Of a stretch of 64,000 bases of DNA, positions 1 through 64,000 are shown piece by piece. Numbering within the stretch: position 1 is the stretch's first letter; each line of letters starts with the position of its first letter. The notes under the pieces were generated by a model. It saw nothing but the letters and a program-made list of their open reading frames with translations, ran no database searches and was not told the DNA's origin. A program made the translations under genes and the position numbers. Source of the DNA: Vulcanimicrobiota bacterium (GTDB lineage Bacteria > Vulcanimicrobiota > Xenobia > Xenobiales > JADMJV01); NCBI GenBank assembly GCA_019637395.1, contig JAHBVR010000014.1:191414-255413 (forward strand), read 5' to 3'.

Positions 1-90
1 AGAGATACGTTCGCACTTGCTGGCGGCCGCCGAGCTCCCTGGCCACTCGCGTCCGACGCTTTCTGGCCAGCTCGGTATTCCCGTGAGGGA

Positions 91-1041
91 CTATTTGCCG
101 AAGATTAGCTCGGAGTTGGGCAGATCGAAAGTGACCGTGTAGCGCCGCAGGAAGTCCTGACCGAGGACTCCCTCGGCCAGCAGCTTGCGAAAGACCACCG
201 GTGATTTCTCTTGCGTCAGCGAGGGGCTCTCGGAGACTTCGATCTTGCCCATCTGGCTGGCAAAACTCCGGTATTTTCGGCCATTTTGATCAGTGGGTTC
301 GGTCTCGGTAATGTTGGCACCGGTGGCGTCGATTTTCAGGGTGAACATCAACTTCGAGTCGAGCAGTAAATTTTCACAGCCTGTGTCCACCTGGACCCAG
401 GCTTTGGGGGGCTCGGGAGGGCCTCCCCCAAAGCCGGCCAGCAGCCCGGCCAGACCGCCGGGCTTTTCCGGCTCGGGGGCGCGTTCTTTGAGCATCAGGG
501 AGACCGAAGCCACCACGTTTTCGTCGGACAGGCGGCAGTCTACTTTTTTGCCGGCGGCCTTGCGCTTGGAGAGCGATTCGGAATTCTCCAGCACCAGTTG
601 CTGGTTGGCGAAATCCAGGGTGAAGGGATGATTTCTGAAAAAAGCCAGCGACAAGATGCCGTCGACCTTGCTCTCGCCGCCCGTGCTGACAAAGCAGCGC
701 GGTTCCCCGACGATCACATCCAGATCGTTTTCCTGCTGAGCCCCCACGGTGAGCGAGGAGAGCCTGGCCTGGCCTAATTCCAGTTCGCCCCCCGTGACCG
801 GCCGGATTTTGGTGGGGGTCGGTTCGAGCCCCAACTTCTGGGCCAGTTGCGGGCTGATCAGATCAAATCCCAGGCCGGTATCCAGGCGGAACTCCGCCTC
901 CGTGCCGGCCACTTTGACCGGCAGCAAGATGGCCTGCTTTTTGCCCAGCTTGAAGGGAACGCTCACGGGGGATTGGTCAGCCCGGACCAGGCCGGCTCCG
1001 CTCAAAACGGCCAGACCAACACAGAAAAGTAGATGTTTCAC
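91..1041 (-). CDS. secreted retropepsin-like aspartic protease (two DTG lobes)
   Basis: 316-aa ORF. Signal-peptide-like N-terminus MKHLLFCVGLAVLSGAGLVRA. Two aspartic-protease signatures, RLDTGLG and QVDTGCE, separated by a Gly/Pro-rich linker. Confidence 0.7.
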   Translation of the reverse strand: MKHLLFCVGLAVLSGAGLVRADQSPVSVPFKLGKKQAILLPVKVAGTEAEFRLDTGLGFDLISPQLAQKLGLEPTPTKIRPVTGGELELGQARLSSLTVGAQQENDLDVIVGEPRCFVSTGGESKVDGILSLAFFRNHPFTLDFANQQLVLENSESLSKRKAAGKKVDCRLSDENVVASVSLMLKERAPEPEKPGGLAGLLAGFGGGPPEPPKAWVQVDTGCENLLLDSKLMFTLKIDATGANITETEPTDQNGRKYRSFASQMGKIEVSESPSLTQEKSPVVFRKLLAEGVLGQDFLRRYTVTFDLPNSELIFGK

Positions 1042-1136
1042 GCAGCTACCTTCTCGCAGGTCGAATTGACCCCTTTTAAGAATCTCTTCAGCAGGAGCCC
1101 GGACTGAACTTCAGGAGGGAGCGCGAAAATTTTAGG

Positions 1137-1541
1137 ATGCGGCGCAAAGGCTTTACCCTGGCCGAGGTGATGGTGGCCATTCTCTTCTTGAGCATCGCCA
1201 TGTTCGGCTATTTTGCCCTGCACCTGCGCATTATTCACAGCGCCACCACTCTCGACCAGCGCCAGGGCATGCGCCGCCACGTGGAGCGGGCCAACTACGT
1301 CACCCGCTACGGCCCCTCTCCACCGCACGTGGGAGTCGAGCCGCTGATCCCCCCGATGCTGGCCGTGCTGGTCTACGCTTCCGACCCGAACGACGACTAC
1401 ACCGGCAACGTCAGCACCACCGTGCAGACCAATCCCCCGGCCCTTTATCGGGTCGAATACAACATTTTTTGGACCAACAAGCATGGCTCGCAAAGTTACG
1501 TGCTGGATACCTTCGTGCGGGAAAAGGATCCCGGCTGGTGA
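1137..1541 (+). CDS. prepilin-type N-terminal cleavage/methylation domain protein (minor pilin / pseudopilin-like)
   Basis: N-terminus MRRKGFTLAEVMVAILFLSIAMFGYF is a class III signal (G|FTLxE followed by a hydrophobic helix). Confidence 0.8.
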   Translation: MRRKGFTLAEVMVAILFLSIAMFGYFALHLRIIHSATTLDQRQGMRRHVERANYVTRYGPSPPHVGVEPLIPPMLAVLVYASDPNDDYTGNVSTTVQTNPPALYRVEYNIFWTNKHGSQSYVLDTFVREKDPGW

Positions 1542-2128
1542 GACGCGGCACCACCCTGATCGAGCTGATGGTGGTCATGGCCATCTGGGCGGCGGTGATG
1601 AGTGCCGTGCTCGGATTTTATATTTACGGCACCAAGGTTTCCCGGCGCCAGGACGTGCTCTCCCGGCAGTTGCGCGAAGTGCAGATGCTTTACGACCGCA
1701 TCGTCGGGCGCATTACCAATGCCGTGATTCGCGAGGTCCATCTGGGCAACCAGCCGGTCATCGTCTACGTGCGCACCCGCACCGAGGACGCCTTGCTGAT
1801 CAATGGATTGCTGCCCAACTGGACCCCTCAGGACGAGATCCTGGCCATCGTTCCCCAGGATCCGGCTTTTAGCGGCCCGCTTTGTTTTCAGAACCAGTTG
1901 GTGGTACAGGAAAACAATCAGGTCAGCGTGCTCATGAAGCTACCGGTCGGCATGCTGGTGAGTTTCGAACAGGTCGCGCCCGACATTTTAATGCAAGTAA
2001 AAGTCCCGGCACTCAGTTCGCAAGCGCCGGACCTCAAGACCGTCGACGTGACCTCCATGTATGAGGACAGGCGCTGGCGCAAGATCACCCGCTGCTTCCT
2101 GCTCAACGGCTGGAAAGGGCATAGCTGA
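1538..2128 (+). CDS. prepilin-type N-terminal cleavage/methylation domain protein
   Basis: In-frame GTG at 1538 overlaps the upstream stop (GTGA). It gives (M)RRGTTLIELMVVMAIWAAVMSAVLGF. The ORF-track start at 1469 would overlap the previous gene. Confidence 0.75.
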   Translation: MRRGTTLIELMVVMAIWAAVMSAVLGFYIYGTKVSRRQDVLSRQLREVQMLYDRIVGRITNAVIREVHLGNQPVIVYVRTRTEDALLINGLLPNWTPQDEILAIVPQDPAFSGPLCFQNQLVVQENNQVSVLMKLPVGMLVSFEQVAPDILMQVKVPALSSQAPDLKTVDVTSMYEDRRWRKITRCFLLNGWKGHS

Positions 2129-2407
2129 CGGGCCGCCGGCCTCCTGGTGAATTAGTCCAAAAGGGCCAGGCCTTTCGCGGCGCCCGCGGTGAGCATCTGC
2201 AGCTTTCCGTGCCGGTGACGCATCTGGCGGCCCGGTTGCGGGCTTTGCCCGAGTCGTTGGGGTTGGAGAGCCGGCGCCGCGGCGATTATGAGCTTCCTCA
2301 GGACTGGATGGACGTGCCCTTGCCGCAGGAGAGGAAAGACCTGGCAAGGTCCCGGCGAAGAGCGCCGCCTGGGCACCCGCCGAGTGGTGCGCGTGAGGTT
2401 TACTTAG

Positions 2408-3598
2408 ATGGAGCCGTTCTGCCTGGTCGACCCGGAGAAGTTACGCCACCCGTTTCCGGACTACGAATATTGCCGGCGAGAAAACCCGGTGTTTTTCTAC
2501 GAGCCGATGAACGCCTGGTTCGTCTTTCGCTATGCCGATGTCGATCGGCTGTTTCACGATGAGCGTCTTTCCAACGCTCGGATGGGCGGCTACGTGCCCG
2601 GCGCCCTGCCGAGCTACCGGGAGGCGGTGGAGTGGCTATTTGCCAACTATTTTCGCCACTGGTTGTTAAGTCTGGACGGGGAGCCTCATCGGGCACTGCG
2701 CCGCCATTTGCAGCCGCATTTCAGCGAGCGGGCCGTAAGCGGCTGGGTGCCGGCGATAGAAGAGATGACGGGCGAGCTGTTAGATCGGGTGGCCGCTCAG
2801 GGTTTTATGGATTTCTCGCGAGATTTTGCTTATGAGCTGCCGGTGCTGGTGATTTCTTCCCTCTTGGGAGTGCCGGCCGGGGAGCGGCGGCGCGTCATCG
2901 GCTGGTCGGATCATCTGGCTAACTATTTTAATGTCATCCCTCCCACGGAGCAGACTTCTGCGGAAATGGTCGATTCGACTCGGGAGATGATCGATTACCT
3001 GGAGGGGCTGTTGCGGCAACGTCGGAGCCGGCCCGAGGCGGATTTGCTGAGTCGGATGGCCGGTAGCGGACTGGAGGAGGCGGTCATCGTGGCCAACGCC
3101 ATGGTCTTGCTGGTGGCCGGTCATGAGACCACCCGCAACTTGATGGGCAGTTGCGTGAGTTTGTTGCTGCGCCATCCCGATCAACTGGCCCGCTTGCGCG
3201 CCGACATGAGTCTGCTGCCCCGGGCCATTGACGAGACCCTGCGTATGGAACCGGCCAATCCCATCATGGCCCGGTTGGTGGCCGAGGATTTCGAGTATGC
3301 GGGGGACGCTTTGCGCCGGGGGCAGTTACTCTTCCTGGGCATCGGCTCGGCCAATCGCGATCCGGCGTTTGTGGAGGATCCGGAGCGTTTTGACATCGGG
3401 CGCAAGCCGGGCAAGCACCTGGGTTTCGGCAGCGGGCCCCATTTCTGCATCGGCTCGATCCTGGCCAGGCGGGAGGCCAGTATTGCACTGCGCGAGTTGT
3501 TGACGCGCTTCCCCGGCTTGCGCGGCGACGGGCCGGAGGAGTGGGTCTGCCAGGCGGGCATGCGGGGGCCGTTGCGCCTGCCTATTCGCTGGACTTAG
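2408..3598 (+). CDS. cytochrome P450
   Basis: I-helix LLVAGHETTRN, ExxR (ETLR) and the heme-thiolate loop FGSGPHFCIGSILAR. 396 aa. Confidence 0.9.
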   Translation: MEPFCLVDPEKLRHPFPDYEYCRRENPVFFYEPMNAWFVFRYADVDRLFHDERLSNARMGGYVPGALPSYREAVEWLFANYFRHWLLSLDGEPHRALRRHLQPHFSERAVSGWVPAIEEMTGELLDRVAAQGFMDFSRDFAYELPVLVISSLLGVPAGERRRVIGWSDHLANYFNVIPPTEQTSAEMVDSTREMIDYLEGLLRQRRSRPEADLLSRMAGSGLEEAVIVANAMVLLVAGHETTRNLMGSCVSLLLRHPDQLARLRADMSLLPRAIDETLRMEPANPIMARLVAEDFEYAGDALRRGQLLFLGIGSANRDPAFVEDPERFDIGRKPGKHLGFGSGPHFCIGSILARREASIALRELLTRFPGLRGDGPEEWVCQAGMRGPLRLPIRWT

Positions 3599-5118
3599 TA
3601 GGTGGGGCCGTGGAGCTTGTTGCGGATGGTCAGGAAGCGAGTCAGGCCGACGCCGACCATGGTGGCCAGCATGGCCGCCTGCAGGTGCATCACCTGGTGC
3701 GGGGGATGGCCGGAGTAGTAGATGAGGAATATCGAGAGCGCCAGTCCCCAGAGAATGGAAATTTCCACGTAGAGCTGGGTGGTGCGCAGCGAATTGCTGG
3801 GCTGATGGCGCAGGATGTCGCGCAGCAGCGAGCCGCCTCCGTTGGTGACGGCGGCCAGTAACGGTCCCCATAGCCAGAGCGGTTCGCAGCGCCACTGCAT
3901 GGCCACCACCACACCGATGATGGTGAAGCAGGCAAGTCCCAGAGCGTCGCAGAGGATCAGCACGGGGATGTTGTCCACGTCCAGTTCCAGCAAGCGCTGG
4001 ACTCGTTCCGGCCAGAACTGGGCGACCAGGCGGAAGAAGAGAAAGCCGGCCAACACCATGATCAAGACTGTCGTCATAATGGTGGGATTGCCCACGAAGG
4101 CGATGGGCCGGCGGCCAGCGATCAGATCGCGCAGCAATCCTCCTCCCACCGCCGGCGCGGCCGCCATCAGGAAGGCGCCCAGCAGGTTATAGCCTTCTTT
4201 GCGGGCCAAAAAGATGCCCGAAGCGGCCGCCGTGGCCACCGCCAGCAGACCGATGGGCTCAAAGAAAAAGTTGCGCTCCAGCAGGCTGAGCAGAACCGGA
4301 TAGTGATAGGCGCGCACGATGGCGGCGGTGGTTCCGTCCCCTTCCATCTCCAGCAGCGCCGCGTCGATGTGCGTGCGCACCTCCGCCCGCACGCGCTCCT
4401 GGCTGTACATGATGTGGGTCTCTTCGCGCGGAATCTCCAGGCGCCGCGAGCCGATTTCGGAGAGCCAGCGGTTGCGCATCACCGTGCTCAAGCCCGCCAG
4501 TTCATCGGCGAAAACCACATCCACCTGGCCGTTGATGAGGCGCGCCATGGTTTCGGCTTCCTGCTTGCTGGCCACCGACTGCAGCCGGAGCTGGGCATCG
4601 TTCAGGAAGGTCTGAACTTCGTCCGGATAGGCATGCCCCAGGGAGTAGCCGATGCGCCATTGATCCTGGCGGGCCAGGTGCAGCAATTGCCGGGGATCGC
4701 CGGGCAAGCGCCGGTAACTGTCGGTGCGAAAGAAGACGGCATAGTGCAGGCTCAGGTAGGCCACGCTGAAATGTCCGAAGACTTCTCGCTCGGGAGAGCG
4801 ATAGGCCAGGCTGAGGGCGTCGAGTTGGCCGTGGCGCAGCATTTCCAGCAATTGGAACCAGTCGTTTTGCACGAAATGCACGCGATAGCCGGCGCGTGAG
4901 CAGGCCTCCCGCACCAGTTCGGTGCTCAGCCCGGTCAGCCGGCTGTCCACGTCGCTCTGCTCGTATTGATACGGATAGATGGGCTCGGCGCCAATGGTCA
5001 GCGTGCCGCGGCTGGCCAGCGGCGGCAGATTGTGGCCGTCCAGTTCATCGGCCAGTCGCGTGATCAGGAAGAGGAGCAGGACCAGCACCAGCAGATTGGT
5101 GAGCAGATTTTTCATCAA
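3595..5118 (-). CDS. fusion of a periplasmic family-3 solute-binding domain with a TRIC/UPF0126 cation-channel domain
   Basis: N-terminal TM anchor plus an SBP_bac_3-like region (GTLTIGAEPIYPYQY..DALSLAYRSPERE). C-terminal multi-TM region has two UPF0126 signatures, GGGLLRDLIAGRRP and GGGSLLRDILRHQP. A likely ATG at 5115 shares one nt with the upstream stop. Confidence 0.8.
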   Translation of the reverse strand: MMKNLLTNLLVLVLLLFLITRLADELDGHNLPPLASRGTLTIGAEPIYPYQYEQSDVDSRLTGLSTELVREACSRAGYRVHFVQNDWFQLLEMLRHGQLDALSLAYRSPEREVFGHFSVAYLSLHYAVFFRTDSYRRLPGDPRQLLHLARQDQWRIGYSLGHAYPDEVQTFLNDAQLRLQSVASKQEAETMARLINGQVDVVFADELAGLSTVMRNRWLSEIGSRRLEIPREETHIMYSQERVRAEVRTHIDAALLEMEGDGTTAAIVRAYHYPVLLSLLERNFFFEPIGLLAVATAAASGIFLARKEGYNLLGAFLMAAAPAVGGGLLRDLIAGRRPIAFVGNPTIMTTVLIMVLAGFLFFRLVAQFWPERVQRLLELDVDNIPVLILCDALGLACFTIIGVVVAMQWRCEPLWLWGPLLAAVTNGGGSLLRDILRHQPSNSLRTTQLYVEISILWGLALSIFLIYYSGHPPHQVMHLQAAMLATMVGVGLTRFLTIRNKLHGPTY

Positions 5119-6839
5119 TAATGGAAACGGGGGCTGTAGCGACGCAGCAGCGGCTGGTTGCTGGCATAACCGGCCAGCGCCAAGGCCACCGTCGTGCTCA
5201 TATCCGAGGTCTGGCCACCGTAGTCGCGCTGGCTTTCCAGGAAATAGCTGGAGTTGGGTAGCGCTCCGGCCATACCGTTGGGGAGAAACTGCCAGGAGGT
5301 TCCGTCGTAATGAGCCAGCGACTGGGCCGAGGACTGCGGCGCCTGCTGCCCGGTGGGGACGGCCTGGCAGGTGACCAGGGCGAAGAGATCTTTTTTGGCG
5401 GTGGCTATCGGGTAAGCTTTGGTGGAATAGCGCAGGTCCAGGGCCTTTTCTTCTTTGAGCTCAATCACCATGCCGTTGCTGCGGAAGGGCTGGGCGCCGA
5501 GGTTGCGGCCGGGCACCGCCCGAGGCAGACTGGCCGAGGGGTCGGACTGGGACAGCTTGTTGACACCGGTGGCGCCGTCCTGGGTGACCGAGACCAGCGA
5601 GTCTTGATAGGTAAAGAGGTCGCCCTGAATGGCGGAACCCGCCGCGAATTGATTGCCGGAGACGGTCAGCAGATTGACTCCCCCGGCCTCCTTCCCATAA
5701 ATGGTGCCGCTGCCGGTGACCCAGAGGTAATTGGTGTCGGGCCGCGGTCCGCCGATGATTTCGGGCTGAGTCTGATCGTCGGGGACTTTGAGCAGATCCA
5801 CCACTTTGGTCCAGGTCTTAGCGCTTTCCTCATATTTTAGAATGGCGGGCTCCTTCAGCGGACCGACGGGGGGAGTGATGCTGCCCTGGCCGGAGGCGTC
5901 GTTCTGGAATTTAAAGCCCCGAAAATAAATGTGCCAGGCGTGACAGTAATAGGTCTTGTCCACCCCGACGGCCACGCTGCCGGTGAGCAGGTAGAGTTCA
6001 AAGACAGGTCCTTGATAAACCGAAGTGTCGACTGTGGTCTGGGTGCCGTTGATGTTGACCGTGGTATAGGTGGGGGTTCCATCCACTTCGCCGTTGATGG
6101 TCGGGTCTTTTTTACGCCCCAGGGCGCTGGGGTCCTGAGGAGAGATTACGGGCGTCGGAGTAAATTTATCCTCTTTGAGCTCCACCACGTAGGGTCCGTT
6201 GCCTTTGGGCAGCTCCTCCGTAATGGGCCCGAATCCCTGGTTGGTCACGGTGCCATTGGCATTCATAAGCGGCTGGAAGTCCTGCAGGGTGGGAGGTGAG
6301 TCCTCCTCTTTCTTTTGGAAAAAAACCGGTCCGCCGCCGGCCGAGAAGGTGTGGGGCAAGACATCGTTGCTGAGAGCGCCCAGTGACTGCCACTTGAAGT
6401 TGGGGCCCAGAACCGACCAGCCGCTGCCCTGCATGGCGAAAAGATGAGGCTTCAAGCTGCCCGTGGCCAGGCTGTCGGCCAAGCGGAATTCTTCGAGCAC
6501 CCAGTGGCGGTCGGCCCGCACCAGGTTGGAGGAAGCCTGCACATCTAAGGAGAGGATGGTTGGACCCAGGCGCCGCACGCTGGACTGAACGGTGGCTCCG
6601 CTGGCGAAGGAAACTCCGTTGTTGAGCACGGACTCCCAATCGGAGTTGGAGCGCATGAGCTGGATATCTCGATCCAGGATGCCGTCGGCGGCGAATTCCG
6701 CCCGCATTTTGTGGTCCGCCAGCAGCGTCGAACGGATATCTTCGCGGTTGGTCACCACGATGGCAACCGATAGAAAAAAGAGAAAGGCCGACATAAACAG
6801 GGCCGACAGAAGCAGGTTGCCGCGACGTGAGCGGATCAT
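5115..6839 (-). CDS. large PilX-N-like membrane-anchored surface protein (hypothetical)
   Basis: N-terminus MIRSRRGNLLLSALFMSAFLFFLSVAIV has a basic stretch plus one hydrophobic helix and no Glu5, as in PilX-type minor pilins. The remaining ~540 aa are Thr/Gly/Pro/Gln-rich and beta-type. The stop is coupled to the downstream SBP-TRIC gene. Confidence 0.6.
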   Translation of the reverse strand: MIRSRRGNLLLSALFMSAFLFFLSVAIVVTNREDIRSTLLADHKMRAEFAADGILDRDIQLMRSNSDWESVLNNGVSFASGATVQSSVRRLGPTILSLDVQASSNLVRADRHWVLEEFRLADSLATGSLKPHLFAMQGSGWSVLGPNFKWQSLGALSNDVLPHTFSAGGGPVFFQKKEEDSPPTLQDFQPLMNANGTVTNQGFGPITEELPKGNGPYVVELKEDKFTPTPVISPQDPSALGRKKDPTINGEVDGTPTYTTVNINGTQTTVDTSVYQGPVFELYLLTGSVAVGVDKTYYCHAWHIYFRGFKFQNDASGQGSITPPVGPLKEPAILKYEESAKTWTKVVDLLKVPDDQTQPEIIGGPRPDTNYLWVTGSGTIYGKEAGGVNLLTVSGNQFAAGSAIQGDLFTYQDSLVSVTQDGATGVNKLSQSDPSASLPRAVPGRNLGAQPFRSNGMVIELKEEKALDLRYSTKAYPIATAKKDLFALVTCQAVPTGQQAPQSSAQSLAHYDGTSWQFLPNGMAGALPNSSYFLESQRDYGGQTSDMSTTVALALAGYASNQPLLRRYSPRFHY

Positions 6840-6951
6840 ACCAGAGAGTTTCTCAGCTCCGAGCGGCCCTTCCTGGCGGCTCAGCCAATCTTCAGAAGCA
6901 CTTCAGCTTCAGGGCAGGATATGCGCGGAGAAAACCAAATTTTCCGTAAGT

Positions 6952-7824
6952 ATGGCGTCTCACCGGGAGATCTTTCAAAAGATGCAGGCCCTGCTTAAAG
7001 GCCGCCAACAGTTGGCCGTGATCGGGAAGCGCAACAACAAGTGGGAAATCCTTTTCAAAACCGGCGATAACTGGGATTTCGGCGAGGGCTCTCTGCGCTA
7101 TCGGGTGAGCGAGGCGGTCCATAAAGAAAAAGAGGCTGTGGTCATTATGGATTCGGCCAGGGATGACCGCTTTGTGGCCGGTCCCAGGCCGGAGTTCCGT
7201 TCCGCGCTGTGCTTTCCGGTGACGCTGCCGGGTAAAAAACAGATCACCATCTTTGTGGAAGAACCGGAGCATCCCATGGGATTTTCCCTGGCGGTGCTGC
7301 CCGCCTGGAGGGAGCTGGCCGAGCAATTGGAGGATCTGCAGCCGGCTCCGCCGCCCAAACCAGCTCCGGCCCCCGCCGCCCCACCACCCGAAGACTTGGA
7401 GCCCCAGCCCCCCAAGGAAGAGGTCAACTGGCCGGCTGTCGGACTCGTTTCTGTGATATTGCTGGCCGCCATCGGTTACGGAATTGTCAGCTTCCTGCGC
7501 TCCCGAGCCGAAAGCCAGTTGGCCGGTTGCACCAGCAATCTGGCCGTGATTGTGGCCGCCTCCAATATGTATGCTCGCGACCACGGGGGCCACTACCCTA
7601 AATCGCTGGATGAATTGGTCGGCACGTATATGTTGGATCTTCCGGTGTGCCCGTGCGCCGGCAGCAACACTTACGGCGATTTGAAATACAGCCAGGAGCC
7701 TCCGGGAATGTCGGTGAGCTGCAGCGGCGGTTTTCATCGCAAGCTCTTCAAAGGCTCCGGGGATCCCCAGCACTGGCCCTTTATGGAATCGGCTCCCCCG
7801 GCGGCGAAGAAAAAGCGCCGTTAG
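6952..7824 (+). CDS. GAF-like domain / Pro-rich linker / TM helix / pilin-head-like ectodomain protein
   Basis: ATG at 6952 chosen because the track start at 6592 overlaps the convergent neighbour. GAF-like region IMDSARDDRFVAGPRPEFRSALCFPVTLPGKKQITIFVE. Linker PAPPPKPAPAPAAPPPE. TM helix WPAVGLVSVILLAAIGYGIVSFL. C-terminus CTSNLAVIVAASNMYARDHGGHYPKSLDELVGTYMLDLPVCPCAGS resembles GspG/PulG-type pilin heads. Confidence 0.6.
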   Translation: MASHREIFQKMQALLKGRQQLAVIGKRNNKWEILFKTGDNWDFGEGSLRYRVSEAVHKEKEAVVIMDSARDDRFVAGPRPEFRSALCFPVTLPGKKQITIFVEEPEHPMGFSLAVLPAWRELAEQLEDLQPAPPPKPAPAPAAPPPEDLEPQPPKEEVNWPAVGLVSVILLAAIGYGIVSFLRSRAESQLAGCTSNLAVIVAASNMYARDHGGHYPKSLDELVGTYMLDLPVCPCAGSNTYGDLKYSQEPPGMSVSCSGGFHRKLFKGSGDPQHWPFMESAPPAAKKKRR

Positions 7825-8649
7825 TTGGTCCTGACCTGGCGCGCGCCCGTTCCCGGCTACGATCTTACTCTTTCCACCAAGTTGCAGCGCTTCGGCAAAA
7901 TGGACCCAACCAGCCGGCGTGGCCGGGGAGCCTTCGTGCGCGCCTTTTGGACGACTCAAGGCGCCTGTACGCTGGCTTTGCGCCAGGCCGGCGCGGAAAT
8001 CGAAGCGGAACTGCTGGGGCCCGGCGCGGCCGTGGTACGCCACCGGCTGCCCGAGATGTTCCGCTTTCTACCCCAGGAACTCTCACCGGACTGCGCCCAC
8101 GCCGGGTTGCGTCAGTTGTCCCGGAGCCTGCGGGGGCTGAAGGTGGGGCCTGTTCCCTGGCCCTTTGACGTGGCTCAGGCCTTTATCTTGCAACAACGGG
8201 TGGCCTTCGAGGAGGCGGCGCGCAGTTTTGGTTCGCTGGTGCATTGCTATGCTCAGCCGGCCCCCGGGCCGCTTCCTCTCAAGTTGCCACTGCATCCGGA
8301 GCAATGGACGCAGATTGGGCTGAACCGCATTCAGCAGGCGGGAGTGGACGCCCAGCGCGCCCGCACCTTGCTGCGGGTGGCCGGGCTGGGCCTGGAGGTG
8401 GATTTGAACAAGCTGGGCGCCACCCGCGGCGTGGGGCCCTGGACTTTCCAGTCGGTGCTCGGCTACGCTATGGGCCATCCCGATGCCGTTCCCCTGGGTG
8501 ACCTGCATCTGCCGCGCATTGTGGCGCTGTATTTTCAGCAGCGGCCGGGAGGCGATGAGCGCATGCTGGAACTCCTCGAGCCTTACCGGGGCCTGCGCTT
8601 CCGTATCCTCAACTGGATTATGGCGGCGGCTCACGCCCGAGCTTTCTAG
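7825..8649 (+). CDS. HhH-GPD family DNA glycosylase (AlkA-like 3-methyladenine glycosylase II)
   Basis: GATRGVGPWTFQSVLGYAMGHPDAVPLGDLHLPRIV is a helix-hairpin-helix, Gly/Pro loop and catalytic Asp. TTG start directly follows the upstream stop. Alternative ATG at 7900. Confidence 0.7.
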   Translation: MVLTWRAPVPGYDLTLSTKLQRFGKMDPTSRRGRGAFVRAFWTTQGACTLALRQAGAEIEAELLGPGAAVVRHRLPEMFRFLPQELSPDCAHAGLRQLSRSLRGLKVGPVPWPFDVAQAFILQQRVAFEEAARSFGSLVHCYAQPAPGPLPLKLPLHPEQWTQIGLNRIQQAGVDAQRARTLLRVAGLGLEVDLNKLGATRGVGPWTFQSVLGYAMGHPDAVPLGDLHLPRIVALYFQQRPGGDERMLELLEPYRGLRFRILNWIMAAAHARAF

Positions 8650-10124
8650 GGGAGGCGGAACCAGAAGGTGGAGCCCCGGCCCAGTTCGCTGGAAACGCCG
8701 ATCTGGCCGCCGTGGGCGTGCACCAGGGCGGCGGTCAGCCACAGGCCCAGACCGGTGCCGCCGGCGATGCTGCGGTCGCCCACCCGTTCGAAGGCGGAGA
8801 AGAGCTTCTCTTGATTCTCTTTGGAAATGCCCACGCCGTGGTCGCTGATGCAGACCTGGTTGGCCTGGCGGTGGATGCGAATCTCGCCTCCATCGGGGCT
8901 ATATTTGACGGCGTTGGAGAGCAAATTGGCCAACACCTGGCGGATCTTCCGGTCATCCCCCAGAATGGTGCCTTGAACCTCGTTTCTTACCGTAATCTTC
9001 TCCATGTCTTCCCGCTGGGCCGCGCGCAGAAAGCGAATTTCCTCATCCACCAGGGCCGCCAGATTGAGCTGCTCCAGGTTGATTTCCAAGGGTTTACCCC
9101 CCTCGATGGCGGCCAGGTCGAGGTAGTTGATGATCAATTCTTTGGCCCGGCCGCTGGCTCCCAGCAGCAACTCCAGCACGGGGGCTTGCTTTTCCTTGGG
9201 CAGGCGCTCCAGGATGCGCACGCAGTTCTCGATAGCCTGCAGAGGATTCTTCAGATCGTGGCTGGCGATCTGCAAAAAACTGGCCAGCGCCTCGCGCTGA
9301 GCGGCCTGCTGGCGCAGCCGCTCGGAGGACAACCGGGCCGCCAGCAGACCGGCGGCCGCGCAGAAAAACTGAAAATCCAGTTCGCTGAAGGGCAGCATGG
9401 AGCCGGCGCACAGCATGCCGAAGATCTCCTCGTCGTGCTCAAGCGGCACATAAATCGCGCCCTTGATACCGGTAAGCCGGATAGAATCGGCATTGGCCAT
9501 TTCAGCCGGCAGTTCTTTACCGGTGAAAAGCATGGCCTTGCCCTGTTCGGCCGCGAAGTGCGCCAGCGTCGAGCTGGCCGAGCCGGGCCGCCCGCCCAGG
9601 TAGACCAGGCCGCCATCGGCAGCCGGCGGCCAGGCCAGCACGGCCGGGTGATAAGCCAGCGGCACGGCGTCCTGGACGCGTTTGAGCAACTCCGTCAAAA
9701 AATCTTCGGCGAACAGTCCTTCAGTGAGGGCATAAATGGCTTCCAGATACTTGGACTGGTCGCCCAGGGCCATGGTCAGACCGTGGCTGCCCGAACGGCC
9801 GAGCAGGCTCAGCTGGAGCCCGTCGGGCAAGTGGCGGGCGATGGAAAGCCGCGTCTCGCCCAGGGTCAAATGGGTATCGGGCCCCAGCTTGACCGGGTTT
9901 TGCAGGCGAGAACCGTTGAGCCAGCTGCCGTTGCTGCTGCCCAGGTCTTCATACCAAATGCCCTGGGCGTCGGCCCAAATCTCGCCGTGGCGGGATGAGA
10001 CGCGCGGGTCGGCCACTTCGATGGGAGCTCCCGAGCCGGTGCGGCCCAAGAGCGTGCGCTGCCCGTCGAACTCGCAGGTGGTCTCCCCCAAACGGGGGTG
10101 AATCAGGCTGATCTGATAAGCCAT
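8646..10124 (-). CDS. FHA-GAF-histidine kinase (cytoplasmic sensor kinase)
   Basis: N-terminal FHA (LLGRTGSGAPIEVADPRVSSRHGEIW..GSSNGSWLNGSRL). Central GAF-like region. HisKA H-box LQIASHDLKNPLQAI. HATPase G-boxes DHGVGI and GGTGLGLWLTAALVHAHGGQI. No TM segment. Confidence 0.85.
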   Translation of the reverse strand: MAYQISLIHPRLGETTCEFDGQRTLLGRTGSGAPIEVADPRVSSRHGEIWADAQGIWYEDLGSSNGSWLNGSRLQNPVKLGPDTHLTLGETRLSIARHLPDGLQLSLLGRSGSHGLTMALGDQSKYLEAIYALTEGLFAEDFLTELLKRVQDAVPLAYHPAVLAWPPAADGGLVYLGGRPGSASSTLAHFAAEQGKAMLFTGKELPAEMANADSIRLTGIKGAIYVPLEHDEEIFGMLCAGSMLPFSELDFQFFCAAAGLLAARLSSERLRQQAAQREALASFLQIASHDLKNPLQAIENCVRILERLPKEKQAPVLELLLGASGRAKELIINYLDLAAIEGGKPLEINLEQLNLAALVDEEIRFLRAAQREDMEKITVRNEVQGTILGDDRKIRQVLANLLSNAVKYSPDGGEIRIHRQANQVCISDHGVGISKENQEKLFSAFERVGDRSIAGGTGLGLWLTAALVHAHGGQIGVSSELGRGSTFWFRLP

Positions 10125-10203
10125 CGAGGAGCCCTTCGCGAGATTTGGCAGCGTCCTGCTCTTGACAATATCTTAACCTGGCTCGCGTTACCCTGACCCG
10201 GTC

Positions 10204-11451
10204 ATGAAACGACTGCTTCTCCTCCTGGCTCTGACCGGCGGGGTGTCCGCCCAGGAGCCCCTGCGCCTGACGCTTTCCCAGGCGCTCCAACTGGCCGAGC
10301 GCGGCAATCCGGAACTGCACCTGTCCGAGCAAGGCATCGATGTGGCTCGCGGCAACCTGACCATCGCCGGCCAGCGGCCTAATCCCACCGTCGGAATCAA
10401 CACGCCCATCGGTCCGGCCGAACGCAAGCAAGCCCTGCTCTTCGTCATCCCCCTGGAGACGGGCGGCCGGCGCGAGGCCCGCCTGGCCGTGGCCGAAAGC
10501 ACCGTCACGGAAGCCGACCTGACCCGCAGACAGATGCAGATGACGGTGCGCAACGGTACTCGCAACGCCTTCGTGGAACTGGCCATGGCCCGGGCCGCCC
10601 TGGAGCAGAGCAAGCGCGACGTCGAGTTCAACGACCGGGTGGTGAGCGCCGCCCAAAAGCGCTTCGAAGCCGGTGAAATCGCCGAGGCCGAGGTGATCCG
10701 GGCCAAATTCGAGCGCGAACAAATCGTGCGCCTGCAATACCCGGCCGAGAACCGGGTGGAGGCGGCCCAGGTCAGCTTCAACCGTCTGCTCGGGCAAGAC
10801 TTGCAAACTCCGATCGAGACCGTGGAAGAAGGCTGGCTCTTTCCCACCCCGGAGGACCTGGCCGGCCCCACCTGGCAGCTGCCCGAGCTGGCCCACCTGC
10901 GTGAGATAGCCCGGCAACAACGGCCGGATGTGGCCCTCAGCCAGCAGCAGTCCCAGACCGCCGTGCGCCAGGTGCAGCTGGCTCTGGCCAACCAGGCGCC
11001 GGCCGTCTCGCTGCAGGGCTCGTTGCTCTACAACCCGGCCATGCCGGCCTTCACTTACCTGGCCGGCGTCATGGTGGAAGTGCCTTTCGGCAGCGACCGT
11101 GGGGGAGAAGTCGAGCAGGCCCGGGCCCGCGAGGAAGAGGCGGCTCGCCGCCAGCAAGTGGCGCTGGCCACCGTCGACCAGGCGGTGGTGCTGGCCTGGA
11201 ACAAATTTCAGGCGGCTCGCCGCCAGTTCAGCCACGACCTGGAGGTGCTCAAGCCCCAGGCCGAGCGCGTCCTCTATCTGGCCGAACGCATCTACGGCAT
11301 CGGTCAAAGTGATATTACCGAAGTCCTGCTGGTAGGCCAATCCGTCCAGCGCCAGCGCCAGCTGTTGCTGGCCGACTTGACCCAGCTGCACCAGGCCCTG
11401 GGCGAGCTGGAACTGGCCGTCAACTCGAGCCTGGTGGGAGGAAAACCATGA
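10204..11451 (+). CDS. TolC-family outer-membrane efflux protein (CzcC/CusC-like)
   Basis: Signal peptide MKRLLLLLALTGGVSAQ followed by the typical OEP start LTLSQALQLAERGNPEL. Coiled repeats. First gene of a C-B-A RND operon. Confidence 0.85.
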   Translation: MKRLLLLLALTGGVSAQEPLRLTLSQALQLAERGNPELHLSEQGIDVARGNLTIAGQRPNPTVGINTPIGPAERKQALLFVIPLETGGRREARLAVAESTVTEADLTRRQMQMTVRNGTRNAFVELAMARAALEQSKRDVEFNDRVVSAAQKRFEAGEIAEAEVIRAKFEREQIVRLQYPAENRVEAAQVSFNRLLGQDLQTPIETVEEGWLFPTPEDLAGPTWQLPELAHLREIARQQRPDVALSQQQSQTAVRQVQLALANQAPAVSLQGSLLYNPAMPAFTYLAGVMVEVPFGSDRGGEVEQARAREEEAARRQQVALATVDQAVVLAWNKFQAARRQFSHDLEVLKPQAERVLYLAERIYGIGQSDITEVLLVGQSVQRQRQLLLADLTQLHQALGELELAVNSSLVGGKP

Positions 11452-12653
11452 AAACCCGCTCTCTGCTCCTATCCCTGGCGCTGGCCGGCTGTGGCGCGCC
11501 CAAGGCCTCCAAACCGGCCGCCCACACCACTCCGCCCGCCAGTGTGCTGCAGATCTCCAAAGAAACCGAGCTGGCCACCGTGCGCCTGAGCGAAAAGGCC
11601 GAGCAGCGCCTGGGGATTAGCACCGCGCCGGTGCGCCGCCAGTCGGTCCTCAATCGCCGCCCCTATCCCGGCATCGTCGTGGTTCCGCCGCAAAATCTGA
11701 CCACCCTGGTGGCGCCTATCACCGGCACTTTGAGCTCGCCCAGACTGACCGTCGGTTCCCGGGTGAACCAGGGAGAACACCTCTTCTCCTTTACGCCCCT
11801 GCTGGTGGATAACTATGCTCTCGGTCCCAGCCAGCAGTTATCCCTCAAGACCTCCGAGCTCTCGCTCAAGCAGAGCGAAGTGGCCATCCAGACGCGTATC
11901 AACAACGCCAAAGTCGAAGTGGAAGCCTCCCTGATCGACTTCCGCCGCGCCGAACAGCTCTACCAAGAACAGGTGGGCAGCCGCAAGCGCATGGACGACG
12001 CCCGGGCCCGCTGGCAACTGGCTCAGGAAGTGCTGGAATCGGCCCGCCGCGAACTGCACAGCGTCCAGCAGGTTACGCAGCCGAGCAGCCTTCCCGAAGT
12101 CAGGCCGGTCACTCAGGCCTCCCCCCTGAGCGGCACGATTTCCAAAGTGCTGGTCGCCTCCGGTCAGGCCGTTTCGGCCGGCCAGCCGCTGCTCGAAATC
12201 ATGAACCTGAAAACTCTCTGGCTGCGGGTGCGCATTCCTCAGGCCGAAGCCGCGGAAATCGAGCGCGGCCAGCCGGCCACCCTGCCCGGCGGCCGGCAGG
12301 CGCAACCCACCAAAGGCGCACCCACCGGCGACCAGCTCACCTCCAGCCTGGATCTCTATTTTCAGTTGCAAAATTACGGGCTGAATCCCGATCAGAGGGT
12401 CGAGGTCTGGCTACCTCTCAAGGGTTCCGGCCAGCACCTGGTGGTGCCCAGCGCGGCGATCTTATACGACATTTATGGAGGTAGCTGGGTTTATGCACGC
12501 ACCCAAAGCCACGAATATCATCGCGAACGAGTGCTGGTCGATCACTCCACCGACGACGGTCTGGCCGTGCTGGCCAAAGGGCCGGCCGTGGGCACCACCG
12601 TGGTCGTCAACGGGGCGGCCGAGCTCTTCGGCGTCGAGTTTGGAGCCGACTAG
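11448..12653 (+). CDS. efflux RND periplasmic adaptor subunit (CzcB/CusB, HlyD family)
   Basis: ATGA overlap with the upstream gene. Lipoprotein-type signal LLLSLALAGCG. Long coiled-coil hairpin and beta-barrel region GQPLLEIMNLKTLWLRVRIPQ. Confidence 0.85.
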   Translation: MKTRSLLLSLALAGCGAPKASKPAAHTTPPASVLQISKETELATVRLSEKAEQRLGISTAPVRRQSVLNRRPYPGIVVVPPQNLTTLVAPITGTLSSPRLTVGSRVNQGEHLFSFTPLLVDNYALGPSQQLSLKTSELSLKQSEVAIQTRINNAKVEVEASLIDFRRAEQLYQEQVGSRKRMDDARARWQLAQEVLESARRELHSVQQVTQPSSLPEVRPVTQASPLSGTISKVLVASGQAVSAGQPLLEIMNLKTLWLRVRIPQAEAAEIERGQPATLPGGRQAQPTKGAPTGDQLTSSLDLYFQLQNYGLNPDQRVEVWLPLKGSGQHLVVPSAAILYDIYGGSWVYARTQSHEYHRERVLVDHSTDDGLAVLAKGPAVGTTVVVNGAAELFGVEFGAD

Positions 12654-12656
12654 AGC

Positions 12657-15600
12657 ATGTTAGCCTGGCTCATCGAAGGTTCCCTGCAATTGCGCCTGCT
12701 GGTGGTCACCGCCGCCCTGGGCATTATTGGGCTCGGCGTCAACGCCGTGCGCCATTCCAAAATGGACGTATTTCCAGAGTTTGCCCCGCCCCGCGTGGAA
12801 GTGCAGACGGAAGCTCCGGGTCTGTCCACCGAAGAAGTCGAGCGGCTGGTCTCTATTCCGATCGAGAACGCACTGACCAGCACCCCCTTCGTGGCCACGC
12901 TGCGCTCCAAGTCGGTGCTGGGATTGTCCTCGGTGCTGCTGGTGCTGGAACCGGGGGCGAACCTGGAGGTGGCCCGCCAGAACGTCCAGGAGCGCCTGGC
13001 CCAGGCCACCCTGCCCACGGCCGCCCGGCCCCCGGTTATCCTGCCGCCTCTTTCTTCGACCAGCCGTATCCTCAAAGTCGGCATCAGCTCCAAAACCTTA
13101 TCGCAGATGGAAATGTCGGAGTCGGCCCGCTGGGTCATTCGCCCCCGGCTGATGGCCATCCCCGGCGTGGCCAACGTGGCCATCTGGGGCCAGCGCGACC
13201 GCCAGTTTCAGGTGGCCGTCTCGCCTCGCCAGCTGGCCGCCCAGAACGTCACCCTGGAGGAAGTCGTGCTGGGGGTGGGTAACGCCGTCTCGGTCGGTGG
13301 CGGAGGTTTCATCGACACGCCCAACCAGCGACTGCCCATCCGCCACGAGAGTTGGGCTCACACCACCGAAGACCTCGATCGGGCGGTGGTGGCCAATCGC
13401 AACGGAGTTTCCCTGCGGGTGCGCGATATTGGCACCGTCCAGATCGGCTCGCCGCCTCCCATCGGCGACGCGGTCATCAACGGCCGTCCCGGCTTGCTGC
13501 TGATTGTGGAAAAATACCCCTGGGGCAACACGCTGGAAGTGACACGCGGCGTGGAGAAGGCGCTCGAGGAACTGCGCCCCGGCCTGCCCGCCATGGAGAT
13601 CGACACCACCATTTTCCGGCCGGCCACCTTCATCGAAACGGCTCTGGCCAACCTCTCCTCGGCCCTGTGGATGGGCTGCGGCCTGGTGGTGGTGGTGCTG
13701 ATCGTCTTTCTGGCCGATCTGCCCAGCGCCCTCATCAGCGCCCTGGCCATCCCCGTCTCCCTGCTCAGCGCCGTGCTCATCATCGTGAATCTGGGGTATT
13801 CCGTGAATACCATGGTCATCGCCGGTCTGGCCATTTCGCTGGGAGCGGTGGTGGATGACGCCATCATCGACGTGGAAAACATCACCCGGCGCCTGCGTCT
13901 GAATGCCGCCGCCGAACATCCCCAGCCGGTCGGGCGCGTCATTTTGCAGGCCTCGCTGGAAGTGCGCTCCTCGATCGTCTACGCCACCGCCATCGTCATC
14001 GTGGCCATCCTGCCGGTCTTTTTCCTGGAAGGAATCGCCCGCGCCTTTTTCAGTCCGCTGGCCTTCGCCTACGTGCTGGCCATTCTGGTTTCGCTGCTGG
14101 TGGCCCTGACCCTGACCCCGGCCCTCTGCCTGATGCTGCTGCGCGTCAAACCGGGGGCCCACGCGCCCAGCCCGGTCTCCCGCTGGCTGCAGAAAAGCTA
14201 CGGAAACATCCTGCGCAAAACCATGTATCGTCCCCGCATCTGGCTGGCCCTGGTGACGAGCTGCCTGATAGGAACCGGCATGGTGGTGCCCCGCTTTGGT
14301 CAGGAATTCTTGCCCCATTTCAAAGAAACCGACTTCTTGATGCACTTCGTGGAAAAGCCGGGAACTTCGCTCGAAGCGATGCGCCGCATCACGGCGCGGG
14401 CCAGCGACGAGCTGATGTCCATCCCGGGAGTGCGCAACTTCGGTTCCCACATCGGGCGCGCCGTGGCCGCCGACGAAGTGGTCGGCCCCAATTTCACCGA
14501 ACTCTGGATCAGCATCGACCCCAAGGTCGACTACGAATCCACCGTCAAACGCATCCAGGAAGTCATCGCCGGCTACCCGGGCCTGCACCGCGATGTGCTC
14601 ACCTACCTGCGCGAGCGCATCAAAGAAGTGCTGAGCGGCACTTCGGCCAGCATCGTGGTGCGCATCTCGGGCCCTGAACTGGACGGCCTGCGCGCTTCGG
14701 CTCAGGGGGTGGCCAAAGCACTGGCCGATGTGCCGGGAGTTTCCGAGCTGAAAGTCGAGGCCCAGGTGCTGGTGCCGCAGATCTCCATCAAGATGCGCCC
14801 GGAACGAGCGGCCCTGCACGGCTTCAGCGAGCGCGACCTGCGCCGCGCCGAATCCATCGTGATCAACGGACTCAAAGTCGGCGAAATCTATGAAGGGCAG
14901 GCCATTCACGAGGTGGTGGTGTGGAGCCAGAGTCGGGTCCGCGACGATCTTTCGGCTCTGCGCGAGCTGCTGGTGGAAACGCCGGCCGGCAACCGGGTGC
15001 CGCTGCGCGAGGTAGCCGACATCACCATGGTGCCCGCCCCCAACACCATTCGCCGCGAAGGCGCCAGTCGCTGCATCGACGTCAGCTGCAACGTGGAAGG
15101 ACGGGACCTGGGCAGCGTGGCCCGCGACATTCGCGAAAAGCTCAAAAGCTACCCCTTCGAAAGCGGCTACTATCCCCAGACCTTCGGCGAGTTCGAAGCT
15201 CAGGAAGCGGCCCGCGGCCGCCTGTCCGCCCTCTCGCTGCTGGCTCTGCTCACCATTCTGGTGCTGCTCCAGTCCGACTTCCAGTCGCTGCGTCTGGTGG
15301 CGGTGGTTTTTCTCTCGCTGCCGTTCTCGCTCATCGGCGGCGTGGCCGGCATCGCCGCCGGTGGGGGAGTGATCTCGCTGGGCTCGGTGGTGGGCTTCGT
15401 AGCCGTGCTCGGCATCGCCGCCCGCAACGGCATCATGCTGGTCAGCCACTACCGCCACCTGCAACAGGACGAAGGCTGCCCCTTCGGGCCGGAACTGGTC
15501 TTACGCGGCGCCCAGGAGCGGCTGGTGCCCATCCTGATGACGGCCCTCACGGCCATGCTGGCGCTGGTGCCCATCGCCCTGGGCGGCAATTTGCCCGGCT

Positions 15601-15722
15601 ACGAAATCGAATACCCGATGGCCCTCGTCATTCTAGGCGGAATGTTCTCCTCAACCGGGCTCAGCCTGTTCCTGTTACCGGCCTTCTATCTGTGGCTGGG
15701 AAAGGGCTTGACCAAGTCTTGA
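12657..15722 (+). CDS. czcA: CusA/CzcA-family heavy-metal efflux RND transporter
   Basis: 1021 aa with 12-TM RND architecture. N-terminus [55 protein letters not shown] is typical of the HME-RND family. Operon order is OMF-MFP-RND. Confidence 0.93.
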
Positions 15723-15746
15723 CCAACTCGAGCCTAAGGTGAATCG

Positions 15747-16421
15747 ATGGCGCGCATCCTGTTGGTAGAAGACGACCCCCGCATCTCTCGCCCGCTGGCT
15801 CGCGAGCTGGCCCGGGAGCTGCACACCTGCGACCTGGCCGAGGACGGCGAGGCGGGCTGGAGCTTTTTGGAGGCAGGCAACTACGACCTGGCCATCCTGG
15901 ACATTCTCCTGCCCCGGCTCACCGGTATCGAGCTTTGCCAGCGGATCCGCTCGCGCGGTCTGGACACGCCCGTGCTGCTGCTGACGGCGCTGGACGAAGT
16001 CAAGGATAAAGTTGCCGGTCTGGATTCCGGTGCCGACGACTTTCTGGTCAAGCCTTTCGCTCTGGATGAACTGCATGCCCGCATCCGCGCGCTGTTGCGC
16101 CGCAAGGTGACCACTCCGCCGGTGCTCAGCTGGGGCGACCAGTTGCATTTGGACCCGCAACAGAAGCAGGCCCGCGCGGGCGGGCGGCAACTGGAACTGA
16201 CCCCGCGGGAATACCAGCTCCTGGAACTGCTGATGCGCAGCCCGGGTGTATTCTTTACGGCGGCCGAAATCCTGGATAAAGTCTGGGGCTGGGATTCCAG
16301 CCCGGGAAAAGGCACGGTCAAAACCCACATAAAAAGCCTGCGCGATAAACTGCGCCTGGCCGGCCAGCCGGAAGTCATCGAAACCCGGTATGGGCGAGGC
16401 TATCGGCTGCGGCCGACCTGA
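15747..16421 (+). CDS. OmpR-family response regulator
   Basis: Receiver domain MARILLVEDDPRI..DLAILDILLPRLTG. Winged-helix output LTPREYQLLELLMRSPGVFFTAAEILDKVWG..RGYRL. Confidence 0.9.
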   Translation: MARILLVEDDPRISRPLARELARELHTCDLAEDGEAGWSFLEAGNYDLAILDILLPRLTGIELCQRIRSRGLDTPVLLLTALDEVKDKVAGLDSGADDFLVKPFALDELHARIRALLRRKVTTPPVLSWGDQLHLDPQQKQARAGGRQLELTPREYQLLELLMRSPGVFFTAAEILDKVWGWDSSPGKGTVKTHIKSLRDKLRLAGQPEVIETRYGRGYRLRPT

Positions 16422-17638
16422 TGCAACTCCGGCGGGCCCGCCTGCACCTGCTGCTGCTCAACCTGGGCAGCCTGCTCTTGCTGCTGCTGCTGATCAGCCT
16501 GGGAGCCTACGGATTGTTGCGCCGCCAGCTCTACGCGCGCCTCGAGCAAGACCTGCTCCTGACCGCTCACGCCGTCACCTTTTCGGTGGAGCACGAACAC
16601 TCCAAGTTCGATTTTAGCGAGTCCATCCACCTTGCCGATCGCCCTCTGGATATCGATCGGGACGCCCTGGGCAGCACCGAGTGGCTGGACCCGCAAGGAC
16701 GGGTGGTGGCCCGCCGCGGTAGCCTGCCGATACCGGAGCAAACGCTCCAGCCGGCAAGCTACGTGTTTAGCAAGGATGCCTGCAGCTTCACCCTGCCCGC
16801 CGCCGACCAGAGCGGGCACATCTACGGCTACGCGCGCGTAGCCGTGCCGTTGCAGCCCCTGCGCCGGCAGCTGAGCGAACTGGTCCACCTGCTGCTGGCC
16901 ACCGGAGCCTTCACCATGGCCCTGGCGGCCGCCCTGGGCTGGTGGTGGACCGGCCGCAGCCTGCGCCCCCTGCAGGAAGCCTATGACGACCTGTCCATGT
17001 TCACCGGCTCGGTCTCCCACGAACTGCGCAGCCCACTGACCGCCATGCTCACTCAGTGCCAAAGCCTGCTCAGGCATTACGAACGGATCGATCGGGAAGA
17101 AGTGCGCCAAGGGCTGGAAGAACTCAGCCACAGCACCCAGGACATGGCCCGACTGGTCAACGACCTGCTGCTGCTGGCTCAAGCCCGCCGCAACCGTTCC
17201 AACCTGGTGCTGGAAGCCCAGGACCTGACCGAAGTCGTGAATTCGCTGCGGGCCCAACTGGGAACCGAGCGCATCGAATGCCAGTCTGCGGGCGAACGGG
17301 TGGTGGCCCACCGGCCCTACTTGCTCCTCATCTTGCGCAATCTCCTGGAGAACGCCCTTCACTACAGCGAACCGGACAGCCCCGTACGGGTCTCCTGGAG
17401 CCGGGGAGAAATCGTGGTCAGCGACCAGGGAGTGGGCTTGAGCGAAGAAGCCTGCGCCCGCGTCTTCGAGCCGTTTTGGCGAGCCGACCGCGCGCGCGCC
17501 CGCCACGCCGGCGGCGCCGGCCTGGGACTGGCCATCGCCCATAGCCTGGCCGAAGCCATGGACGGCCACCTGAGCGTCACCAGCCAGCCCGGCAGGGGTT
17601 CGCAATTTCGCCTGCGTCTACCCCTGGCCAGGTCCTGA
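16421..17638 (+). CDS. two-TM sensor histidine kinase (CusS/CzcS-like partner)
   Basis: ATG overlaps the RR stop (TGATG). Two TM segments. H-box FTGSVSHELRSPLTAM. G-boxes DQGVGL and GGAGLGLAIAHSLAEAMDGHL. Confidence 0.9.
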   Translation: MQLRRARLHLLLLNLGSLLLLLLLISLGAYGLLRRQLYARLEQDLLLTAHAVTFSVEHEHSKFDFSESIHLADRPLDIDRDALGSTEWLDPQGRVVARRGSLPIPEQTLQPASYVFSKDACSFTLPAADQSGHIYGYARVAVPLQPLRRQLSELVHLLLATGAFTMALAAALGWWWTGRSLRPLQEAYDDLSMFTGSVSHELRSPLTAMLTQCQSLLRHYERIDREEVRQGLEELSHSTQDMARLVNDLLLLAQARRNRSNLVLEAQDLTEVVNSLRAQLGTERIECQSAGERVVAHRPYLLLILRNLLENALHYSEPDSPVRVSWSRGEIVVSDQGVGLSEEACARVFEPFWRADRARARHAGGAGLGLAIAHSLAEAMDGHLSVTSQPGRGSQFRLRLPLARS

Positions 17639-18041
17639 TGGCCGTCACCTACCAGTGCAAATGGGATGGGGAAAGCTCGGCTCGCGGAGGCTGAGGAACT
17701 AAGCTGACGACAATCTGCGATTTCTGCCATTACCTCTCTTGACCCCAATGTCAGGATCTTCTTCAAAGCGAGGGCCGGAAACTCGAGTTCCAGGCGATCG
17801 ATAGCTTTGAAATTGCTGATTTCCAATCGCCGCAAGGCAAGCTTCCCGGCCGCCGATTTGCCCTTGCCCCTGGTGGCTTTGTGGCGAATTCCGACTTGCT
17901 GAGCCGCGCTCGAGGTTCACTGGTCGGGGAAGCAACTTGACCGGGAGCGCCTTTGGGCAGCCGCTCCCTGGCGGGCTGCGCGCTGACCCGCTCCTCCGAG
18001 TTCGAAGGGCAGCTTCGAGCCAGGCACGAAACAGATCTATC

Positions 18042-19169
18042 GTGCAGTGCTCATTCTGCAAGCGGATGCGGCCGGAGGTGTTTCCCACCACCTCCGGTAA
18101 AAAGGGCTGCTCCGAGTGTGTTGCTAATCTGTATATCTGCTGCCGTTGCGGGATTTGCCTGGAGAACGGCGGCGGTAAGTGGTGGAATGATGGTCTGGCC
18201 TACTGTCACAAGTGCGCGGCCCGGGTCAAACGTTGCACCTGGTGTGACCGGCCGGCTTTCGAGATGGCCTCGAAAGACCGGGTCATTTGTAGCTATTGCG
18301 CCCACAATTTTCCTCAATGCGATCATTGCGGCGAACTGATTCACGGCGATTGCACCACCTACCAGCAGAAGGTTTACTGCCGCAAGTGCGGCGGCCGCTA
18401 CCCGCTTTGCCTGGATTGCGGCACGGCCATCGCCGATCGCCCGGATTGTCCAACTTGCGGTGGGCCGGCCCGGGCCTGCGGCGGCTGTGGAACCTTGTTC
18501 ACCAGCCGCTGGATCGTCTATCAGGAAACCTGGTTCTGCCTGGATTGCTACTGGCAGGCATGCGGGCGCTGCCGTTTCTGCCAGGAGAAGAAACCTCCCG
18601 ATGGGGACACGCGTTGCCGGCAGTGCCTTTCCAAACGGGTCCAGACGCAGGCGGTGGCCCAGGATCTGCTGGACGAGGTGCAGTGGTTCTGCAGAGATGA
18701 ACTCGGCCTGGTAGTCAAGCAACCCTATAAACTCAGGCTGGCTGATACGGCGGCGGCCATTCCGAAGTTGCATACCGACGCCTACACGCTCAGCCTTTCC
18801 ACGGTCGGCCTGTGGGTGCCCAAAGAGCGCACCATGTGGGCGGTTAAGGGCTATCCCTTTTGGTTTACTTCGGCCGTGCTGGCCCACGAGCACGCTCACG
18901 CCTGGCAACAGGAGAACTGTCCACCTCAGACCCAGGACTTGCTGGAGGGTTTCGCCGCCTGGGTGGAGTGGAGGGTGGTGCAGAATCTGGGCTATGCCAG
19001 CTTCGCCGAAAACATGTATCGATTGCCTTGCCCCATCTACGGGCGCGGCTTGAGGCGCTGTTTGCAGTTGGAACAGCAGGTCGGGGCCGAAGGACTGCTC
19101 GACAAAGTGAAAACCATGAGAAACTTCTCCATGTGGACCTCTCTGTGGGCCATGCTGGACGAGGTGTAG
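18042..19169 (+). CDS. multi-zinc-ribbon (LIM-like) protein with C-terminal DA1-like HExxH peptidase domain
   Basis: About 16 CxxC pairs (CSFC, CSEC, CRCGIC, CHKC, CTWC, CSYC, CDHC, CRKC, CLDC, CPTC, CGGC, CLDC, CGRCRFC, CRQC). Followed by AVLAHEHAHAWQQ...LLEGFAAWVEWRV, which parallels the plant DA1 motif LAHEMMHAW...EEGICQV. The ORF is open from a TTG at 17937. The GTG at 18042 directly precedes the first CxxC. Confidence 0.7.
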   Translation: MQCSFCKRMRPEVFPTTSGKKGCSECVANLYICCRCGICLENGGGKWWNDGLAYCHKCAARVKRCTWCDRPAFEMASKDRVICSYCAHNFPQCDHCGELIHGDCTTYQQKVYCRKCGGRYPLCLDCGTAIADRPDCPTCGGPARACGGCGTLFTSRWIVYQETWFCLDCYWQACGRCRFCQEKKPPDGDTRCRQCLSKRVQTQAVAQDLLDEVQWFCRDELGLVVKQPYKLRLADTAAAIPKLHTDAYTLSLSTVGLWVPKERTMWAVKGYPFWFTSAVLAHEHAHAWQQENCPPQTQDLLEGFAAWVEWRVVQNLGYASFAENMYRLPCPIYGRGLRRCLQLEQQVGAEGLLDKVKTMRNFSMWTSLWAMLDEV

Positions 19170-19447
19170 ATTTTCGAAGGCATCCCCCCGGTGTTCCGTC
19201 CTGAGAAACCGTTAAGAAAGGCAAAAGCGACTTTGAATTATGGCCGGGAATTGTTCACCAGGGTGCATCCAAAGCGCGTGAGCGGCCGGGCCGGAGGGCC
19301 CGAACAATTGAGTCTATTTTAGCACATTTGCGCGCTGCAGCCGATCACCAAGGAGGCTGCGCTGTTTCCTCACATATACCTACAAGTCAGTATTTCTTTC
19401 GAACCGTCTACCGGATCGAATTCGAGTGCAGCCGCTGCCGCATTGCT

Positions 19448-19876
19448 CTAAGTTTTCTCCTTGCCCACCATACCCATACGGAAGAGCAGCAGCGGCAGAG
19501 TGATCAGCATCCAGGCCAGCGGCACAAAGAATAAGCCCGCGAACATATCGCCGCCGTCGTTGTGATGATAAGGCGCATCGGGCGCCGGGGGCATGTTCCA
19601 CCAACCCACCGCCAGCACGCCTCCGATCAGGCTGCACAAGATCGCGTCCAGGGTTCCGGCTTGCCCCCGCTTGCTGCGCGAATCAGGAGCCATAATGCGC
19701 AGCAGCAGTCCTCCCGCCAGCAGGCTGATTCCCAGGCTCAGGCCGGTGTCCACGATGGGACCCCTGAACCAACGAAAAGCCAGCAGTGCTAGGATTCCGG
19801 CCAGTACGAACCAATTTCCGTAGATGCGCGGGTTGAATTTCACCCAGGCACCTTCGGTATTTTCCGCATAGGACAT
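19448..19876 (-). CDS. hypothetical 4-TM membrane protein
   Basis: 142-aa ORF with hydrophobic segments NWFVLAGILALLAF, GLSLGISLLAGGLLL, AILCSLIGGVLAVGWW and FAGLFFVPLAWMLITLPLLLF. Confidence 0.55.
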   Translation of the reverse strand: MSYAENTEGAWVKFNPRIYGNWFVLAGILALLAFRWFRGPIVDTGLSLGISLLAGGLLLRIMAPDSRSKRGQAGTLDAILCSLIGGVLAVGWWNMPPAPDAPYHHNDGGDMFAGLFFVPLAWMLITLPLLLFRMGMVGKEKT

Positions 19877-20454
19877 CTTTTAAGAAGGAATTCATCGGCA
19901 CGGTCAGCTTCTTGAACACATCCTCCTCAGGGGCCCGGGCGAAGTCCAGCTGCAGTTTCCAATCCAACTTGGGTATCCCAGTGGGGTGCGTCTCGGGAAC
20001 CGCCGGCCGGCTCAAGTCAGGCGCAATCCAGCTCGGCGCCTGACGGCTCCAAGAGCAGCGAGGGGTCTCGCGCGCTTCTGGAGTCTTTACTGCTTCTTTC
20101 TGCGGAATCGGCTCGCGGTCGGGCTGATCAGAATCCTCTGGAAGTGCGGCACTTTACGCAGCAATCGGCCGCTGGCTCCTTTGCGACCTCAGCGTCCGGG
20201 ACTTGCCTTGTTGGCATACTTACACTACGAAATCCTCGAGCAATGATGGACTAGACGCAGAGAGGCGAAAGAGCGCTACCAAGTGGTAGTAGAGCAGATG
20301 GCTATCCTGCCGCGGTCGCTCCAGACTGCCCAGCACCATTCCGCAAAACAGTCCCTCCACGTCGTATAGAGAGCCGGTTCGCTGGACTTTTTTCAGGTCA
20401 TCCCGCGCGCAGCACAAGCTTACGCCATTCGCGAGCGGGAGAATCAATTGCTGA

Positions 20455-21285
20455 TCAAAATGTGGCCGTCTGTGGATTCGGCCCAATCCGTCCCTCGGCG
20501 GAGTCCAGCGCATCCAATTGCAGGCGGTCGCTTTCGTCCAGGCGGAAATCAAACACCGCGAAGTTCTCCGCAATTCGCAGGGGTGTCACCGATTTCGGAA
20601 TTACGATGAAGTCGTGATCGAGATGCCAGCGTATCACCACCTGGGCCGCCGACTTGCCGTGCTTGGCGGCAATTCCTTGAACTACGGGATCGTTGAGCAA
20701 CTGCCCCTGGCCCAGTGGACTCCAGGACTGAGTAGCAATTTGTAGCCCGTGATGAAACTCGCGCAGTTCCCGCTGCTGAAAGCGGGGATGCAATTCCACC
20801 TGGTTGAGCACCGGTTTCACCCCGGTTTCCCCGATAATGCGCTGCAGTTGAGCAGGCCCGAAGTTGGAGACCCCGATGGAACGAACACGGCCCTCCTCCC
20901 GCAGACGCACCAGCGCCCGCCAGGAGTCGAGGTAGAGATTGCGATGCGGCGAAGGCCAGTGAATCAGATAGAGATCGACGTAGTCGGTGCCAAGCTTCTT
21001 CAAGCTGGCTTCGCAGGCTCGTAACGCGGAGTCGAACCCCTGGTCGTCGTTCCAAAGCTTGGTGGTCAGGAAGATTTCGTGGCGGGGAATACCTGAAGCT
21101 CGCAGACCATCGCCCACCCCCTGTTCATTGCCGTAGATGGAGGCCGTGTCCACGTGCCGGTAGCCGTTGCGTAGAGCCGTTTCCACCGCCATCACGGCGG
21201 TGTCGTTGGGCGTTTGCCACACCCCCAGACCCATCTGGGGGATCGATTTCGTGTCGTTCAATAAGATCGCTGGTTGATCGCTCAT
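20455..21285 (-). CDS. aldo/keto reductase (2,5-diketo-D-gluconate reductase-like)
   Basis: From the ATG at 21285: MSDQPAILLNDTKSIPQMGLGVWQ..NGYRHVDTASIYGNE..FLTTKLWN..DLYLIHWP..IGVSNF..NQVELHP. These are classic AKR motifs. Confidence 0.9.
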   Translation of the reverse strand: MSDQPAILLNDTKSIPQMGLGVWQTPNDTAVMAVETALRNGYRHVDTASIYGNEQGVGDGLRASGIPRHEIFLTTKLWNDDQGFDSALRACEASLKKLGTDYVDLYLIHWPSPHRNLYLDSWRALVRLREEGRVRSIGVSNFGPAQLQRIIGETGVKPVLNQVELHPRFQQRELREFHHGLQIATQSWSPLGQGQLLNDPVVQGIAAKHGKSAAQVVIRWHLDHDFIVIPKSVTPLRIAENFAVFDFRLDESDRLQLDALDSAEGRIGPNPQTATF

Positions 21286-21637
21286 GTCCGGGCCTTCTCT
21301 TGCCAGCTCCGTTGTTACTGCCACCAGCACGTCGCTCTGCGAATGGGCGGCGCGCAGTGGCCGGGCCACTTCCTCGGGTGCATACAGGCGGAATCTTGAA
21401 TTCGTGGCTCAGTGTATTCTTGGGCGGCCGGCATAATCAGAGCGATGGAAACCGGCTCTTCCGATACTTCCCACATTGATGAGCGCAGGGTAATCATCGA
21501 ACCGTTGACGACGCCCCAAATTGGTGTCAAAAAGGCGCCGATGGTCCTTCTCGCAACCCAGGTGCCGATCTGGCCGCCGCTCCATTCCGTCATTCGAAGC
21601 CACGTCCAGCGGGCCCTTTGAACAGGTATTTATAAAA

Positions 21638-23350
21638 ATGTTAACAGTTGGTCAAAGTGGCGGAAATACCCGCGCGCTACACTGGCTAAAGATGAATGTC
21701 GGCAGTATTCAGGCACCCACGCCGCTCCTGCGCTTGAGCAAAACGACCTCTCCTGTTGCCACCGTCACCGAGGACGCCAGTCGTTGTTGGAAGCCTACCT
21801 CAGAATGGGCGGGGCGGTTGGTCCTGCCATCTTCAGAGGCACGTCGCGAGGGTGGGGTGTATCTAGAAGTTCTCCAGGCGCCTGGCCAACACGCTGGCTT
21901 GAAGGGCAGGAAAGTCTGGCTCAATTTTCAAGAGGCCGGCTGGGTCGACCGCGTTACCACGGATGTTGAATTCTCGAAGCGCACTCGGAAAAGTAAAGGG
22001 ATGGGGCACGTCCACCCTGACCGAATCAATGGTTGGGAGCAGGTGTCCCCCTTAGAAAGCCTGGCCGGTGCCCGTCCCCAGGACGACATGCTGGTAAGTC
22101 TCAAGAATCCCAAGCTGGTGGGAGGTGAGTTACGCATAGAGCGCGAGCCGGTGCAAATTTCCGGCACTCACAAAGCTTTGGTGACCTTCGAAGAGAAAAT
22201 TGACGCTCATACCTGGAAAGTCCGCCACTTCAATCCCGAAACCAGGCAATTTGATGGCCCCAGCCAGGAGGTGCGCACGCAAGGGCGCAGCGACCTGGCC
22301 CCGATGGCTGACCGTCGAGCCAACCGTAAGGGTTGGTATCTTTATGCGGAACCCGACTCCAAGGGAACGATGGTGGTTGCGGCTCTCGAGCCCAAGGAGC
22401 TCTTTGAGCTGCCGCCTGATCAGATGGTCCGCGGTCAAGAATCGTCCTCCCACTACTTGAGGAATGAAAATTGGCGGATGGAGCCGCAGTGTAAGGGTCA
22501 GATGAGCAAGACCCTTCTGCTTCCCTCCGAAACCTCCCAGGAAACCGTTCCGTCTCTTTCGAGTAAAGCTCAGGAGCTTTTTAAACTGGGCGACCAGGCT
22601 CTGGTGCTCCACCTGTTTGGTGGGGCGGTCGGCGCACCCGCCATGATGGGCATTTATGCGGGGCACTTTTCTTTCGGACTGGCCAAAGTGGTTCAAGATG
22701 AGTTCACCCAGGAACCCCGCTTTGAGATCGAGTACAAGCAAGTCTACGCTCACAATCGCGGAGGCGTAATTTCCGGAAGCCAACAGTGGCACGCCTACAT
22801 GGGCGACACCACGCGCGGCTACCTCTACGACCGGCCGGTTACCGACGCGCTGATCCCTATCCCCGAGCTGTTCGACGACTCGAAGGGTTCGGTCCCGTCG
22901 GATTTTCTCGAGCAGCGCCTGGAAGAAGTCATGGCGCGCTACCGTTCCGGCCACGGGGACGGCTCTTCCCAGGTGACGGCCGCCCAGAATTGCTCTCAAG
23001 ACTCTTCGCAGGCGCTTTACGCGGCCGGTTCCGATTGGAAAAAAGCTATCTCCGAGGGCAAATTAAACCCTGGACTGGAGATAGTCGCCGCCGAACTGGC
23101 CGGCCATCTAACTCCCTGGTTCGGCCTCGCGCCGCGCGAGTGGCAGAAAACCGCCAACAATGAAAAGGTAGGCCAGCACACTTTTCGCTGGATTCCCGCC
23201 TTCAAGTCCCCCAAGACGATTCTGCCTCGTAAGAATTTCGAGGCCCTGGCCGACATGGCCCTGGACAAAGGCCGACCCGTGATGCTGGTCAAGACCGATG
23301 TCCTCGGAGCCGACAACCCCGACACCATACCTTCCGCTCCTTTCGGCTAA
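21638..23350 (+). CDS. hypothetical protein (~570 aa, no recognised domain)
   Basis: Long ORF with ordinary amino-acid composition. Candidate starts are ATG 21638 and ATG 21692 (MNVGSIQAPTPLLRLSK). The track start at 21521 is upstream of an AT-rich promoter-like stretch. Confidence 0.6.
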   Translation: MLTVGQSGGNTRALHWLKMNVGSIQAPTPLLRLSKTTSPVATVTEDASRCWKPTSEWAGRLVLPSSEARREGGVYLEVLQAPGQHAGLKGRKVWLNFQEAGWVDRVTTDVEFSKRTRKSKGMGHVHPDRINGWEQVSPLESLAGARPQDDMLVSLKNPKLVGGELRIEREPVQISGTHKALVTFEEKIDAHTWKVRHFNPETRQFDGPSQEVRTQGRSDLAPMADRRANRKGWYLYAEPDSKGTMVVAALEPKELFELPPDQMVRGQESSSHYLRNENWRMEPQCKGQMSKTLLLPSETSQETVPSLSSKAQELFKLGDQALVLHLFGGAVGAPAMMGIYAGHFSFGLAKVVQDEFTQEPRFEIEYKQVYAHNRGGVISGSQQWHAYMGDTTRGYLYDRPVTDALIPIPELFDDSKGSVPSDFLEQRLEEVMARYRSGHGDGSSQVTAAQNCSQDSSQALYAAGSDWKKAISEGKLNPGLEIVAAELAGHLTPWFGLAPREWQKTANNEKVGQHTFRWIPAFKSPKTILPRKNFEALADMALDKGRPVMLVKTDVLGADNPDTIPSAPFG

Positions 23351-23461
23351 GCGAGCGGCCGGGGCACTAAGCGCTCCTTCTCCCTCCCGCGCACCCACCG
23401 CTATCTTTTGCGACGCGGGCAGTTGGAGGCGGAACAGGATGGTCAGTGACACGGGACACGC

Positions 23462-23502
23462 TGACTTCCATAAATGATTCTACACCTGATTCTCTTTGCG
23501 AA
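23462..23502. repeat. bipartite direct repeat, copy 1 (TGACTTCCATAAA, 7 nt, ACACCTGATTCTCTTTGCGAA)
   Basis: The 21-nt core at 23482-23502 is identical to 25022-25042. The 13-nt arm at 23462-23474 matches 24980-24992 at 12 of 13 positions. Confidence 0.85.
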
Positions 23503-23676
23503 TGAGTGGGCTTTGGCGTTCAGGGCGGCGGTTGCGGGGCTTGGTTGTGGGGTTTGTGTGAGCAAGCTTGATGGGCCGGGAGTGGATTGTGTGCCTGTAG
23601 TGTGCCAGAACTCTTTTTCTGGAAGACATTTTTTTCGGAGGCGTCCCAAGCTAGTAGAACGAAGCCAATCTTGCCA

Positions 23677-24702
23677 ATGGAGATTGCTACCGCCCTCATA
23701 AACAAGGTGAGCGAACTCATCGAGTCCTCGCGACAGAAGGTGGCGGCCAGCGTGAATGCGGAGCTGACCCTCCTCTATTGGCGCATCGGGCGTCTCCTTC
23801 AGAGCGAAATCGCGACTGGTGGGCGTGCGGACTATGGCAAACAAGTCGTGGCTGGCCTTTCAAGTAGCCTGACACAAGAATACGGTCGAGGTTGGGGAAA
23901 GCGCCAATTACACTACTGCATCCGCCTGTCCGAAGCGTTCCCCGAGGAAATTGTGCACACAGTGTGTGCACAATTGAGTTGGTCTCACCTGCGCCTGCTT
24001 GTGTCCATGGACGAACCCGTCAAACGTGCCTTTTATCTTCAGATGGCCACAACGGAGCACTGGTCTGTCCGCCAGTTGAACGAACGAATTCAATCAATGC
24101 TTTTCGAGCGTACTGCTATATCTAGAAAGCCTGAAGAGACGATTGAGCTCGAACTAGCGAAGCTCCAAGACCAGCAGCTTTCAACGGATCTGATCCTCAA
24201 AGACCCATACTTACTGGACTTCCTCGGTTTGAATGATCACTATTTAGAGAAGGACTTGGAGGACGCGATTCTCCGAGAGCTAGAGCAGTTTCTACTGGAG
24301 CTCGGGTCAGGGTTTACATTCGTCGCCCGCCAAAAGCGGTTGCAGATAGACGATGATGATTTCTACCTCGACCTACTATTCTACAATCGCAAGCTAAAGC
24401 GCTTGGTGGCGATCGAGCTGAAAATAGGAGACTTCCGCCCCGAGTACAAAGGCCAGATGGAACTATACCTACGCTGGCTAGCCCGACACGAGCAGGAGCC
24501 GAGCGAGGAAGCCCCCATTGGAATTATACTTTGCGCAGGCAAAAAGCAGGAACAAATTGAGCTCCTGGAACTGGACAAGAGCGGTATACACGTCGCGGAA
24601 TACCTTACCGTCCTTCCTCCCCGGGACATTTTGCAAGCACGCTTTCGTCGAGCCATCGAGACCGCCCAACTCAGCATGGAAGCAAAAGACCTCGAGAAGT
24701 GA
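23677..24702 (+). CDS. YhcG/DUF1016 family PD-(D/E)XK nuclease
   Basis: MEIATALINKVSELIESSRQKVAASVNAELTLLYWRIGRLL..YGKQVV..LSWSHLRLL..DPYLLDFLGL..EKDLEDAILRELEQFLLELGSGFTFVARQKRLQIDDDDFYLDLLFYNRKLKRLVAIELKIG matches the full DUF1016 pattern, including the D..ELK nuclease core. Confidence 0.9.
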   Translation: MEIATALINKVSELIESSRQKVAASVNAELTLLYWRIGRLLQSEIATGGRADYGKQVVAGLSSSLTQEYGRGWGKRQLHYCIRLSEAFPEEIVHTVCAQLSWSHLRLLVSMDEPVKRAFYLQMATTEHWSVRQLNERIQSMLFERTAISRKPEETIELELAKLQDQQLSTDLILKDPYLLDFLGLNDHYLEKDLEDAILRELEQFLLELGSGFTFVARQKRLQIDDDDFYLDLLFYNRKLKRLVAIELKIGDFRPEYKGQMELYLRWLARHEQEPSEEAPIGIILCAGKKQEQIELLELDKSGIHVAEYLTVLPPRDILQARFRRAIETAQLSMEAKDLEK

Positions 24703-24734
24703 CAATGGTGCAACGGGCGTTGCACAAATACTGC

Positions 24735-24989
24735 TCACTGCAGGGTAGAAGCGTCGACCGGAGCCTGAGAATCCTTCAGACGTTCCCAGTCTTCCCGAAT
24801 CAATCGTTCTATGTAGCTCCGCACCCCCTCCTCCCTGGACTTGAGCCACTCGTAGACATCCTGGCTGAACCTAACCGTGATCTTAGGAGCTCCTGGCTCG
24901 GAACCGCTGTAGAGCTTTGGGCGGCCTGGGCCGCGTTTCGATCCATTCATTAAATTGTGTCTTCCATTTATTGGCTTAGTGACTTCCAC
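24735..24989 (-). CDS. small ribbon-helix-helix (CopG/Arc-like) DNA-binding protein
   Basis: KITVRFSQDVYEWLKSREEGVRSYIERLIREDWERL has a beta-strand / helix / helix pattern. A basic GRPK tail precedes it. GTG start at 24989, or ATG at 24950. Confidence 0.5.
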   Translation of the reverse strand: MEVTKPINGRHNLMNGSKRGPGRPKLYSGSEPGAPKITVRFSQDVYEWLKSREEGVRSYIERLIREDWERLKDSQAPVDASTLQ

Positions 24990-25042
24990 AAACTATACTA
25001 TACTGGCCCCAATCTATCCAGACACCTGATTCTCTTTGCGAA
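24980..25042. repeat. bipartite direct repeat, copy 2 (TGACTTCCACAAA, 29 nt, ACACCTGATTCTCTTTGCGAA)
   Basis: See copy 1. This copy sits between the HNH stop (25063) and the RHH start (24989). Confidence 0.85.
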
Positions 25043-25062
25043 AGGGGTTGTACCAGTGCCCC

Positions 25063-25817
25063 TCAGGCGGTGCTCAGTTGTGCGCGCAGGTGACGCCTAT
25101 CCTGCTCTGTTCCCCGCCAGCCACACCAAATATCCAGCCAGAAAGCAGTCTCCAATCTCCACTCCTCGCGCAGGTCCTTACCGGTCTCGTTCAAGAAGCG
25201 CGCCCCGCGCGGGGCGTTGCCCTGGATGATCAGCCGGCCCTCGTGCGCATTTTTATGGCATCTCGAACAAATCGTGATCAGATTGTCGGGCCGGGTCAAC
25301 CCGCCGTCGGCGTAGAAAATAATGTGATGGACTTCGAGCCAGAGCGTGTTGGGGCAGCAGGGCACGGCACAACAGTAACCGTCGCGTCGCAGAATACCGC
25401 GCCGTTGGGCTTTGCTGGGAACCCTGGAGCGCGGATGGACGATCTGGACACCCTTGCATACGGTTCACGTCCGTCCAGCCCAAGTCCGCCAGGGCTTCCT
25501 CACGCAGGTGTTGCAACTGCCCCTCATCAACCGGCCGTTCCGCCGATTTCTCCGCGAACAGCATTTCAATCGCTTCCGCCATGGAAAGTGCGCGATCCTC
25601 TTTCTGGCAAATCGTCTGCAGGCCACAGCATAGTGCACCCGCCGGAACAACCGTGTTCAAGATAGGCGCCTGTCCGTTCAATCGCCAGCAGCAGTCGTCC
25701 AAGCAAGGCTTGATAGCGAGTCAGGGTTCCGGCCGATTTTGTGGCCAGATGATGCAAGGCCAAAGGGTCTATTTGCATCACTTCATCCAGGGTTAATGAG
25801 ACGGGATCGAATTCCAT
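25063..25817 (-). pseudogene. HNH endonuclease (DUF222-type N-terminus), frameshifted
   Basis: Spread over three minus-strand frames. Frame 1 (25817-25566) starts MEFDPVSLTLDEVMQIDPLALHH. Frame 2 covers 25702-25253. Frame 3 opens at 25454 after a TGA and reads VHPRSRVPSKAQRRGILRRDGYCCAVPCCPNTLWLEVHHIIFYADGGLTRPDNLITICSRCHKNAHEG, which is the HNH core. Confidence 0.6.
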
Positions 25818-25823
25818 ACTACG

Positions 25824-25854
25824 ATTCTACCTGCTGTTAACGCGTTCTTGTCAA
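25824..25854 (-). promoter_or_regulatory. sigma70-like promoter candidate for the HNH gene (TTGACA, 19 nt, TAGAAT)
   Basis: The minus strand reads TTGACAagaacgcgttaacagcaggTAGAATcgtagtATG. The -10 ends 6 nt before the ATG, implying a leaderless or near-leaderless transcript. The 19-nt spacer is longer than optimal. Confidence 0.35.
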
Positions 25855-26199
25855 ATTTAACACCTTCGGAAAAACCACATAACCAGCCGTTTTAAAAAAA
25901 ATATTTCCCTTCGCTATATGCCGACAGAGACGACTGGAGCGAGCCGGACGCCAAGCTGCGCGAAATGGGCCTTGGCTGGGATCTGATCAGCATTTCCAGG
26001 ATGAGGCCCAGCGAATGCCTGGGGCTCATTGGAGAGACTCGACCTGGACCAGAGGCGAACGAGAGACTGTTCCTGGATCTGGTACCGGCATTGGCGGACC
26101 CTTTCGATGGTTAGCCTGCATCGCTGATCTTCCGGTTATGCATCGTCCTCAATAGCCGGGCTCGGTGAAGTATCAGCCGCTGACCGACTGCACCAAGCC

Positions 26200-26445
26200 T
26201 CAGGGCAGCACCCAGGCGGGGAAAGGGGCGTTTAACTGCTCGGCGGAGCAGGAAGCGAGCAAGATGTTGGTCAGGGCCTGGGTTCGCTGGGCGGCCTCGA
26301 TATCGTTGAACCCGCCGGGGAGAGATTTGGTCGTAAGATTTTGGCCCAGCTCGGCTGTCTTGGGGCAGGCGACTCTCATCCGGTCCAGCAGAAAGAGCTG
26401 CTGGTCCATCGCGTTTTGATTGAAGTTGGTGATGTTGCTTGCCAT
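26200..26445 (-). CDS. hypothetical small protein (81 aa)
   Basis: ATG is preceded by GAGGGA with 8-nt spacing. MASNITNFNQNAMDQQLFLLDRM... No recognised domain. Confidence 0.35.
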   Translation of the reverse strand: MASNITNFNQNAMDQQLFLLDRMRVACPKTAELGQNLTTKSLPGGFNDIEAAQRTQALTNILLASCSAEQLNAPFPAWVLP

Positions 26446-27087
26446 CGGTCGTATCCCTCGCGTTTCTCTTGATGGTCCCAGGATAGCCGGGGGGACTTGC
26501 GGATTTCCTGCGGGAGGCGGTGGAAATGTAACGGCGTTGTTACAGTCTCGGACTGCAAGCAGTTCATCCCTCCGCCTTCAAGCCTGGACCCTTCTCTACA
26601 CTTCCAGGGCTTGATCGGCGTATTCCATCAACTCCAGGTCCCAGCCCGCCAGGCCCTCCCGCAGGGATGAGGAACGGAATGAGTTGGTATTGGCGACCTC
26701 ACCCGGGCCATTTGACTTCATGCACACTGGTAAGGCGTCTCCGATTGTAGTGGTATCCCTGGCGGATGGCCATTTACGCAGCGGCGGCTGCAAGCCCTGG
26801 ATTCACTGTCAGGGGAATCAGTCTGCGGGTTGCTGGAATTGGCGGACCGGGAGAAAATTGGGAGCATCGGGCACTACCGACGCTTTCTGGAGGATTCCGG
26901 ACAGCCAATCTCGGTGCGCCTCAGGGCTGCCGTGGCCCTGAAGAACCTGGGGGATAGGCGCGGACATTCGTTGGTAGAAGAGCAGAGCCGCGAGTCAGCC
27001 AGGAACGAGGACCGGCAGTACGCTCGCAACCGTCTAACTGATAGACGTGCCTGTCAGAAAGTGATCCACCCGGCCCCGGTTATTCTG

Positions 27088-27255
27088 CTAAAAGCTGTTC
27101 TTATTCCTGTAACGGGACCGATAAGACGGGCCGGTGGTCACGAGGATGTGGCAGTGGTGAGTTAATCTGTCGAGAAGTTCCGCTTCCATCTTCGGAGGGA
27201 CGGCAGCGCTTGGTCCCTGGTTGGAGCACAGACTCTCACCGACGATGACCGCTAC
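27088..27255 (-). mobile_element. IS21-family IstB-like ATPase, C-terminal remnant
   Basis: The frame, opening after a TAG, reads VAVIVGESLCSNQGPSAAVPPKMEAELLDRLTHHCHILVTTGPSYRSRYRNKNSF*. This parallels the IstB C-terminus (..AILDRLLHH.H.....G.SYR..). Confidence 0.35.
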
Positions 27256-27301
27256 CTATCTCGGCTCGCGCGAGACATTCCCAAGGAGGGCGGCCATTTA
27301 G

Positions 27302-27630
27302 AGAAAGCGGCTCGCCAGCGATTGGTGGCGAGACGATTTTGCTTCGGGAGTCAGTGAGGCTTTCATTGGGTTTGTAAAAAGGCTGATGCTCCGCCACCCG
27401 AAACGCAATTTCTACTTGGTCCTGGACAACGGCACCACTCACTGTAGCGAGATGACCAAGGACTTCTTCGCTAAAAATCCACGGATTGTTCCTATATTTA
27501 CGCCCACTCACGCTTCCTGGCTGAACCAAATCGAGATATGGTTCAGCGTGATGAGTCGTCAGGCTCTACGTAAAGTTAGCTTCACCAGTCGTCAGAAGCT
27601 GATCGAAAGACTTGAGGCCTACGTTTCTAC
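27302..27630 (+). mobile_element. IS630-family DDE transposase, C-terminal remnant
   Basis: FIGFVKRLMLRHPKRNFYLVLDNGTTHCSEMTKDFFAKNPRIVPIFTPTHASWLNQIEIWFSVMSRQALRKVSFTSRQKLIERLEAYV carries the second catalytic D and the E of DDE_3 (LDN..H ... P.H.SWLNQIE.WF). The N-terminal two thirds are missing. The ORF then reads through unrelated sequence. Confidence 0.6.
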
Positions 27631-27655
27631 TCCAAAGACAAGCCGCTTGTCGGCG

Positions 27656-27919
27656 TCACCGCCAGGGAAAGGCGGCGCAGTCGAAACACTGCTCGGGAGT
27701 TCCGAAAGGCCGCCCATTGTTGAGATAACTTGGCTCGTAGCCACCCCGCAGCCCTCGGCTCCACGAATAGAAGGCAAACTCCCACTCGTCGTCACTTCCA
27801 AGATACCGAAGGTGGCAAACGGGCTGCTCAACGTCTTCCTCATCAGCAGGCTCCTCGCTAACGCCAGCAAGGTCGGCATCTACGTAGACGAATGCGCCAC
27901 GAACGCGCACGTCCAGCAT
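27656..27919 (-). CDS. small conserved hypothetical protein
   Basis: MLDVRVRGAFVYVDADL...VCHLRYLGSDDEWEFAFYSWSRGLRGGYEPSYLNNGRPFGTPEQCFDCA. From memory this resembles a widespread uncharacterised family (..LCRLRY.GS...W.FA.Y.AS...Y..S.L..G...GTPEEALDCA). The match is not verified. Confidence 0.4.
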   Translation of the reverse strand: MLDVRVRGAFVYVDADLAGVSEEPADEEDVEQPVCHLRYLGSDDEWEFAFYSWSRGLRGGYEPSYLNNGRPFGTPEQCFDCAAFPWR

Positions 27920-28167
27920 TCTTGCTTTCTAGCATTCATGGCATTTAGGGTAGGTACGAACTTGCCGGAGGGTGCACTGAGCCCTGAGCGTCCCGTCGGC
28001 CGGCGGCATTACAGCCCGGTGAGTTGTTACGGGTTTGTAAAAAATTTTGGGCGGATTGTAGAAAGTTTTCAGCACGGCGCAAGTTTTACGAAATCCTAGA
28101 ATGATAGCCTTTGGAAGTCGAGCGGTTGGCTCTATGAGAGTCACAATTAACCAGGAGGTCTTACCCC

Positions 28168-29535
28168 ATGGCATCAGGGACGGTCAGTTCTTCTTCGAGC
28201 AGTGGTGGCGGCTCGAGCAGCGTCAGCAACTCCGGCGGGGGCAGCAAAACATCCAGCACGGACACGGGCAGCAAGAAGACTGCGCAGACCAAGAGTGAGC
28301 AGCCCGCGGCCACTCCTACTTTCACCAAGGACGGCATCACACTCACTGCGGAAGCCAAAACTCGGGAAACCTCCAATGCCCCCGACATGGGAGCTCTGGC
28401 GGCCGCGCTGGGAGAACAGCCGCCCACCTGGAAGGACCAGCTGGGGACGCAGACGATGCAGAAGGGCGCCGATGGCGAGTCGGTGACGGCCCTGCAGAGC
28501 GCCCTGAATGAAAAGTTGGGCCTTTCGCTGGACACGGACGGCAAGTTCGGACGGGATACGCTCTCGGCCGTCAAAGACTTTCAACAGCAGAACGGGTTGA
28601 CCGTCGACGGAATCGTTGGCAAAGACACGCGTGCCGCTTTGCTGGCCGAGAAAAAGGAAGCGGAGCCGGCCAAGCCGTTGGATGCCAATCAGTATGCGCT
28701 GCTCAACGAGCAATTAGGCAAGGGAACGTTGCAAAAGGGGTCGGACGATAAGGATGCGGTGACCACGCTGCAGAATGCCCTCAATGATCGCGGCGCCCAG
28801 TTGGGCGTGGACGGGCTCTTTGGCAACAAGACCAAGCAAGCGGTGGAGAGCTTTCAGCGCGAGAACGGGCTGCCGGTCAACGGCAAGTTCGACGACGCCA
28901 CCCGGGCGGCGCTGCTCGGGCCCGAGCCGCCCAAGACGCGCGAGCAACTGCAAGACGAGGAAGCCGCTCGGCGAATGGAGGCCAGCCAGCCGAAGCAGGA
29001 CGACCTGATCTTCGGAGACAAACTGACCGCCGAAGAACAGCAAAAGGTTCGAGATGTGGCCGCTTCTCTCGGAGCCGACCCCAACGACCTGATGGCGGTC
29101 ATGGCGGCGGAGACCGGCGGCACCTTCGACCCGGCCGAGCGAGCCGGCAAGAACGGCGCGGTGGGGCTGATCCAGTTCACCAATACGGCCATCACCGAAA
29201 TGAACAAAGGCCTGCCCAGGGACCAGCAGTTGACCAAGGCGTCCCTCGAACAGATGTCCTTTACCGAACAAATGGACCACGTCCAGTCCTATTTGCAGAC
29301 GATGATGGATCGCTACAACGGACCGGCCAACCCGGACCGCGGCGATCTGTATGCGGCCGTTTTTTCCCCGGCACTGGTGGACAACTCCGATACGGCTCGC
29401 ATCTACGGAGGCAACAGCAGAGAATATCTCGCCAACAAGAGTTTGGACACCAATCGGGACGGGTTTATCACCCGTAACGAACTGACGGCGCGCGCCGATG
29501 AATGGTATGAGCGCGGCTTGGAAGTCATGGTCTAA
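28168..29535 (+). CDS. muralytic protein: disordered Ser/Gly-rich N-terminus, two peptidoglycan-binding (PG_binding_1) repeats, lysozyme/SLT-like domain and C-terminal EF-hand
   Basis: AGGAGG Shine-Dalgarno about 10 nt upstream. PG-binding repeats LQSALNEKLGLSLDTDGKFGRDTLSAVKDFQQQNGLTVDGIVGKDTRAALL and LQNALNDRGAQLGVDGLFGNKTKQAVESFQRENGLPVNGKFDDATRAALL. SLT-like LMAVMAAETGGTFDP..GAVGLIQFT. Canonical EF-hand loop DTNRDGFITRNE. Confidence 0.8.
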   Translation: MASGTVSSSSSSGGGSSSVSNSGGGSKTSSTDTGSKKTAQTKSEQPAATPTFTKDGITLTAEAKTRETSNAPDMGALAAALGEQPPTWKDQLGTQTMQKGADGESVTALQSALNEKLGLSLDTDGKFGRDTLSAVKDFQQQNGLTVDGIVGKDTRAALLAEKKEAEPAKPLDANQYALLNEQLGKGTLQKGSDDKDAVTTLQNALNDRGAQLGVDGLFGNKTKQAVESFQRENGLPVNGKFDDATRAALLGPEPPKTREQLQDEEAARRMEASQPKQDDLIFGDKLTAEEQQKVRDVAASLGADPNDLMAVMAAETGGTFDPAERAGKNGAVGLIQFTNTAITEMNKGLPRDQQLTKASLEQMSFTEQMDHVQSYLQTMMDRYNGPANPDRGDLYAAVFSPALVDNSDTARIYGGNSREYLANKSLDTNRDGFITRNELTARADEWYERGLEVMV

Positions 29536-29789
29536 ATATTCTCGAGCCCAACTGTTCAAGTCTGAAGGGGGCTACAACTACTTACCTCCTTTCGTGCGAA
29601 TCATCGTGCCGAGGGGCGGAGCCTGGTTTCAACGAACCCGGATCCATGGCCAATCCAAAGATGCCGTCCGACTTCCGTCCGCTTGGGGCGACCGGCTGAC
29701 CAAACCAACACGAGTATTCCGGTGCAGTCTTCGCCCTGCTACCTGGCGGCAAGGTTACCCGGCCACTAGAAACCGAACGCCGAGGAGCT

Positions 29790-30100
29790 TGATAGCTGGA
29801 AGGACACGCAAGAAGAATACGAGTTGCCCGGGTCCTGTCCGGCAGAGTTCATCACCACGGTGACGACTCCAGTGCGGACCATTGAACTTCCGCCGCTGCT
29901 GGTGGAGGCCGAGTTTCAGAACTTCCAATGGTTCCCGCTTGCGAACGATGACTCTCCTACTCGCAAATAGTCGCCGACCTGGCCAGCCAAGGATTTCGGC
30001 TGCCGAGCGCAGATGAGTGGGAATATGCATGCGCCGCGGGGTCTCGCACTTTATTTCACTGGGGAGACCACGTTCCGTGTGATTGGTATCCCGTCGATCC
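29790..30100 (+). pseudogene. FGE-sulfatase/SUMF1-like domain fragment (frameshifted, truncated)
   Basis: The frame opening at 29952 reads LSYSQIVADLASQGFRLPSADEWEYACAAGSRTLFHWGDHVPCDWYPVD (RLP...EWEYA...G core). The upstream piece, ..VRTIELPPLLVEAEFQNFQWFPLANDD, is in another frame closed by TAG at 29968-29970. Confidence 0.35.
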
Positions 30101-30119
30101 TGCAAGGCAGCTGCCGGTT

Positions 30120-30280
30120 GAGCCAGACTGGGCAGGCATACTCCGACAAAGCCGGGCATTTCCTCGATGGGCACCAGGTCGGCGGCGCGCAGTTTTCTTC
30201 TCCAGGTCGCGAAGGTGGCCACGGCGATCTGTTTCTTCGCACAAAAGTGCTCTGCGTCAGTCCACTGCGGTTGAATTCAG
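30120..30280 (-). mobile_element. IS66-family TnpA-like accessory protein fragment
   Basis: The minus strand reads EFNRSGLTQS, then after a frame change FCAKKQIAVATFATWRRKLRAADLVPIEEMPGFVGV. This follows the SGLSQ..FC.......TF..WRRKL.....FVEV pattern of IS66 orf1 proteins. The match is from memory only. Confidence 0.3.
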
Positions 30281-30293
30281 CAAAGACTCCGTA

Positions 30294-31140
30294 TCAATGG
30301 ACCAGTTCTCGTTCGGCCAGGTCACGAAAAGGTCCGGGGTTTGCGAGCCAGGGCCCGGGCCAGCAGCAACAGTTGCTTCTGGCCGACCGAGAAAGTGCTT
30401 CCCAGATTTGTTCTTCGCTCAGATCCTGGGCCCCGGCGATGGCGTCGCGCAGGCAGCCGGGAAAGAGTTGAGCGTCCTGCAAAACCACTCCGAGCTGGCG
30501 GCGTAGATGGCCGAGGTCCAGTTCGTTCAGCGGCATCTGGTCGTAACAGATGGAGCCCTGCTGGGGTTGCTTGAAGCCCAGCAGCAGGCGCAGCAGGGTG
30601 GATTTGCCGGCTCCGGTAGGGTCGACTACGGCCAGCAGTTCGCCGGGGATAAGTTCCAGATCGACATCCTGGAGCACGGGAGCGGCGCCGGGCTGGTAGG
30701 CGAAGGTCACCTTGTGCAGAGAAATGGCGCCTCGCAACTCGTGGACACGGGTGGCCCGCTTACTTTTCGACGGTTCTCGAAGTATCGGTTGAAAACGTTG
30801 CACCTGAGTCCCAAAAGTGAGCAGGGCGGCCCAGCAGCAGTTGCTCGGTGGCGGTCAGGCAAGCCAGCCAGAGAGGTAGATCCGCATTGCCGATCCAAAA
30901 GAGCAGGGCCAGCGTCAGGCCCGGCAAGGCCGCCCCCCAGCCCGACTGGAGCGCGGCCAACCGGCGCAAACGGTCCTGCAGGTGACGCTGCTGGCCGAAG
31001 AGGTCCGACCAGACCTGAAAGCCCCTCTCTTCGGCGCGATGGACTTTCAGGCAACTCAGGCCTTGAATCAGTTGGGCAGCAGGCCCCAGAGGCGATTCAT
31101 TCTAGGCCGAAGTCCGTGAGCCTCGCGCTTGAGGTAGGCG
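30294..31140 (-). pseudogene. ABC exporter (fused TMD-NBD type), decayed
   Basis: Frame 30803-30294 gives ISLHKVTFAYQPGAAPVLQDVDLELIPGELLAVVDPTGAGKSTLLRLLLGF..LRRQLGVVLQDAQLF, with Walker A variant DPTGAGKST and a Q-loop. The signature FSVGQKQLLLLARALARKP lies in a different frame (about 30341-30397). Walker B and the H-loop are absent. TM-like fragments lie in further frames up to about 31140. Confidence 0.55.
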
Positions 31141-31341
31141 CCCGACCATAGATAGGATTCAAGCATTGGCGGCCTGTGGCATTTCAACCGAGGCAGGGCT
31201 CGTTCAAGTCAGCTTTGGCGACCTGATCACCGACTTGTGCGCGCCCTTGTATTCGTGACTGCTGATGCCTTCCGCGTCGGGAACCAGCTTCAGGCCCACG
31301 CTTGCCAGTTTCTCTGAGACTACGAATTCAAACGATAGTAA

Positions 31342-31363
31342 AAATCCGCAAGAAATCCGCAAG
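31342..31363 (+). promoter_or_regulatory. perfect tandem direct repeat AAATCCGCAAG x2
   Basis: 31342-31352 and 31353-31363 are identical. They lie 55 nt upstream of the ATG at 31419. The same TCCGCAAG core recurs at 39641-39672. Confidence 0.5.
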
Positions 31364-31418
31364 TTGGTTCTGGCATCCTGACTTCAGAGACCAACCAACG
31401 AAACGGAGAACAAAAACA

Positions 31419-31631
31419 ATGTCCCACATCCAGAGTCACAACCACCACATCCATAATCATAGCAACCGCGTCGACGGCTACAATCCCCGCACCGAAGGCT
31501 ATGACCCCAAGAAGTTCAAGCTTCCGTCCGAGGATTTTACGCCCATGCCCCTGCCCCATGTCGACCGGGTGGATATCGGCATCCACTCCGGGTGGGACCC
31601 CAGTCTGATCCGCCCTACCTTCGCGAAGTAG
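31419..31631 (+). CDS. small His-rich hypothetical protein (70 aa)
   Basis: ATG is preceded by ACGGAG 11 nt upstream. MSHIQSHNHHIHNHSNRVDGYNPRTEGYDPKKF... The track start at 31302 is less likely. Confidence 0.4.
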   Translation: MSHIQSHNHHIHNHSNRVDGYNPRTEGYDPKKFKLPSEDFTPMPLPHVDRVDIGIHSGWDPSLIRPTFAK

Positions 31632-31637
31632 TTCAGG

Positions 31638-31714
31638 AGAGCCCTTCAGCTTCAAAGGCCTTCATCCAGCGTCCGAACAGGGCGCAGGCCAGGTCTCACG
31701 GGCTGAAGGGCTCT
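31638..31714 (+). terminator. long hairpin (13-bp perfect inverted repeat, ~51-nt loop), terminator or attenuator candidate
   Basis: AGAGCCCTTCAGC at 31638-31650 is the exact reverse complement of GCTGAAGGGCTCT at 31702-31714. It starts 7 nt after the stop of the small ORF and is followed by TCTTCTT. Confidence 0.4.
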
Positions 31715-31742
31715 TCTTGGCGGCTTGCGCTGAGCCCGACCA

Positions 31743-32738
31743 ATGACAGGCCAGGAGTTCCTCCTCATGGCGACTAAACTCCGCTGGATGAAGAATGCTG
31801 AGCCGCTGGTCGTCCAACTTGCCCGCGGCCACCTGCAGGGCAAGGTTTCCCTGGGCCAGTTGGTGGAATGCGTGGAGCAGACCCTGCACAAGGTGGAGGA
31901 GCACCGCGGTCTGGTTCGCGCTCAAAGCCGGGACCAGCGGCTGGCCCCTGAGCTCGCCGCCGTGGAGCAGTGTTTCGACGACTACCTGGGGCTACTGAAG
32001 GGGCAGAGCTATCCGCGGGTGGTGGAGCAACTGCCGGCCCGGGCCGAACACCTGGCCCGCGCTTTGGCCCAGCTCGATCATAGTCGCTGGGTGCTGCAGG
32101 GTCCGACTTCTCTGGCCGGACTCAACGAGATCCTTTGGCTGACGCGGGAACAGCAGTGGCAGCGCTTGGAGCAACGTCTCGAACAGGAACGGCACTTCTG
32201 GTCTAGCTATCCGTCTCTCCAGCCTGAAATTCTGCGCCCGCAGGCGCTGCAGTTCGCGGAGGCCTATCTGGGATGGCTGAACCATTTTCCGGGTCCGGAG
32301 CAGGTGCAAGGCTGGGCCGAGCAGGGGAAGGAACTGGGCCCCGAGCATGCGGCCTGGGATCTCGTGCCTATCGTGCGAGCCAGCCAGGACGGGCCGACCA
32401 CCTTCCCCACTTTCAATGCGGTCGTGCACGCTGTTTCTTCGCGCTCCCGCGGTGAGTTGGGCCTGGAGGCAGTGGACCTCTGCCTGGAGCAGTTGCGCCA
32501 GGCCTGCCAGTTGGTTGAGCCGACTGAGGAGGAGGGGTCCAGGGAGTTCGGCGAGTTCCTGGAGGACCTTTCGAAGCTGCTCATGCACCTGTCCAGGTGG
32601 AATGCGGCCGGCGGCCGGGCCGAGGCGCTGCCGCCTTTGCTCAAGCTGCTGCACGAGTTGGGTGACGAATTTACCGACTTCAGGTCTCTCCTGACAGCGC
32701 CTTCCAGGCCTCATTCAGATCCCGAAAGCGTTTCCTAG
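31743..32738 (+). CDS. hypothetical all-helical protein (331 aa)
   Basis: Leu/Glu/Gln/Ala-rich sequence with heptad-like stretches and no TM or signal. The 3' end overlaps the convergent kinase gene by 59 nt. Confidence 0.5.
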   Translation: MTGQEFLLMATKLRWMKNAEPLVVQLARGHLQGKVSLGQLVECVEQTLHKVEEHRGLVRAQSRDQRLAPELAAVEQCFDDYLGLLKGQSYPRVVEQLPARAEHLARALAQLDHSRWVLQGPTSLAGLNEILWLTREQQWQRLEQRLEQERHFWSSYPSLQPEILRPQALQFAEAYLGWLNHFPGPEQVQGWAEQGKELGPEHAAWDLVPIVRASQDGPTTFPTFNAVVHAVSSRSRGELGLEAVDLCLEQLRQACQLVEPTEEEGSREFGEFLEDLSKLLMHLSRWNAAGGRAEALPPLLKLLHELGDEFTDFRSLLTAPSRPHSDPESVS

Positions 32739-33891
32739 GGTCCTTGGCCAGCATGCGGTCGATGGCCGCGGCCATCCCTTCGGGTAGGTGGGGAGCCACC
32801 TCGCGCAGCGGCGGCGGCACCAGGTCGAGCTGCTGATCGACCACCTCCATCGCATCCTTACCGTCGAAGGGCCGTTTCCCGCTGAGGATTTCGTAGAGAA
32901 TCACGCCCAGGGCATACTGATCGCTGGCTGGATCGATGTCTCCCTCAATTTGTTCCGGGGCCATGTATTGGGGGGTGCCCATCACCAGGCCGGTGGCGGT
33001 GACCACCGTCAGCCCGTCGCCGCGCGACACGCCAAAATCCAACACCTTGATCTGGCCCGACTCGGTCAGCAGCAGGTTATCCGGCTTGAGGTCGCGGTGC
33101 ACGATGTTGGCCTGGTGAGCCTGGAGCAGTCCCTGGAAGACCGGCCCGAAGAGCTGTAGTGCGCGCTCAGGCGGGCATCGTGGCTCTTCACGCAGTAACT
33201 CCCTAAGGTTCTTTCCGCGTAGCAATTCCAGGACCATGTAGCAGCGCGAGCCCACTTCTCCGGCATCATAGTGGCGCACCAGATTGGGGTGGTGGAGCGA
33301 TTGCAATACTTTGGACTCGCGCAGCATCCGCTTGCGCGCATCGGCGGAGTCCTCTTTCATCACCTTGAAAGCAAACTCTTGAGAGCCGTGGGTGGCCCGG
33401 TAAACATCGGCCATGGCGCCCTGTCCAAGAAATTCTTGAATTTGGTAGGGTCCAATCTGCTGGCCCCGCAGACCGCGAGCGGGCGGCGCGGGGCGAGAGC
33501 GGCGGCGGCGCCCGAGCCAGATCAGAACTCCAGCCAGCGGCACCAGGGCCAGGCCCCAGTATTTTTTACTCCAGTAGAGCGCCTGCTGGCAGCGGTTGGA
33601 CACCCCGGGCAAGGGCGTGAGGTGATAGCTTCCCTGGCGGGGTAACACGCCCTGAGCTTCCTGGACGGAGAAGCTTTGGCGTAACTCGGCATAGCCGCTC
33701 CGGCGCAAAACCAGAGTCAACTGCGCGGACATGCCGGGTTCGAAACGCACCCCCTGATCGGCCGTCCCAAGGGAGCTGGCCGAGACTTCGGGGATCCAAA
33801 CCTCGGCATCGTCCGGTTCGCAGTGGATGCGCAGCTCCTGAGTCTGGGCCTGGAGCCAGAGAGTGAGCAGGAGCCACAGGAAGACACGCAC
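32680..33891 (-). CDS. receptor Ser/Thr protein kinase with N-terminal PEGA-like ectodomain
   Basis: GTG start. Signal peptide (M)RVFLWLLLTLWLQAQT. PEGA-like IHCEPDDAEVWI..LTLVLRRSGYAELRQSFSV. TM segment WGLALVPLAGVLIWLGRRRR. Kinase motifs GQGAMADVY, AFKVMK, HRDLKPDNLLL, DFGVS and GTPQYMAPE. Confidence 0.85.
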   Translation of the reverse strand: MRVFLWLLLTLWLQAQTQELRIHCEPDDAEVWIPEVSASSLGTADQGVRFEPGMSAQLTLVLRRSGYAELRQSFSVQEAQGVLPRQGSYHLTPLPGVSNRCQQALYWSKKYWGLALVPLAGVLIWLGRRRRSRPAPPARGLRGQQIGPYQIQEFLGQGAMADVYRATHGSQEFAFKVMKEDSADARKRMLRESKVLQSLHHPNLVRHYDAGEVGSRCYMVLELLRGKNLRELLREEPRCPPERALQLFGPVFQGLLQAHQANIVHRDLKPDNLLLTESGQIKVLDFGVSRGDGLTVVTATGLVMGTPQYMAPEQIEGDIDPASDQYALGVILYEILSGKRPFDGKDAMEVVDQQLDLVPPPLREVAPHLPEGMAAAIDRMLAKDPRKRFRDLNEAWKALSGET

Positions 33892-33955
33892 GATCCCTGG
33901 CTTCGCAGGGCCCCGCGGCAGGTCCTACCTGGCGGGAAGCGAACTCTGCCAGGTC

Positions 33956-35800
33956 ATGAGAATGCGATGGAGACGGGGAATGTCCATCCTCTCGGTTCTG
34001 ATGCTGGTCACAGTGTTGAGCCTGCTGGCGAGCACCATGGCGGGCGTTTATCTGATGAATCTGAACTTTGCGCAGACCCACCAGAATGCCGCGCTGGCCC
34101 TCCAGGAAGCCGATGCCGCCGTGGGTCGGCTCACCACCGCCCTGGTGCAGAACCTCGACCTGAACCTGACCGATTGGACCTACCAGGGCACTCTGGGCAA
34201 GGCCGATCCCGATCCCGAGGTCTGGGCCGCCATCAGCTTCGGCGACCGAACCATTGGTGGGGTGCACCTGCCTCGCTCCATCAACAATTTTGGCGGGAGC
34301 GCCTCCGACCACGAGACCCCCCCGGGAAAGTGCCGAGTCTACGCGGTGGGCTACTGCCGTGGGGTGATCCAGACGGTGGAAGTGCTGCTGTCGGCCCCAC
34401 CCTATCCTTACGGGCTGGCGGTGGCGGGAAATCTCGAAAGCGAGGCCCTGACCATCCGGGGCACGGCCGACGGCGACGATTCTCCGCGCCCGGGCCATCT
34501 GGCCACGCGCCGGAAGTTGACTCTGGGGGCCAATAGCTACATTTCCGGCGATGTTTATGCTCGCGAGGCGGACATTTCTCCCAGCAATTGCACCATTCTC
34601 GGGGCCCGGCGTCTGTCGGAGACCCCGCGGGAGCTGCCTCTTTTAGACATCGATGAACTGTTCGGCAAAGTCACCGGTCACGCCGTCAAGATCGATGTGC
34701 CCGCCATGTTCAATCCGCAAGTCCTGAACACGCTCTACACCTGGGGAACGCCGGGAAACAATGCCGATACCCTGAGGCTGGAAACCAGTTCCATCCACTT
34801 TGACAATGGTATCCTGAGGGTCTATGGGAGCGTCTCCATTGACGCGGTCACGCTGAGCGGCAAGGGGGCCATCCTGTGCACCGGTAACCTGACTATCGAC
34901 AGCCAGACCGACCTGGATGGCAGGGACGACTGGCTGGCACTGGTGGCGGGCGGCAAGATCACCCTGCGCTCGGGTAACCACACTCAAATTCGAGGTATTG
35001 TCTACGCCCAGCAGGGGTTGGAGGCCGAGAAGGTGCTGGTGAATGGCAGCGCCATCTGCAATTCCGCCAGCGACCCCGACCAGGCCGCGGCAAAGTTGAC
35101 GAACTGCGAATTTGCCAGCGACCCCACCACCGCCAACGTGACTCTGACGGTCCAGATCAGCGGAGACGCCAGCGGCAACGGGGGGATTGAGCGCACCAAC
35201 GGCAGCGGCCAGGCCCCTTTCAGTCTGTCGCGCAATGCCCAGGGCCTGGCCTCGGTCAGCGGTGGAGGAACGGTCGAAAGCGGCGAGATCATGGCCTCCG
35301 GTATGGATAGATTTGTCAATTCGAATGGACCTCCCTTCAGCATTCCGGCCAATGCGCTCACGGGCAATGGCCCGGCGGCCGACGCGGTGCTGGACCAGTT
35401 CAAGACCCTGGGAACGCTGTCGCAAAGTCTGGATTCCGCCCGGCAGGCTCTGGCGGCGGCCGAGGCGGCCCTGGCGGCGGCCCAGGCCGCCGACGATGAC
35501 GATGACGACGGGAACTCCGGCCAGGTGGAAGCGGCCCGCCAGGCGGTGGAAGCGGCCCAGGCTGCCGTGGACGCGCAACTGGAGGCCTTCAATCAGCAGG
35601 CCAGTGCGGCTCAATCCGCCTACCAGAACTATGTCCAGACCACCACCGGCTCCAGCAGTTCGGTCTCCAGTGGAGGTGGTGGTGGGGGCTCCGGTCCGCC
35701 GGCGCCTCCCCTGAAGCTGAACTTCGACATCAACGCCTTTCTGCCCAAGAGCGAGTCTTATCGCATTAGCTACTACCGGATCCACAAAGGGCTGCCCTGA
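33956..35800 (+). CDS. giant PilX-N/ComZ-like minor-pilin-type protein with beta-helix-like middle and Ala-rich coiled-coil / poly-Asp tail
   Basis: From the ATG at 33956: MRMRWRRGMSILSVLMLVTVLSLLASTMAGVYLMNLNFAQTHQNAALALQEADAAV (PilX_N-like). Repetitive G-x-L/I-T/S strands follow (GNLTIDSQTDLDG..GGKITLRSGN..). C-terminus AAAEAALAAAQAADDDDDDGNSGQVEAARQAVEAAQAAV and a GGGGGGSGPP tail. Confidence 0.65.
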   Translation: MRMRWRRGMSILSVLMLVTVLSLLASTMAGVYLMNLNFAQTHQNAALALQEADAAVGRLTTALVQNLDLNLTDWTYQGTLGKADPDPEVWAAISFGDRTIGGVHLPRSINNFGGSASDHETPPGKCRVYAVGYCRGVIQTVEVLLSAPPYPYGLAVAGNLESEALTIRGTADGDDSPRPGHLATRRKLTLGANSYISGDVYAREADISPSNCTILGARRLSETPRELPLLDIDELFGKVTGHAVKIDVPAMFNPQVLNTLYTWGTPGNNADTLRLETSSIHFDNGILRVYGSVSIDAVTLSGKGAILCTGNLTIDSQTDLDGRDDWLALVAGGKITLRSGNHTQIRGIVYAQQGLEAEKVLVNGSAICNSASDPDQAAAKLTNCEFASDPTTANVTLTVQISGDASGNGGIERTNGSGQAPFSLSRNAQGLASVSGGGTVESGEIMASGMDRFVNSNGPPFSIPANALTGNGPAADAVLDQFKTLGTLSQSLDSARQALAAAEAALAAAQAADDDDDDGNSGQVEAARQAVEAAQAAVDAQLEAFNQQASAAQSAYQNYVQTTTGSSSSVSSGGGGGGSGPPAPPLKLNFDINAFLPKSESYRISYYRIHKGLP

Positions 35801-36192
35801 TGTCTCGACGGTCGGGTTTCAGCCTCTCGGAAGTGCTGGTTTCGCTGCTCATCCTCTCGCTGGTTTCGGTCTTGATGGTAGGGGTCATTCCCAGCTCTAT
35901 TTTCGGTTTGCGCCAAGCCCAGCACCGGCAGGCGGCCCTGCAGCTCTGCCAGACCACCAGCGCCGGGCTGCGCTCGGTGGGCTTCGACCAGTTGGCGGTC
36001 AGCGATTGGAGTCCGGATAAGACTTACCAGGTGGACTCGTTGGATTATACGATCCAATACCGGATTTCCGAACTGGCCGAGCAGGACCCGACCAGTCACA
36101 AGCCCCTGGCCAAGTTGATCGAATGCCGCGTGCGCTGGTTCATTCAGCACCGGCCCAGCCGCTACGAGTATGCCACGCTGGTGTTGCGCTGA
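35800..36192 (+). CDS. prepilin-type N-terminal cleavage/methylation domain protein
   Basis: ATGA overlap with the upstream stop. MSRRSGFSLSEVLVSLLILSLVSVLMVGV (G|FSLxE followed by a hydrophobic helix). Confidence 0.78.
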   Translation: MSRRSGFSLSEVLVSLLILSLVSVLMVGVIPSSIFGLRQAQHRQAALQLCQTTSAGLRSVGFDQLAVSDWSPDKTYQVDSLDYTIQYRISELAEQDPTSHKPLAKLIECRVRWFIQHRPSRYEYATLVLR

Positions 36193-36827
36193 TGCGGCGG
36201 ACGGGCACGACCTTGCTGGAATTGGTGGTGGCCATCGGGCTGCTGGGGGTGGTCACCTTTCTGCTGATGCAGCTCTTTCTTCCCAGTATGTGGATGTTCA
36301 ATCGGCAGCAATCGAATAGTGAGAGTTTTCAGAATTCGATGTTTCTGACCCAGCGTCTGCAAATCGAGTTGACTCATTCCTGCTGGGAAACGGTCACGCT
36401 GGTCCAGAATCAGCCCGCCGCGGGAGTGGCCTGGGCGCTTTCTTTGCGCCCGGTGCTGCGCTATGCGGCCAGTTCCGGCAATCCCATCGTAGAGGAGAGG
36501 TTCCTGGTCTACTTTCATAACCCGGAGCAGAAGAAGGTCTATTTCTTTCCTTGGGTTCCGGTGGTTCCGGCGGGGGAGGAGTTCCCGCTCAAATTAACTC
36601 CGGCCGCCTTGTCGGCGGCTTGCCTGAATTCCCAGAATGTTCGCGAGCGTCGAATGCTGACGCGCTATGTCAGCGAGTTTTCTTTCACCGATCGGGATGG
36701 TTCTCTGACCATTCTGGATCCGCCTCTGCAATTTCACCTGGTGGTTCAGGTCCCCGATGCCAACAATCGGGGCGTGGAAACGACCACCACCGACATTCCT
36801 CTCCAGTGCAGGAATGTTCGTTGGTAG
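36192..36827 (+). CDS. prepilin-type N-terminal cleavage/methylation domain protein
   Basis: ATGA overlap with the upstream stop. MRRTGTTLLELVVAIGLLGVVTFLLMQLF. Confidence 0.78.
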   Translation: MRRTGTTLLELVVAIGLLGVVTFLLMQLFLPSMWMFNRQQSNSESFQNSMFLTQRLQIELTHSCWETVTLVQNQPAAGVAWALSLRPVLRYAASSGNPIVEERFLVYFHNPEQKKVYFFPWVPVVPAGEEFPLKLTPAALSAACLNSQNVRERRMLTRYVSEFSFTDRDGSLTILDPPLQFHLVVQVPDANNRGVETTTTDIPLQCRNVRW

Positions 36828-38065
36828 GGAGCTGGAGGCTCCTACTCAGTCTGGCTCTGGTGCTCGCTCAAGGGTTGTGGTCCTGGCCTCGCCGTCTCGG
36901 CCCGGGACTGTATGTGGAGACGGTTCCCTCGGGTTGCCGCGTGATTTTGAGGAGCAAATTGACCCTGGCGGTGGGGCCCACCGGCCGCTTTCAGGCCGGG
37001 GTGGGCGGCATCGAACTGGGCCGCACGCCCGGCCCGCTGCAGTTGGAAGAGAAGGAGCTCCCGGCTTTGCTCAGCTTTGAGCTGCCCGGCTTCGAGCCGC
37101 TGGAGCGTCCTTTCCCCAGGGATGCCTTTCGTCATCCTCAGAGGCTGAGGCTCACCCCCAAGATTCCTGTGCTGGTGCCTCTAGCCTATCGGATCGGGCG
37201 GGACTTCCCTTTTGCCTCTCTGTTGCTGGCCTTCTGGCTGGGGACCGGCCTGCTCTGGCTGGGCCGGCGCCGGCGCGAGCGCCAGACCGAAGAACGCCTG
37301 CGCACGTCGGCGACTCTGGTTCAAGGTGACAGGATTGGTCCGTATCGAGTGCAACGCGAGTTGGGTCGGGGTGGCATGGGTGTGGTCTACCAGGTGCTTT
37401 CGCCGTCAGGAACGCCCCTTGCTCTCAAGCTTTTGCAGCCGGTGGCGCGGCCCGAAGAGGAGGTTCGGGCTTTGTTGGGTCTGCAGCATCCCAATGTGGT
37501 CCATATTTTGGACTGGGGCGAGGCCGAGGGGCAATTCTATCTGGTCATGGAGTGGGTGGAGGGACAGACCCTGGCTGAGGTGGTTGGCGAACAATTGCCG
37601 GACGTTGCCCAGCTGACCGATTGGATGAGCCAGTTGTGCCAGGCCCTGGCCTATATCCACGGCAAGTCGATTGTCCACAACGACCTGAAACCTTCCAATC
37701 TCATGCTGCGTGACGGTCGGCTGATTCTGATGGATTTCGGCATTGCTCACAGCTCGGAGCGGCCGCGCGCCCAACTGGGCACCCCCGGCTATGTGGCCCC
37801 CGAGAAGATCCACGGTGGTGCCGGAGATTGGCGCTCCGACTATTACTCGGCGGCTTGCTGCTGGTTTTACTTGTGGGAGGGCCGGCCCGCCTTCGAGGGG
37901 CGTACTCCGGTGCAGACTCTTCGTCTACAAGGTCAGGGCCAGTTGCCCGCCGGCCAGCGGCCCATGCCGGAGCAATGGTTCAGCTTGTGGTCGCGCTGGA
38001 TGAATTCGGACCCGGATCAGCGGACGGCGCCCTCCAGCGCGGAAACCGCCCGGGAATTCAGGTAA
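36821..38065 (+). CDS. receptor Ser/Thr protein kinase with N-terminal PEGA-like ectodomain (paralogue of 32680-33891)
   Basis: In-frame TTG at 36821 overlaps the upstream stop (36825-36827) and gives signal peptide (M)VGSWRLLLSLALVLAQG. PEGA-like VETVPSGCRVIL..LSFELPGFEPLERPF. TM segment LLLAFWLGTGLLWLGRRRR. Kinase motifs GRGGMGVVY, ALKLL, HNDLKPSNLML, DFGIA and GTPGYVAPE. Confidence 0.85.
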   Translation: MVGSWRLLLSLALVLAQGLWSWPRRLGPGLYVETVPSGCRVILRSKLTLAVGPTGRFQAGVGGIELGRTPGPLQLEEKELPALLSFELPGFEPLERPFPRDAFRHPQRLRLTPKIPVLVPLAYRIGRDFPFASLLLAFWLGTGLLWLGRRRRERQTEERLRTSATLVQGDRIGPYRVQRELGRGGMGVVYQVLSPSGTPLALKLLQPVARPEEEVRALLGLQHPNVVHILDWGEAEGQFYLVMEWVEGQTLAEVVGEQLPDVAQLTDWMSQLCQALAYIHGKSIVHNDLKPSNLMLRDGRLILMDFGIAHSSERPRAQLGTPGYVAPEKIHGGAGDWRSDYYSAACCWFYLWEGRPAFEGRTPVQTLRLQGQGQLPAGQRPMPEQWFSLWSRWMNSDPDQRTAPSSAETAREFR

Positions 38066-38086
38066 AGGGCGAGGAAAGGCCCAGCT

Positions 38087-39610
38087 ATGGATTCGCACGA
38101 AATTCAAACCCTGAAAATCGCCAGGCGTCCCAAGTCTCAGGGGAAGCGGGTGGCCTTTCTGCAGGTGCTCTCAGGGGAAGCGGCCGGCTCCATCGTCGTT
38201 CTCCAGGAACAAGAATTGGAGATGGGCCGCCAGGGCAGCGGCCTGGTGATCCGCGATGTGGGAGTGAGTCGCCGTCACGCCCGCCTGGAGTTTTCCGAGG
38301 GCTACCGACTGATCGACCTGGAGAGCACCAACGGGACCATCGTCAACGGCGAAAGCATTCAGGAGGCATCGCTGAACGACGGTGACACCATCGAACTGGG
38401 GCGGGACTGCACTTTGCGGTTTTGCTGGCAAACGGAGCAGCAATTGGAGTCGGCTCAGAAGTTAGCCCGGGCCACCACGCTCGATTCGGCCACCGGCTTT
38501 CTCAAGGTGGAGGCCTTTCAACGCCGCCTGGAGCAAGAGATCGCACTGGCCTCCCGGGGCGCCCTCAGCTTGAGTCTGCTCTCCATCGCCAGCTCTCAGC
38601 CTGAGGATTGCGCTAAAGGGCTGGCCTCGCTGGCTCGGCGTGAGGATGAGCTGGGGCTTTCAGGTGGTGATTCGTTCTTAATGATGTTGCGCAATACCGA
38701 TTCGTCCGGTGCTTTGAAGTTCGTGGAGCGACTGGAGAAGTCTCTCTCCGCCCTGGAGCCTCGCGTCTCCGGGGTGAGCTGGCTGGTGGGCGAGGATGCT
38801 TCGCGCCTGTTGGCCCGATTGCACTCGAGCCAGGGATTGGCCTTCGGGGAGGAGCCCAGCCTGTCGGGGCTGCGCCTCTATTCGCTGGGCGGTTTCGAAG
38901 TCTATCTCGGCTCCCAGCGCCTGGAGCAGTGGCATAGCCGCAAGGTGCGTTTTCTGCTGGCCTGCATCGCTTCGCGGTCGCGCCCGGTGAGCGCCGATCT
39001 GGTGACGGAGTATCTTTGGGGAGACGATCCGCTTTCGGCGGCCGGGGCGCTTCAGACCGCCGTTTCCCATCTGCGCAAGCAGCTGCGGCCCGAGGGAGCC
39101 CCGAAGAACCTCAACTACATTCTGAGAAATCCCCTGGGCTTTTACTTGAATCCCGAATTGCCGCACTGGCACGATTTGGAGCAACTGGAGCAGACCCTGG
39201 AGCAAATTCAGCGTCTGCAAGGGAGCCCCGAATCCTTTCGCTGGCTGCGCCAGCTCCGCCAGCTCTATCGCGGGCCCTATTTGGAGGGCTGCTATCAGGA
39301 TTGGGCCGACGCTCAGCGCAACCAGGTGGAGGCCCGGGTGCTGCATGCTCTGCAGTCTTGTCTGCCCGGCCTGGCCCAGGCCGGCAAGCCGGAAGAGCTT
39401 TTGGAAACCAGTCTTTTTGCCACCAAGATCGACCCTTGCCTGCAGGAGGCCCACGGGGCGGCCATGCAGGCCTATGTGGCACTGGGCCGGCCGGAACAGG
39501 CGTTGCGTCACTTTCAGTGGGCCGAGAAGGCCCTGTCGGAAGAACTGGGAGTGGAACCTTCGCTGGCCTTGCTGGAGCAATATCAGAGAGCCCGGCTGGC
39601 CCTGGCTTAG
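38087..39610 (+). CDS. FHA / degenerate GGDEF / SARP-type (wHTH + BTAD) transcriptional regulator
   Basis: FHA region LEMGRQGSGLVIRDVGVSRRHARLEF..ESTNGTIVNGESI. GGDEF-like region LDSATGFLKVEAFQRRLEQEI..LSLLSIAS..LSGGDSFLMMLRN, with GGDSF and the first metal-binding Asp lost. OmpR-type wHTH LRLYSLGGFEVYLGSQRLEQWHSRKVRFLLACIASR..ADLVTEYLWGD. BTAD LYRGPYLEGCYQDWADAQRNQVEARVL..AMQAYVALGRPEQALRHFQWAEKALSEELGVEPS. Confidence 0.85.
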   Translation: MDSHEIQTLKIARRPKSQGKRVAFLQVLSGEAAGSIVVLQEQELEMGRQGSGLVIRDVGVSRRHARLEFSEGYRLIDLESTNGTIVNGESIQEASLNDGDTIELGRDCTLRFCWQTEQQLESAQKLARATTLDSATGFLKVEAFQRRLEQEIALASRGALSLSLLSIASSQPEDCAKGLASLARREDELGLSGGDSFLMMLRNTDSSGALKFVERLEKSLSALEPRVSGVSWLVGEDASRLLARLHSSQGLAFGEEPSLSGLRLYSLGGFEVYLGSQRLEQWHSRKVRFLLACIASRSRPVSADLVTEYLWGDDPLSAAGALQTAVSHLRKQLRPEGAPKNLNYILRNPLGFYLNPELPHWHDLEQLEQTLEQIQRLQGSPESFRWLRQLRQLYRGPYLEGCYQDWADAQRNQVEARVLHALQSCLPGLAQAGKPEELLETSLFATKIDPCLQEAHGAAMQAYVALGRPEQALRHFQWAEKALSEELGVEPSLALLEQYQRARLALA

Positions 39611-39640
39611 AATTTACATTTAGTTAACATCTGGCCGGGT

Positions 39641-39672
39641 TTCGCCAAGTTTCCGCAAGTCCAATCCGTAAG
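39641..39672 (+). promoter_or_regulatory. three phased direct repeats TTCGCCAAG / TTCCGCAAG / ATCCGTAAG
   Basis: Copies at 39641-39649, 39651-39659 and 39664-39672, giving 10- and 13-nt phasing. They end 8 nt before the S8 protease ATG and abut its GAGG. The core is the same as the tandem at 31342-31363. Confidence 0.45.
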
Positions 39673-39680
39673 CTGAGGTT

Positions 39681-40721
39681 ATGAACGTAACCTCTTCTTC
39701 CAGCGCCACCAGCTCCACCAGGCCTGCTTCCCAGCCGGTTTCCAAGCCCGCGGCCGAGCCGGCTTCCAAAGTGGAGCCGAGCGTCGCCGTCCTGGACGAG
39801 TTCCGCGGCGCTGATGAGCCGGGTAGGACCACCCACGGTGAACTGGTGGAAGGAGTGCTGCTCTCGCAGGGCCTCGAGCAGGACGACATCAAGCGCCTGC
39901 AGGTTTCCCCCCAGGGAGACGTCGAGCAGCTTTGGAACGAGATGGCCGAGGGCCACGAGGGCGCTCTGGACCGTTACATCGAGGACCGCATGCACGGCGT
40001 CCTGGACGGAACCACCTCGGCTCTGGAAGAGGTCCTGCAGGACAAAGATTCTTCCATCACCACCGTCAACCAATCTCAGGGTATGTCCGAAAGCCTGGTG
40101 CTGACGCAGCTTACCACGGTCGCCCGCGAAGTTCCTGAGTTCAAGGAGCTGTTGAAAGAACAGGTGGGACTTCCCGCCGAAGCCAGCGGCCAGGAGTTGG
40201 TCCAGGCCCTGGTGGACACCATTGGGGACGTCAACCAGAACAGCCCGATCGTCCAGCAGGCCCGCGAGCGCTATCTAGAAGTCTCGCAGCAATTGGCAAA
40301 TCAGGGCATCAGCCACGTGCTGGCCGCCGGCAACGAAGGCGAGACGGAAGACGCTCTGATTGCTTCGGGTATCCAGACCGGCCCGAATTTTTTCCGCAAC
40401 ATCCTGGCCAATGACAACACCACCGTGGTCGGAGCGGTCGATGCCCAGGGCGGCAACCCCACCTTCAATGCCGACGCCGGTGCGGAAATCTCCGCCCTTG
40501 GGGTGGATGTCTCCATCCAGACCGCCGATGGTGCTCAGGAAGTGCAAAGTGGTACCAGCTTCGCCGCTCCCCTGGTGGCGGCCGCCGATGCCCGCCTGGC
40601 CGTCCTGTTCCCCAACCTGACCGCACGGCAGCGCGAAGGCATGATGGCGGCCAGCGCCATCCCCGTGGCCGGCCAGCCAGGCGAAGTCGGAGCCGGCCAG
40701 CTGAACATGATGGCCTGGTAA
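39681..40721 (+). CDS. subtilisin-like (S8) serine peptidase without a recognisable signal peptide
   Basis: Catalytic order D (VAVLDEF), H (TTHGELVEGV), N (LAAGNEG), S (SGTSFAAPLVAA). N-terminus MNVTSSSSATSSTRPASQPVSKPAAEPASK is disordered and non-hydrophobic. Confidence 0.8.
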   Translation: MNVTSSSSATSSTRPASQPVSKPAAEPASKVEPSVAVLDEFRGADEPGRTTHGELVEGVLLSQGLEQDDIKRLQVSPQGDVEQLWNEMAEGHEGALDRYIEDRMHGVLDGTTSALEEVLQDKDSSITTVNQSQGMSESLVLTQLTTVAREVPEFKELLKEQVGLPAEASGQELVQALVDTIGDVNQNSPIVQQARERYLEVSQQLANQGISHVLAAGNEGETEDALIASGIQTGPNFFRNILANDNTTVVGAVDAQGGNPTFNADAGAEISALGVDVSIQTADGAQEVQSGTSFAAPLVAAADARLAVLFPNLTARQREGMMAASAIPVAGQPGEVGAGQLNMMAW

Positions 40722-40767
40722 GCAAAGTTAAATACACAACGATATCTGACAAACGGAGGACCTGAAC

Positions 40768-41733
40768 GTGATCGCCCAAGCCTACTCCTACAGCCCCTGT
40801 GTAGCCTATCCCACCTTGTCCCCGATGAACTGCTATCCATCGTCGCCGATGCTGCCGATGCCAGCCTGCGCGGACCCCTATCAGTCCTTTTTGAACGCGA
40901 TGAACCAGATGCAGAACCTGCAGATGTCGGGCTTTATACAGGGTTACATGGATGGACTGGCGGCCCGCTCCCAGATGGACCCCTACCTGGGCTTCCCGTC
41001 GCCTTATTACGACAGCCATTGCCACTGCGACCATGATGAGGCTTACGAGCACCACAACCACGCTCACGCTCACAAGACCAGGCCCCACCTCCCCAAGCTG
41101 AGGCCGCTGCCCAACGAGATCTCGCGCGAGCGCGAAGTGGTGCTCACCGATAAGGATGATCACGGCGTGGTCACCAGCAAAGTTCCCGAAGGCGGCGAAC
41201 ACCGCACCGTTCGGGTCGACGACCGCCCGGAGCGCAAAGCAACGGTGGATTTGGCCACTAATGAGAATGGTTCGGCCCAGACGGAAACCACCGTGGTGGA
41301 GACCCCCGAAGTGGAAACGGTTCACATCGAGGATGTCGATGACAATTCCGGCAACTCGGCGGTGGTGGTGGAAGGTGACCATGTTATCGTGACCAACCCG
41401 GGCGACACTCCCGACCAGAATGTCGTCACGGAGTACAAAGAAGAGGTCGGCCTGGTGGAAGGTCTCGGTCGCGGTATTGACCAGTTCTTTGGCGGTAAGC
41501 CGGAGCGCCGCACCTACGAGAACGTCAGCCAGGTGGACATCATTCACAACCAGGACGGCTCTCAGACCACCATGGTTACCGATGCTGACGGCCAAATGCA
41601 CTCGGTCCAGACCGGCCAAGACGGCTTGGCGCAGAAGACCGGGGAGTGGGTGGACGATCGAGTGCACGACGTCGTCGACTTTGCGCAAAATGTCGGCCAG
41701 GGCTTCTCCGACTTGTGGAACAGTCTCTGGTAA
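40768..41733 (+). CDS. hypothetical His-rich/acidic protein (321 aa)
   Basis: GTG start preceded by ACGGAGGA. Met/Pro/Tyr-rich N-terminus. His cluster DSHCHCDHDEAYEHHNHAHAHKTRPH. Acidic Val/Thr/Asp-rich remainder. No recognised domain. Confidence 0.55.
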   Translation: MIAQAYSYSPCVAYPTLSPMNCYPSSPMLPMPACADPYQSFLNAMNQMQNLQMSGFIQGYMDGLAARSQMDPYLGFPSPYYDSHCHCDHDEAYEHHNHAHAHKTRPHLPKLRPLPNEISREREVVLTDKDDHGVVTSKVPEGGEHRTVRVDDRPERKATVDLATNENGSAQTETTVVETPEVETVHIEDVDDNSGNSAVVVEGDHVIVTNPGDTPDQNVVTEYKEEVGLVEGLGRGIDQFFGGKPERRTYENVSQVDIIHNQDGSQTTMVTDADGQMHSVQTGQDGLAQKTGEWVDDRVHDVVDFAQNVGQGFSDLWNSLW

Positions 41734-41739
41734 GGAGTA

Positions 41740-41775
41740 GTGGTCTTCCTGGCCAGCCTCGGTCAGGAAGACCAC
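41740..41775 (+). terminator. strong stem-loop (12-bp perfect stem, extendable to 15 bp)
   Basis: GTGGTCTTCCTG at 41740-41751 pairs with CAGGAAGACCAC at 41764-41775. The loop is gccagcctcggt, whose ends can pair further. It begins 7 nt after the TAA of 40768-41733. No U-tract follows. Confidence 0.55.
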
Positions 41776-42167
41776 GCTGATTACCATCGAGTACGGGCAG
41801 GCTGTCTCCCCAATCTGGGTTTGGACCTGGGCGTACGAGCAGCATAGCCCCACCTGCGGCGGCCGCAAAGTAGCTCGGATTGAGGAATTGAGGGCGGGTG
41901 ACCGGCTACAGGAGGCCCTGATCGACCACGGCTTGGTAGTTTCTGTTGCAGGTTACCAGGGATGCTTTCCTATACCTCCGGACCCCGATGTGGAGCGCGG
42001 CCGAGCAATCTGGTTCTGCGGAAGCGGCTTTTCCAGAACCCCCGTTCCCGGCAAGTCCTGGTATTGCAAAAACTGTGGTGAAAGCTGGGGCGAACTAGAA
42101 GAAAGTCTGCTGGACCATCCGTAGCACCGTCGCTGGATGGCAGGCCCTTGAACCTATTCCAACGTAA

Positions 42168-42965
42168 ATGGGAATCACATGGCCTACCGCTATGCAAATC
42201 TCGCATGGATGGCTCTCAATCGGATGTTTCCCGCTACGGGACCTTTCGCCGTTCTCGGTCTACCCCGGCAGAGTTCCTATTCCTGGAATGCTGAGCTATG
42301 TGCGTCGCTCCTACTGGGAAGCAGGGGACAATCTGCTCGACTGGGCCGCGGAGCTGTCGAGGGAGTCTGGCAGGGGCTGAAAAGCCTGGATAACGGCACG
42401 GATGAGCGACTCTTCCATCAGCCCGACACTCTCGGTCCGAAGCCAATTTCCCACGCGGCCCTGCTCGTCGATTACCTGAACGGCAAGCTGAGACCGTTTG
42501 AGGACGCCCACCAGCGAATGCTGTGCTTCTGGAGGAATTTGTCGATATTGGTGAGCGTGTCCGCCAATTAGGCTCTCCCGCCACGACCACTTACGCGAGT
42601 TGCGCGCAATTTTTCGAGCGGGAGAATCTGATGTTGATGGCCGTGCACTCCTCCGGTTGTGGAGACGAGGTAGAGCCACTTACCAACCTGATGAATCAAT
42701 GGCGTCGAGAAGGCCTGCTGACCAGGGAGGAAGCGACCAAACTCGTCGATGCCGCACCTATGAGCCGAATGGGTAGTTGGTGGGTCGACAGAACGTGAGG
42801 GACGTCAAAAGGCTTCCACTCGTCCCGGTAGTTGAACTGGAACCTTATCGCTACGATCGAGAAGGGTATCAAGACGACTGGTCGCAAGCGGTAGCTCGTT
42901 ACGGAATTTTCCCGAACGGAGGAAAGGCTCTCTTTCGATTCTTCCTGCCCAACTGCAAACTATGA
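42168..42965 (+). pseudogene. decayed gene spread over several frames (unknown family)
   Basis: Four partly overlapping plus-strand ORF pieces: 42168-42380, 42179-42571, 42523-42798 and 42777-42965. Each has protein-like stretches: YWEAGDNLLDWAAEL; PISHAALLVDYLNGKLRPFEDAHQR; LEEFVDIGERVRQLGSPATTTYASCAQFFERENLMLMAVHSSGCGDE; YDREGYQDDWSQAVARYGIFPNGGKALFRFF. Confidence 0.3.
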
Positions 42966-43054
42966 CGGACGACGAAGAGAGGTGATGTGCTACCGGTTGC
43001 GCCAGGGCGGTCAGATGCGGTTGGAAGGGCAAGAACATCGTCAGCTCGGCCAGC

Positions 43055-44446
43055 ATGAGCGGTGAAATTCACAGAAGGTTCGAGGCGACCTGCGCCAAAC
43101 TCGTCCAGATGAGTTTCGAAGCAGGCCGGGCGCTGCGAGCCCAGGTGAGTCGATCCAGCCACGCCGAGTGGCGGCCGGCGGAAAACCGCCGCGATCCGAT
43201 CGAGATGTTGGAAGACTCCGGACAGGGGCGGATGCAGGACTTGCTGCCGTTGCGCTACGGCCGTATGGCCCGCTCGCCCTTTGCTTTCTTTCGCGGCGCC
43301 GCTCAGATTATGGCCTACGACTTGCAGCACACGCCCGACACCGGCATTCGCGTGCAGGCCTGCGGAGATTGCCATTTGTCCAACTTCGGCGGCTTCGCCA
43401 CCCCGGAAAGGCGCCTGGTTTTCGACCTCAACGATTTTGATGAAACCCTGCCGGCCGCCTGGGAATGGGATGTGAAGCGACTGGCCGCCTCATTTGTGAT
43501 GGCTGCCCGGGCCAATGGTTGCGGACGCAAGCAGGCCGACGCCGCCCAGGCGGCGGTGGCGTCCTATCGCGAGAACATGCGAAATTTTGTGAATTTGAGT
43601 CCGCTGGAGTGCTGGTACGCCTCGGTCGACGTGGAGTCGATTGTGGCTGAGATGCAGGATTCCGATTGGCGCAAGCATGTCAGCAAAGAGATTCAGAAGA
43701 ATCTCAAGCGCACTATGGCGGATCACTATTTTCCCAAGTTTACCCAGGTGCAGGACGGTAAGATTCAGATCCGCGATAATCCACCGGTCATTTACCATCT
43801 GCCCGAGCACAAAGATGCTGAGGCCCTGGCCGAGCGCCTCCCCGTCATGCTTGAGAATTACCGCCAGAGTTTGTCGGAAGAACGGCGTGACTTGCTCAGC
43901 CGCTACCAATTTGTGGACTGTGCCGTCAAAGTGGTGGGCGTAGGCAGCGTGGGCACCCGCTGCCTGATCGTGTTGCTGATGTGCCAGGACCGCCATCCGC
44001 TTTTCTTGCAGATCAAACAGGCTAACCAATCCGTGCTGGAGCCTTATTTCGGAGCCGAGCATTCGCACCACGGCCAGCGCGTGGTGGTCGGGCAGCGCCG
44101 TATTCAGGCTGCCAGCGACCTGTTTCTGGGCTGGACCCAGGATCTGGTGGGCCGCCAGTATTACGTGCGCCAGTTGCGCGACGTGAAGCTCTCCGCTGAT
44201 GTCTCTCTCATGACGGCTCGCCGTCTCAAGCGCTACGCTGAACTATGCGGCCGCGTGCTGGCCCGCGCCCACGCCCGTCTGGGCGCCGCCCCGGCTATCG
44301 CCGGCTACCTCGGCCGCGGCGAAAGCTTCGACCAGGCCGTGGCCCAGTTCGCCCTGCGCTACGCCGACCAGACCGAAGCCGACCACTCGGCCTTGCTGCG
44401 CGCCATCAGAGAAGAACGCCTGCCCGTCTACTGGGAAGAAGAATAG
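43055..44446 (+). CDS. DUF2252 domain-containing protein
   Basis: GRALRAQVSRSSHAEWRPAENRRDPIEMLEDSGQGRMQDLLPLRYGRMARSPFAFFRGAAQIMAYDL..VQACGDCHLSNFGGFATPERRLVFDLNDFDETLPAAWEWDVKRLAAS matches the characteristic DUF2252 N-terminal pattern. Confidence 0.88.
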   Translation: MSGEIHRRFEATCAKLVQMSFEAGRALRAQVSRSSHAEWRPAENRRDPIEMLEDSGQGRMQDLLPLRYGRMARSPFAFFRGAAQIMAYDLQHTPDTGIRVQACGDCHLSNFGGFATPERRLVFDLNDFDETLPAAWEWDVKRLAASFVMAARANGCGRKQADAAQAAVASYRENMRNFVNLSPLECWYASVDVESIVAEMQDSDWRKHVSKEIQKNLKRTMADHYFPKFTQVQDGKIQIRDNPPVIYHLPEHKDAEALAERLPVMLENYRQSLSEERRDLLSRYQFVDCAVKVVGVGSVGTRCLIVLLMCQDRHPLFLQIKQANQSVLEPYFGAEHSHHGQRVVVGQRRIQAASDLFLGWTQDLVGRQYYVRQLRDVKLSADVSLMTARRLKRYAELCGRVLARAHARLGAAPAIAGYLGRGESFDQAVAQFALRYADQTEADHSALLRAIREERLPVYWEEE

Positions 44447-44447
44447 C

Positions 44448-44798
44448 TCAAAGCCGGCCATAACCTACGCCGCACACCTGATTGCGTTGATTGACCGCGA
44501 CTTCAACCTGGTAGGAACCGCGGGGATAGCACCAGATGCGGTAGGCGCTGTTGTAACGGACCACGCGCTGGGGCGGGCCCACGCGGGCCACCAGCCAGTC
44601 GGTGGTGTGGCGCGGCGCTTCCTGAAAGTAGCCGTCGTTGGAATGCAGGGCGATCTGGGCGCACAGCAGCAGGATAGGAAAAAGCCAGGCGATGCCGGCG
44701 GCCAGCAGCGACCACCGGCCCCATTTCCAGGGTTTGCGAGCGGGCCGGGGGCGCTGCCGCGGAGAAGGACGCCATTCCCGGGCCAGCTGCCAGTCCAT
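44448..44798 (-). CDS. hypothetical single-TM protein
   Basis: 116-aa ORF. Arg/Pro-rich N-terminus. TM segment WSLLAAGIAWLFPILLLCAQIAL. Small C-terminal domain. Convergent with and abutting the DUF2252 gene. Confidence 0.45.
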   Translation of the reverse strand: MDWQLAREWRPSPRQRPRPARKPWKWGRWSLLAAGIAWLFPILLLCAQIALHSNDGYFQEAPRHTTDWLVARVGPPQRVVRYNSAYRIWCYPRGSYQVEVAVNQRNQVCGVGYGRL

Positions 44799-44874
44799 TT
44801 AGAGTATTTCTCGGCCATTGCGCCGGCGCCCTGCCGGAGCAGGGGACCCTCGGGCCGGTCGCAAACCAGCCCGG

Positions 44875-46074
44875 ATGATATCATCCGAACTTATTCGCGC
44901 CCTGCCCAAAACCGATCTGCACGTCCACCTGGACGGCTCGCTGCGCGAGCAGACTCTCATCGATCTGGCCAAGGAGCGCAATGTCTCCCTTCCCTCCAAT
45001 ACGGTGGAGGGCCTCAACGAAACCGTTTTCCGCGCCCAATACGCCAACCTGGCCGAGTACCTGCACGGCTTCCAATACACCTGCGCCGTGTTGCAGGACG
45101 CCGAAGCGCTGGAGCGAGCCGCCTACGAACTGGCCTGGGACAACATCAACGAAGGAGTGCGCTACATCGAGGTGCGCTTCGCCCCGCAGTTGCACACCCA
45201 CCGCGGCTTTTCCATCAAGGAAGTGTTGCAGGCCGTCAACCGCGGCTTGCAACGCGCCGAGAAAGAACATGCCGGCTCGCCGCCGGTGCTCGACCACGGC
45301 GAACCACCCTTTCATTACGGCATCATCGTTTGCGCCATGCGCTTTTTCACGGCCGGATTCTCCTCCTGGTTTTCCCACCTCTTCGACCTTTTCCAGGACG
45401 CCCCCGAAGAGACCTACCTCAGCCTGGCTTCTCAGGAACTGGCGCGCGCCTGTGTGCGCATCCGCGATCAAGAAGGGATACCCATCGTCGGATTTGACCT
45501 GGCGGGGCGCGAAGACGGCTACCCGGCCAGCGCTCACAAAGAAGCCTACGCCTACGTCCACCGCAACTTCATGCAGAAAACCGTGCATGCCGGCGAGGCT
45601 TACGGCCCCGAAAGCATCTTTCAGGCGCTCACCGACCTGCATGCCGATCGCATCGGCCACGGCTACCACCTCTTTTCGCCCGAGCTGTGCGGGCCCGAGG
45701 TCGCCGACCCGCACGCTTACGTTGATCAGTTGGCCAGTTATGTGGCCGATCGGCGCATTACCATCGAGGTTTGCATTACCTCCAACCTGCAGACCATGCC
45801 CAACCTCAAGAGCGCCCAGGAGCATGCTTTCGGCAAAATGCTGGAGCGCAAACTCTCGGCCACGTTGTGCACCGACAATCGCCTGGTCAGCCACACCACC
45901 GTCACCCGCGAGGTCGAGCTGGCCGTGGAGGCTTTCCAAATGACTCCGGGCCAATTGCGCCAAACCCTGATTTATGGATTCAAACGTAGTTTCTTTCACG
46001 GTGCCTACACCGAACGGCGAGCCTACGTGCGCTCCATCATCGACTATTATGACAAGCTGGCAGCCAGGCCATGA
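44875..46074 (+). CDS. add: adenosine deaminase
   Basis: From the ATG at 44875: MISSELIRALPKTDLHVHLDGSLR (metal-binding HxH). RYIEVRFAPQLH. HAGE (TVHAGEAYG). CTDNRLVS near the C-terminus. Confidence 0.88.
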   Translation: MISSELIRALPKTDLHVHLDGSLREQTLIDLAKERNVSLPSNTVEGLNETVFRAQYANLAEYLHGFQYTCAVLQDAEALERAAYELAWDNINEGVRYIEVRFAPQLHTHRGFSIKEVLQAVNRGLQRAEKEHAGSPPVLDHGEPPFHYGIIVCAMRFFTAGFSSWFSHLFDLFQDAPEETYLSLASQELARACVRIRDQEGIPIVGFDLAGREDGYPASAHKEAYAYVHRNFMQKTVHAGEAYGPESIFQALTDLHADRIGHGYHLFSPELCGPEVADPHAYVDQLASYVADRRITIEVCITSNLQTMPNLKSAQEHAFGKMLERKLSATLCTDNRLVSHTTVTREVELAVEAFQMTPGQLRQTLIYGFKRSFFHGAYTERRAYVRSIIDYYDKLAARP

Positions 46075-46745
46075 TCATTCTGATTTTCACCATGTTTTCG
46101 CTGCTCTTGGGCGGCCTGTTGTTGGGCCTGGCCATCTATCCCAGCGTGCTGTTGCTGGCGCCACTGGCCCAGCACGGCCCGCTCGGCTTGAGCATGGCCC
46201 TGGGAATCGGCTATTTCCTCTCGGGAGCGGCTTTGTTGTTCTGGTGCGCGCTCTTTCACCATCTGCTCTTCATGCATCTCAAGCCCGGCCGCCACAAGCT
46301 TACCTCGCTGCAGGCCTTTCGCTGGGCCAGCGCCTCCTCGCTATACATGCTGGTCAAGTTTACCGTCGGCGACTTCTTCATGATTACGCCGTTAGGAACT
46401 CTCTACTTAAAAGTGTTGGGCGCCAAAATCGGCAAAAACGTCATGATCAACAGCAAATATCTGCACGACCACGGACTGCTGGAGATCGGCGACGGCTGCC
46501 TGATCGGCGGCGACGCGGTCATGTCGGCCCACGTGGCCGAAGGCGGCAACCTTCTACTGGCTCCTATCAAACTGGGCAAGAACGTGCTGATCAGCCAGAA
46601 AGCCGTGCTCATGCCGGGCGTCGAGGTGGGCGATAACTCCATCGTGGCCGCCGGCGCCATCGTGCTCAAAGACACCAAGATTCCGGCTAACGAAATCTGG
46701 GGCGGGATCCCGGCCAAGTTCCTCAAGGCTCGTCAACCTAAGTAA
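46071..46745 (+). CDS. membrane-anchored hexapeptide-repeat (LbH) acyltransferase
   Basis: ATGA overlap with add. Three or four N-terminal TM helices. Hexapeptide repeats IGKNVMINSKYL..IGDGCLIGGDAVM..LGKNVLISQKAVLMPGVEVGDNSIVAAGAIV. Confidence 0.75.
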   Translation: MIILIFTMFSLLLGGLLLGLAIYPSVLLLAPLAQHGPLGLSMALGIGYFLSGAALLFWCALFHHLLFMHLKPGRHKLTSLQAFRWASASSLYMLVKFTVGDFFMITPLGTLYLKVLGAKIGKNVMINSKYLHDHGLLEIGDGCLIGGDAVMSAHVAEGGNLLLAPIKLGKNVLISQKAVLMPGVEVGDNSIVAAGAIVLKDTKIPANEIWGGIPAKFLKARQPK

Positions 46746-47669
46746 ATGCAGGAATTGTTGGATGAGCTGCGGCAGCTCTACCTGCCGCAGCGCGACGGTA
46801 AGCTGGCCGACTACATTCCGGAACTGGCCAAAGCCAACCCCAACCACTTCGCCATCAGCCTGGTGACTCCCGAGGGTGAGGTTTACCAAACCGGCGACTG
46901 CGATCGCAAGTTTACCATTCAATCCATTTCCAAGCCCTTCGTCTATGGCATCGCTTTGGAGGATTACGGCCGCGAAGAGGTGCTGCGCAGGGTCGGGGTG
47001 GAGCCGACCGGCGATCCTTTCAACTCCATCACCCTGGACGAAAAATCCAAGCGCCCGTTCAATCCCATGGTCAACGCGGGCGCCATCGCCACCAGCAACC
47101 TGATCCGGGGGTCCAGCCCGGCCGACCGCTTGAATCGGCTGATGCAGGTTTTCTCCAACTATGTCGGCCACGAAATCGGGGCCGACATGTCGGTCTTTCT
47201 CTCGGAGCGCAGCACCGGCCACCGCAATCGCGCCATGGCCCACCTGATGCTCAACTTCCAGATGATTGGCAGCAACGTCGAGGAGATTCTCGACCTTTAT
47301 TTTCAGCAGTGCTCACTGCTGGTGACCTCGACCGACCTGGCCTGCATGGCCGCCACTCTGGCCAACGGAGGCGTCAATCCCCTGACCGGCCGGCGAGCCC
47401 TGGCCAACGAATATGTACGCGACCTGCTCTCGGTGATGTTCACCTGCGGACTCTATGATTTTTCCGGAGAATGGGCCTACCGGGTGGGCTTGCCGGCCAA
47501 AAGCGGAGTGGGCGGGGGCATGCTGGCAGTGGCCCCCGGCAAGCTGGGCATCGGCATCTACAGTCCCCTGCTGGATGAGCGCGGCACCAGCGTGCGCGCC
47601 ATCCAGGTCTGCCAGGAGCTCTCGTCCAGACTGGGATTGCACCTCTTTGACGTTCCGTTCACGCTCTAG
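46746..47669 (+). CDS. glsA: glutaminase A
   Basis: [75 protein letters not shown] are classic glutaminase motifs, including the S-x-x-K. Confidence 0.92.
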
Positions 47670-47709
47670 TCACACCCTGGAAGTCTCCAGGCCTTACCTT
47701 AGACAGGTC

Positions 47710-48726
47710 ATGATCGGAGCGATACACACACAGCGACCCACCTTCACCCCTGGCCCGCGAGCGAGCAAACCCGCCGCGCAGCCCGACCAGACGGCCCCGG
47801 CCGATTCGATTCAACTGAGCGGAGCGCCCACGCCCTCGCCGGCCCCTCTGGCCCGGAGCGCGCAAGCCACCGCCGCCGCGGTCGCCTCCCAGAACCAGGG
47901 ACCGGCCGGTCCGGCTCTCCTCAAGGTGCTCTCGGTCAACATCATGTTTGACAGCGAATCGGGCGTCGACGAGATCGCGCGCATCATCGAGGCTACCCAA
48001 CCCGACCTGATTGGTCTGCAGGAGTCCGCCGCCAGCACCAAGCAATTGGCCGAAAAGTTCGGTATGCACAGCCTGCAGCAGGACAAGCGCACGGCCCTGC
48101 TCAGCCGCTTCCCCATCGAAAAGGTGACGCCCAACAAATACGGGGTCCAGGTGACCCTGGAGAACGGCAAGCAAGTCGGCTTCCTGAATGCCCACCTTAC
48201 TTCATTCCCTTATCAGCCACACCAGTTGCTGCACCTGCCTACCGGCGGCGGCCCCTACCTGAATACCGAAGCCCAGGCCATCGCTTCGGCCAACAAGACG
48301 CGCGGCAAAGAAGTGCGCACTATGATTTCCGAAGCCAACGGTCTGAACTTGCCGGTCATCGCCACCGGTGACTTCAACGAACCGTCCCACAAGGATTGGA
48401 CCGAGGCCGCTCACCAGGCCGGCCGCCACCCCATCAAATGCGAATGGCCCGGCTCCCGCCAGTGGGAAGCCGCTGGCTTCACCGATTCTTACCGCGAGAA
48501 ATATCCCGATGAGATGGCTCACCCCGGCAATACCTGGACGCCCAACGCCGCCCAGGATGACCCCAAGGAGCACCACGACCGCATCGACTACGTGCAATAT
48601 CGCGGCGAAGGACTGAAGCTGAAAGACATCCAGATCGTGGGCGAAAAGCCGGAATTCGCCGACATCGTGGTCAGTCCGTATCCTACCGACCACCGGGCGC
48701 TGCTGGCCACCTTCGAGGTCGGTTAG
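47710..48726 (+). CDS. endonuclease/exonuclease/phosphatase (EEP) family protein with a disordered N-terminal leader
   Basis: The ATG at 47710 follows the glsA stop (the track start at 47455 overlaps glsA). Pro/Ala-rich first ~75 aa. EEP motifs LSVNIMF, IGLQES, ATGDFNE, DRIDYV and TDHRAL. Confidence 0.8.
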   Translation: MIGAIHTQRPTFTPGPRASKPAAQPDQTAPADSIQLSGAPTPSPAPLARSAQATAAAVASQNQGPAGPALLKVLSVNIMFDSESGVDEIARIIEATQPDLIGLQESAASTKQLAEKFGMHSLQQDKRTALLSRFPIEKVTPNKYGVQVTLENGKQVGFLNAHLTSFPYQPHQLLHLPTGGGPYLNTEAQAIASANKTRGKEVRTMISEANGLNLPVIATGDFNEPSHKDWTEAAHQAGRHPIKCEWPGSRQWEAAGFTDSYREKYPDEMAHPGNTWTPNAAQDDPKEHHDRIDYVQYRGEGLKLKDIQIVGEKPEFADIVVSPYPTDHRALLATFEVG

Positions 48727-48736
48727 TCCCGCCCGA

Positions 48737-50005
48737 ATGCCCGACTCTCTCACCCGCATTAACTCCGACCGTCTCTATGCTTCCCTGGAACAACTCGGCC
48801 AGATCGGACGCTACCAGGATGAGGAAACCGGCCTGCAGGGGGTCTGCCGCCTGGCCCTGAGCGCCGAAGACGGCGAGGGGCGCCGACTGGTGGTGGGTTG
48901 GATGAAGGAACTCGGCCTGGAAGTCCGGGTCGATCGCATCGGCAACGTCTACGCGCGCCGGGCCGGCCGCCGCTCCGACCTGAAACCGGTAATGCTGGGC
49001 TCGCATATCGACTCGGTGCCCACCGCCGGCCGCTTTGACGGCTGCCTGGGCGTGCTGGGCGCCTTGGAGATCGTGCGCACCCTGAACGAACAAAAAATCG
49101 AGACCCTGCGCCCCATCGAAGTGGCTTTCTTCACCGACGAGGAGGGCTGCCGCTTCGGTACCGACATGCTGGGCAGCGCCGTGGCCTGTGGACGGCTGAC
49201 TCTGGATTACGCCTACGGACTCAAGGATCGCGACGGTCTGCGCCTGCGCGACGAACTGGAGAAGATCGGCTTCTTAGGCGACTGCGATGAAAAAGTAACC
49301 GCACCGCACGCTTATTTGGAATGCCACGTAGAGCAGGGGCCGATCTTGTTCCAGAAGGGTGTGGAAGTGGGGGTGGTCAGCGGCGTGCAGTCGATTTCCT
49401 GGCAGGCCCTGACCATTGTGGGCAAATCCGGTCACGCCGGAGCCACACCCATGGATCTGCGCGCCGACGCGGGAGTGGCCGCTTCTATGATCAATCTCAA
49501 ACTACGCGAGATGATCGCCACCGGCCACTATGGAGAAATGCGCGCCACCATGGGAGCCATCACACTCCTGCCGGGTCTGGTCAATATCGTGCCCGGCAAA
49601 GTGGAAGCCACCGTGGATTTACGCAATCCCAGCAATGAACTGATGCAGAAATCCGAGACCGACTTGCTGGCCTACTATGAAGAAGTGCAAAAACGCGAAA
49701 AAGTCGAGATTCGCTGGCGCCAGACGGCGCGCACGCCGGCCGTGCCCTTCAGCGGGCGCCTGCAGCAGCGCATCGCGGCCGCCGCCGAGCGGGCCGGCCT
49801 GAGCCACCAGTCGATTATCGCCGGCGCCGGCCACGACGCTCAGGAATTCGCCGCCATCTGCCCGGCCGCCATGGTCTTCTGTCCCGGCGAGTATGACGGC
49901 ATCAGCCACAACCCCCGCGAGTTTTCCACTCCCAAGCAATGCTCCGACGGGATCAACGTGATGCTTGACGTGCTGCTGCAACTGGCCGACCAGGAGGACG
50001 CCTAG
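48737..50005 (+). CDS. M20-family Zn-dependent amidohydrolase (N-carbamoyl-L-amino-acid / allantoate amidohydrolase type)
   Basis: DRIGNVYARRAG..PVMLGSHIDSVPTAGRFDGCLGVLGALEIVRTL..IEVAFFTDEEG is characteristic of the hydantoinase/carbamoylase amidase family. Confidence 0.88.
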   Translation: MPDSLTRINSDRLYASLEQLGQIGRYQDEETGLQGVCRLALSAEDGEGRRLVVGWMKELGLEVRVDRIGNVYARRAGRRSDLKPVMLGSHIDSVPTAGRFDGCLGVLGALEIVRTLNEQKIETLRPIEVAFFTDEEGCRFGTDMLGSAVACGRLTLDYAYGLKDRDGLRLRDELEKIGFLGDCDEKVTAPHAYLECHVEQGPILFQKGVEVGVVSGVQSISWQALTIVGKSGHAGATPMDLRADAGVAASMINLKLREMIATGHYGEMRATMGAITLLPGLVNIVPGKVEATVDLRNPSNELMQKSETDLLAYYEEVQKREKVEIRWRQTARTPAVPFSGRLQQRIAAAAERAGLSHQSIIAGAGHDAQEFAAICPAAMVFCPGEYDGISHNPREFSTPKQCSDGINVMLDVLLQLADQEDA

Positions 50006-50908
50006 ATGCCCCGCCGGGTGGTGCGCGCCGCGCTGACCGAAACCAGCAACGCCTATGCGCATATGCCCGAAACTGTGGAAGAACTCGGCTCTCTCAAGGA
50101 TAAGCTGGAGGACATTCGCAAAGCCAATGTCGAGCATCACATCGAACTGATGGAGGCGGCCCGGGCTCAGGGCGTGCAGGTCATCTGCTTTGGCGAACTC
50201 TTTCCGGCCCCTTACTTCGCGCTGGGCACCGACCCGATGTGGATTCCTCTGGCCGAGGACGCCCGGACGGGTAAGACCGTGACCGAACTGCGCGAGGCAG
50301 CCCGCCGTCTGGGCCTGATCGTGGTCGCTCCCATTTACGAAAGAGATGGCGAGAAACGCTTCAATACGGCCGTGGTCCTCGACGAAAAGGGCGAATACCT
50401 GGGCAAGTTTCGCAAGGCCCACATTCCCTTCGGCGGCAATGAGCAGGGCTCGTTCCACGAGAATTTCTACTACGGGCGCAGCGACTCGGACCCGTTGTTT
50501 CCCGTGTTCGCCACCTCGGTGGGCAAAATCGGCGTGGCCATCTGCTATGACCGGCATTTCTATTACGTGATGCCGAGTCTGGCTCGCCAGGGAGCCGAGC
50601 TGATCTTCAGCCCGGCCATCACCTTCGGCTCCAAGTCACAGCGCATGTGGCACCTGGAATTCCCCACCGACGCGGCCCGCTTCAACGTCTTCATCGGCGG
50701 ATCCAACCGTAAAGGCAGCGAAAAACCCTGGAACCAACCATACTTTGGGGAAAGCTACTTCGTCGGCCCCAACGGCCTGTGCGCCAACCTCAGCACCCAT
50801 CCCAACCTGGTCATCGCCGACATCGACCTGACCACCCTGAGCGAGCCCGACCCCTCCGGCTGGAACCTCCCCCGCGACACCCGCAAAGAGTGCTCCGTCT
50901 CGGGATAG
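50006..50908 (+). CDS. carbon-nitrogen hydrolase (beta-ureidopropionase / nitrilase-related)
   Basis: Starts directly after the upstream TAG. E-K-C triad contexts [15 protein letters not shown] and [10 protein letters not shown]. Confidence 0.88.
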
Positions 50909-50958
50909 CCTTCGGCGCATGAGCCCAGTCCCGGGGGCACCACCTGTGGCGGCCCCGC

Positions 50959-51717
50959 TCAGCCCGGCAGCCGCGCCAGGGCCTGCTCCACCTGGGCCGC
51001 ATAGCCGCCGCCAAAGAGGTGGACATGCACCAGCAGAGGATAGAGTTGGTAGAGGGGGATGCGCTCTGTGTAGCCGGCACTCAAGGGAAAGGCTTCCGCG
51101 TAGCTGGCCCAGACGCGCGGGCCAAAACCGCCGAAAAGGCGCATCATGGCCAGGTCGACTTCGCGGTGGCCGACGTAGACGGCCGGATCGATCAGGCAGG
51201 GTTCGCCGGCCGGACCGACCAGAACGTTGCCGGCCCACAGGTCGCCGTGAAGCCGGGATAGCCCCTCGTCGGGGAGCCAGCCGGGCAGAACCGCAAAAAG
51301 CCGCTCAAAGCGGTCGCGCCACCGGTCCAGCAGCAGCGGACGCAATCGGCGCTCGATATAAAACTCGCACCAGCCCGCACAGGTCCGGTTAACCTGGGGA
51401 AGGGTGCCCACGAAGTTGTCGCGTTCCAGGCCCGGGGGCCCGCCGGTCCGGTGCAGCTCGGCCAGCCCACGGCCCAGGCGCTCCTCATAATCGGGGACGG
51501 CTGGAGCCGACTCCAGCCATTCCATCAACAAAAAGTCGGGCCCGACCTCCAGCACCTCGGGCACACGCAAGCTTGTGGCTGCCCGCAACCACTCGAGTCC
51601 ATGGGCTTCGGCGGCGAAAAAATCGGGCGGGACTCCCGGGCGGGTCTTGCGATGGGTTTTCAAAATCGGTGCTGTTGAGCCAGATGATCCAACAAACCCT
51701 GGCAGGCGGCAAAACAC
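50959..51717 (-). CDS. fructosamine kinase family protein
   Basis: FFAAEAHGLEWL..LHGDLWAGNVLVGPAGEPCLIDPAVYVGHREVDLAMMRLFGGF..YQLYPLLVHVHLFGGGY. GTG start lies inside the 3' end of the upstream PTP gene. The N-terminus is shorter than usual. Confidence 0.82.
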   Translation of the reverse strand: MFCRLPGFVGSSGSTAPILKTHRKTRPGVPPDFFAAEAHGLEWLRAATSLRVPEVLEVGPDFLLMEWLESAPAVPDYEERLGRGLAELHRTGGPPGLERDNFVGTLPQVNRTCAGWCEFYIERRLRPLLLDRWRDRFERLFAVLPGWLPDEGLSRLHGDLWAGNVLVGPAGEPCLIDPAVYVGHREVDLAMMRLFGGFGPRVWASYAEAFPLSAGYTERIPLYQLYPLLVHVHLFGGGYAAQVEQALARLPG

Positions 51718-52124
51718 TGATCAAGCACGACCTCGAAGCCGCGCTCGCCTCCGTAGTAAGGGTCGGGAACGCTGCTGCCCTGGGGCGAGGCCGGGTCGAA
51801 ATCGCGCAGCAGGTGCACTTTTTCGCCACCCAGCCGCTTGAGCGCCTCCAGGTTGGACGTGTCCATGGCCAGCACATAGTCGAAGCGCGCGAAGTCAGCC
51901 CGCTGGAACTGGCGGGCCCGGCTGGGCAGATCCACCCCGCGCCGGCGGGCGGCTTGAGCCGAGCGCTGGTCGGCTGGTTCGCCGATGTGATAGCCGCCGG
52001 TGCCGGCGCTGTCCACCTCGATCCGATCGCTCAGACCGCGTTGCCGGATCAGGTGGATCATCACGCCCTCGGCCGTCGGAGAACGGCAAATGTTGCCCAA
52101 ACAGACGAAGCAGAGGCGAATCAA
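51660..52124 (-). CDS. low-molecular-weight protein-tyrosine phosphatase
   Basis: P-loop MIRLCFVCLGNICRSPTAEG (C-x5-R-S). DSAGT. DPYYG (general-acid Asp). Confidence 0.9.
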   Translation of the reverse strand: MIRLCFVCLGNICRSPTAEGVMIHLIRQRGLSDRIEVDSAGTGGYHIGEPADQRSAQAARRRGVDLPSRARQFQRADFARFDYVLAMDTSNLEALKRLGGEKVHLLRDFDPASPQGSSVPDPYYGGERGFEVVLDQCFAACQGLLDHLAQQHRF

Positions 52125-52200
52125 TGACCGGCCTCCAAGACCAGAGCCTCGGAGCCGTCCACGCTCACGGAGTTCGGAATGAATACCCAGCTAAATTTCT

Positions 52201-52848
52201 TCATCCTGTCGGGGACCGTTCGTGTGAAGGTCCCCGGTCCCTTCGGGGGAACGCTCCCCGCCTTATAAACGCCAGCTCGGCGAAAAGCAGCGTGGGAATC
52301 CAGCTCAGCCAGCTGATCCAGGGGTAGACCAGTTCAAAAGGCAGGCCGGCCCGCATGGCCAGCGCCAGATAGAGTCGCACCAGCACGGCGCCAAAAGTGA
52401 GCGCATAGTTGCGCACCATGTGCCGCTCGTGATCGGCAAACCGGCCTTGCAGCGCCGCCCGGTAGGCTTCGGTGCCGCTGCCCAGCCAGAACACGGCCAT
52501 CACCGAGAAGCCCAACTGGGCCGGCGGCCCGCCGTAGGCCATGAAACCCATGGCCAAGCCCGTCGGAGCGGCCACCGCCACCCCACTAAGATAAGCAATT
52601 CCCGCCGCCCGATGCAGGCGGCGGGCGCGCCGGCGCAGCCAGGGCCAGAACTGGAAAGGCCCGATGGCCAGAGCCAATACCGCTCCGACCGCGTGGCAGC
52701 GCACCATGGTCAGGTGGGCCAGGTACTTATCGTAGAAATAAGGCCCGAAGGCAACCGGGTCTCCGTAGACGTAGTTGCAGGAACCGACCGCCGTGAGCAG
52801 GGCCAGATAAGTCATCAGGCCCCAGCCGATCCAGGCCAGACGCTTCAA
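52201..52848 (-). CDS. DUF2306 membrane protein
   Basis: Six hydrophobic segments. HAVGAVLALAIGPFQFWPWLRRRARRLHRAAGIAY..HERHMVRNYALTFGAVLVRLYL fits the DUF2306 pattern. Confidence 0.78.
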   Translation of the reverse strand: MKRLAWIGWGLMTYLALLTAVGSCNYVYGDPVAFGPYFYDKYLAHLTMVRCHAVGAVLALAIGPFQFWPWLRRRARRLHRAAGIAYLSGVAVAAPTGLAMGFMAYGGPPAQLGFSVMAVFWLGSGTEAYRAALQGRFADHERHMVRNYALTFGAVLVRLYLALAMRAGLPFELVYPWISWLSWIPTLLFAELAFIRRGAFPRRDRGPSHERSPTG

Positions 52849-53123
52849 GGAGCGGTCTGTTTTTGCCCGACCACCGGAGTGCGGTGGGGCGAAGCGGGCG
52901 GATAAATCCCGCGGCCGAAGGAGGGACGGCGCGGCAATACGATCTGAGGTTGGGACGAGATCAGCGGCTCGATGATCGGAGTGGCCGTGCTACTCGGGCT
53001 GGCGGTCACTTCGGGAGTAGGTGAGGGAGTCGGACTGGCCAGCACCACCGTGAATTGGGCCGCCAGGGCTACCGCCCCCAAGAGAAGCAATAACGTGAGC
53101 AAGTTGGATCGATTTGTGCGCAT
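52845..53123 (-). CDS. hypothetical small Pro/Ser/Thr-rich anchored protein
   Basis: MRTNRSNLLTLLLLLGAVALAAQFTVVLA followed by SPTPSPTPEVTASPSSTATP. The stop overlaps the DUF2306 start. Confidence 0.45.
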   Translation of the reverse strand: MRTNRSNLLTLLLLLGAVALAAQFTVVLASPTPSPTPEVTASPSSTATPIIEPLISSQPQIVLPRRPSFGRGIYPPASPHRTPVVGQKQTAP

Positions 53124-53160
53124 AGCCCCCCTGTCGTGCTCCGTAATTGCTTATTCCCCT

Positions 53161-53841
53161 TTATAAGGCTTGGGTCGCGTAGAAGGCGCTCAGGCTGGCC
53201 ACGGCGCCCATCGAGAGGGGCCTGGCGGGCGGCTCCTTGGAGTCGTCTCCGTAGAGTTCCCACATCACCGGCAGCAGGCTCAGGCTCTCGGGCAGGCTGC
53301 CTTTGCACATCAAGTCGCCATCTTTGCCGCGTCGCGTCATTTGCAGGCGGAAGTTCTCGCCGCCGCTCTTGCCGCGCAATTCGATATGGCCGCCCGGCTT
53401 GCGATCGACCGTCAGGCTGATACGCTGGCCGTCGCAGGTAATGGCCACATTTTCGTCCCCTTCTTCGTTGGTGCGGGTGGCGGTGGCCTTGATGCGAGTG
53501 CCGGCCGTCTCGGTGACGCCGCTGGCCGGATTCTGATCGAGCGTCATTTTGGCTTTGTTAATGAACAAAGTGGCGTCGCCCTCGACCGGCTCCTGTTCCC
53601 AGTTCCCCTTGAAGTCGGTGCCCACCAGGCGGCCGAAGACGGCGTGGCCGTTCTCGGAAAAGGCGCTGTTGATGCGCAGCGTGGTCGGAAGGCTGTTCTG
53701 TTCGCCTTCAATGTAGGCATCGCCGGGTTCGGGACCTTTCCAGACATTGACGTCGTGAACCTGATTTCCCATCTTCCCGTGAATGCGTGCGTTGCCGGAT
53801 CCATGCCGGTCGATTGTCATGTTTACGCTGAGGTTGCTCAT
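53161..53841 (-). CDS. hypothetical protein (226 aa, beta-rich, no signal peptide)
   Basis: Clean ORF with ordinary composition (MSNLSVNMTIDRHGSGNARIHGKMGNQVHDVNVWKG...). No recognised domain. The long antisense ORF 53170-54435 looks like a GC artefact. Confidence 0.55.
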   Translation of the reverse strand: MSNLSVNMTIDRHGSGNARIHGKMGNQVHDVNVWKGPEPGDAYIEGEQNSLPTTLRINSAFSENGHAVFGRLVGTDFKGNWEQEPVEGDATLFINKAKMTLDQNPASGVTETAGTRIKATATRTNEEGDENVAITCDGQRISLTVDRKPGGHIELRGKSGGENFRLQMTRRGKDGDLMCKGSLPESLSLLPVMWELYGDDSKEPPARPLSMGAVASLSAFYATQAL

Positions 53842-53886
53842 GCGGCCATCCTAATCCAGGCTGCTTGCAAGAGTGTTGCTAAAGTT

Positions 53887-54284
53887 CTACATCTTCGACT
53901 GATTTTTGATGAAAACCAGCACGGCTTCCACATTGCCCTGACGCTCGACCGAGATCAGTTGTTTGAGCACTTCCTTGGCTGGTTGGCTGACATTCGGATT
54001 GCGCAACGTTTTCGCATTCAGATTCTGCCACTGCACACCCCAGGCCCAGGCCAGACTGTGGAAGGTCCGGACCGGCGGGTTGCCGCTCTCGATGTTGAAT
54101 ACGTAGCGGCCGGTGCTGCTGCCCTGGCCCTTGGTATAGCGAACCCAGGCAACTGCGTCCCCCCGCGCCGATGTCGGTGGTTTTCTACCTCAGCGAAGTG
54201 GCTGAAGGAGCGGGTGGGCGCACTCGTTTCGTACGCGACGGCGCCCCTCGGGCAGCGCAATTTCGGCGATTGGACCCGGCTCAC
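53887..54284 (-). pseudogene. small gene interrupted at a homopolymer (unknown family)
   Basis: Frame 1 (GTG at 54284) reads MSRVQSPKLRCPRGAVAYETSAPTRSFSHFAEVENHRHRRGG. After the C6 run at 54159-54164, a second frame continues DAVAWVRYTKGQGSSTGRYVFNIESGNPPVRTFHSLAWAWGVQWQNLNAKTLRNPNVSQPAKEVLKQLISVERQGNVEAVLVFIKNQSKM*. One extra G/C would fuse the two. Confidence 0.3.
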
Positions 54285-54421
54285 GCGTGACCACGAAGGG
54301 AGCCTGGGAGTGCGACCCCAGTTGGGCTCGGCGCTACTTTTCGATCACCGCCCGTGCCACGACGTCGGGTACTACTCCGGCGATAGCCCTCGCATTATAG
54401 GGCGCGGGGACGTGACTTTCG

Positions 54422-55840
54422 TCAGCTGCGATTGAAACGCAGCAGGCTCAGGGCGGTGCCGCTCGTGACGGTGAGAATCAATAGATTCAGTAAAAGATTT
54501 TTCTGCAGCAGGTCATCTGAACTTTGCAACCAGGGATCGGCTTCGACTTCGCTCAAAAGCGTCCAATGCTCGTCCACCGGCTTCCAGGCGCCCATCCAAC
54601 GCTTGCCCCCCTTCTCGAAGTAGGCCAGGCGCAGGCGCGGGCTTTGCTTTTGCAGTTCGGCCAGTTCGGGGGCCTCCGGCTGCAGCAGCACGTGGTGATA
54701 CTTCGGTGAAAGATGGGCGAGCCCATGCGAATACGGCTCTCCCAGGTCACGCAGGTGGGCCACGCCGTCTTCGTTGGCTTGCTCGACCGGGCGCAGCGCC
54801 AGGTCGACGATGGCGTGGTGGGCTTTTACGGTCAGGTAGGTATTGACGAAGAGCGGCAGGACCAGGGTCACGCCCAGCGCCAGCGCCGCCACCGGGCGGG
54901 AAAGCAGGCGGTTGACCCGGTAGCGCAAACTCCAGGGCCGGCGGCACAGCAGCGGCTCGCGAAAATGCCGGCGCTCCAGATCCTCGACCACCCCCGCCAG
55001 CGAAGCGGTGCGCCGTTCCGGAGCCAGCTCCAGACAATGCTCCACGATTTGCGCCAGATCTTCGTCGATCTTGGGATTGAGACGGCGCAGGCCGACTAAC
55101 TGGCGGCTTTGCACCAGTTCGCGGTAGAGGCGCAGACGTTCGCCGGCGTCCTCGGTGACGCTCAAGGAAGTGCGATCGTCGGCGGAAAAACGCGGGTAGT
55201 GACCGGTGAGCAAGCGGTAGGCGGTGGCTCCAAAGCCGTAGACATCCCAGCGCACGTCCGGCTGGGCGTCGCCGGCGGCTTGCTCGGGCGGCATATATCC
55301 CAGGGTACCGAAGGAGTTGCCCTGGTCGCCCAAACTGCGGGCCTGACCAAAATCCACCAGGCGCGTGCGTCCTTCCGCGTCCAGCAGCACGTTGGAAGGC
55401 TTGAGATCGCAGTGCAGAACCCCCTTGCCGTGCATGTAGTCGAGGGCTTGCGCCATCTGTTTCAGCCAGACCACCACTTGGGCCGACGGTGCGGTCTGGT
55501 GGGCCAGCGAGCCCCTGAGCAGGGGCATCACGTAATAGGGCGGGTCGTGATCCAGGTCGGCGTCCAGCAGCGTGACCACTCCGGGATGCTCGGCCAGCCG
55601 GCTCAATTGTTGGAGTTCCCGTTGAAAGTAGCGCCAGTTGACGACTTCGCGGCGTAAGAATTTGACAGCCACCTGCAAACCCGTTCGTTCCTGGATGGCC
55701 GCGTAGACGCTGCCGAAGCTACCGCTTCCAATCAGTCGCCGCATCTGGTATCCGGCCAACTGGAAAGGGATTTCCGAGAGGCTGCTGGAGCGCCGGCGTT
55801 CTTCGCCCGACTGAAATACCGTCTCATCCGCTTGATCCAT
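54422..55840 (-). CDS. Ser/Thr protein kinase (N-terminal kinase, TM, C-terminal extracytoplasmic domain)
   Basis: GSGSFGSVY, VAVKFL, HCDLKPSNVLL, DFGQAR, GTLGYMPPE. TM segment PVAALALGVTLVLPLFVNTYL. C-terminal ~130-aa domain plus a second hydrophobic segment. Confidence 0.9.
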   Translation of the reverse strand: MDQADETVFQSGEERRRSSSLSEIPFQLAGYQMRRLIGSGSFGSVYAAIQERTGLQVAVKFLRREVVNWRYFQRELQQLSRLAEHPGVVTLLDADLDHDPPYYVMPLLRGSLAHQTAPSAQVVVWLKQMAQALDYMHGKGVLHCDLKPSNVLLDAEGRTRLVDFGQARSLGDQGNSFGTLGYMPPEQAAGDAQPDVRWDVYGFGATAYRLLTGHYPRFSADDRTSLSVTEDAGERLRLYRELVQSRQLVGLRRLNPKIDEDLAQIVEHCLELAPERRTASLAGVVEDLERRHFREPLLCRRPWSLRYRVNRLLSRPVAALALGVTLVLPLFVNTYLTVKAHHAIVDLALRPVEQANEDGVAHLRDLGEPYSHGLAHLSPKYHHVLLQPEAPELAELQKQSPRLRLAYFEKGGKRWMGAWKPVDEHWTLLSEVEADPWLQSSDDLLQKNLLLNLLILTVTSGTALSLLRFNRS

Positions 55841-55857
55841 GGCAGCCCGAATTTCTC

Positions 55858-57183
55858 GTGGGCGAGGAAAAAGGCCTTGTGAAGCCTAAATACTCCAGTG
55901 TGAATTTAGGTCCGGTCAGCTTCCACTCGGGTATGCCCATTCAGCCGGTGCCGTTGCGCCCGCTTCCCCAAGCGGAAACGCCTTTGGCCCCCGGTGATCG
56001 GGCCACCCTTTCCACGCCGGTCCCGCTAGAAAGACCTCCTACCCTGATAGAAACGCCGGCCCCGCCGGTGGCCAAAGCTCCCGCCCCGGACGTTCCGCAA
56101 ACTCTTTCCCTGGAGATGGGCGAAGTCGGAGCCGGCCTGCTTTGCGCCGGCGCTCCCGCGGCCAGCTATTCCAGCTCCGGCACCTTCTCCAACAACACGG
56201 TGGGCTGGTCGGGCGACCCGGCCCCGCAGGCCGCTTTCGGCCAGAGCCACCTGCCGCAGATCCACGGCGGCCTGCAATATGCCGAACAGGTGATGCCGGG
56301 CTTTCGCGGCAAAATGGACGAGCTGCTGCATTCCTCCGACCCGGCTCTCGAGAGCAAGCTCAAATCGTTGGCCGATGAGCAAACCTCGCTGTGGACCGCG
56401 CAGAGCAAGCTGCTGTCCATGCCCGACCACAAGTTGAAACCCGAGGAAGTCAAGCGCAAGGCCGCGGTGATGGAGCGCCTGGAGATTCTCGAGCAGAGCC
56501 AGACCGCCACCGAGAAGGCCATCAAAGATCGTTTTCAGGCCAACAGCCGCAAGGCTGGGGAGGTCGCCGAGGTTTTTCTTAGCCGTTTGCGCAAGAACGG
56601 ACAGGTGGCCGACATCGGCGACCGGCTCAAGCTGGACACCAAAGCCAGTGCCCGGCTCGCCCAAGACGGCATTCCCGAGAACGACCTGAAGAAGTGGGTC
56701 AACGAGTTCCACCATCAGACCGGCCTGCCGGCCCCGAGCCAGCTCAAGATGTCCTATACGGAAGAGCGACCGAACTATTATGCACCCACCGATACCGTCA
56801 ACATCGGCGATAAATTCAGCAAGCGGATGGTTCTTCATGAAGTCGCTCACCGGGCCGAGTACAAATGCCCGGAAATCAGCCTGGCCAACAAGGACTGGGT
56901 GCGGGCTCGCTGCCAGAAAGGCGGCTTCTCCTCGGAGCCGGCTAAATTGAAGGAACTGGTTCCCAATGACATCTACACAGACGGGGAAGTGGCTCTCGAG
57001 GACACTTTTATCGATCCTTACGTAGGTAAGGTTTATCCCGACCTGGCCAGCGAAGTGCTTTCCATGGGCCTGGAGCGCTTCTCCAGCAAAGCGGAGCTGG
57101 TCAAGCTCTACACTCAGGATCCGGAGCACTTTTTCTTGACCCTGGGGGCCATCCAGATCATGCACTCGAAGGACAGATGGTAG
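55858..57183 (+). CDS. hypothetical HExxH protein with Pro-rich disordered N-terminus and coiled-coil middle
   Basis: VLHEVAHRAEY (HExxH) near residue 345. First ~90 aa are Pro-rich. The ORF is open from a GTG at 55858, only 17 nt from the divergent kinase start. ATG at 55933 (MPIQPVPLRP) is an alternative. Confidence 0.6.
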   Translation: MGEEKGLVKPKYSSVNLGPVSFHSGMPIQPVPLRPLPQAETPLAPGDRATLSTPVPLERPPTLIETPAPPVAKAPAPDVPQTLSLEMGEVGAGLLCAGAPAASYSSSGTFSNNTVGWSGDPAPQAAFGQSHLPQIHGGLQYAEQVMPGFRGKMDELLHSSDPALESKLKSLADEQTSLWTAQSKLLSMPDHKLKPEEVKRKAAVMERLEILEQSQTATEKAIKDRFQANSRKAGEVAEVFLSRLRKNGQVADIGDRLKLDTKASARLAQDGIPENDLKKWVNEFHHQTGLPAPSQLKMSYTEERPNYYAPTDTVNIGDKFSKRMVLHEVAHRAEYKCPEISLANKDWVRARCQKGGFSSEPAKLKELVPNDIYTDGEVALEDTFIDPYVGKVYPDLASEVLSMGLERFSSKAELVKLYTQDPEHFFLTLGAIQIMHSKDRW

Positions 57184-57473
57184 CCAGGAAATACAAGCTG
57201 CTCCGCCCCGCCCGTCCGGTCGAGCTGCCCTGGAAAGAACGCCCCAGCGCCGTCATCTGGGTGGAGTCGAGCGACTATGACGAGGACGGCGTGCTGCACG
57301 TGGAAGGCGAGGATGCCGACCTGGTCGAGAGTATACGTTTCGCGGTCTCCCAGGCATACGGTAGTCGCGGCCGCCCCCTGTCGTTGGAAGAGCCTTTCAG
57401 TCCTCGAGATCTGGCCTGCGCGCTTTTCGGCCGCTGGCTGAAGCAGTTCGAAGCCGTCGAGATTTCTGAATAG
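57177..57473 (+). CDS. small acidic hypothetical protein (98 aa), translationally coupled to the HExxH gene
   Basis: ATG at 57177 overlaps the upstream stop (ATGGTAG). Acidic core SSDYDEDGVLHVEGEDADLVESIRF. Confidence 0.5.
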   Translation: MVARKYKLLRPARPVELPWKERPSAVIWVESSDYDEDGVLHVEGEDADLVESIRFAVSQAYGSRGRPLSLEEPFSPRDLACALFGRWLKQFEAVEISE

Positions 57474-57512
57474 CCTGATCTAGACCAAAGTCCATTTCAT
57501 CCGCCTGTTTAA

Positions 57513-57532
57513 ATCATTAAGCTGTTAACGAT
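57513..57532 (+). promoter_or_regulatory. imperfect palindrome ATCATTAA-gctg-TTAACGAT (MarR operator candidate)
   Basis: 7 of 8 positions are symmetric. It lies about 30 nt upstream of the marR-like start. Confidence 0.3.
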
Positions 57533-57561
57533 CAGGAAGTTTACCTCGTTGGGGGAAATCA

Positions 57562-58080
57562 GTGGAAGATCCGAGGGAAACCTATTACCAGAGGAAGCTG
57601 CAGCAGCTAGACGGCCAGTGGGCCTGTCTGGACGCCAGCCGTGCCCTGGTGGTGTTGGGAATCCTTCATACCTACGACTGCATGCATGAGGTTCTTTCCG
57701 CTGAACTGCAGAGATTTGGTCTCTCCAGCTCGGCCTACAATTTGCTGACCATCCTGGACAAGCAGGAGAACCAATGTTTAGCTCTACACGAAATCGGACG
57801 CCTGATGGTGACCAGCCGGGCCAATATCACCGGACTGATCGACAGTCTGTGCAAAAAGGGTCTGGTGGACCGGGTCCCTCACGAAAGCGATCGGCGCATC
57901 AAGCTGGCCAAATTGCTGCCGGCCGGACGCCGGTTGCTCCAGGAAGTCACCCCCATCCACATTCAATTGATCACCCAGTTGACGGCCACGCTCTCGGACG
58001 AGGAGCGCGCTATCTTTGTCGAGCTTATGAAAAAGCTGCGCAAGCAGGCCGTGGCCTTGGGAGCAAACTTGGTCTCCTAG
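57562..58080 (+). CDS. MarR-family transcriptional regulator
   Basis: wHTH region LTILDKQENQCLALHEIGRLMVTSRANITGLIDSLCKKGLVDRVPHESDRRIKLAKLLPAGRRL. GTG start. Confidence 0.85.
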   Translation: MEDPRETYYQRKLQQLDGQWACLDASRALVVLGILHTYDCMHEVLSAELQRFGLSSSAYNLLTILDKQENQCLALHEIGRLMVTSRANITGLIDSLCKKGLVDRVPHESDRRIKLAKLLPAGRRLLQEVTPIHIQLITQLTATLSDEERAIFVELMKKLRKQAVALGANLVS

Positions 58081-58085
58081 CGCTG

Positions 58086-59408
58086 TTGCTGTGCAGCCCG
58101 CCTCTGGCCGCTCAGCCGGTCGAGGCGCCGTTATCGGTGGTGCCTACGGAGGAGCCGTTGACGCTGCGCCAGACCGTCGAGCGAGCCCTGGAAACCCATC
58201 TCAAAACCCGCCTCAACAAAGAGAAGATTCGCGAAAGCGAAGCGCGCGCTCAACAGGCCTGGGCCGAGATCAATCCCACCGTCACCTTCAACGCCAATCA
58301 GTACAACCGCACCATCAACCTGGCCTCGCAAGGCCTCTCCGGATCCAACTTGCCGATTCCGGCTTTTGTCGGTCCCTTCTACACTTTCGATGCCCGCGTG
58401 CAGGTGCTCTACACCTTTTTGGATGCGGCCAAGCGCTGGCACATCAAGGCCGCCGAGGTGGGCAAACTGGTTTCCGAACAGGAGCTGGAGCTGGCTCGCC
58501 AGCAGGTGGATCTGCTGGCGGCCAGCGCTTTCGTCAATCTGCTCAGCGCCCGTCACGCCCAGCAGGCCGGCCTGGCCGATCTGGCTCTGACCAACAAAAA
58601 CCTGGAGTTGGCCCGCCACCAGAAAGAGCAGGGAGTAGCCGCCGGTATCGACGTGACCCGGGCCGACGCCAATCGGGTCGAGCAGGAACTACGCCAGGCC
58701 GGCCTGGACGACAAAGTGCGCCGAGCCAATTTGGAGCTGGCCCGCTTGATGGGGACGCCGCTGAGCACGCGGTATGTTCCGGATGAATCAGATTTTCCAG
58801 CGGTGGAACAGGGAATGACGGCCGAATCGGCCACTCAGGAAGGCCTGGCCAACCGGGTCGAATTGAAAGTGGCCCGCCTGCGCGAAGAGCAGCTGGACAA
58901 GGAAATCTCCGCCGCCGACGCCGAGGATTCTCCCAAAGTGGGCCTGGTGGCCGATTACGGCTTCGCCGGCAACACGCCCGCGCAGAACGTCTTCGGCACC
59001 CACAACGTGGGTCTGACCCTGCAACTGCCCCTCTTCGACGGCGGCGTCAGCGAAGCCAAGATGGACGTGCTCAAAAGCCAGTTGGAGCAGACTCGCATTC
59101 AGCGTCAGGATCAGGAGATCCAGGTGGAACAAGAGGTGCGTTCCGCCTTTTTGAAATTGGAGCTGGCCCGCCAGCAGATCGTCACCGCCCGCGCCTCGCT
59201 GGTGCTGGCTCAAAAAGAAATGACTATGGCCAGCGATCGTTTTGCCGCCGGTCTGGGCACCAGCGTGGAGCTGGTGGACGCCCAGGCCAAGCTGGCCCGG
59301 GCGCGCGACGCCGAGGTACAGGCGCTGGTGGCTTACCAGCTGGCCCAGGTCGAGCTGGCCGCCAGCATGGGCAAACCGGAGTTGATCATTGGAGGAAACA
59401 AATCGTGA
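58086..59408 (+). CDS. TolC-family outer-membrane efflux protein (start codon uncertain)
   Basis: LTLRQTVERALETHLKTRLNKEKIRESEARAQQAWAEINPTV and two OEP repeats. The frame is open far upstream but has no ATG, GTG or TTG before the TTG at 58086. See finding. Confidence 0.78.
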   Translation: MLCSPPLAAQPVEAPLSVVPTEEPLTLRQTVERALETHLKTRLNKEKIRESEARAQQAWAEINPTVTFNANQYNRTINLASQGLSGSNLPIPAFVGPFYTFDARVQVLYTFLDAAKRWHIKAAEVGKLVSEQELELARQQVDLLAASAFVNLLSARHAQQAGLADLALTNKNLELARHQKEQGVAAGIDVTRADANRVEQELRQAGLDDKVRRANLELARLMGTPLSTRYVPDESDFPAVEQGMTAESATQEGLANRVELKVARLREEQLDKEISAADAEDSPKVGLVADYGFAGNTPAQNVFGTHNVGLTLQLPLFDGGVSEAKMDVLKSQLEQTRIQRQDQEIQVEQEVRSAFLKLELARQQIVTARASLVLAQKEMTMASDRFAAGLGTSVELVDAQAKLARARDAEVQALVAYQLAQVELAASMGKPELIIGGNKS

Positions 59409-60697
59409 AGAAGGGGTTGACCTGGGGGATTTTGCTGCTGGTGGGGCTGCTGGTCGGCGGTCTGGGCTATCACTTCTGGCAGAAAAGCAAGCAGACCGTA
59501 TCCACCGACGACGCCTACGTGGAAGGTGACGTCATTACCATTTCGGCCGAAGTGGCCGGACGCATCCTGGAAGTGGGCGTCAAGGACAACCAGCGGGTCA
59601 AGAAGGGCGACCTGCTGGTGCGCATCGAGAGCGCCGACTATGACTCCAGGCTGGCCCAGGCCGAGCGCAATCTGCGCTCGGCCGAGCAGAAAGCCCTGGC
59701 CGCCCGCGCCGACTATGAGTTGACCCGAGTCCAGGCCGAGTCCTCGGTCAGCGAGGAAGCCTCGGGCGTGCAGGTGGCTCAGGCCGGGGTAGACACCGCC
59801 ACTTCGAATGTGGGACAGGCTCAGCAGCGCTACCAGCAGGCGCTGGCCGCCAGGCGCACCACCCTGGCCAATCTGCAAAGAGTGCGCACCGAAGTGGACG
59901 TGGCTCAGGCCGAATGGAAAAAGGTCCAGAACGACGCGGTGCGCTACCGAGCCCTCTACTCCAAGGACGAAATTTCGCGCCAGCAACTGGAAGCCATCGA
60001 GACCCAGAATCGCCAGGCTCAGGCCCGGGTGCAGGCGGCTCAGCGCCAGGTGCAGGCGGTTTATTCCCAGGTGGGAGAGGCAAATGCTTCGATAGGACAA
60101 GCCTCGGAGGCCATCTCGACCAGCCAGGCCCAGGTGGAGGAAGCTCGCTCGCGGGTCGGTCAGGCCAACTCCCGGCTGGCCAGCGCTCAGGCCGCTCCCA
60201 ACAAGATCGCGGTGGCCATGGCCCAGGTCAAGGTGGCTCAGGCCGAAGTCGAGCGTGCCCGCGTGGACGTGTCCCTGGCCAGGAAGGACGTGGAACGCAG
60301 CACCGTGCGCGCTCAACGCGACGGCATCGTGAGCAAGCGTTCGGCTCAGGTGGGAGCTTACGTTCAGAAAGGCTCGCCGCTGCTGGCCCTGGTCGACCCG
60401 GACATCTGGGTGCTGGCCAATTACAAGGAAACCCAGATGGAGCACGTGCGTCCCGGCATGAAGGTCGAGGTCGACGTGGATACCTACCCCGGCAAAGTCT
60501 TCCACGCCCACGTGGACAGCATCCAGCACGGCACCGGCTCACGCTTCTCGCTGCTGCCTCCCGAGAACGCCTCGGGCAGCTTCGTGAAGGTGGTGCAGCG
60601 CATCCCCGTCAAGCTGGTGCTGGACGACGAACCTTCCAAGGAAACCCCCCTGGTGCCCGGCATGAGCGTGGTCAGCCGCGTTCTGCTCAAGCAATGA
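59405..60697 (+). CDS. emrA: HlyD/EmrA-family periplasmic adaptor of an MFS efflux pump
   Basis: GTGA overlap with the upstream gene. TM anchor GILLLVGLLVGGLGY. STDDAYVEGDVITISAEVAGRILEVGVKDNQRVKKGDLLVRI. Long coiled coil. VRAQRDGIVS..VQRIPVKLVL. Confidence 0.88.
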   Translation: MKKGLTWGILLLVGLLVGGLGYHFWQKSKQTVSTDDAYVEGDVITISAEVAGRILEVGVKDNQRVKKGDLLVRIESADYDSRLAQAERNLRSAEQKALAARADYELTRVQAESSVSEEASGVQVAQAGVDTATSNVGQAQQRYQQALAARRTTLANLQRVRTEVDVAQAEWKKVQNDAVRYRALYSKDEISRQQLEAIETQNRQAQARVQAAQRQVQAVYSQVGEANASIGQASEAISTSQAQVEEARSRVGQANSRLASAQAAPNKIAVAMAQVKVAQAEVERARVDVSLARKDVERSTVRAQRDGIVSKRSAQVGAYVQKGSPLLALVDPDIWVLANYKETQMEHVRPGMKVEVDVDTYPGKVFHAHVDSIQHGTGSRFSLLPPENASGSFVKVVQRIPVKLVLDDEPSKETPLVPGMSVVSRVLLKQ

Positions 60698-62328
60698 AAC
60701 CCCCGTCACTCCCCTCGGACCATTCCGAGGGATTTTCCAAAGCCTCGCCGGATCGGCCGGCCAAAGGGCGCCCTTCCATCGAAACCGCTCCGGTCTGGAA
60801 ACCCAAGTGGAACCCGTGGATCATCGCCATCGCGGTAATGAGCGCCACTTTCATGGAAGTGTTGGATACTTCGATTTCCAACGTGGCTTTGCCTCACATC
60901 GGCGGCAGCCTGGCGGCCACCACCGAGGAATCCACCTGGATGGTGACCAGTTACCTGGTTTCCAACGCCATCGTCTTACCTTTGACCGGCTGGATCAGCT
61001 CGACTTTCGGGCGCAAGAACTTTCTGCTGGTGTGTATCGCGATTTTCACGCTGGCCTCGGTGCTGTCGGGCGCCGCCATGAGCCTGAACCAACTGATCCT
61101 CTTCCGTATTCTCCAGGGGCTGGGGGGCGGCGCCATGCAGCCCACCGCCCAGGCCATCTTGTTCGAGAGTTTTCCACCTGAGAAGCGCGGCCAGGCCATG
61201 GCTTTCTACGGCATGGGCATCGTGGTGGCGCCGATTCTGGGCCCCATCGTGGGCGGCTGGCTGACCGACAACTATAGCTGGCGCTGGACGTTCTATATTA
61301 ATCTACCGGTGGGAGTCATCGCTTCTTTCCTGGTCTGGACCATTCTCGAGGATCCTCCCTACTTGAAGCAGAGCAAGTCGGCCTCGGCCGATCTGGCCGG
61401 CTTTCTCTTTTTGGTGATCTGGGTGGGCGCTTTGCAGATCATGCTGGACAAGGGACAGTTGGAAGACTGGTTCCAGTCCACTTTTATCGTTTTTTTGTGC
61501 GCGCTCTTCGTGATCTTTCTGGTCGTTTTCGTGGTCTGGGAAGCGACTCGCAAGAACCCGATCGTGGACCTGAGCGTTTTCAAAGACCGCACCTTTGCCC
61601 TGAGTACGGTGCTGATCACCATGGTCGGCGGCGTGCTCTACGGCACCCTCACTCTGGGTCCGCTCTTTCTCCAGCAACTGCGCGGCTACCCGGCCTACGA
61701 CGCCGGCCTGGCCGTGGCCCCGCGCGGGGCCGGCGCCATGGCCAGTATGATGGTGGTCGGCGCCCTGCTGGCCCGCTTCGACGGGCGCTTCTTTGTCTGC
61801 ATCGGCTTTGGCGTGCTCTCCCTGAGCAACCATTTGCTGGGGCAGTTGAACATGAATACGGGCGTCGATCAGGTGGTTTTTCCCAATATCCTGGCCGGCA
61901 TCGGCATGGGGTTGGTGTTCGTGCCGCTGGCCACCATCGCCAACGACAAGCTGCCGGCCCGCAAGATTTCCACCGCCTCGGGGGTGTTCAACCTGATGCG
62001 CAACCTGGGCGGCGGCGTGGGCATCGCCATGTCCACCACCCTGTTGTCTCGCGGCACCCAGTTTCACCAGAGCCGCCTGACCGAGCACACCCATATCTTC
62101 AGCCAGCAAATGGCCGAATGGCAGGCGCGCGTAGGCCCCGGCATGCAGGCGGTGGCCGGCGACCAGGGCTGGATCGCCGCCCTGGCCGGCACCGTCACCC
62201 GCCAGGCCAACATGCTCTCCTACATCGACGCTTATACCATTATGAGCTGGGTCTGCCTGGGCTGCGCCCCGCTGGTCTTCTTATTGAGCAAACCCAGCGG
62301 CAAAGCCGGCCCGCCCGGCGTCCACTGA
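60694..62328 (+). CDS. emrB: DHA2/EmrB-family MFS multidrug efflux transporter (14 TM)
   Basis: ATG at 60694 overlaps the emrA-like stop. WIIAIAVMSATFMEVLDTSISNVALPHIGGSLAAT..TWMVTSYLVSNAIVLPLTGW..GRKNFLL is the typical EmrB/QacA N-terminus. The track start at 59914 is an artefactual extension. Confidence 0.92.
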   Translation: MKPPSLPSDHSEGFSKASPDRPAKGRPSIETAPVWKPKWNPWIIAIAVMSATFMEVLDTSISNVALPHIGGSLAATTEESTWMVTSYLVSNAIVLPLTGWISSTFGRKNFLLVCIAIFTLASVLSGAAMSLNQLILFRILQGLGGGAMQPTAQAILFESFPPEKRGQAMAFYGMGIVVAPILGPIVGGWLTDNYSWRWTFYINLPVGVIASFLVWTILEDPPYLKQSKSASADLAGFLFLVIWVGALQIMLDKGQLEDWFQSTFIVFLCALFVIFLVVFVVWEATRKNPIVDLSVFKDRTFALSTVLITMVGGVLYGTLTLGPLFLQQLRGYPAYDAGLAVAPRGAGAMASMMVVGALLARFDGRFFVCIGFGVLSLSNHLLGQLNMNTGVDQVVFPNILAGIGMGLVFVPLATIANDKLPARKISTASGVFNLMRNLGGGVGIAMSTTLLSRGTQFHQSRLTEHTHIFSQQMAEWQARVGPGMQAVAGDQGWIAALAGTVTRQANMLSYIDAYTIMSWVCLGCAPLVFLLSKPSGKAGPPGVH

Positions 62329-62368
62329 TTTCGGATGTTTTTCAGGATTTCGAGCTAGAATATGGCTT

Positions 62369-64000
62369 ATGCAACCGGTAGGTTTTTCTTCAGAGTCATC
62401 CATCACCAGGCCGAGAGTGGCGGGAGCCGCCCCCAAGCCCCCCGCCAGCACCCCCGGGCTTCGAGATACCCTGACGCTGAGTGGCCAGTCGGCGCCCGCC
62501 CCGGTCAAAGCAGCCGCCCCAGCCAACCCGACCCAGGGAGCGGAAGAAATTCCTGGCTTCCTGAAGGTGCTCAAGAAGGGAGACAAGGCTTATCTGTCGC
62601 TGACGCCGGAGCAGTTCAACAAGCCGTTTTTCTTCAGCGTCAATACCGTCAAGAGCCTGGGCGAAGGAAATTTAGTGGGCTCGGAAATGGGCCGTTCCCA
62701 ACTGGCCGAGTTCCGCCGCCTGGGAAATCAGATTCAACTGGTGGCCCTGAACACCCAGCACTTCGCCGAGGCCGGCACTCCGCAGGCTCGATTTGTCAAC
62801 GAGGACTTTGCGGATAGTCTGATTGCCAGCACTCCCCTGGTGACGGGAGACCCTTCCCAAAAAGAGGTCATGGTCGAAGTCAACGCTTTGCTTTTTACGG
62901 ACATCCCGGGCTACGTGGCTCGCCTGGCCAACAATTACAACAAGACTCCCTTTCAGTTTGACGCCAAGAACGCCGGTTTCACAGCCATTGACAACGGTCC
63001 ACAACAAACCAGTTTCGGCGTCCAGGCTCATTACCAGGCCCCGGCCATCACCCCCACGGGTGGGAGTCTGCCCGCCAATACCCCGGAGGCGCGCAGCCTG
63101 TTGACCGAGTTTCGCTATAACTTTCTGGCCCTTCCGGAAGTCCCCATGCAGCCGCGCCTGGCCGACGAGCGCATCGGTCATTTCGTAGCCCCTCGCGAAG
63201 ATCACACTACCGATGAAACCGACGGCAAGGTCCGCATGATCAAACGCTGGCGCCTGGAGAAGAAAGATCCCTCCGCCGCCCTCTCCGAGCCCGTCCAACC
63301 CATCGTCTACTGGCTCGATAAGAACATTCCGGAAAACTATCGCGAGTCGGTCAAGGCGGGCGTTCTGGAGTGGAACAAAGCCTTCGAGAGCGCCGGCTTC
63401 AAGAACGCCGTCCAGGTTCGCCAGCAGACCGAACAGGACGATTTCAGCACTCTGGACGCCCGTCACGCCTCGATTCGCTGGTATACCGCCGAAGGCGGCG
63501 GAGCCTCGGTCGGTCCGTCTCACGTCGATCCCCGCACCGGAGAGATTTTGGACGCCGATGTGCGCATCTCGGCAGCCTTCGGTCGCGGCGCGCGCAAGGC
63601 CTATAACGAAGAGGTACTGGGCATTCGCGAGCACCAGCACGCCGATGGAGAATGCTGCGAGGTCGAGGCCCACTCCGCCGAAGAACTCGCTTTCATGCAA
63701 GATTACATGGTGGCCAGAGGAGACACCTCGGGAGCGGAGGCCATGGCTCAGGCCAACATCAAGCGCAACGTCATGCACGAAGTGGGGCATACACTCGGCT
63801 TGCGCCACAACTTCAAAGGTTCCACCGCCTTCACCGCCGAGCAGCTTCAGGATGCCGACTTTACCCGAGCCAACGGTTTGGGCACCTCGATCATGGACTA
63901 CTATCCCTTCAACATCGCCGGTCCCGGCGAGAAACAGGGCGAGTTCATCATGTCCACCCTGGGAGCTTACGATTACCTGGCTATCCAATACGCCTATTCT
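62369..64000 (+). CDS. zinc-dependent metalloprotease (DUF5117/DUF4953-type), 3' end outside the window
   Basis: Open frame from the ATG at 62369 to the window end, so it is absent from the ORF track. IPGFLKVLKKGDKAYLSL..PIVYWLDKNIPENYRESVKAGVLEWNKAFE..VMHEVGHTLGLRHNFKGS..GTSIMDYYPFN. N-terminus MQPVGFSSESSITRPRVAGAAPKPPAS lacks a hydrophobic signal. Confidence 0.8.
   Translation, partial: MQPVGFSSESSITRPRVAGAAPKPPASTPGLRDTLTLSGQSAPAPVKAAAPANPTQGAEEIPGFLKVLKKGDKAYLSLTPEQFNKPFFFSVNTVKSLGEGNLVGSEMGRSQLAEFRRLGNQIQLVALNTQHFAEAGTPQARFVNEDFADSLIASTPLVTGDPSQKEVMVEVNALLFTDIPGYVARLANNYNKTPFQFDAKNAGFTAIDNGPQQTSFGVQAHYQAPAITPTGGSLPANTPEARSLLTEFRYNFLALPEVPMQPRLADERIGHFVAPREDHTTDETDGKVRMIKRWRLEKKDPSAALSEPVQPIVYWLDKNIPENYRESVKAGVLEWNKAFESAGFKNAVQVRQQTEQDDFSTLDARHASIRWYTAEGGGASVGPSHVDPRTGEILDADVRISAAFGRGARKAYNEEVLGIREHQHADGECCEVEAHSAEELAFMQDYMVARGDTSGAEAMAQANIKRNVMHEVGHTLGLRHNFKGSTAFTAEQLQDADFTRANGLGTSIMDYYPFNIAGPGEKQGEFIMSTLGAYDYLAIQYAYS

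Follow-up and report, generated by a model that had tools for sequence, protein, structure and literature searches.

The window, a 64-kb stretch of DNA, belongs to a Candidatus Xenobia genome (Vulcanimicrobiota, = Eremiobacterota), a member of a little-studied bacterial phylum whose single isolate uses type IV pili for movement (PMC9758169). Six tightly packed genes, encoding an A-type kinase, three pilins, a B-type kinase and a regulator, occupy positions 32680-39610 of the window:

32680-33891, minus strand: kinA, A-type bitopic Hanks Ser/Thr kinase (403 aa; Pkinase E 2e-51)
33892-33955, no strand: 64-bp gap separating kinA from the divergently transcribed pilin operon, presumed shared control region
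33956-35800, plus strand: large ComZ/PilX-type minor pilin (614 aa, or 606 aa from 33980; fold match to ComZ)
35800-36192, plus strand: pil1, PilV/GspI-size prepilin (130 aa; N_methyl 27.1 bits)
36192-36827, plus strand: pil2, PilW/GspJ-size prepilin (211 aa; MRRTG/TTLLE, Glu5 kept)
36821-38065, plus strand: kinB, B-type bitopic Hanks kinase (414 aa; TTG start; Pkinase E 7e-40)
38087-39610, plus strand: FHA / degenerate GGDEF-like / SARP regulator (507 aa; FHA 56.5 bits, BTAD 60.2 bits)

The gene set and order given in an earlier note on this DNA were borne out by domain searches and by a second, independent set of gene predictions for this contig, which returned identical genes, including the TTG start of kinB, but began the large pilin at 33980. 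We favour the start at 33956, because its ATG is conserved in a relative of ~84% identity, in which the ATG at 33980 is TTG. The 64-bp divergent gap, the overlap of the kinB start with the pil2 stop (7 nt) and the 21-nt gap before 38087 are likewise as the note described them; its 4-nt ATGA overlaps at the two pilin junctions are actually 1-nt TGATG overlaps. The 64-bp intergenic region is partly conserved in the ~84% relative; a consensus scan detected no sigma-70-like site in it, and neither a promoter nor SARP-type direct repeats could be recognised there. Nucleotide homology to SZAS-1, a relative that is ~83–84% identical, spans positions 32682-39619, breaking off at the edges of the six-gene set, and the flanks of the block differ between the two genomes. 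The six-gene block reads as a unit in the lineage of the window. Its surroundings are plastic and include a transposase fragment.

A kinase pair conserved with the pilin genes

Both kinases consist of an N-terminal hydrophobic segment, an ectodomain of ~100 aa, a transmembrane (TM) helix, a basic stop-transfer sequence and a kinase domain. In kinA, a signal/anchor precedes a ~90-aa ectodomain with a PEGA-like motif, the TM helix and an RRRR stop-transfer, and the HRD, DFG and APE motifs of the kinase domain are intact. The kinase domain of kinB retains DFG and APE and has HND in place of HRD; its ectodomain family carries a conserved juxtamembrane motif (PKIPVLVPLxYxxRD) directly before the TM helix. 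The shared architecture proposed in the earlier note holds for the order of segments, while its WLGRRRR motif, present in both window kinases, is not conserved in the orthologues at the 81–85% level, and its PEGA domain was not detected: PEGA (PF08308) matched neither ectodomain of the window and only one of ten orthologous ectodomains (E 0.042). By hhalign (96.5%, E 9e-10), the ectodomains of types A and B are homologues, and they carry the motif P-x-G-A ... LG.TP ... GY. A model of modest confidence (pLDDT 64.5) gave weak matches to transthyretin-like and carboxypeptidase-regulatory beta-sandwiches, which suggests that the ectodomains of kinA and kinB may be small beta-sandwiches.

Three Hanks kinases are encoded within the 64-kb window and such kinases are frequent in the genome, so adjacency alone is weak evidence, and the argument is carried by the specific A and B ectodomain types. 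Cassette loci were recovered from both sides, by searches with the large pilin and by searches with the B-type kinase. A five-gene core of three pilins and a single kinase of each type recurs in ~15 independent, distant loci (24–29% protein identity) despite rearranged gene order. Hanks kinases abut pilin genes in at least five gene orders (loci L004-L009, L011, L012, L015, L017-L021, L024 and L025). Complete cassettes have exactly one kinase of each type; orthologous A-type kinases occur in nearly every cassette, and an HMM of the B ectodomain matches exactly one kinase per cassette, which in most loci is the one abutting the pilin genes. The cassette of locus L006 is flanked by unrelated housekeeping genes. 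The earlier note had named, as a finding that would count against it, orthologous pilin sets never linked to kinase or FHA genes in other genomes; to kinases, they are linked in ~15 loci. Because the gene set recurs in so many independent and distant loci, we judge the association to be more than chance, and comparison of these loci supports the view that the kinase pair and the pilin-like genes genuinely function as one unit, with the five-gene core as a conserved Vulcanimicrobiota cassette.

The pilin trio

The product of pil1 has a canonical class III signal (MSRRSG/FSLSE) and passes the N_methyl cut-off (27.1 against 21.2 bits), and RRGFSLxE is present in all its orthologues. The window copy of pil2 scores under that cut-off (12.9 bits) and its L006 orthologue passes (22.5 bits); the N-terminus of the family is RRGFTLxE. 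Sub-threshold matches of pil1 were to PilV, ComGE and Verru_Chthon B, and the pil2 family gave weak matches to ComGE, GspG, GspH and HpsC models; no model placed either protein above threshold in the PilV or PilW family. The size series of 130, 211 and ~600 aa, in the order pil1, pil2, large pilin in most loci, resembles PilV-PilW-PilX and GspI-J-K, and the cassette is without a GspH/FimU-like fourth core minor pilin. A further prepilin-like gene pair lies at ~1.1–2.1 kb in the window.

The large protein starts with the leader MRMRWRRG, followed by a hydrophobic alpha1 helix without Glu5. Its AF2 model (pLDDT 77; numbering of the 606-aa form) shows a beta-solenoid at ~117–390 and a coiled-coil hairpin at ~465–555, and then C-terminal strands. 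Foldseek against the PDB placed chains of ComZ (6QVI) at the top (E 1e-6 to 1e-5), followed by ice-binding beta-solenoids. ComZ is the only significant fold match, with a low TM-score (0.21–0.27) over ~500 aligned columns and 12–13% identity. Of the earlier label "PilX-N/ComZ-like", the ComZ likeness thus survives, and the Pfam PilX_N match was not significant. The family comprises 451 representatives at E<=1e-3 and is phylum-specific; Gly-1 is present and Glu5 absent in the orthologues, as in GspK/PilX-type subunits, and the family has a C-terminal motif of its own (FDLNxFLPxSE..YW).

Beta-solenoid core minor pilins of the PilX/ComZ type have been described in cyanobacteria (bioRxiv 10.64898/2026.02.12.705559), and a ComZ-type one in Thermus (PMC6561018). 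Like these, the large protein has a pilin helix at its N-terminus together with a bulky beta-solenoid (in ComZ, an insertion in the pilin fold) and is encoded beside small minor pilins, its PilV/PilW-type partners; the ice-binding-like solenoid matches fit the description of cyanobacterial PilX (bioRxiv 10.64898/2026.02.12.705559). It differs from them in the features of its own family and from ComZ in its distant sequence and fold and in the ~90-residue hairpin, and the ComZ and cyanobacterial sets have not been described with a dedicated kinase pair. The Verru_Chthon cassette (TIGR02598-02600 and related) and GspI-J-K of type II secretion (T2SS) are also compact prepilin-type sets with one large member. 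The best sub-threshold matches of pil1 and pil2 are Verru_Chthon cassette proteins B and C, and the size series and the large subunit without Glu5 recall GspI/J/K. However, all these scores are under curated cut-offs, linked kinases do not define those sets, and no T2SS genes lie near the cassette.

As the earlier note stated, pilus machinery is missing from the window: T2SSE, T2SSF, secretin and prepilin peptidase were not found in its 64 kb by Pfam searches or in the precomputed Pfam list, and phmmer of the window with the T2SSE and T2SSF of relatives returned nothing. Nor could a major pilin be recognised in the cassette's surroundings within the window. In L002, two PilT-size T2SSE genes lie ~3–4 kb downstream of the block.

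The FHA/SARP regulator and known control systems

The regulator is composed of an N-terminal FHA domain, a degenerate GGDEF-like middle domain, and a winged helix with BTAD (SARP). The FHA and BTAD scores pass, and those for Trans_reg_C (22.0 against 26.2 bits) and GGDEF (20.4 against 23.8) fall short. The phospho-Thr-binding residues of the FHA domain (GR...SRRH...TNG) are present, and the GGDEF-like domain reads GGDSF with RRED five residues upstream. With 89.0% identity to its L002 orthologue, the regulator ranks, together with pil1 (89.2%), with the best-conserved proteins of the block. The gene adjoins the cassette only in the window's own lineage (L001-L003), which marks it as an add-on outside the conserved core; the earlier wiring of regulator to kinases and pilins therefore applies to this lineage and not to the core. 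The adjacent signal-less secreted proteins, once suggested as an output, are not conserved, since homology with the closest relative does not extend past 39619, and the genes downstream differ there. Across the phylum, the conserved output of the kinases need not be transcriptional.

The statement that no described system has this wiring was too strong. Functional precedents are FimS-AlgR, PknH-EmbR, SpkA and Sulfolobus Arn, though none of the four has a paired Hanks-kinase cassette. In Mycobacterium tuberculosis, the receptor Hanks kinase PknH adjoins the SARP-family, FHA-bearing EmbR, which is recruited through phospho-Thr. The best PDB sequence matches of our regulator are EmbR (2FEZ, 5e-10) and AfsR, and EmbR is its closest solved relative; by analogy with this pair, the module would be gated by phospho-Thr. 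EmbR differs in bearing its FHA domain at the C-terminus rather than the N-terminus, in having no GGDEF-like middle domain, and in its targets (arabinosyltransferase and virulence genes, not pilins), and the ectodomain of PknH is different. In Sulfolobus, the kinases and FHA protein of the ArnA/ArnB-ArnC/ArnD network repress the archaellum operon. According to PMC5924778, which cites Panichkin 2006, Synechocystis SpkA controls the minor-pilin operon pilA9-11. In both of these, Hanks kinases control type IV filament genes as proposed here, but they do not form a pair of receptor kinases whose ectodomains are homologous, a SARP output is lacking, and the SpkA gene is not located with the minor pilins.

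For the possible workings of the cassette, the best model is fimS-algR of Pseudomonas aeruginosa, a sensor kinase and transcription factor encoded directly beside fimU-pilVWXY1Y2E; the minor pilins of that operon exert feedback on FimS, the membrane kinase (PMC5979040). The parts differ: fimS-algR encodes a histidine kinase and a LytTR response regulator instead of two Hanks kinases and an FHA/SARP protein, its pilin set has PilY1 and not a solenoid PilX, and there is no sequence relationship.

Possible roles of the cassette

On balance, we favour a kinase-controlled core minor-pilin set, signalling included. The identity of the parts and the conserved linkage of kinases and pilins can be held with considerable confidence, whereas the signalling mechanism put forward for kinases and regulator is tentative. 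The pseudopilus of the earlier note, as a self-contained organelle, is not indicated, as the size series and N-termini of the trio fit a core minor-pilin priming or tip set.

The rather improbable alternative of a self-contained sensory pseudopilus would have a short three-pilin stub, in the periplasm or at the surface, passing contact or force to the PEGA-like ectodomains, as a sensor and not a pilus for motility, adhesion or uptake. The pilins are strictly co-inherited with both kinases, the B-type gene abuts them in most loci, pilus machinery is absent beside the cassette in most loci, and the B-type juxtamembrane motif could be a contact site. However, a pilin polymer needs a prepilin peptidase, ATPase and platform, none of which the cassette encodes; the large subunit resembles ComZ and cyanobacterial PilX, which are tip or minor pilins of genuine pili, and in L014 its paralogue adjoins T2SSF. 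It is unlikelier still that the trio is the tip set of a competence pilus, its timing set by the kinases and the large protein serving as DNA receptor, a role that has been suggested for Thermus ComZ together with PilA2. ComZ is the sole significant fold match, and members of the pil1 and pil2 families weakly match ComGE, ComGF and ComGC models; yet that match is remote, the coiled-coil hairpin is absent from the ComZ architecture as described (PMC6561018), cyanobacterial beta-solenoid PilX is assigned to a motility/EPS set besides a competence set (bioRxiv 10.64898/2026.02.12.705559), and ComEA, ComEC and DprA were not seen in the window or the examined loci.

An Hps-type (HpsA-D-like) polysaccharide-secretion pseudopilus under kinase control, its filament an exopolysaccharide piston or adhesin and not a pilus, is very doubtful. 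Two pil2-family members match the HpsC model (E ~3e-3), but far under curated cut-offs, and HpsA is a homologue of the PilX_EPS subfamily of cyanobacteria, whose solenoids are expanded (bioRxiv 10.64898/2026.02.12.705559); glycosyltransferase and polysaccharide-export genes are nevertheless absent beside the cassette in every locus examined. Chance adjacency in a kinase-rich genome, or an anti-phage defence island as read from strong PADLOC kinase matches (PD-T4-6 and mad6), could draw on the three window kinases and the plastic surroundings, but is already disfavoured by the conserved linkage and seems barely credible, as the PADLOC matches cover the generic kinase domain only, the other four proteins match nothing, the A- and B-type kinases have been kept with the pilins in ~15 loci through rearrangements, and the L006 cassette sits among housekeeping genes.

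Under the favoured minor-pilin reading, the PilV-like, PilW-like and ComZ/PilX-like beta-solenoid tip pilins would prime and cap a type IV filament, itself built by a pilus machine whose genes lie elsewhere in the genome. The kinases, each with a single TM helix, would lie in the cytoplasmic membrane, the compartment of unassembled pilins, and might sense a cue from the envelope or surface, or else how much of their cognate minor pilins is in the membrane or how far these have been assembled, in parallel to FimS for PilVWXY1 and PilS for PilA in Pseudomonas. They would then phosphorylate themselves or each other on Thr. In the lineage of the window, the regulator could use its FHA domain to dock on the kinase phospho-Thr, following EmbR-PknH logic, and its SARP DNA-binding module would alter transcription, most simply of the divergent kinA/pilin operon; the degenerate GGDEF-like domain, with RxxD at I-site spacing, may add c-di-GMP or dimerisation input. 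As there are several such sets per genome, each kinase pair may choose the tip complex and hence the kind of pilus, and the block looks like a new kinase-based control over the choice of pilus tip. Related genes neighbour pilins at two further loci: in L014, a pilin pair is part of a gene string with a BTAD response regulator, with an FHA-CHAT gene nearby, and a kinase-PP2C fusion flanks the cassette in L024.

Layout and borders of the six-gene block

ORF listing and translation of the window defined six genes between 32680 and 39610, with the content and order described in an earlier note on this DNA, and the same six came from an independent annotation of the identical contig in public data (Logan assembly, SRR12908358). 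Five of them, encoding two bitopic Hanks-type kinases (kinA and kinB, of A-type and B-type ectodomain), two small prepilins (pil1 and pil2) and a large pilin, are referred to here as the cassette; the sixth encodes a regulator.

Genes of the six-gene block (window coordinates, strand, predicted product)

32680–33891, minus strand, kinA, A-type Ser/Thr kinase, 403 aa
33956–35800 (or from 33980), plus strand, large pilin, 614 aa
35800–36192, plus strand, pil1, small prepilin, 130 aa
36192–36827, plus strand, pil2, small prepilin, 211 aa
36821–38065, plus strand, kinB, B-type Ser/Thr kinase, 414 aa, TTG start
38087–39610, plus strand, FHA/GGDEF-like/SARP regulator, 507 aa

The kinA and large-pilin genes are divergent with a gap of 64 bp, the TTG start of kinB overlaps the pil2 stop by 7 nt, and 21 nt separate kinB from the regulator gene, all as previously described; the starts of pil1 and pil2 each overlap the preceding stop by 1 nt (TGATG), and not by the ATGA read before. 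For the large pilin, the start at 33956 is preferred because its ATG is kept in the 84% relative SZAS-1, where the ATG at 33980 reads TTG, and because the resulting 614-aa product has a leader ending in Gly, a pattern common to the whole large-pilin family. A promoter scan of 32–40.8 kb of the window found no sigma-70-like sites, and terminator-like sites in the same interval were fewer than in shuffled sequence, none being convincingly placed between genes. No SARP-type direct repeats were seen by eye in the 64-bp intergenic region, for which two sequences are too few to judge.

In a blastn comparison, the SZAS-1 contig aligned to 32682–39619 of the window (82.7% over 6,948 nt), and the only other nucleotide homology was a 353-nt piece at 31317–31669 and a 107-nt repeat. 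Identities to the relative are 81% for kinA, 84% for the large pilin, 89% for pil1, 88% for pil2, 85% for kinB and 89% for the regulator, and the genes flanking the block differ between the two. Because the homology spans the regulator gene and ends at differing flanks, the comparison assigns the regulator to the unit within the window's lineage. The adjacent secreted proteins, once proposed as outputs of the system, were dropped, the downstream genes not being syntenic in this closest relative.

Between the 353-nt piece and kinA, the window has ~1 kb extra relative to SZAS-1 (31670–32681), with an ORF (31743–32738) in convergent overlap with the 3′ end of kinA. The 107-nt element (31202–31308) occurs twice in L003, a locus of the window's own lineage, in opposite orientations (477–583 and 4290–4396). 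The stretch 24000–31200 is plastic and lower in GC (0.54–0.60), containing a DDE_3 transposase fragment (27386–28099) and a truncated ABC_tran ORF (30294–30803); a YhcG/DUF1016 nuclease at 23587–24702 was listed with it. The cassette lies at the edge of this rearranged region.

Predicted pilins and the fold of the large subunit

Judged by their N-termini, pil1 and pil2 are predicted members of the type IV pilin/pseudopilin class, which has a class III signal. The signals proposed for the three pilin-like proteins held up in part: pil1 passes N_methyl PF07963 (27.1 bits against a cut-off of 21.2) and TIGR02532 (20.9 against 16.3); the window copy of pil2 reaches 12.9 bits against N_methyl, below the cut-off, its orthologue in locus L006 passing with 22.5; and the large protein matches neither model. 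Pil1 begins MSRRSG/FSLSEVLVSLLIL, a short basic leader with Gly, Glu at +5 and a hydrophobic stretch, and pil2 begins MRRTG/TTLLELVVAIGLL, with the motif G/TTLLE and Glu at +5. These patterns are kept in all orthologues, those of pil1 all starting RRGFSLxE and most of those of pil2 starting RRGFTLxE or a close variant. Named minor-pilin family models gave no assignment above threshold for either protein; with the Verru_Chthon cassette models (TIGR02598/02599), pil1 stayed below both cut-offs, at 37.6 bits for protein B (cut-off 51.4) and 13 bits for protein C (cut-off 256.5). A PDB sequence search with pil2 gave nothing useful, and as PDB searches with the pil1 and pil2 family profiles gave weak matches to the N-terminal pilin helix alone, an assignment to PilV/PilW or GspI/GspJ is not possible. 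The series of 130, 211 and ~600 aa, in the common order pil1, pil2, large pilin, mirrors the size series PilV-PilW-PilX and GspI-J-K.

A second prepilin-like pair lies on the plus strand at ~1101–2128, its first member (~1101–1541) beginning MRRKG/FTLAEVMV and the other, which ends at 2128, RRG/TTLIELMVV (N_methyl E 2.8e-4). This pair has PilV/PilW-like sizes and no homology to pil1 or pil2 detectable by phmmer; it is flanked by an aspartyl-protease-like gene and a P450, with no large pilin or kinase beside it.

The large protein starts RRG/MSILSVLMLV, and its family RRG-x-SL-xx-VL, in both cases without Glu5, which is likewise absent in GspK/PilX-type subunits. The PilX_N domain formerly ascribed to it was detected by Pfam neither in the window protein nor in any of 30 family members, among which Pfam matched Bactofilin in 4/30, DUF7305 in 4/30 and Ice_binding in 1/30; a PDB sequence search with the window protein gave no match. 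An AF2 model (pLDDT 77, 30-sequence alignment) has four elements: a 56-residue N-terminal helix (2–57), a beta-solenoid (strands at ~117–390), a long coiled-coil hairpin and C-terminal strands (578–603). The sole significant Foldseek matches of this model in the PDB were three chains of Thermus ComZ (6QVI; E 1e-6 to 1e-5, probability 1.0, ~500 aligned columns, TM only 0.21–0.27), with ice-binding solenoids next in rank. As modelled, the protein fits the ComZ/beta-solenoid PilX architecture of an alpha1 helix with an inserted beta-solenoid. ComZ is a tip-associated competence pilin whose solenoid is inserted in the pilin fold (PMC6561018), and a 2026 preprint reports a helix with inserted solenoid in every cyanobacterial PilX core minor pilin, for which it suggests a role as tip plug (bioRxiv 10.64898/2026.02.12.705559). 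The hairpin, at residues ~465–555 of a 606-aa model, is a long Ala/Gln-rich antiparallel coiled coil that includes a poly-Asp turn and a linker rich in Gly/Ser; its sequence is variable, members across the family have a comparable region, and ComZ as described is without it. A word-indexed search with the large protein returned close relatives alone (at least 84% identity), and an exhaustive HMMER search returned 451 cluster representatives at E≤1e-3, of 500–650 aa and aligned from the N-terminus. The large beta-solenoid pilin constitutes a previously unannotated protein family, now defined by ~450 cluster representatives.

The absence of pilus machinery from the window, claimed before, was borne out: in the other large ORFs, Pfam detected neither T2SSE/ATPase nor platform protein, and neither secretin nor prepilin peptidase; the contig's precomputed Pfam list likewise placed none of these in the window, and phmmer with the T2SSE and T2SSF of relatives matched nothing there. 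A self-contained sensory stub is possible but less likely: it would still require pilus machinery, and the large subunit looks like a genuine tip pilin. The ComZ similarity, and nothing else, points to a competence-specific pilus tip. An Hps-like polysaccharide pseudopilus, suggested by two weak HpsC matches, is improbable, the loci examined having no glycosyltransferases with the cassette.

A kinase–pilin cassette conserved in the phylum

Both kinases match Pkinase PF00069 strongly (kinA 175 bits, kinB 137 bits). With FAFK, HRDLKPDN, DFG and APE in kinA and LALK, HNDLKPSN (non-RD), DFG and APE in kinB, they are predicted Hanks-type Ser/Thr kinases with a full set of catalytic Lys, catalytic-loop Asp, DFG and APE. 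The WLGRRRR motif that the two share proved to be a coincidence of positive-inside stop-transfer sequences, specific to the window. Nor did the PEGA domain reported for both reach significance: PF08308 matched 0/2 window ectodomains and, at E≤10, one of ten orthologous ectodomains (E 0.042, 14.2 bits against a cut-off of 20.8). The A-type and B-type ectodomains are homologous to each other (hhalign probability 96.5%, E 9e-10) and conserve a P-x-G-A ... LG.TP ... GY motif, which is the eponymous pattern of PEGA. A model of the B-type ectodomain (pLDDT 64.5, shallow alignment) shows a sandwich of eight strands leading into a juxtamembrane helix and then the TM helix; Foldseek ranked the SusC NTE and carboxypeptidase D transthyretin-like domains highest, at non-significant E-values (0.17–0.6). 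The label "PEGA-like" is plausible but unproven. A word-index homologue search with the kinB ectodomain alone found nothing. The kinase ectodomain family is newly defined alongside the large-pilin family.

Hanks kinases are frequent in this genome, with three per 64 kb; the third in the window (54422–55840, minus strand, 472 aa, Pkinase E 3e-42) has its kinase domain N-terminal. A defence-island reading of the six-gene block was rejected, as the PADLOC matches (PD-T4-6, mad6) concern only the generic kinase domain and the other four proteins match nothing.

A genome scan with an alignment of ten large-pilin sequences yielded 12 loci, eight of them labelled as Vulcanimicrobiota, Ca. Eremiobacteraeota or Ca. 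Xenobia MAGs. The closest is SZAS-1 EREM-KAN-1 (84%), BWSM_10 also carries one, and a kinB orthologue with 87% identity is annotated "bacterium SCN 62-11". Three loci, from two MAGs, are labelled Burkholderiales and Selenomonadaceae (L005/L009 in CAZWUN01, L007 in JBBCJA01); the cassette is otherwise Vulcanimicrobiota-specific, and these labels probably reflect mislabelling or mis-binning.

Six-frame ORFs of all fetched loci were compared with the window proteins and an HMM of the B-type ectodomain. Complete cassettes are present in the window and in L002–L007, L009, L011 (identical to L016), L012, L015, L024 and L025, each with exactly one B-type and one A-type kinase, and in most loci it is the B-type kinase that abuts the pilin genes. 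The large pilin of the distant loci (L004 onward) shares 24–29% identity with the window copy.

Gene order in complete cassettes

Commonest: kinA(+) kinB(-) pil1 pil2 big
L004 and L005: kinA kinB ... pil1 pil2 big
L012: pil2(-) pil1(-) kinA(+) kinB(-) big(+)
L015: big(+) pil2(-) pil1(-) kinB(+) kinA(-)
L024: kinA(-) pil2(-) pil1(-) kinB(+) big(+)
Window: kinA(-) big pil1 pil2 kinB
(big, large pilin)

In L006 the five genes stand amid unrelated housekeeping genes, and L024 and L025, reached by starting from the kinase, still hold the whole cassette. L008, which begins near a contig end, has the B-type kinase and three pilins, and on each of the short contigs L017–L021 one or more kinases adjoin the large pilin, some of these contigs also having pil1 or pil2. 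Among the exceptions, L013, L022 and L023 are too short for linkage to be judged. In L010 (9905–11875) the large-pilin homologue is split into two ORFs, likely a frameshift or pseudogene, and this is the sole long locus without adjacent kinases or pil1/pil2; in L014 a large-pilin paralogue adjoins T2SSF. Chance adjacency of kinases and pilins is excluded by this conserved, type-specific linkage, which extends to distant loci, and a cassette of a core minor-pilin set with two receptor Hanks kinases is conserved in the phylum. The refuting condition set in the earlier note, pilin sets without any linkage to kinase or FHA genes in other genomes, does not hold where the kinases are concerned. Some genomes hold more than one cassette: L005 and L009 share a MAG, and L006 shares a contig with the edge of L014.

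Taken singly, the parts belong to known classes (minor pilins, a ComZ/PilX solenoid pilin, Hanks kinases, an FHA-SARP regulator). Direct coupling of a sensor kinase to a minor-pilin operon is likewise known in principle, and the Sulfolobus Arn network exemplifies control of a type IV filament by a Hanks kinase. Other precedents for such control are Stk1, which acts on AlgR (PMC11197903), and SpkA (PMC5924778). The remark in the earlier note that no described system with this wiring was known is too strong in view of these precedents. Literature searches found no description of a phylum-wide cassette of two homologous-ectodomain Hanks kinases with a PilV/PilW/ComZ-like trio, no work combining PEGA, kinase and pilin, and no FHA/GGDEF-like/SARP architecture. 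The cassette offers a partner, both conserved and specific, for the Hanks kinases of bacteria, few of which have known inputs.

The regulator and a possible control of pilus priming

The FHA domain of the regulator (PF00498, 56.5 bits against 20.7) carries the pThr-binding motifs GR...SRRH...TNG and, by both model and residues, is predicted to bind phospho-Thr. BTAD scores 60.2 bits against 22.1, and Trans_reg_C is sub-threshold (22.0 against 26.2); EmbR is the best PDB match and AfsR chains align over residues 255–502, consistent with a SARP-type protein (winged helix plus BTAD) whose closest solved relative is EmbR. The middle domain (residues ~125–260) is GGDEF-like and truncated or degenerate, matching PF00990 only at profile positions 62–113 and below the cut-off (20.4 bits against 23.8), with GGDSF at the active site. 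An RRED exactly five residues upstream has the spacing of a c-di-GMP I-site and is conserved in the 89% orthologue, where the stretch LARREDELGLSGGDSFLM is identical; RRED is a possible I-site only, through which the added factor may also sense c-di-GMP. In PknH–EmbR, phospho-Thr on the kinase recruits the FHA domain. The domain order FHA, GGDEF-like, wHTH, BTAD differs from the wHTH-BTAD-FHA of EmbR, to whose type the regulator does not belong, and an EmbR-like mode of action may be proposed by analogy only. The linkage of pilins to an FHA/SARP regulator, as first claimed, applies to the window's lineage (L001–L003) and not to the other loci, where the gene is not adjacent; it is a lineage-specific addition to the cassette.

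How bacteria choose among several minor-pilin sets, and by what means the tip complex signals contact with a surface or how abundant it is itself, are open questions in type IV pilus biology. This phylum keeps ComZ/PilX-type tip sets coupled to two receptor Ser/Thr kinases, and the cassette, with its few genes, is a module in which control of pilus priming by kinases can be tested genetically. The kinases would lie in the same membrane as the unassembled pilins and could respond to a cue from the envelope, to the pool of their cognate pilins or to how far these have been assembled. Phospho-Thr on the kinases would then recruit the FHA domain of the regulator, and the SARP module would adjust transcription, most simply of the divergent kinA/pilin operon, with the GGDEF-like domain perhaps contributing c-di-GMP or dimerisation control. 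Since some genomes hold more than one cassette, each kinase pair may select the tip complex that primes a shared machine. Kinase sensing, FHA recruitment and SARP output are inferred here. Pilin-state sensing of this logic has been shown for Pseudomonas FimS-AlgR/PilVWXY1, where the regulators are encoded beside the minor-pilin operon (PMC5979040), the idea of distinct priming complexes comes from cyanobacteria and Myxococcus (for cyanobacteria, bioRxiv 10.64898/2026.02.12.705559), and Vulcanimicrobium alpinus, the only isolate of the phylum, moves by type IV pili (PMC9758169).

A bolder reading, which we consider rather unlikely, is that type IV pilus tip complexes are subject, throughout the phylum, to a dedicated checkpoint formed by paired receptor Hanks kinases. 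In the membrane or periplasm, the homologous ectodomains would bind or gauge their own PilV/PilW/ComZ-like priming complex, the state of which would be converted to phospho-Thr signals, read here by the FHA/I-site-GGDEF/SARP factor, and each minor-pilin set would have its own kinase pair deciding which specialised pilus is built. If true, this would be an eukaryote-like-kinase counterpart of FimS-AlgR/PilS-PilR feedback and would add a new way of sensing surfaces through pili.

FHA and BTAD proteins recur near pilin sets as separate genes in L014, from a distant Vulcanimicrobiota genome, where 8457–20900 holds a T2SSF platform gene followed directly by the 552-aa large-pilin paralogue, along with a GAF histidine kinase, a response regulator with HD, TPR and BTAD, a pilin pair, an FHA-CHAT protein, an A-type kinase and another pil2. 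In L007 (14773–18903, minus strand) a further pilin pair precedes a same-strand 900-aa Hanks kinase, and pilin–kinase pairing may thus reach beyond the five-gene cassette in the phylum. Downstream of the complete cassette of L024, 11277–14676 encodes a third kinase and a 592-aa kinase-PP2C phosphatase fusion, a candidate eraser of the phospho-signal. In the window itself, a hybrid sensor kinase (FHA-GAF-HisKA-HATPase; 8646–10124, minus strand), in which FHA is fused to a histidine kinase, adjoins an RND efflux operon and an OmpR-type two-component pair, and suggests phospho-Thr/His-Asp cross-talk in this organism.
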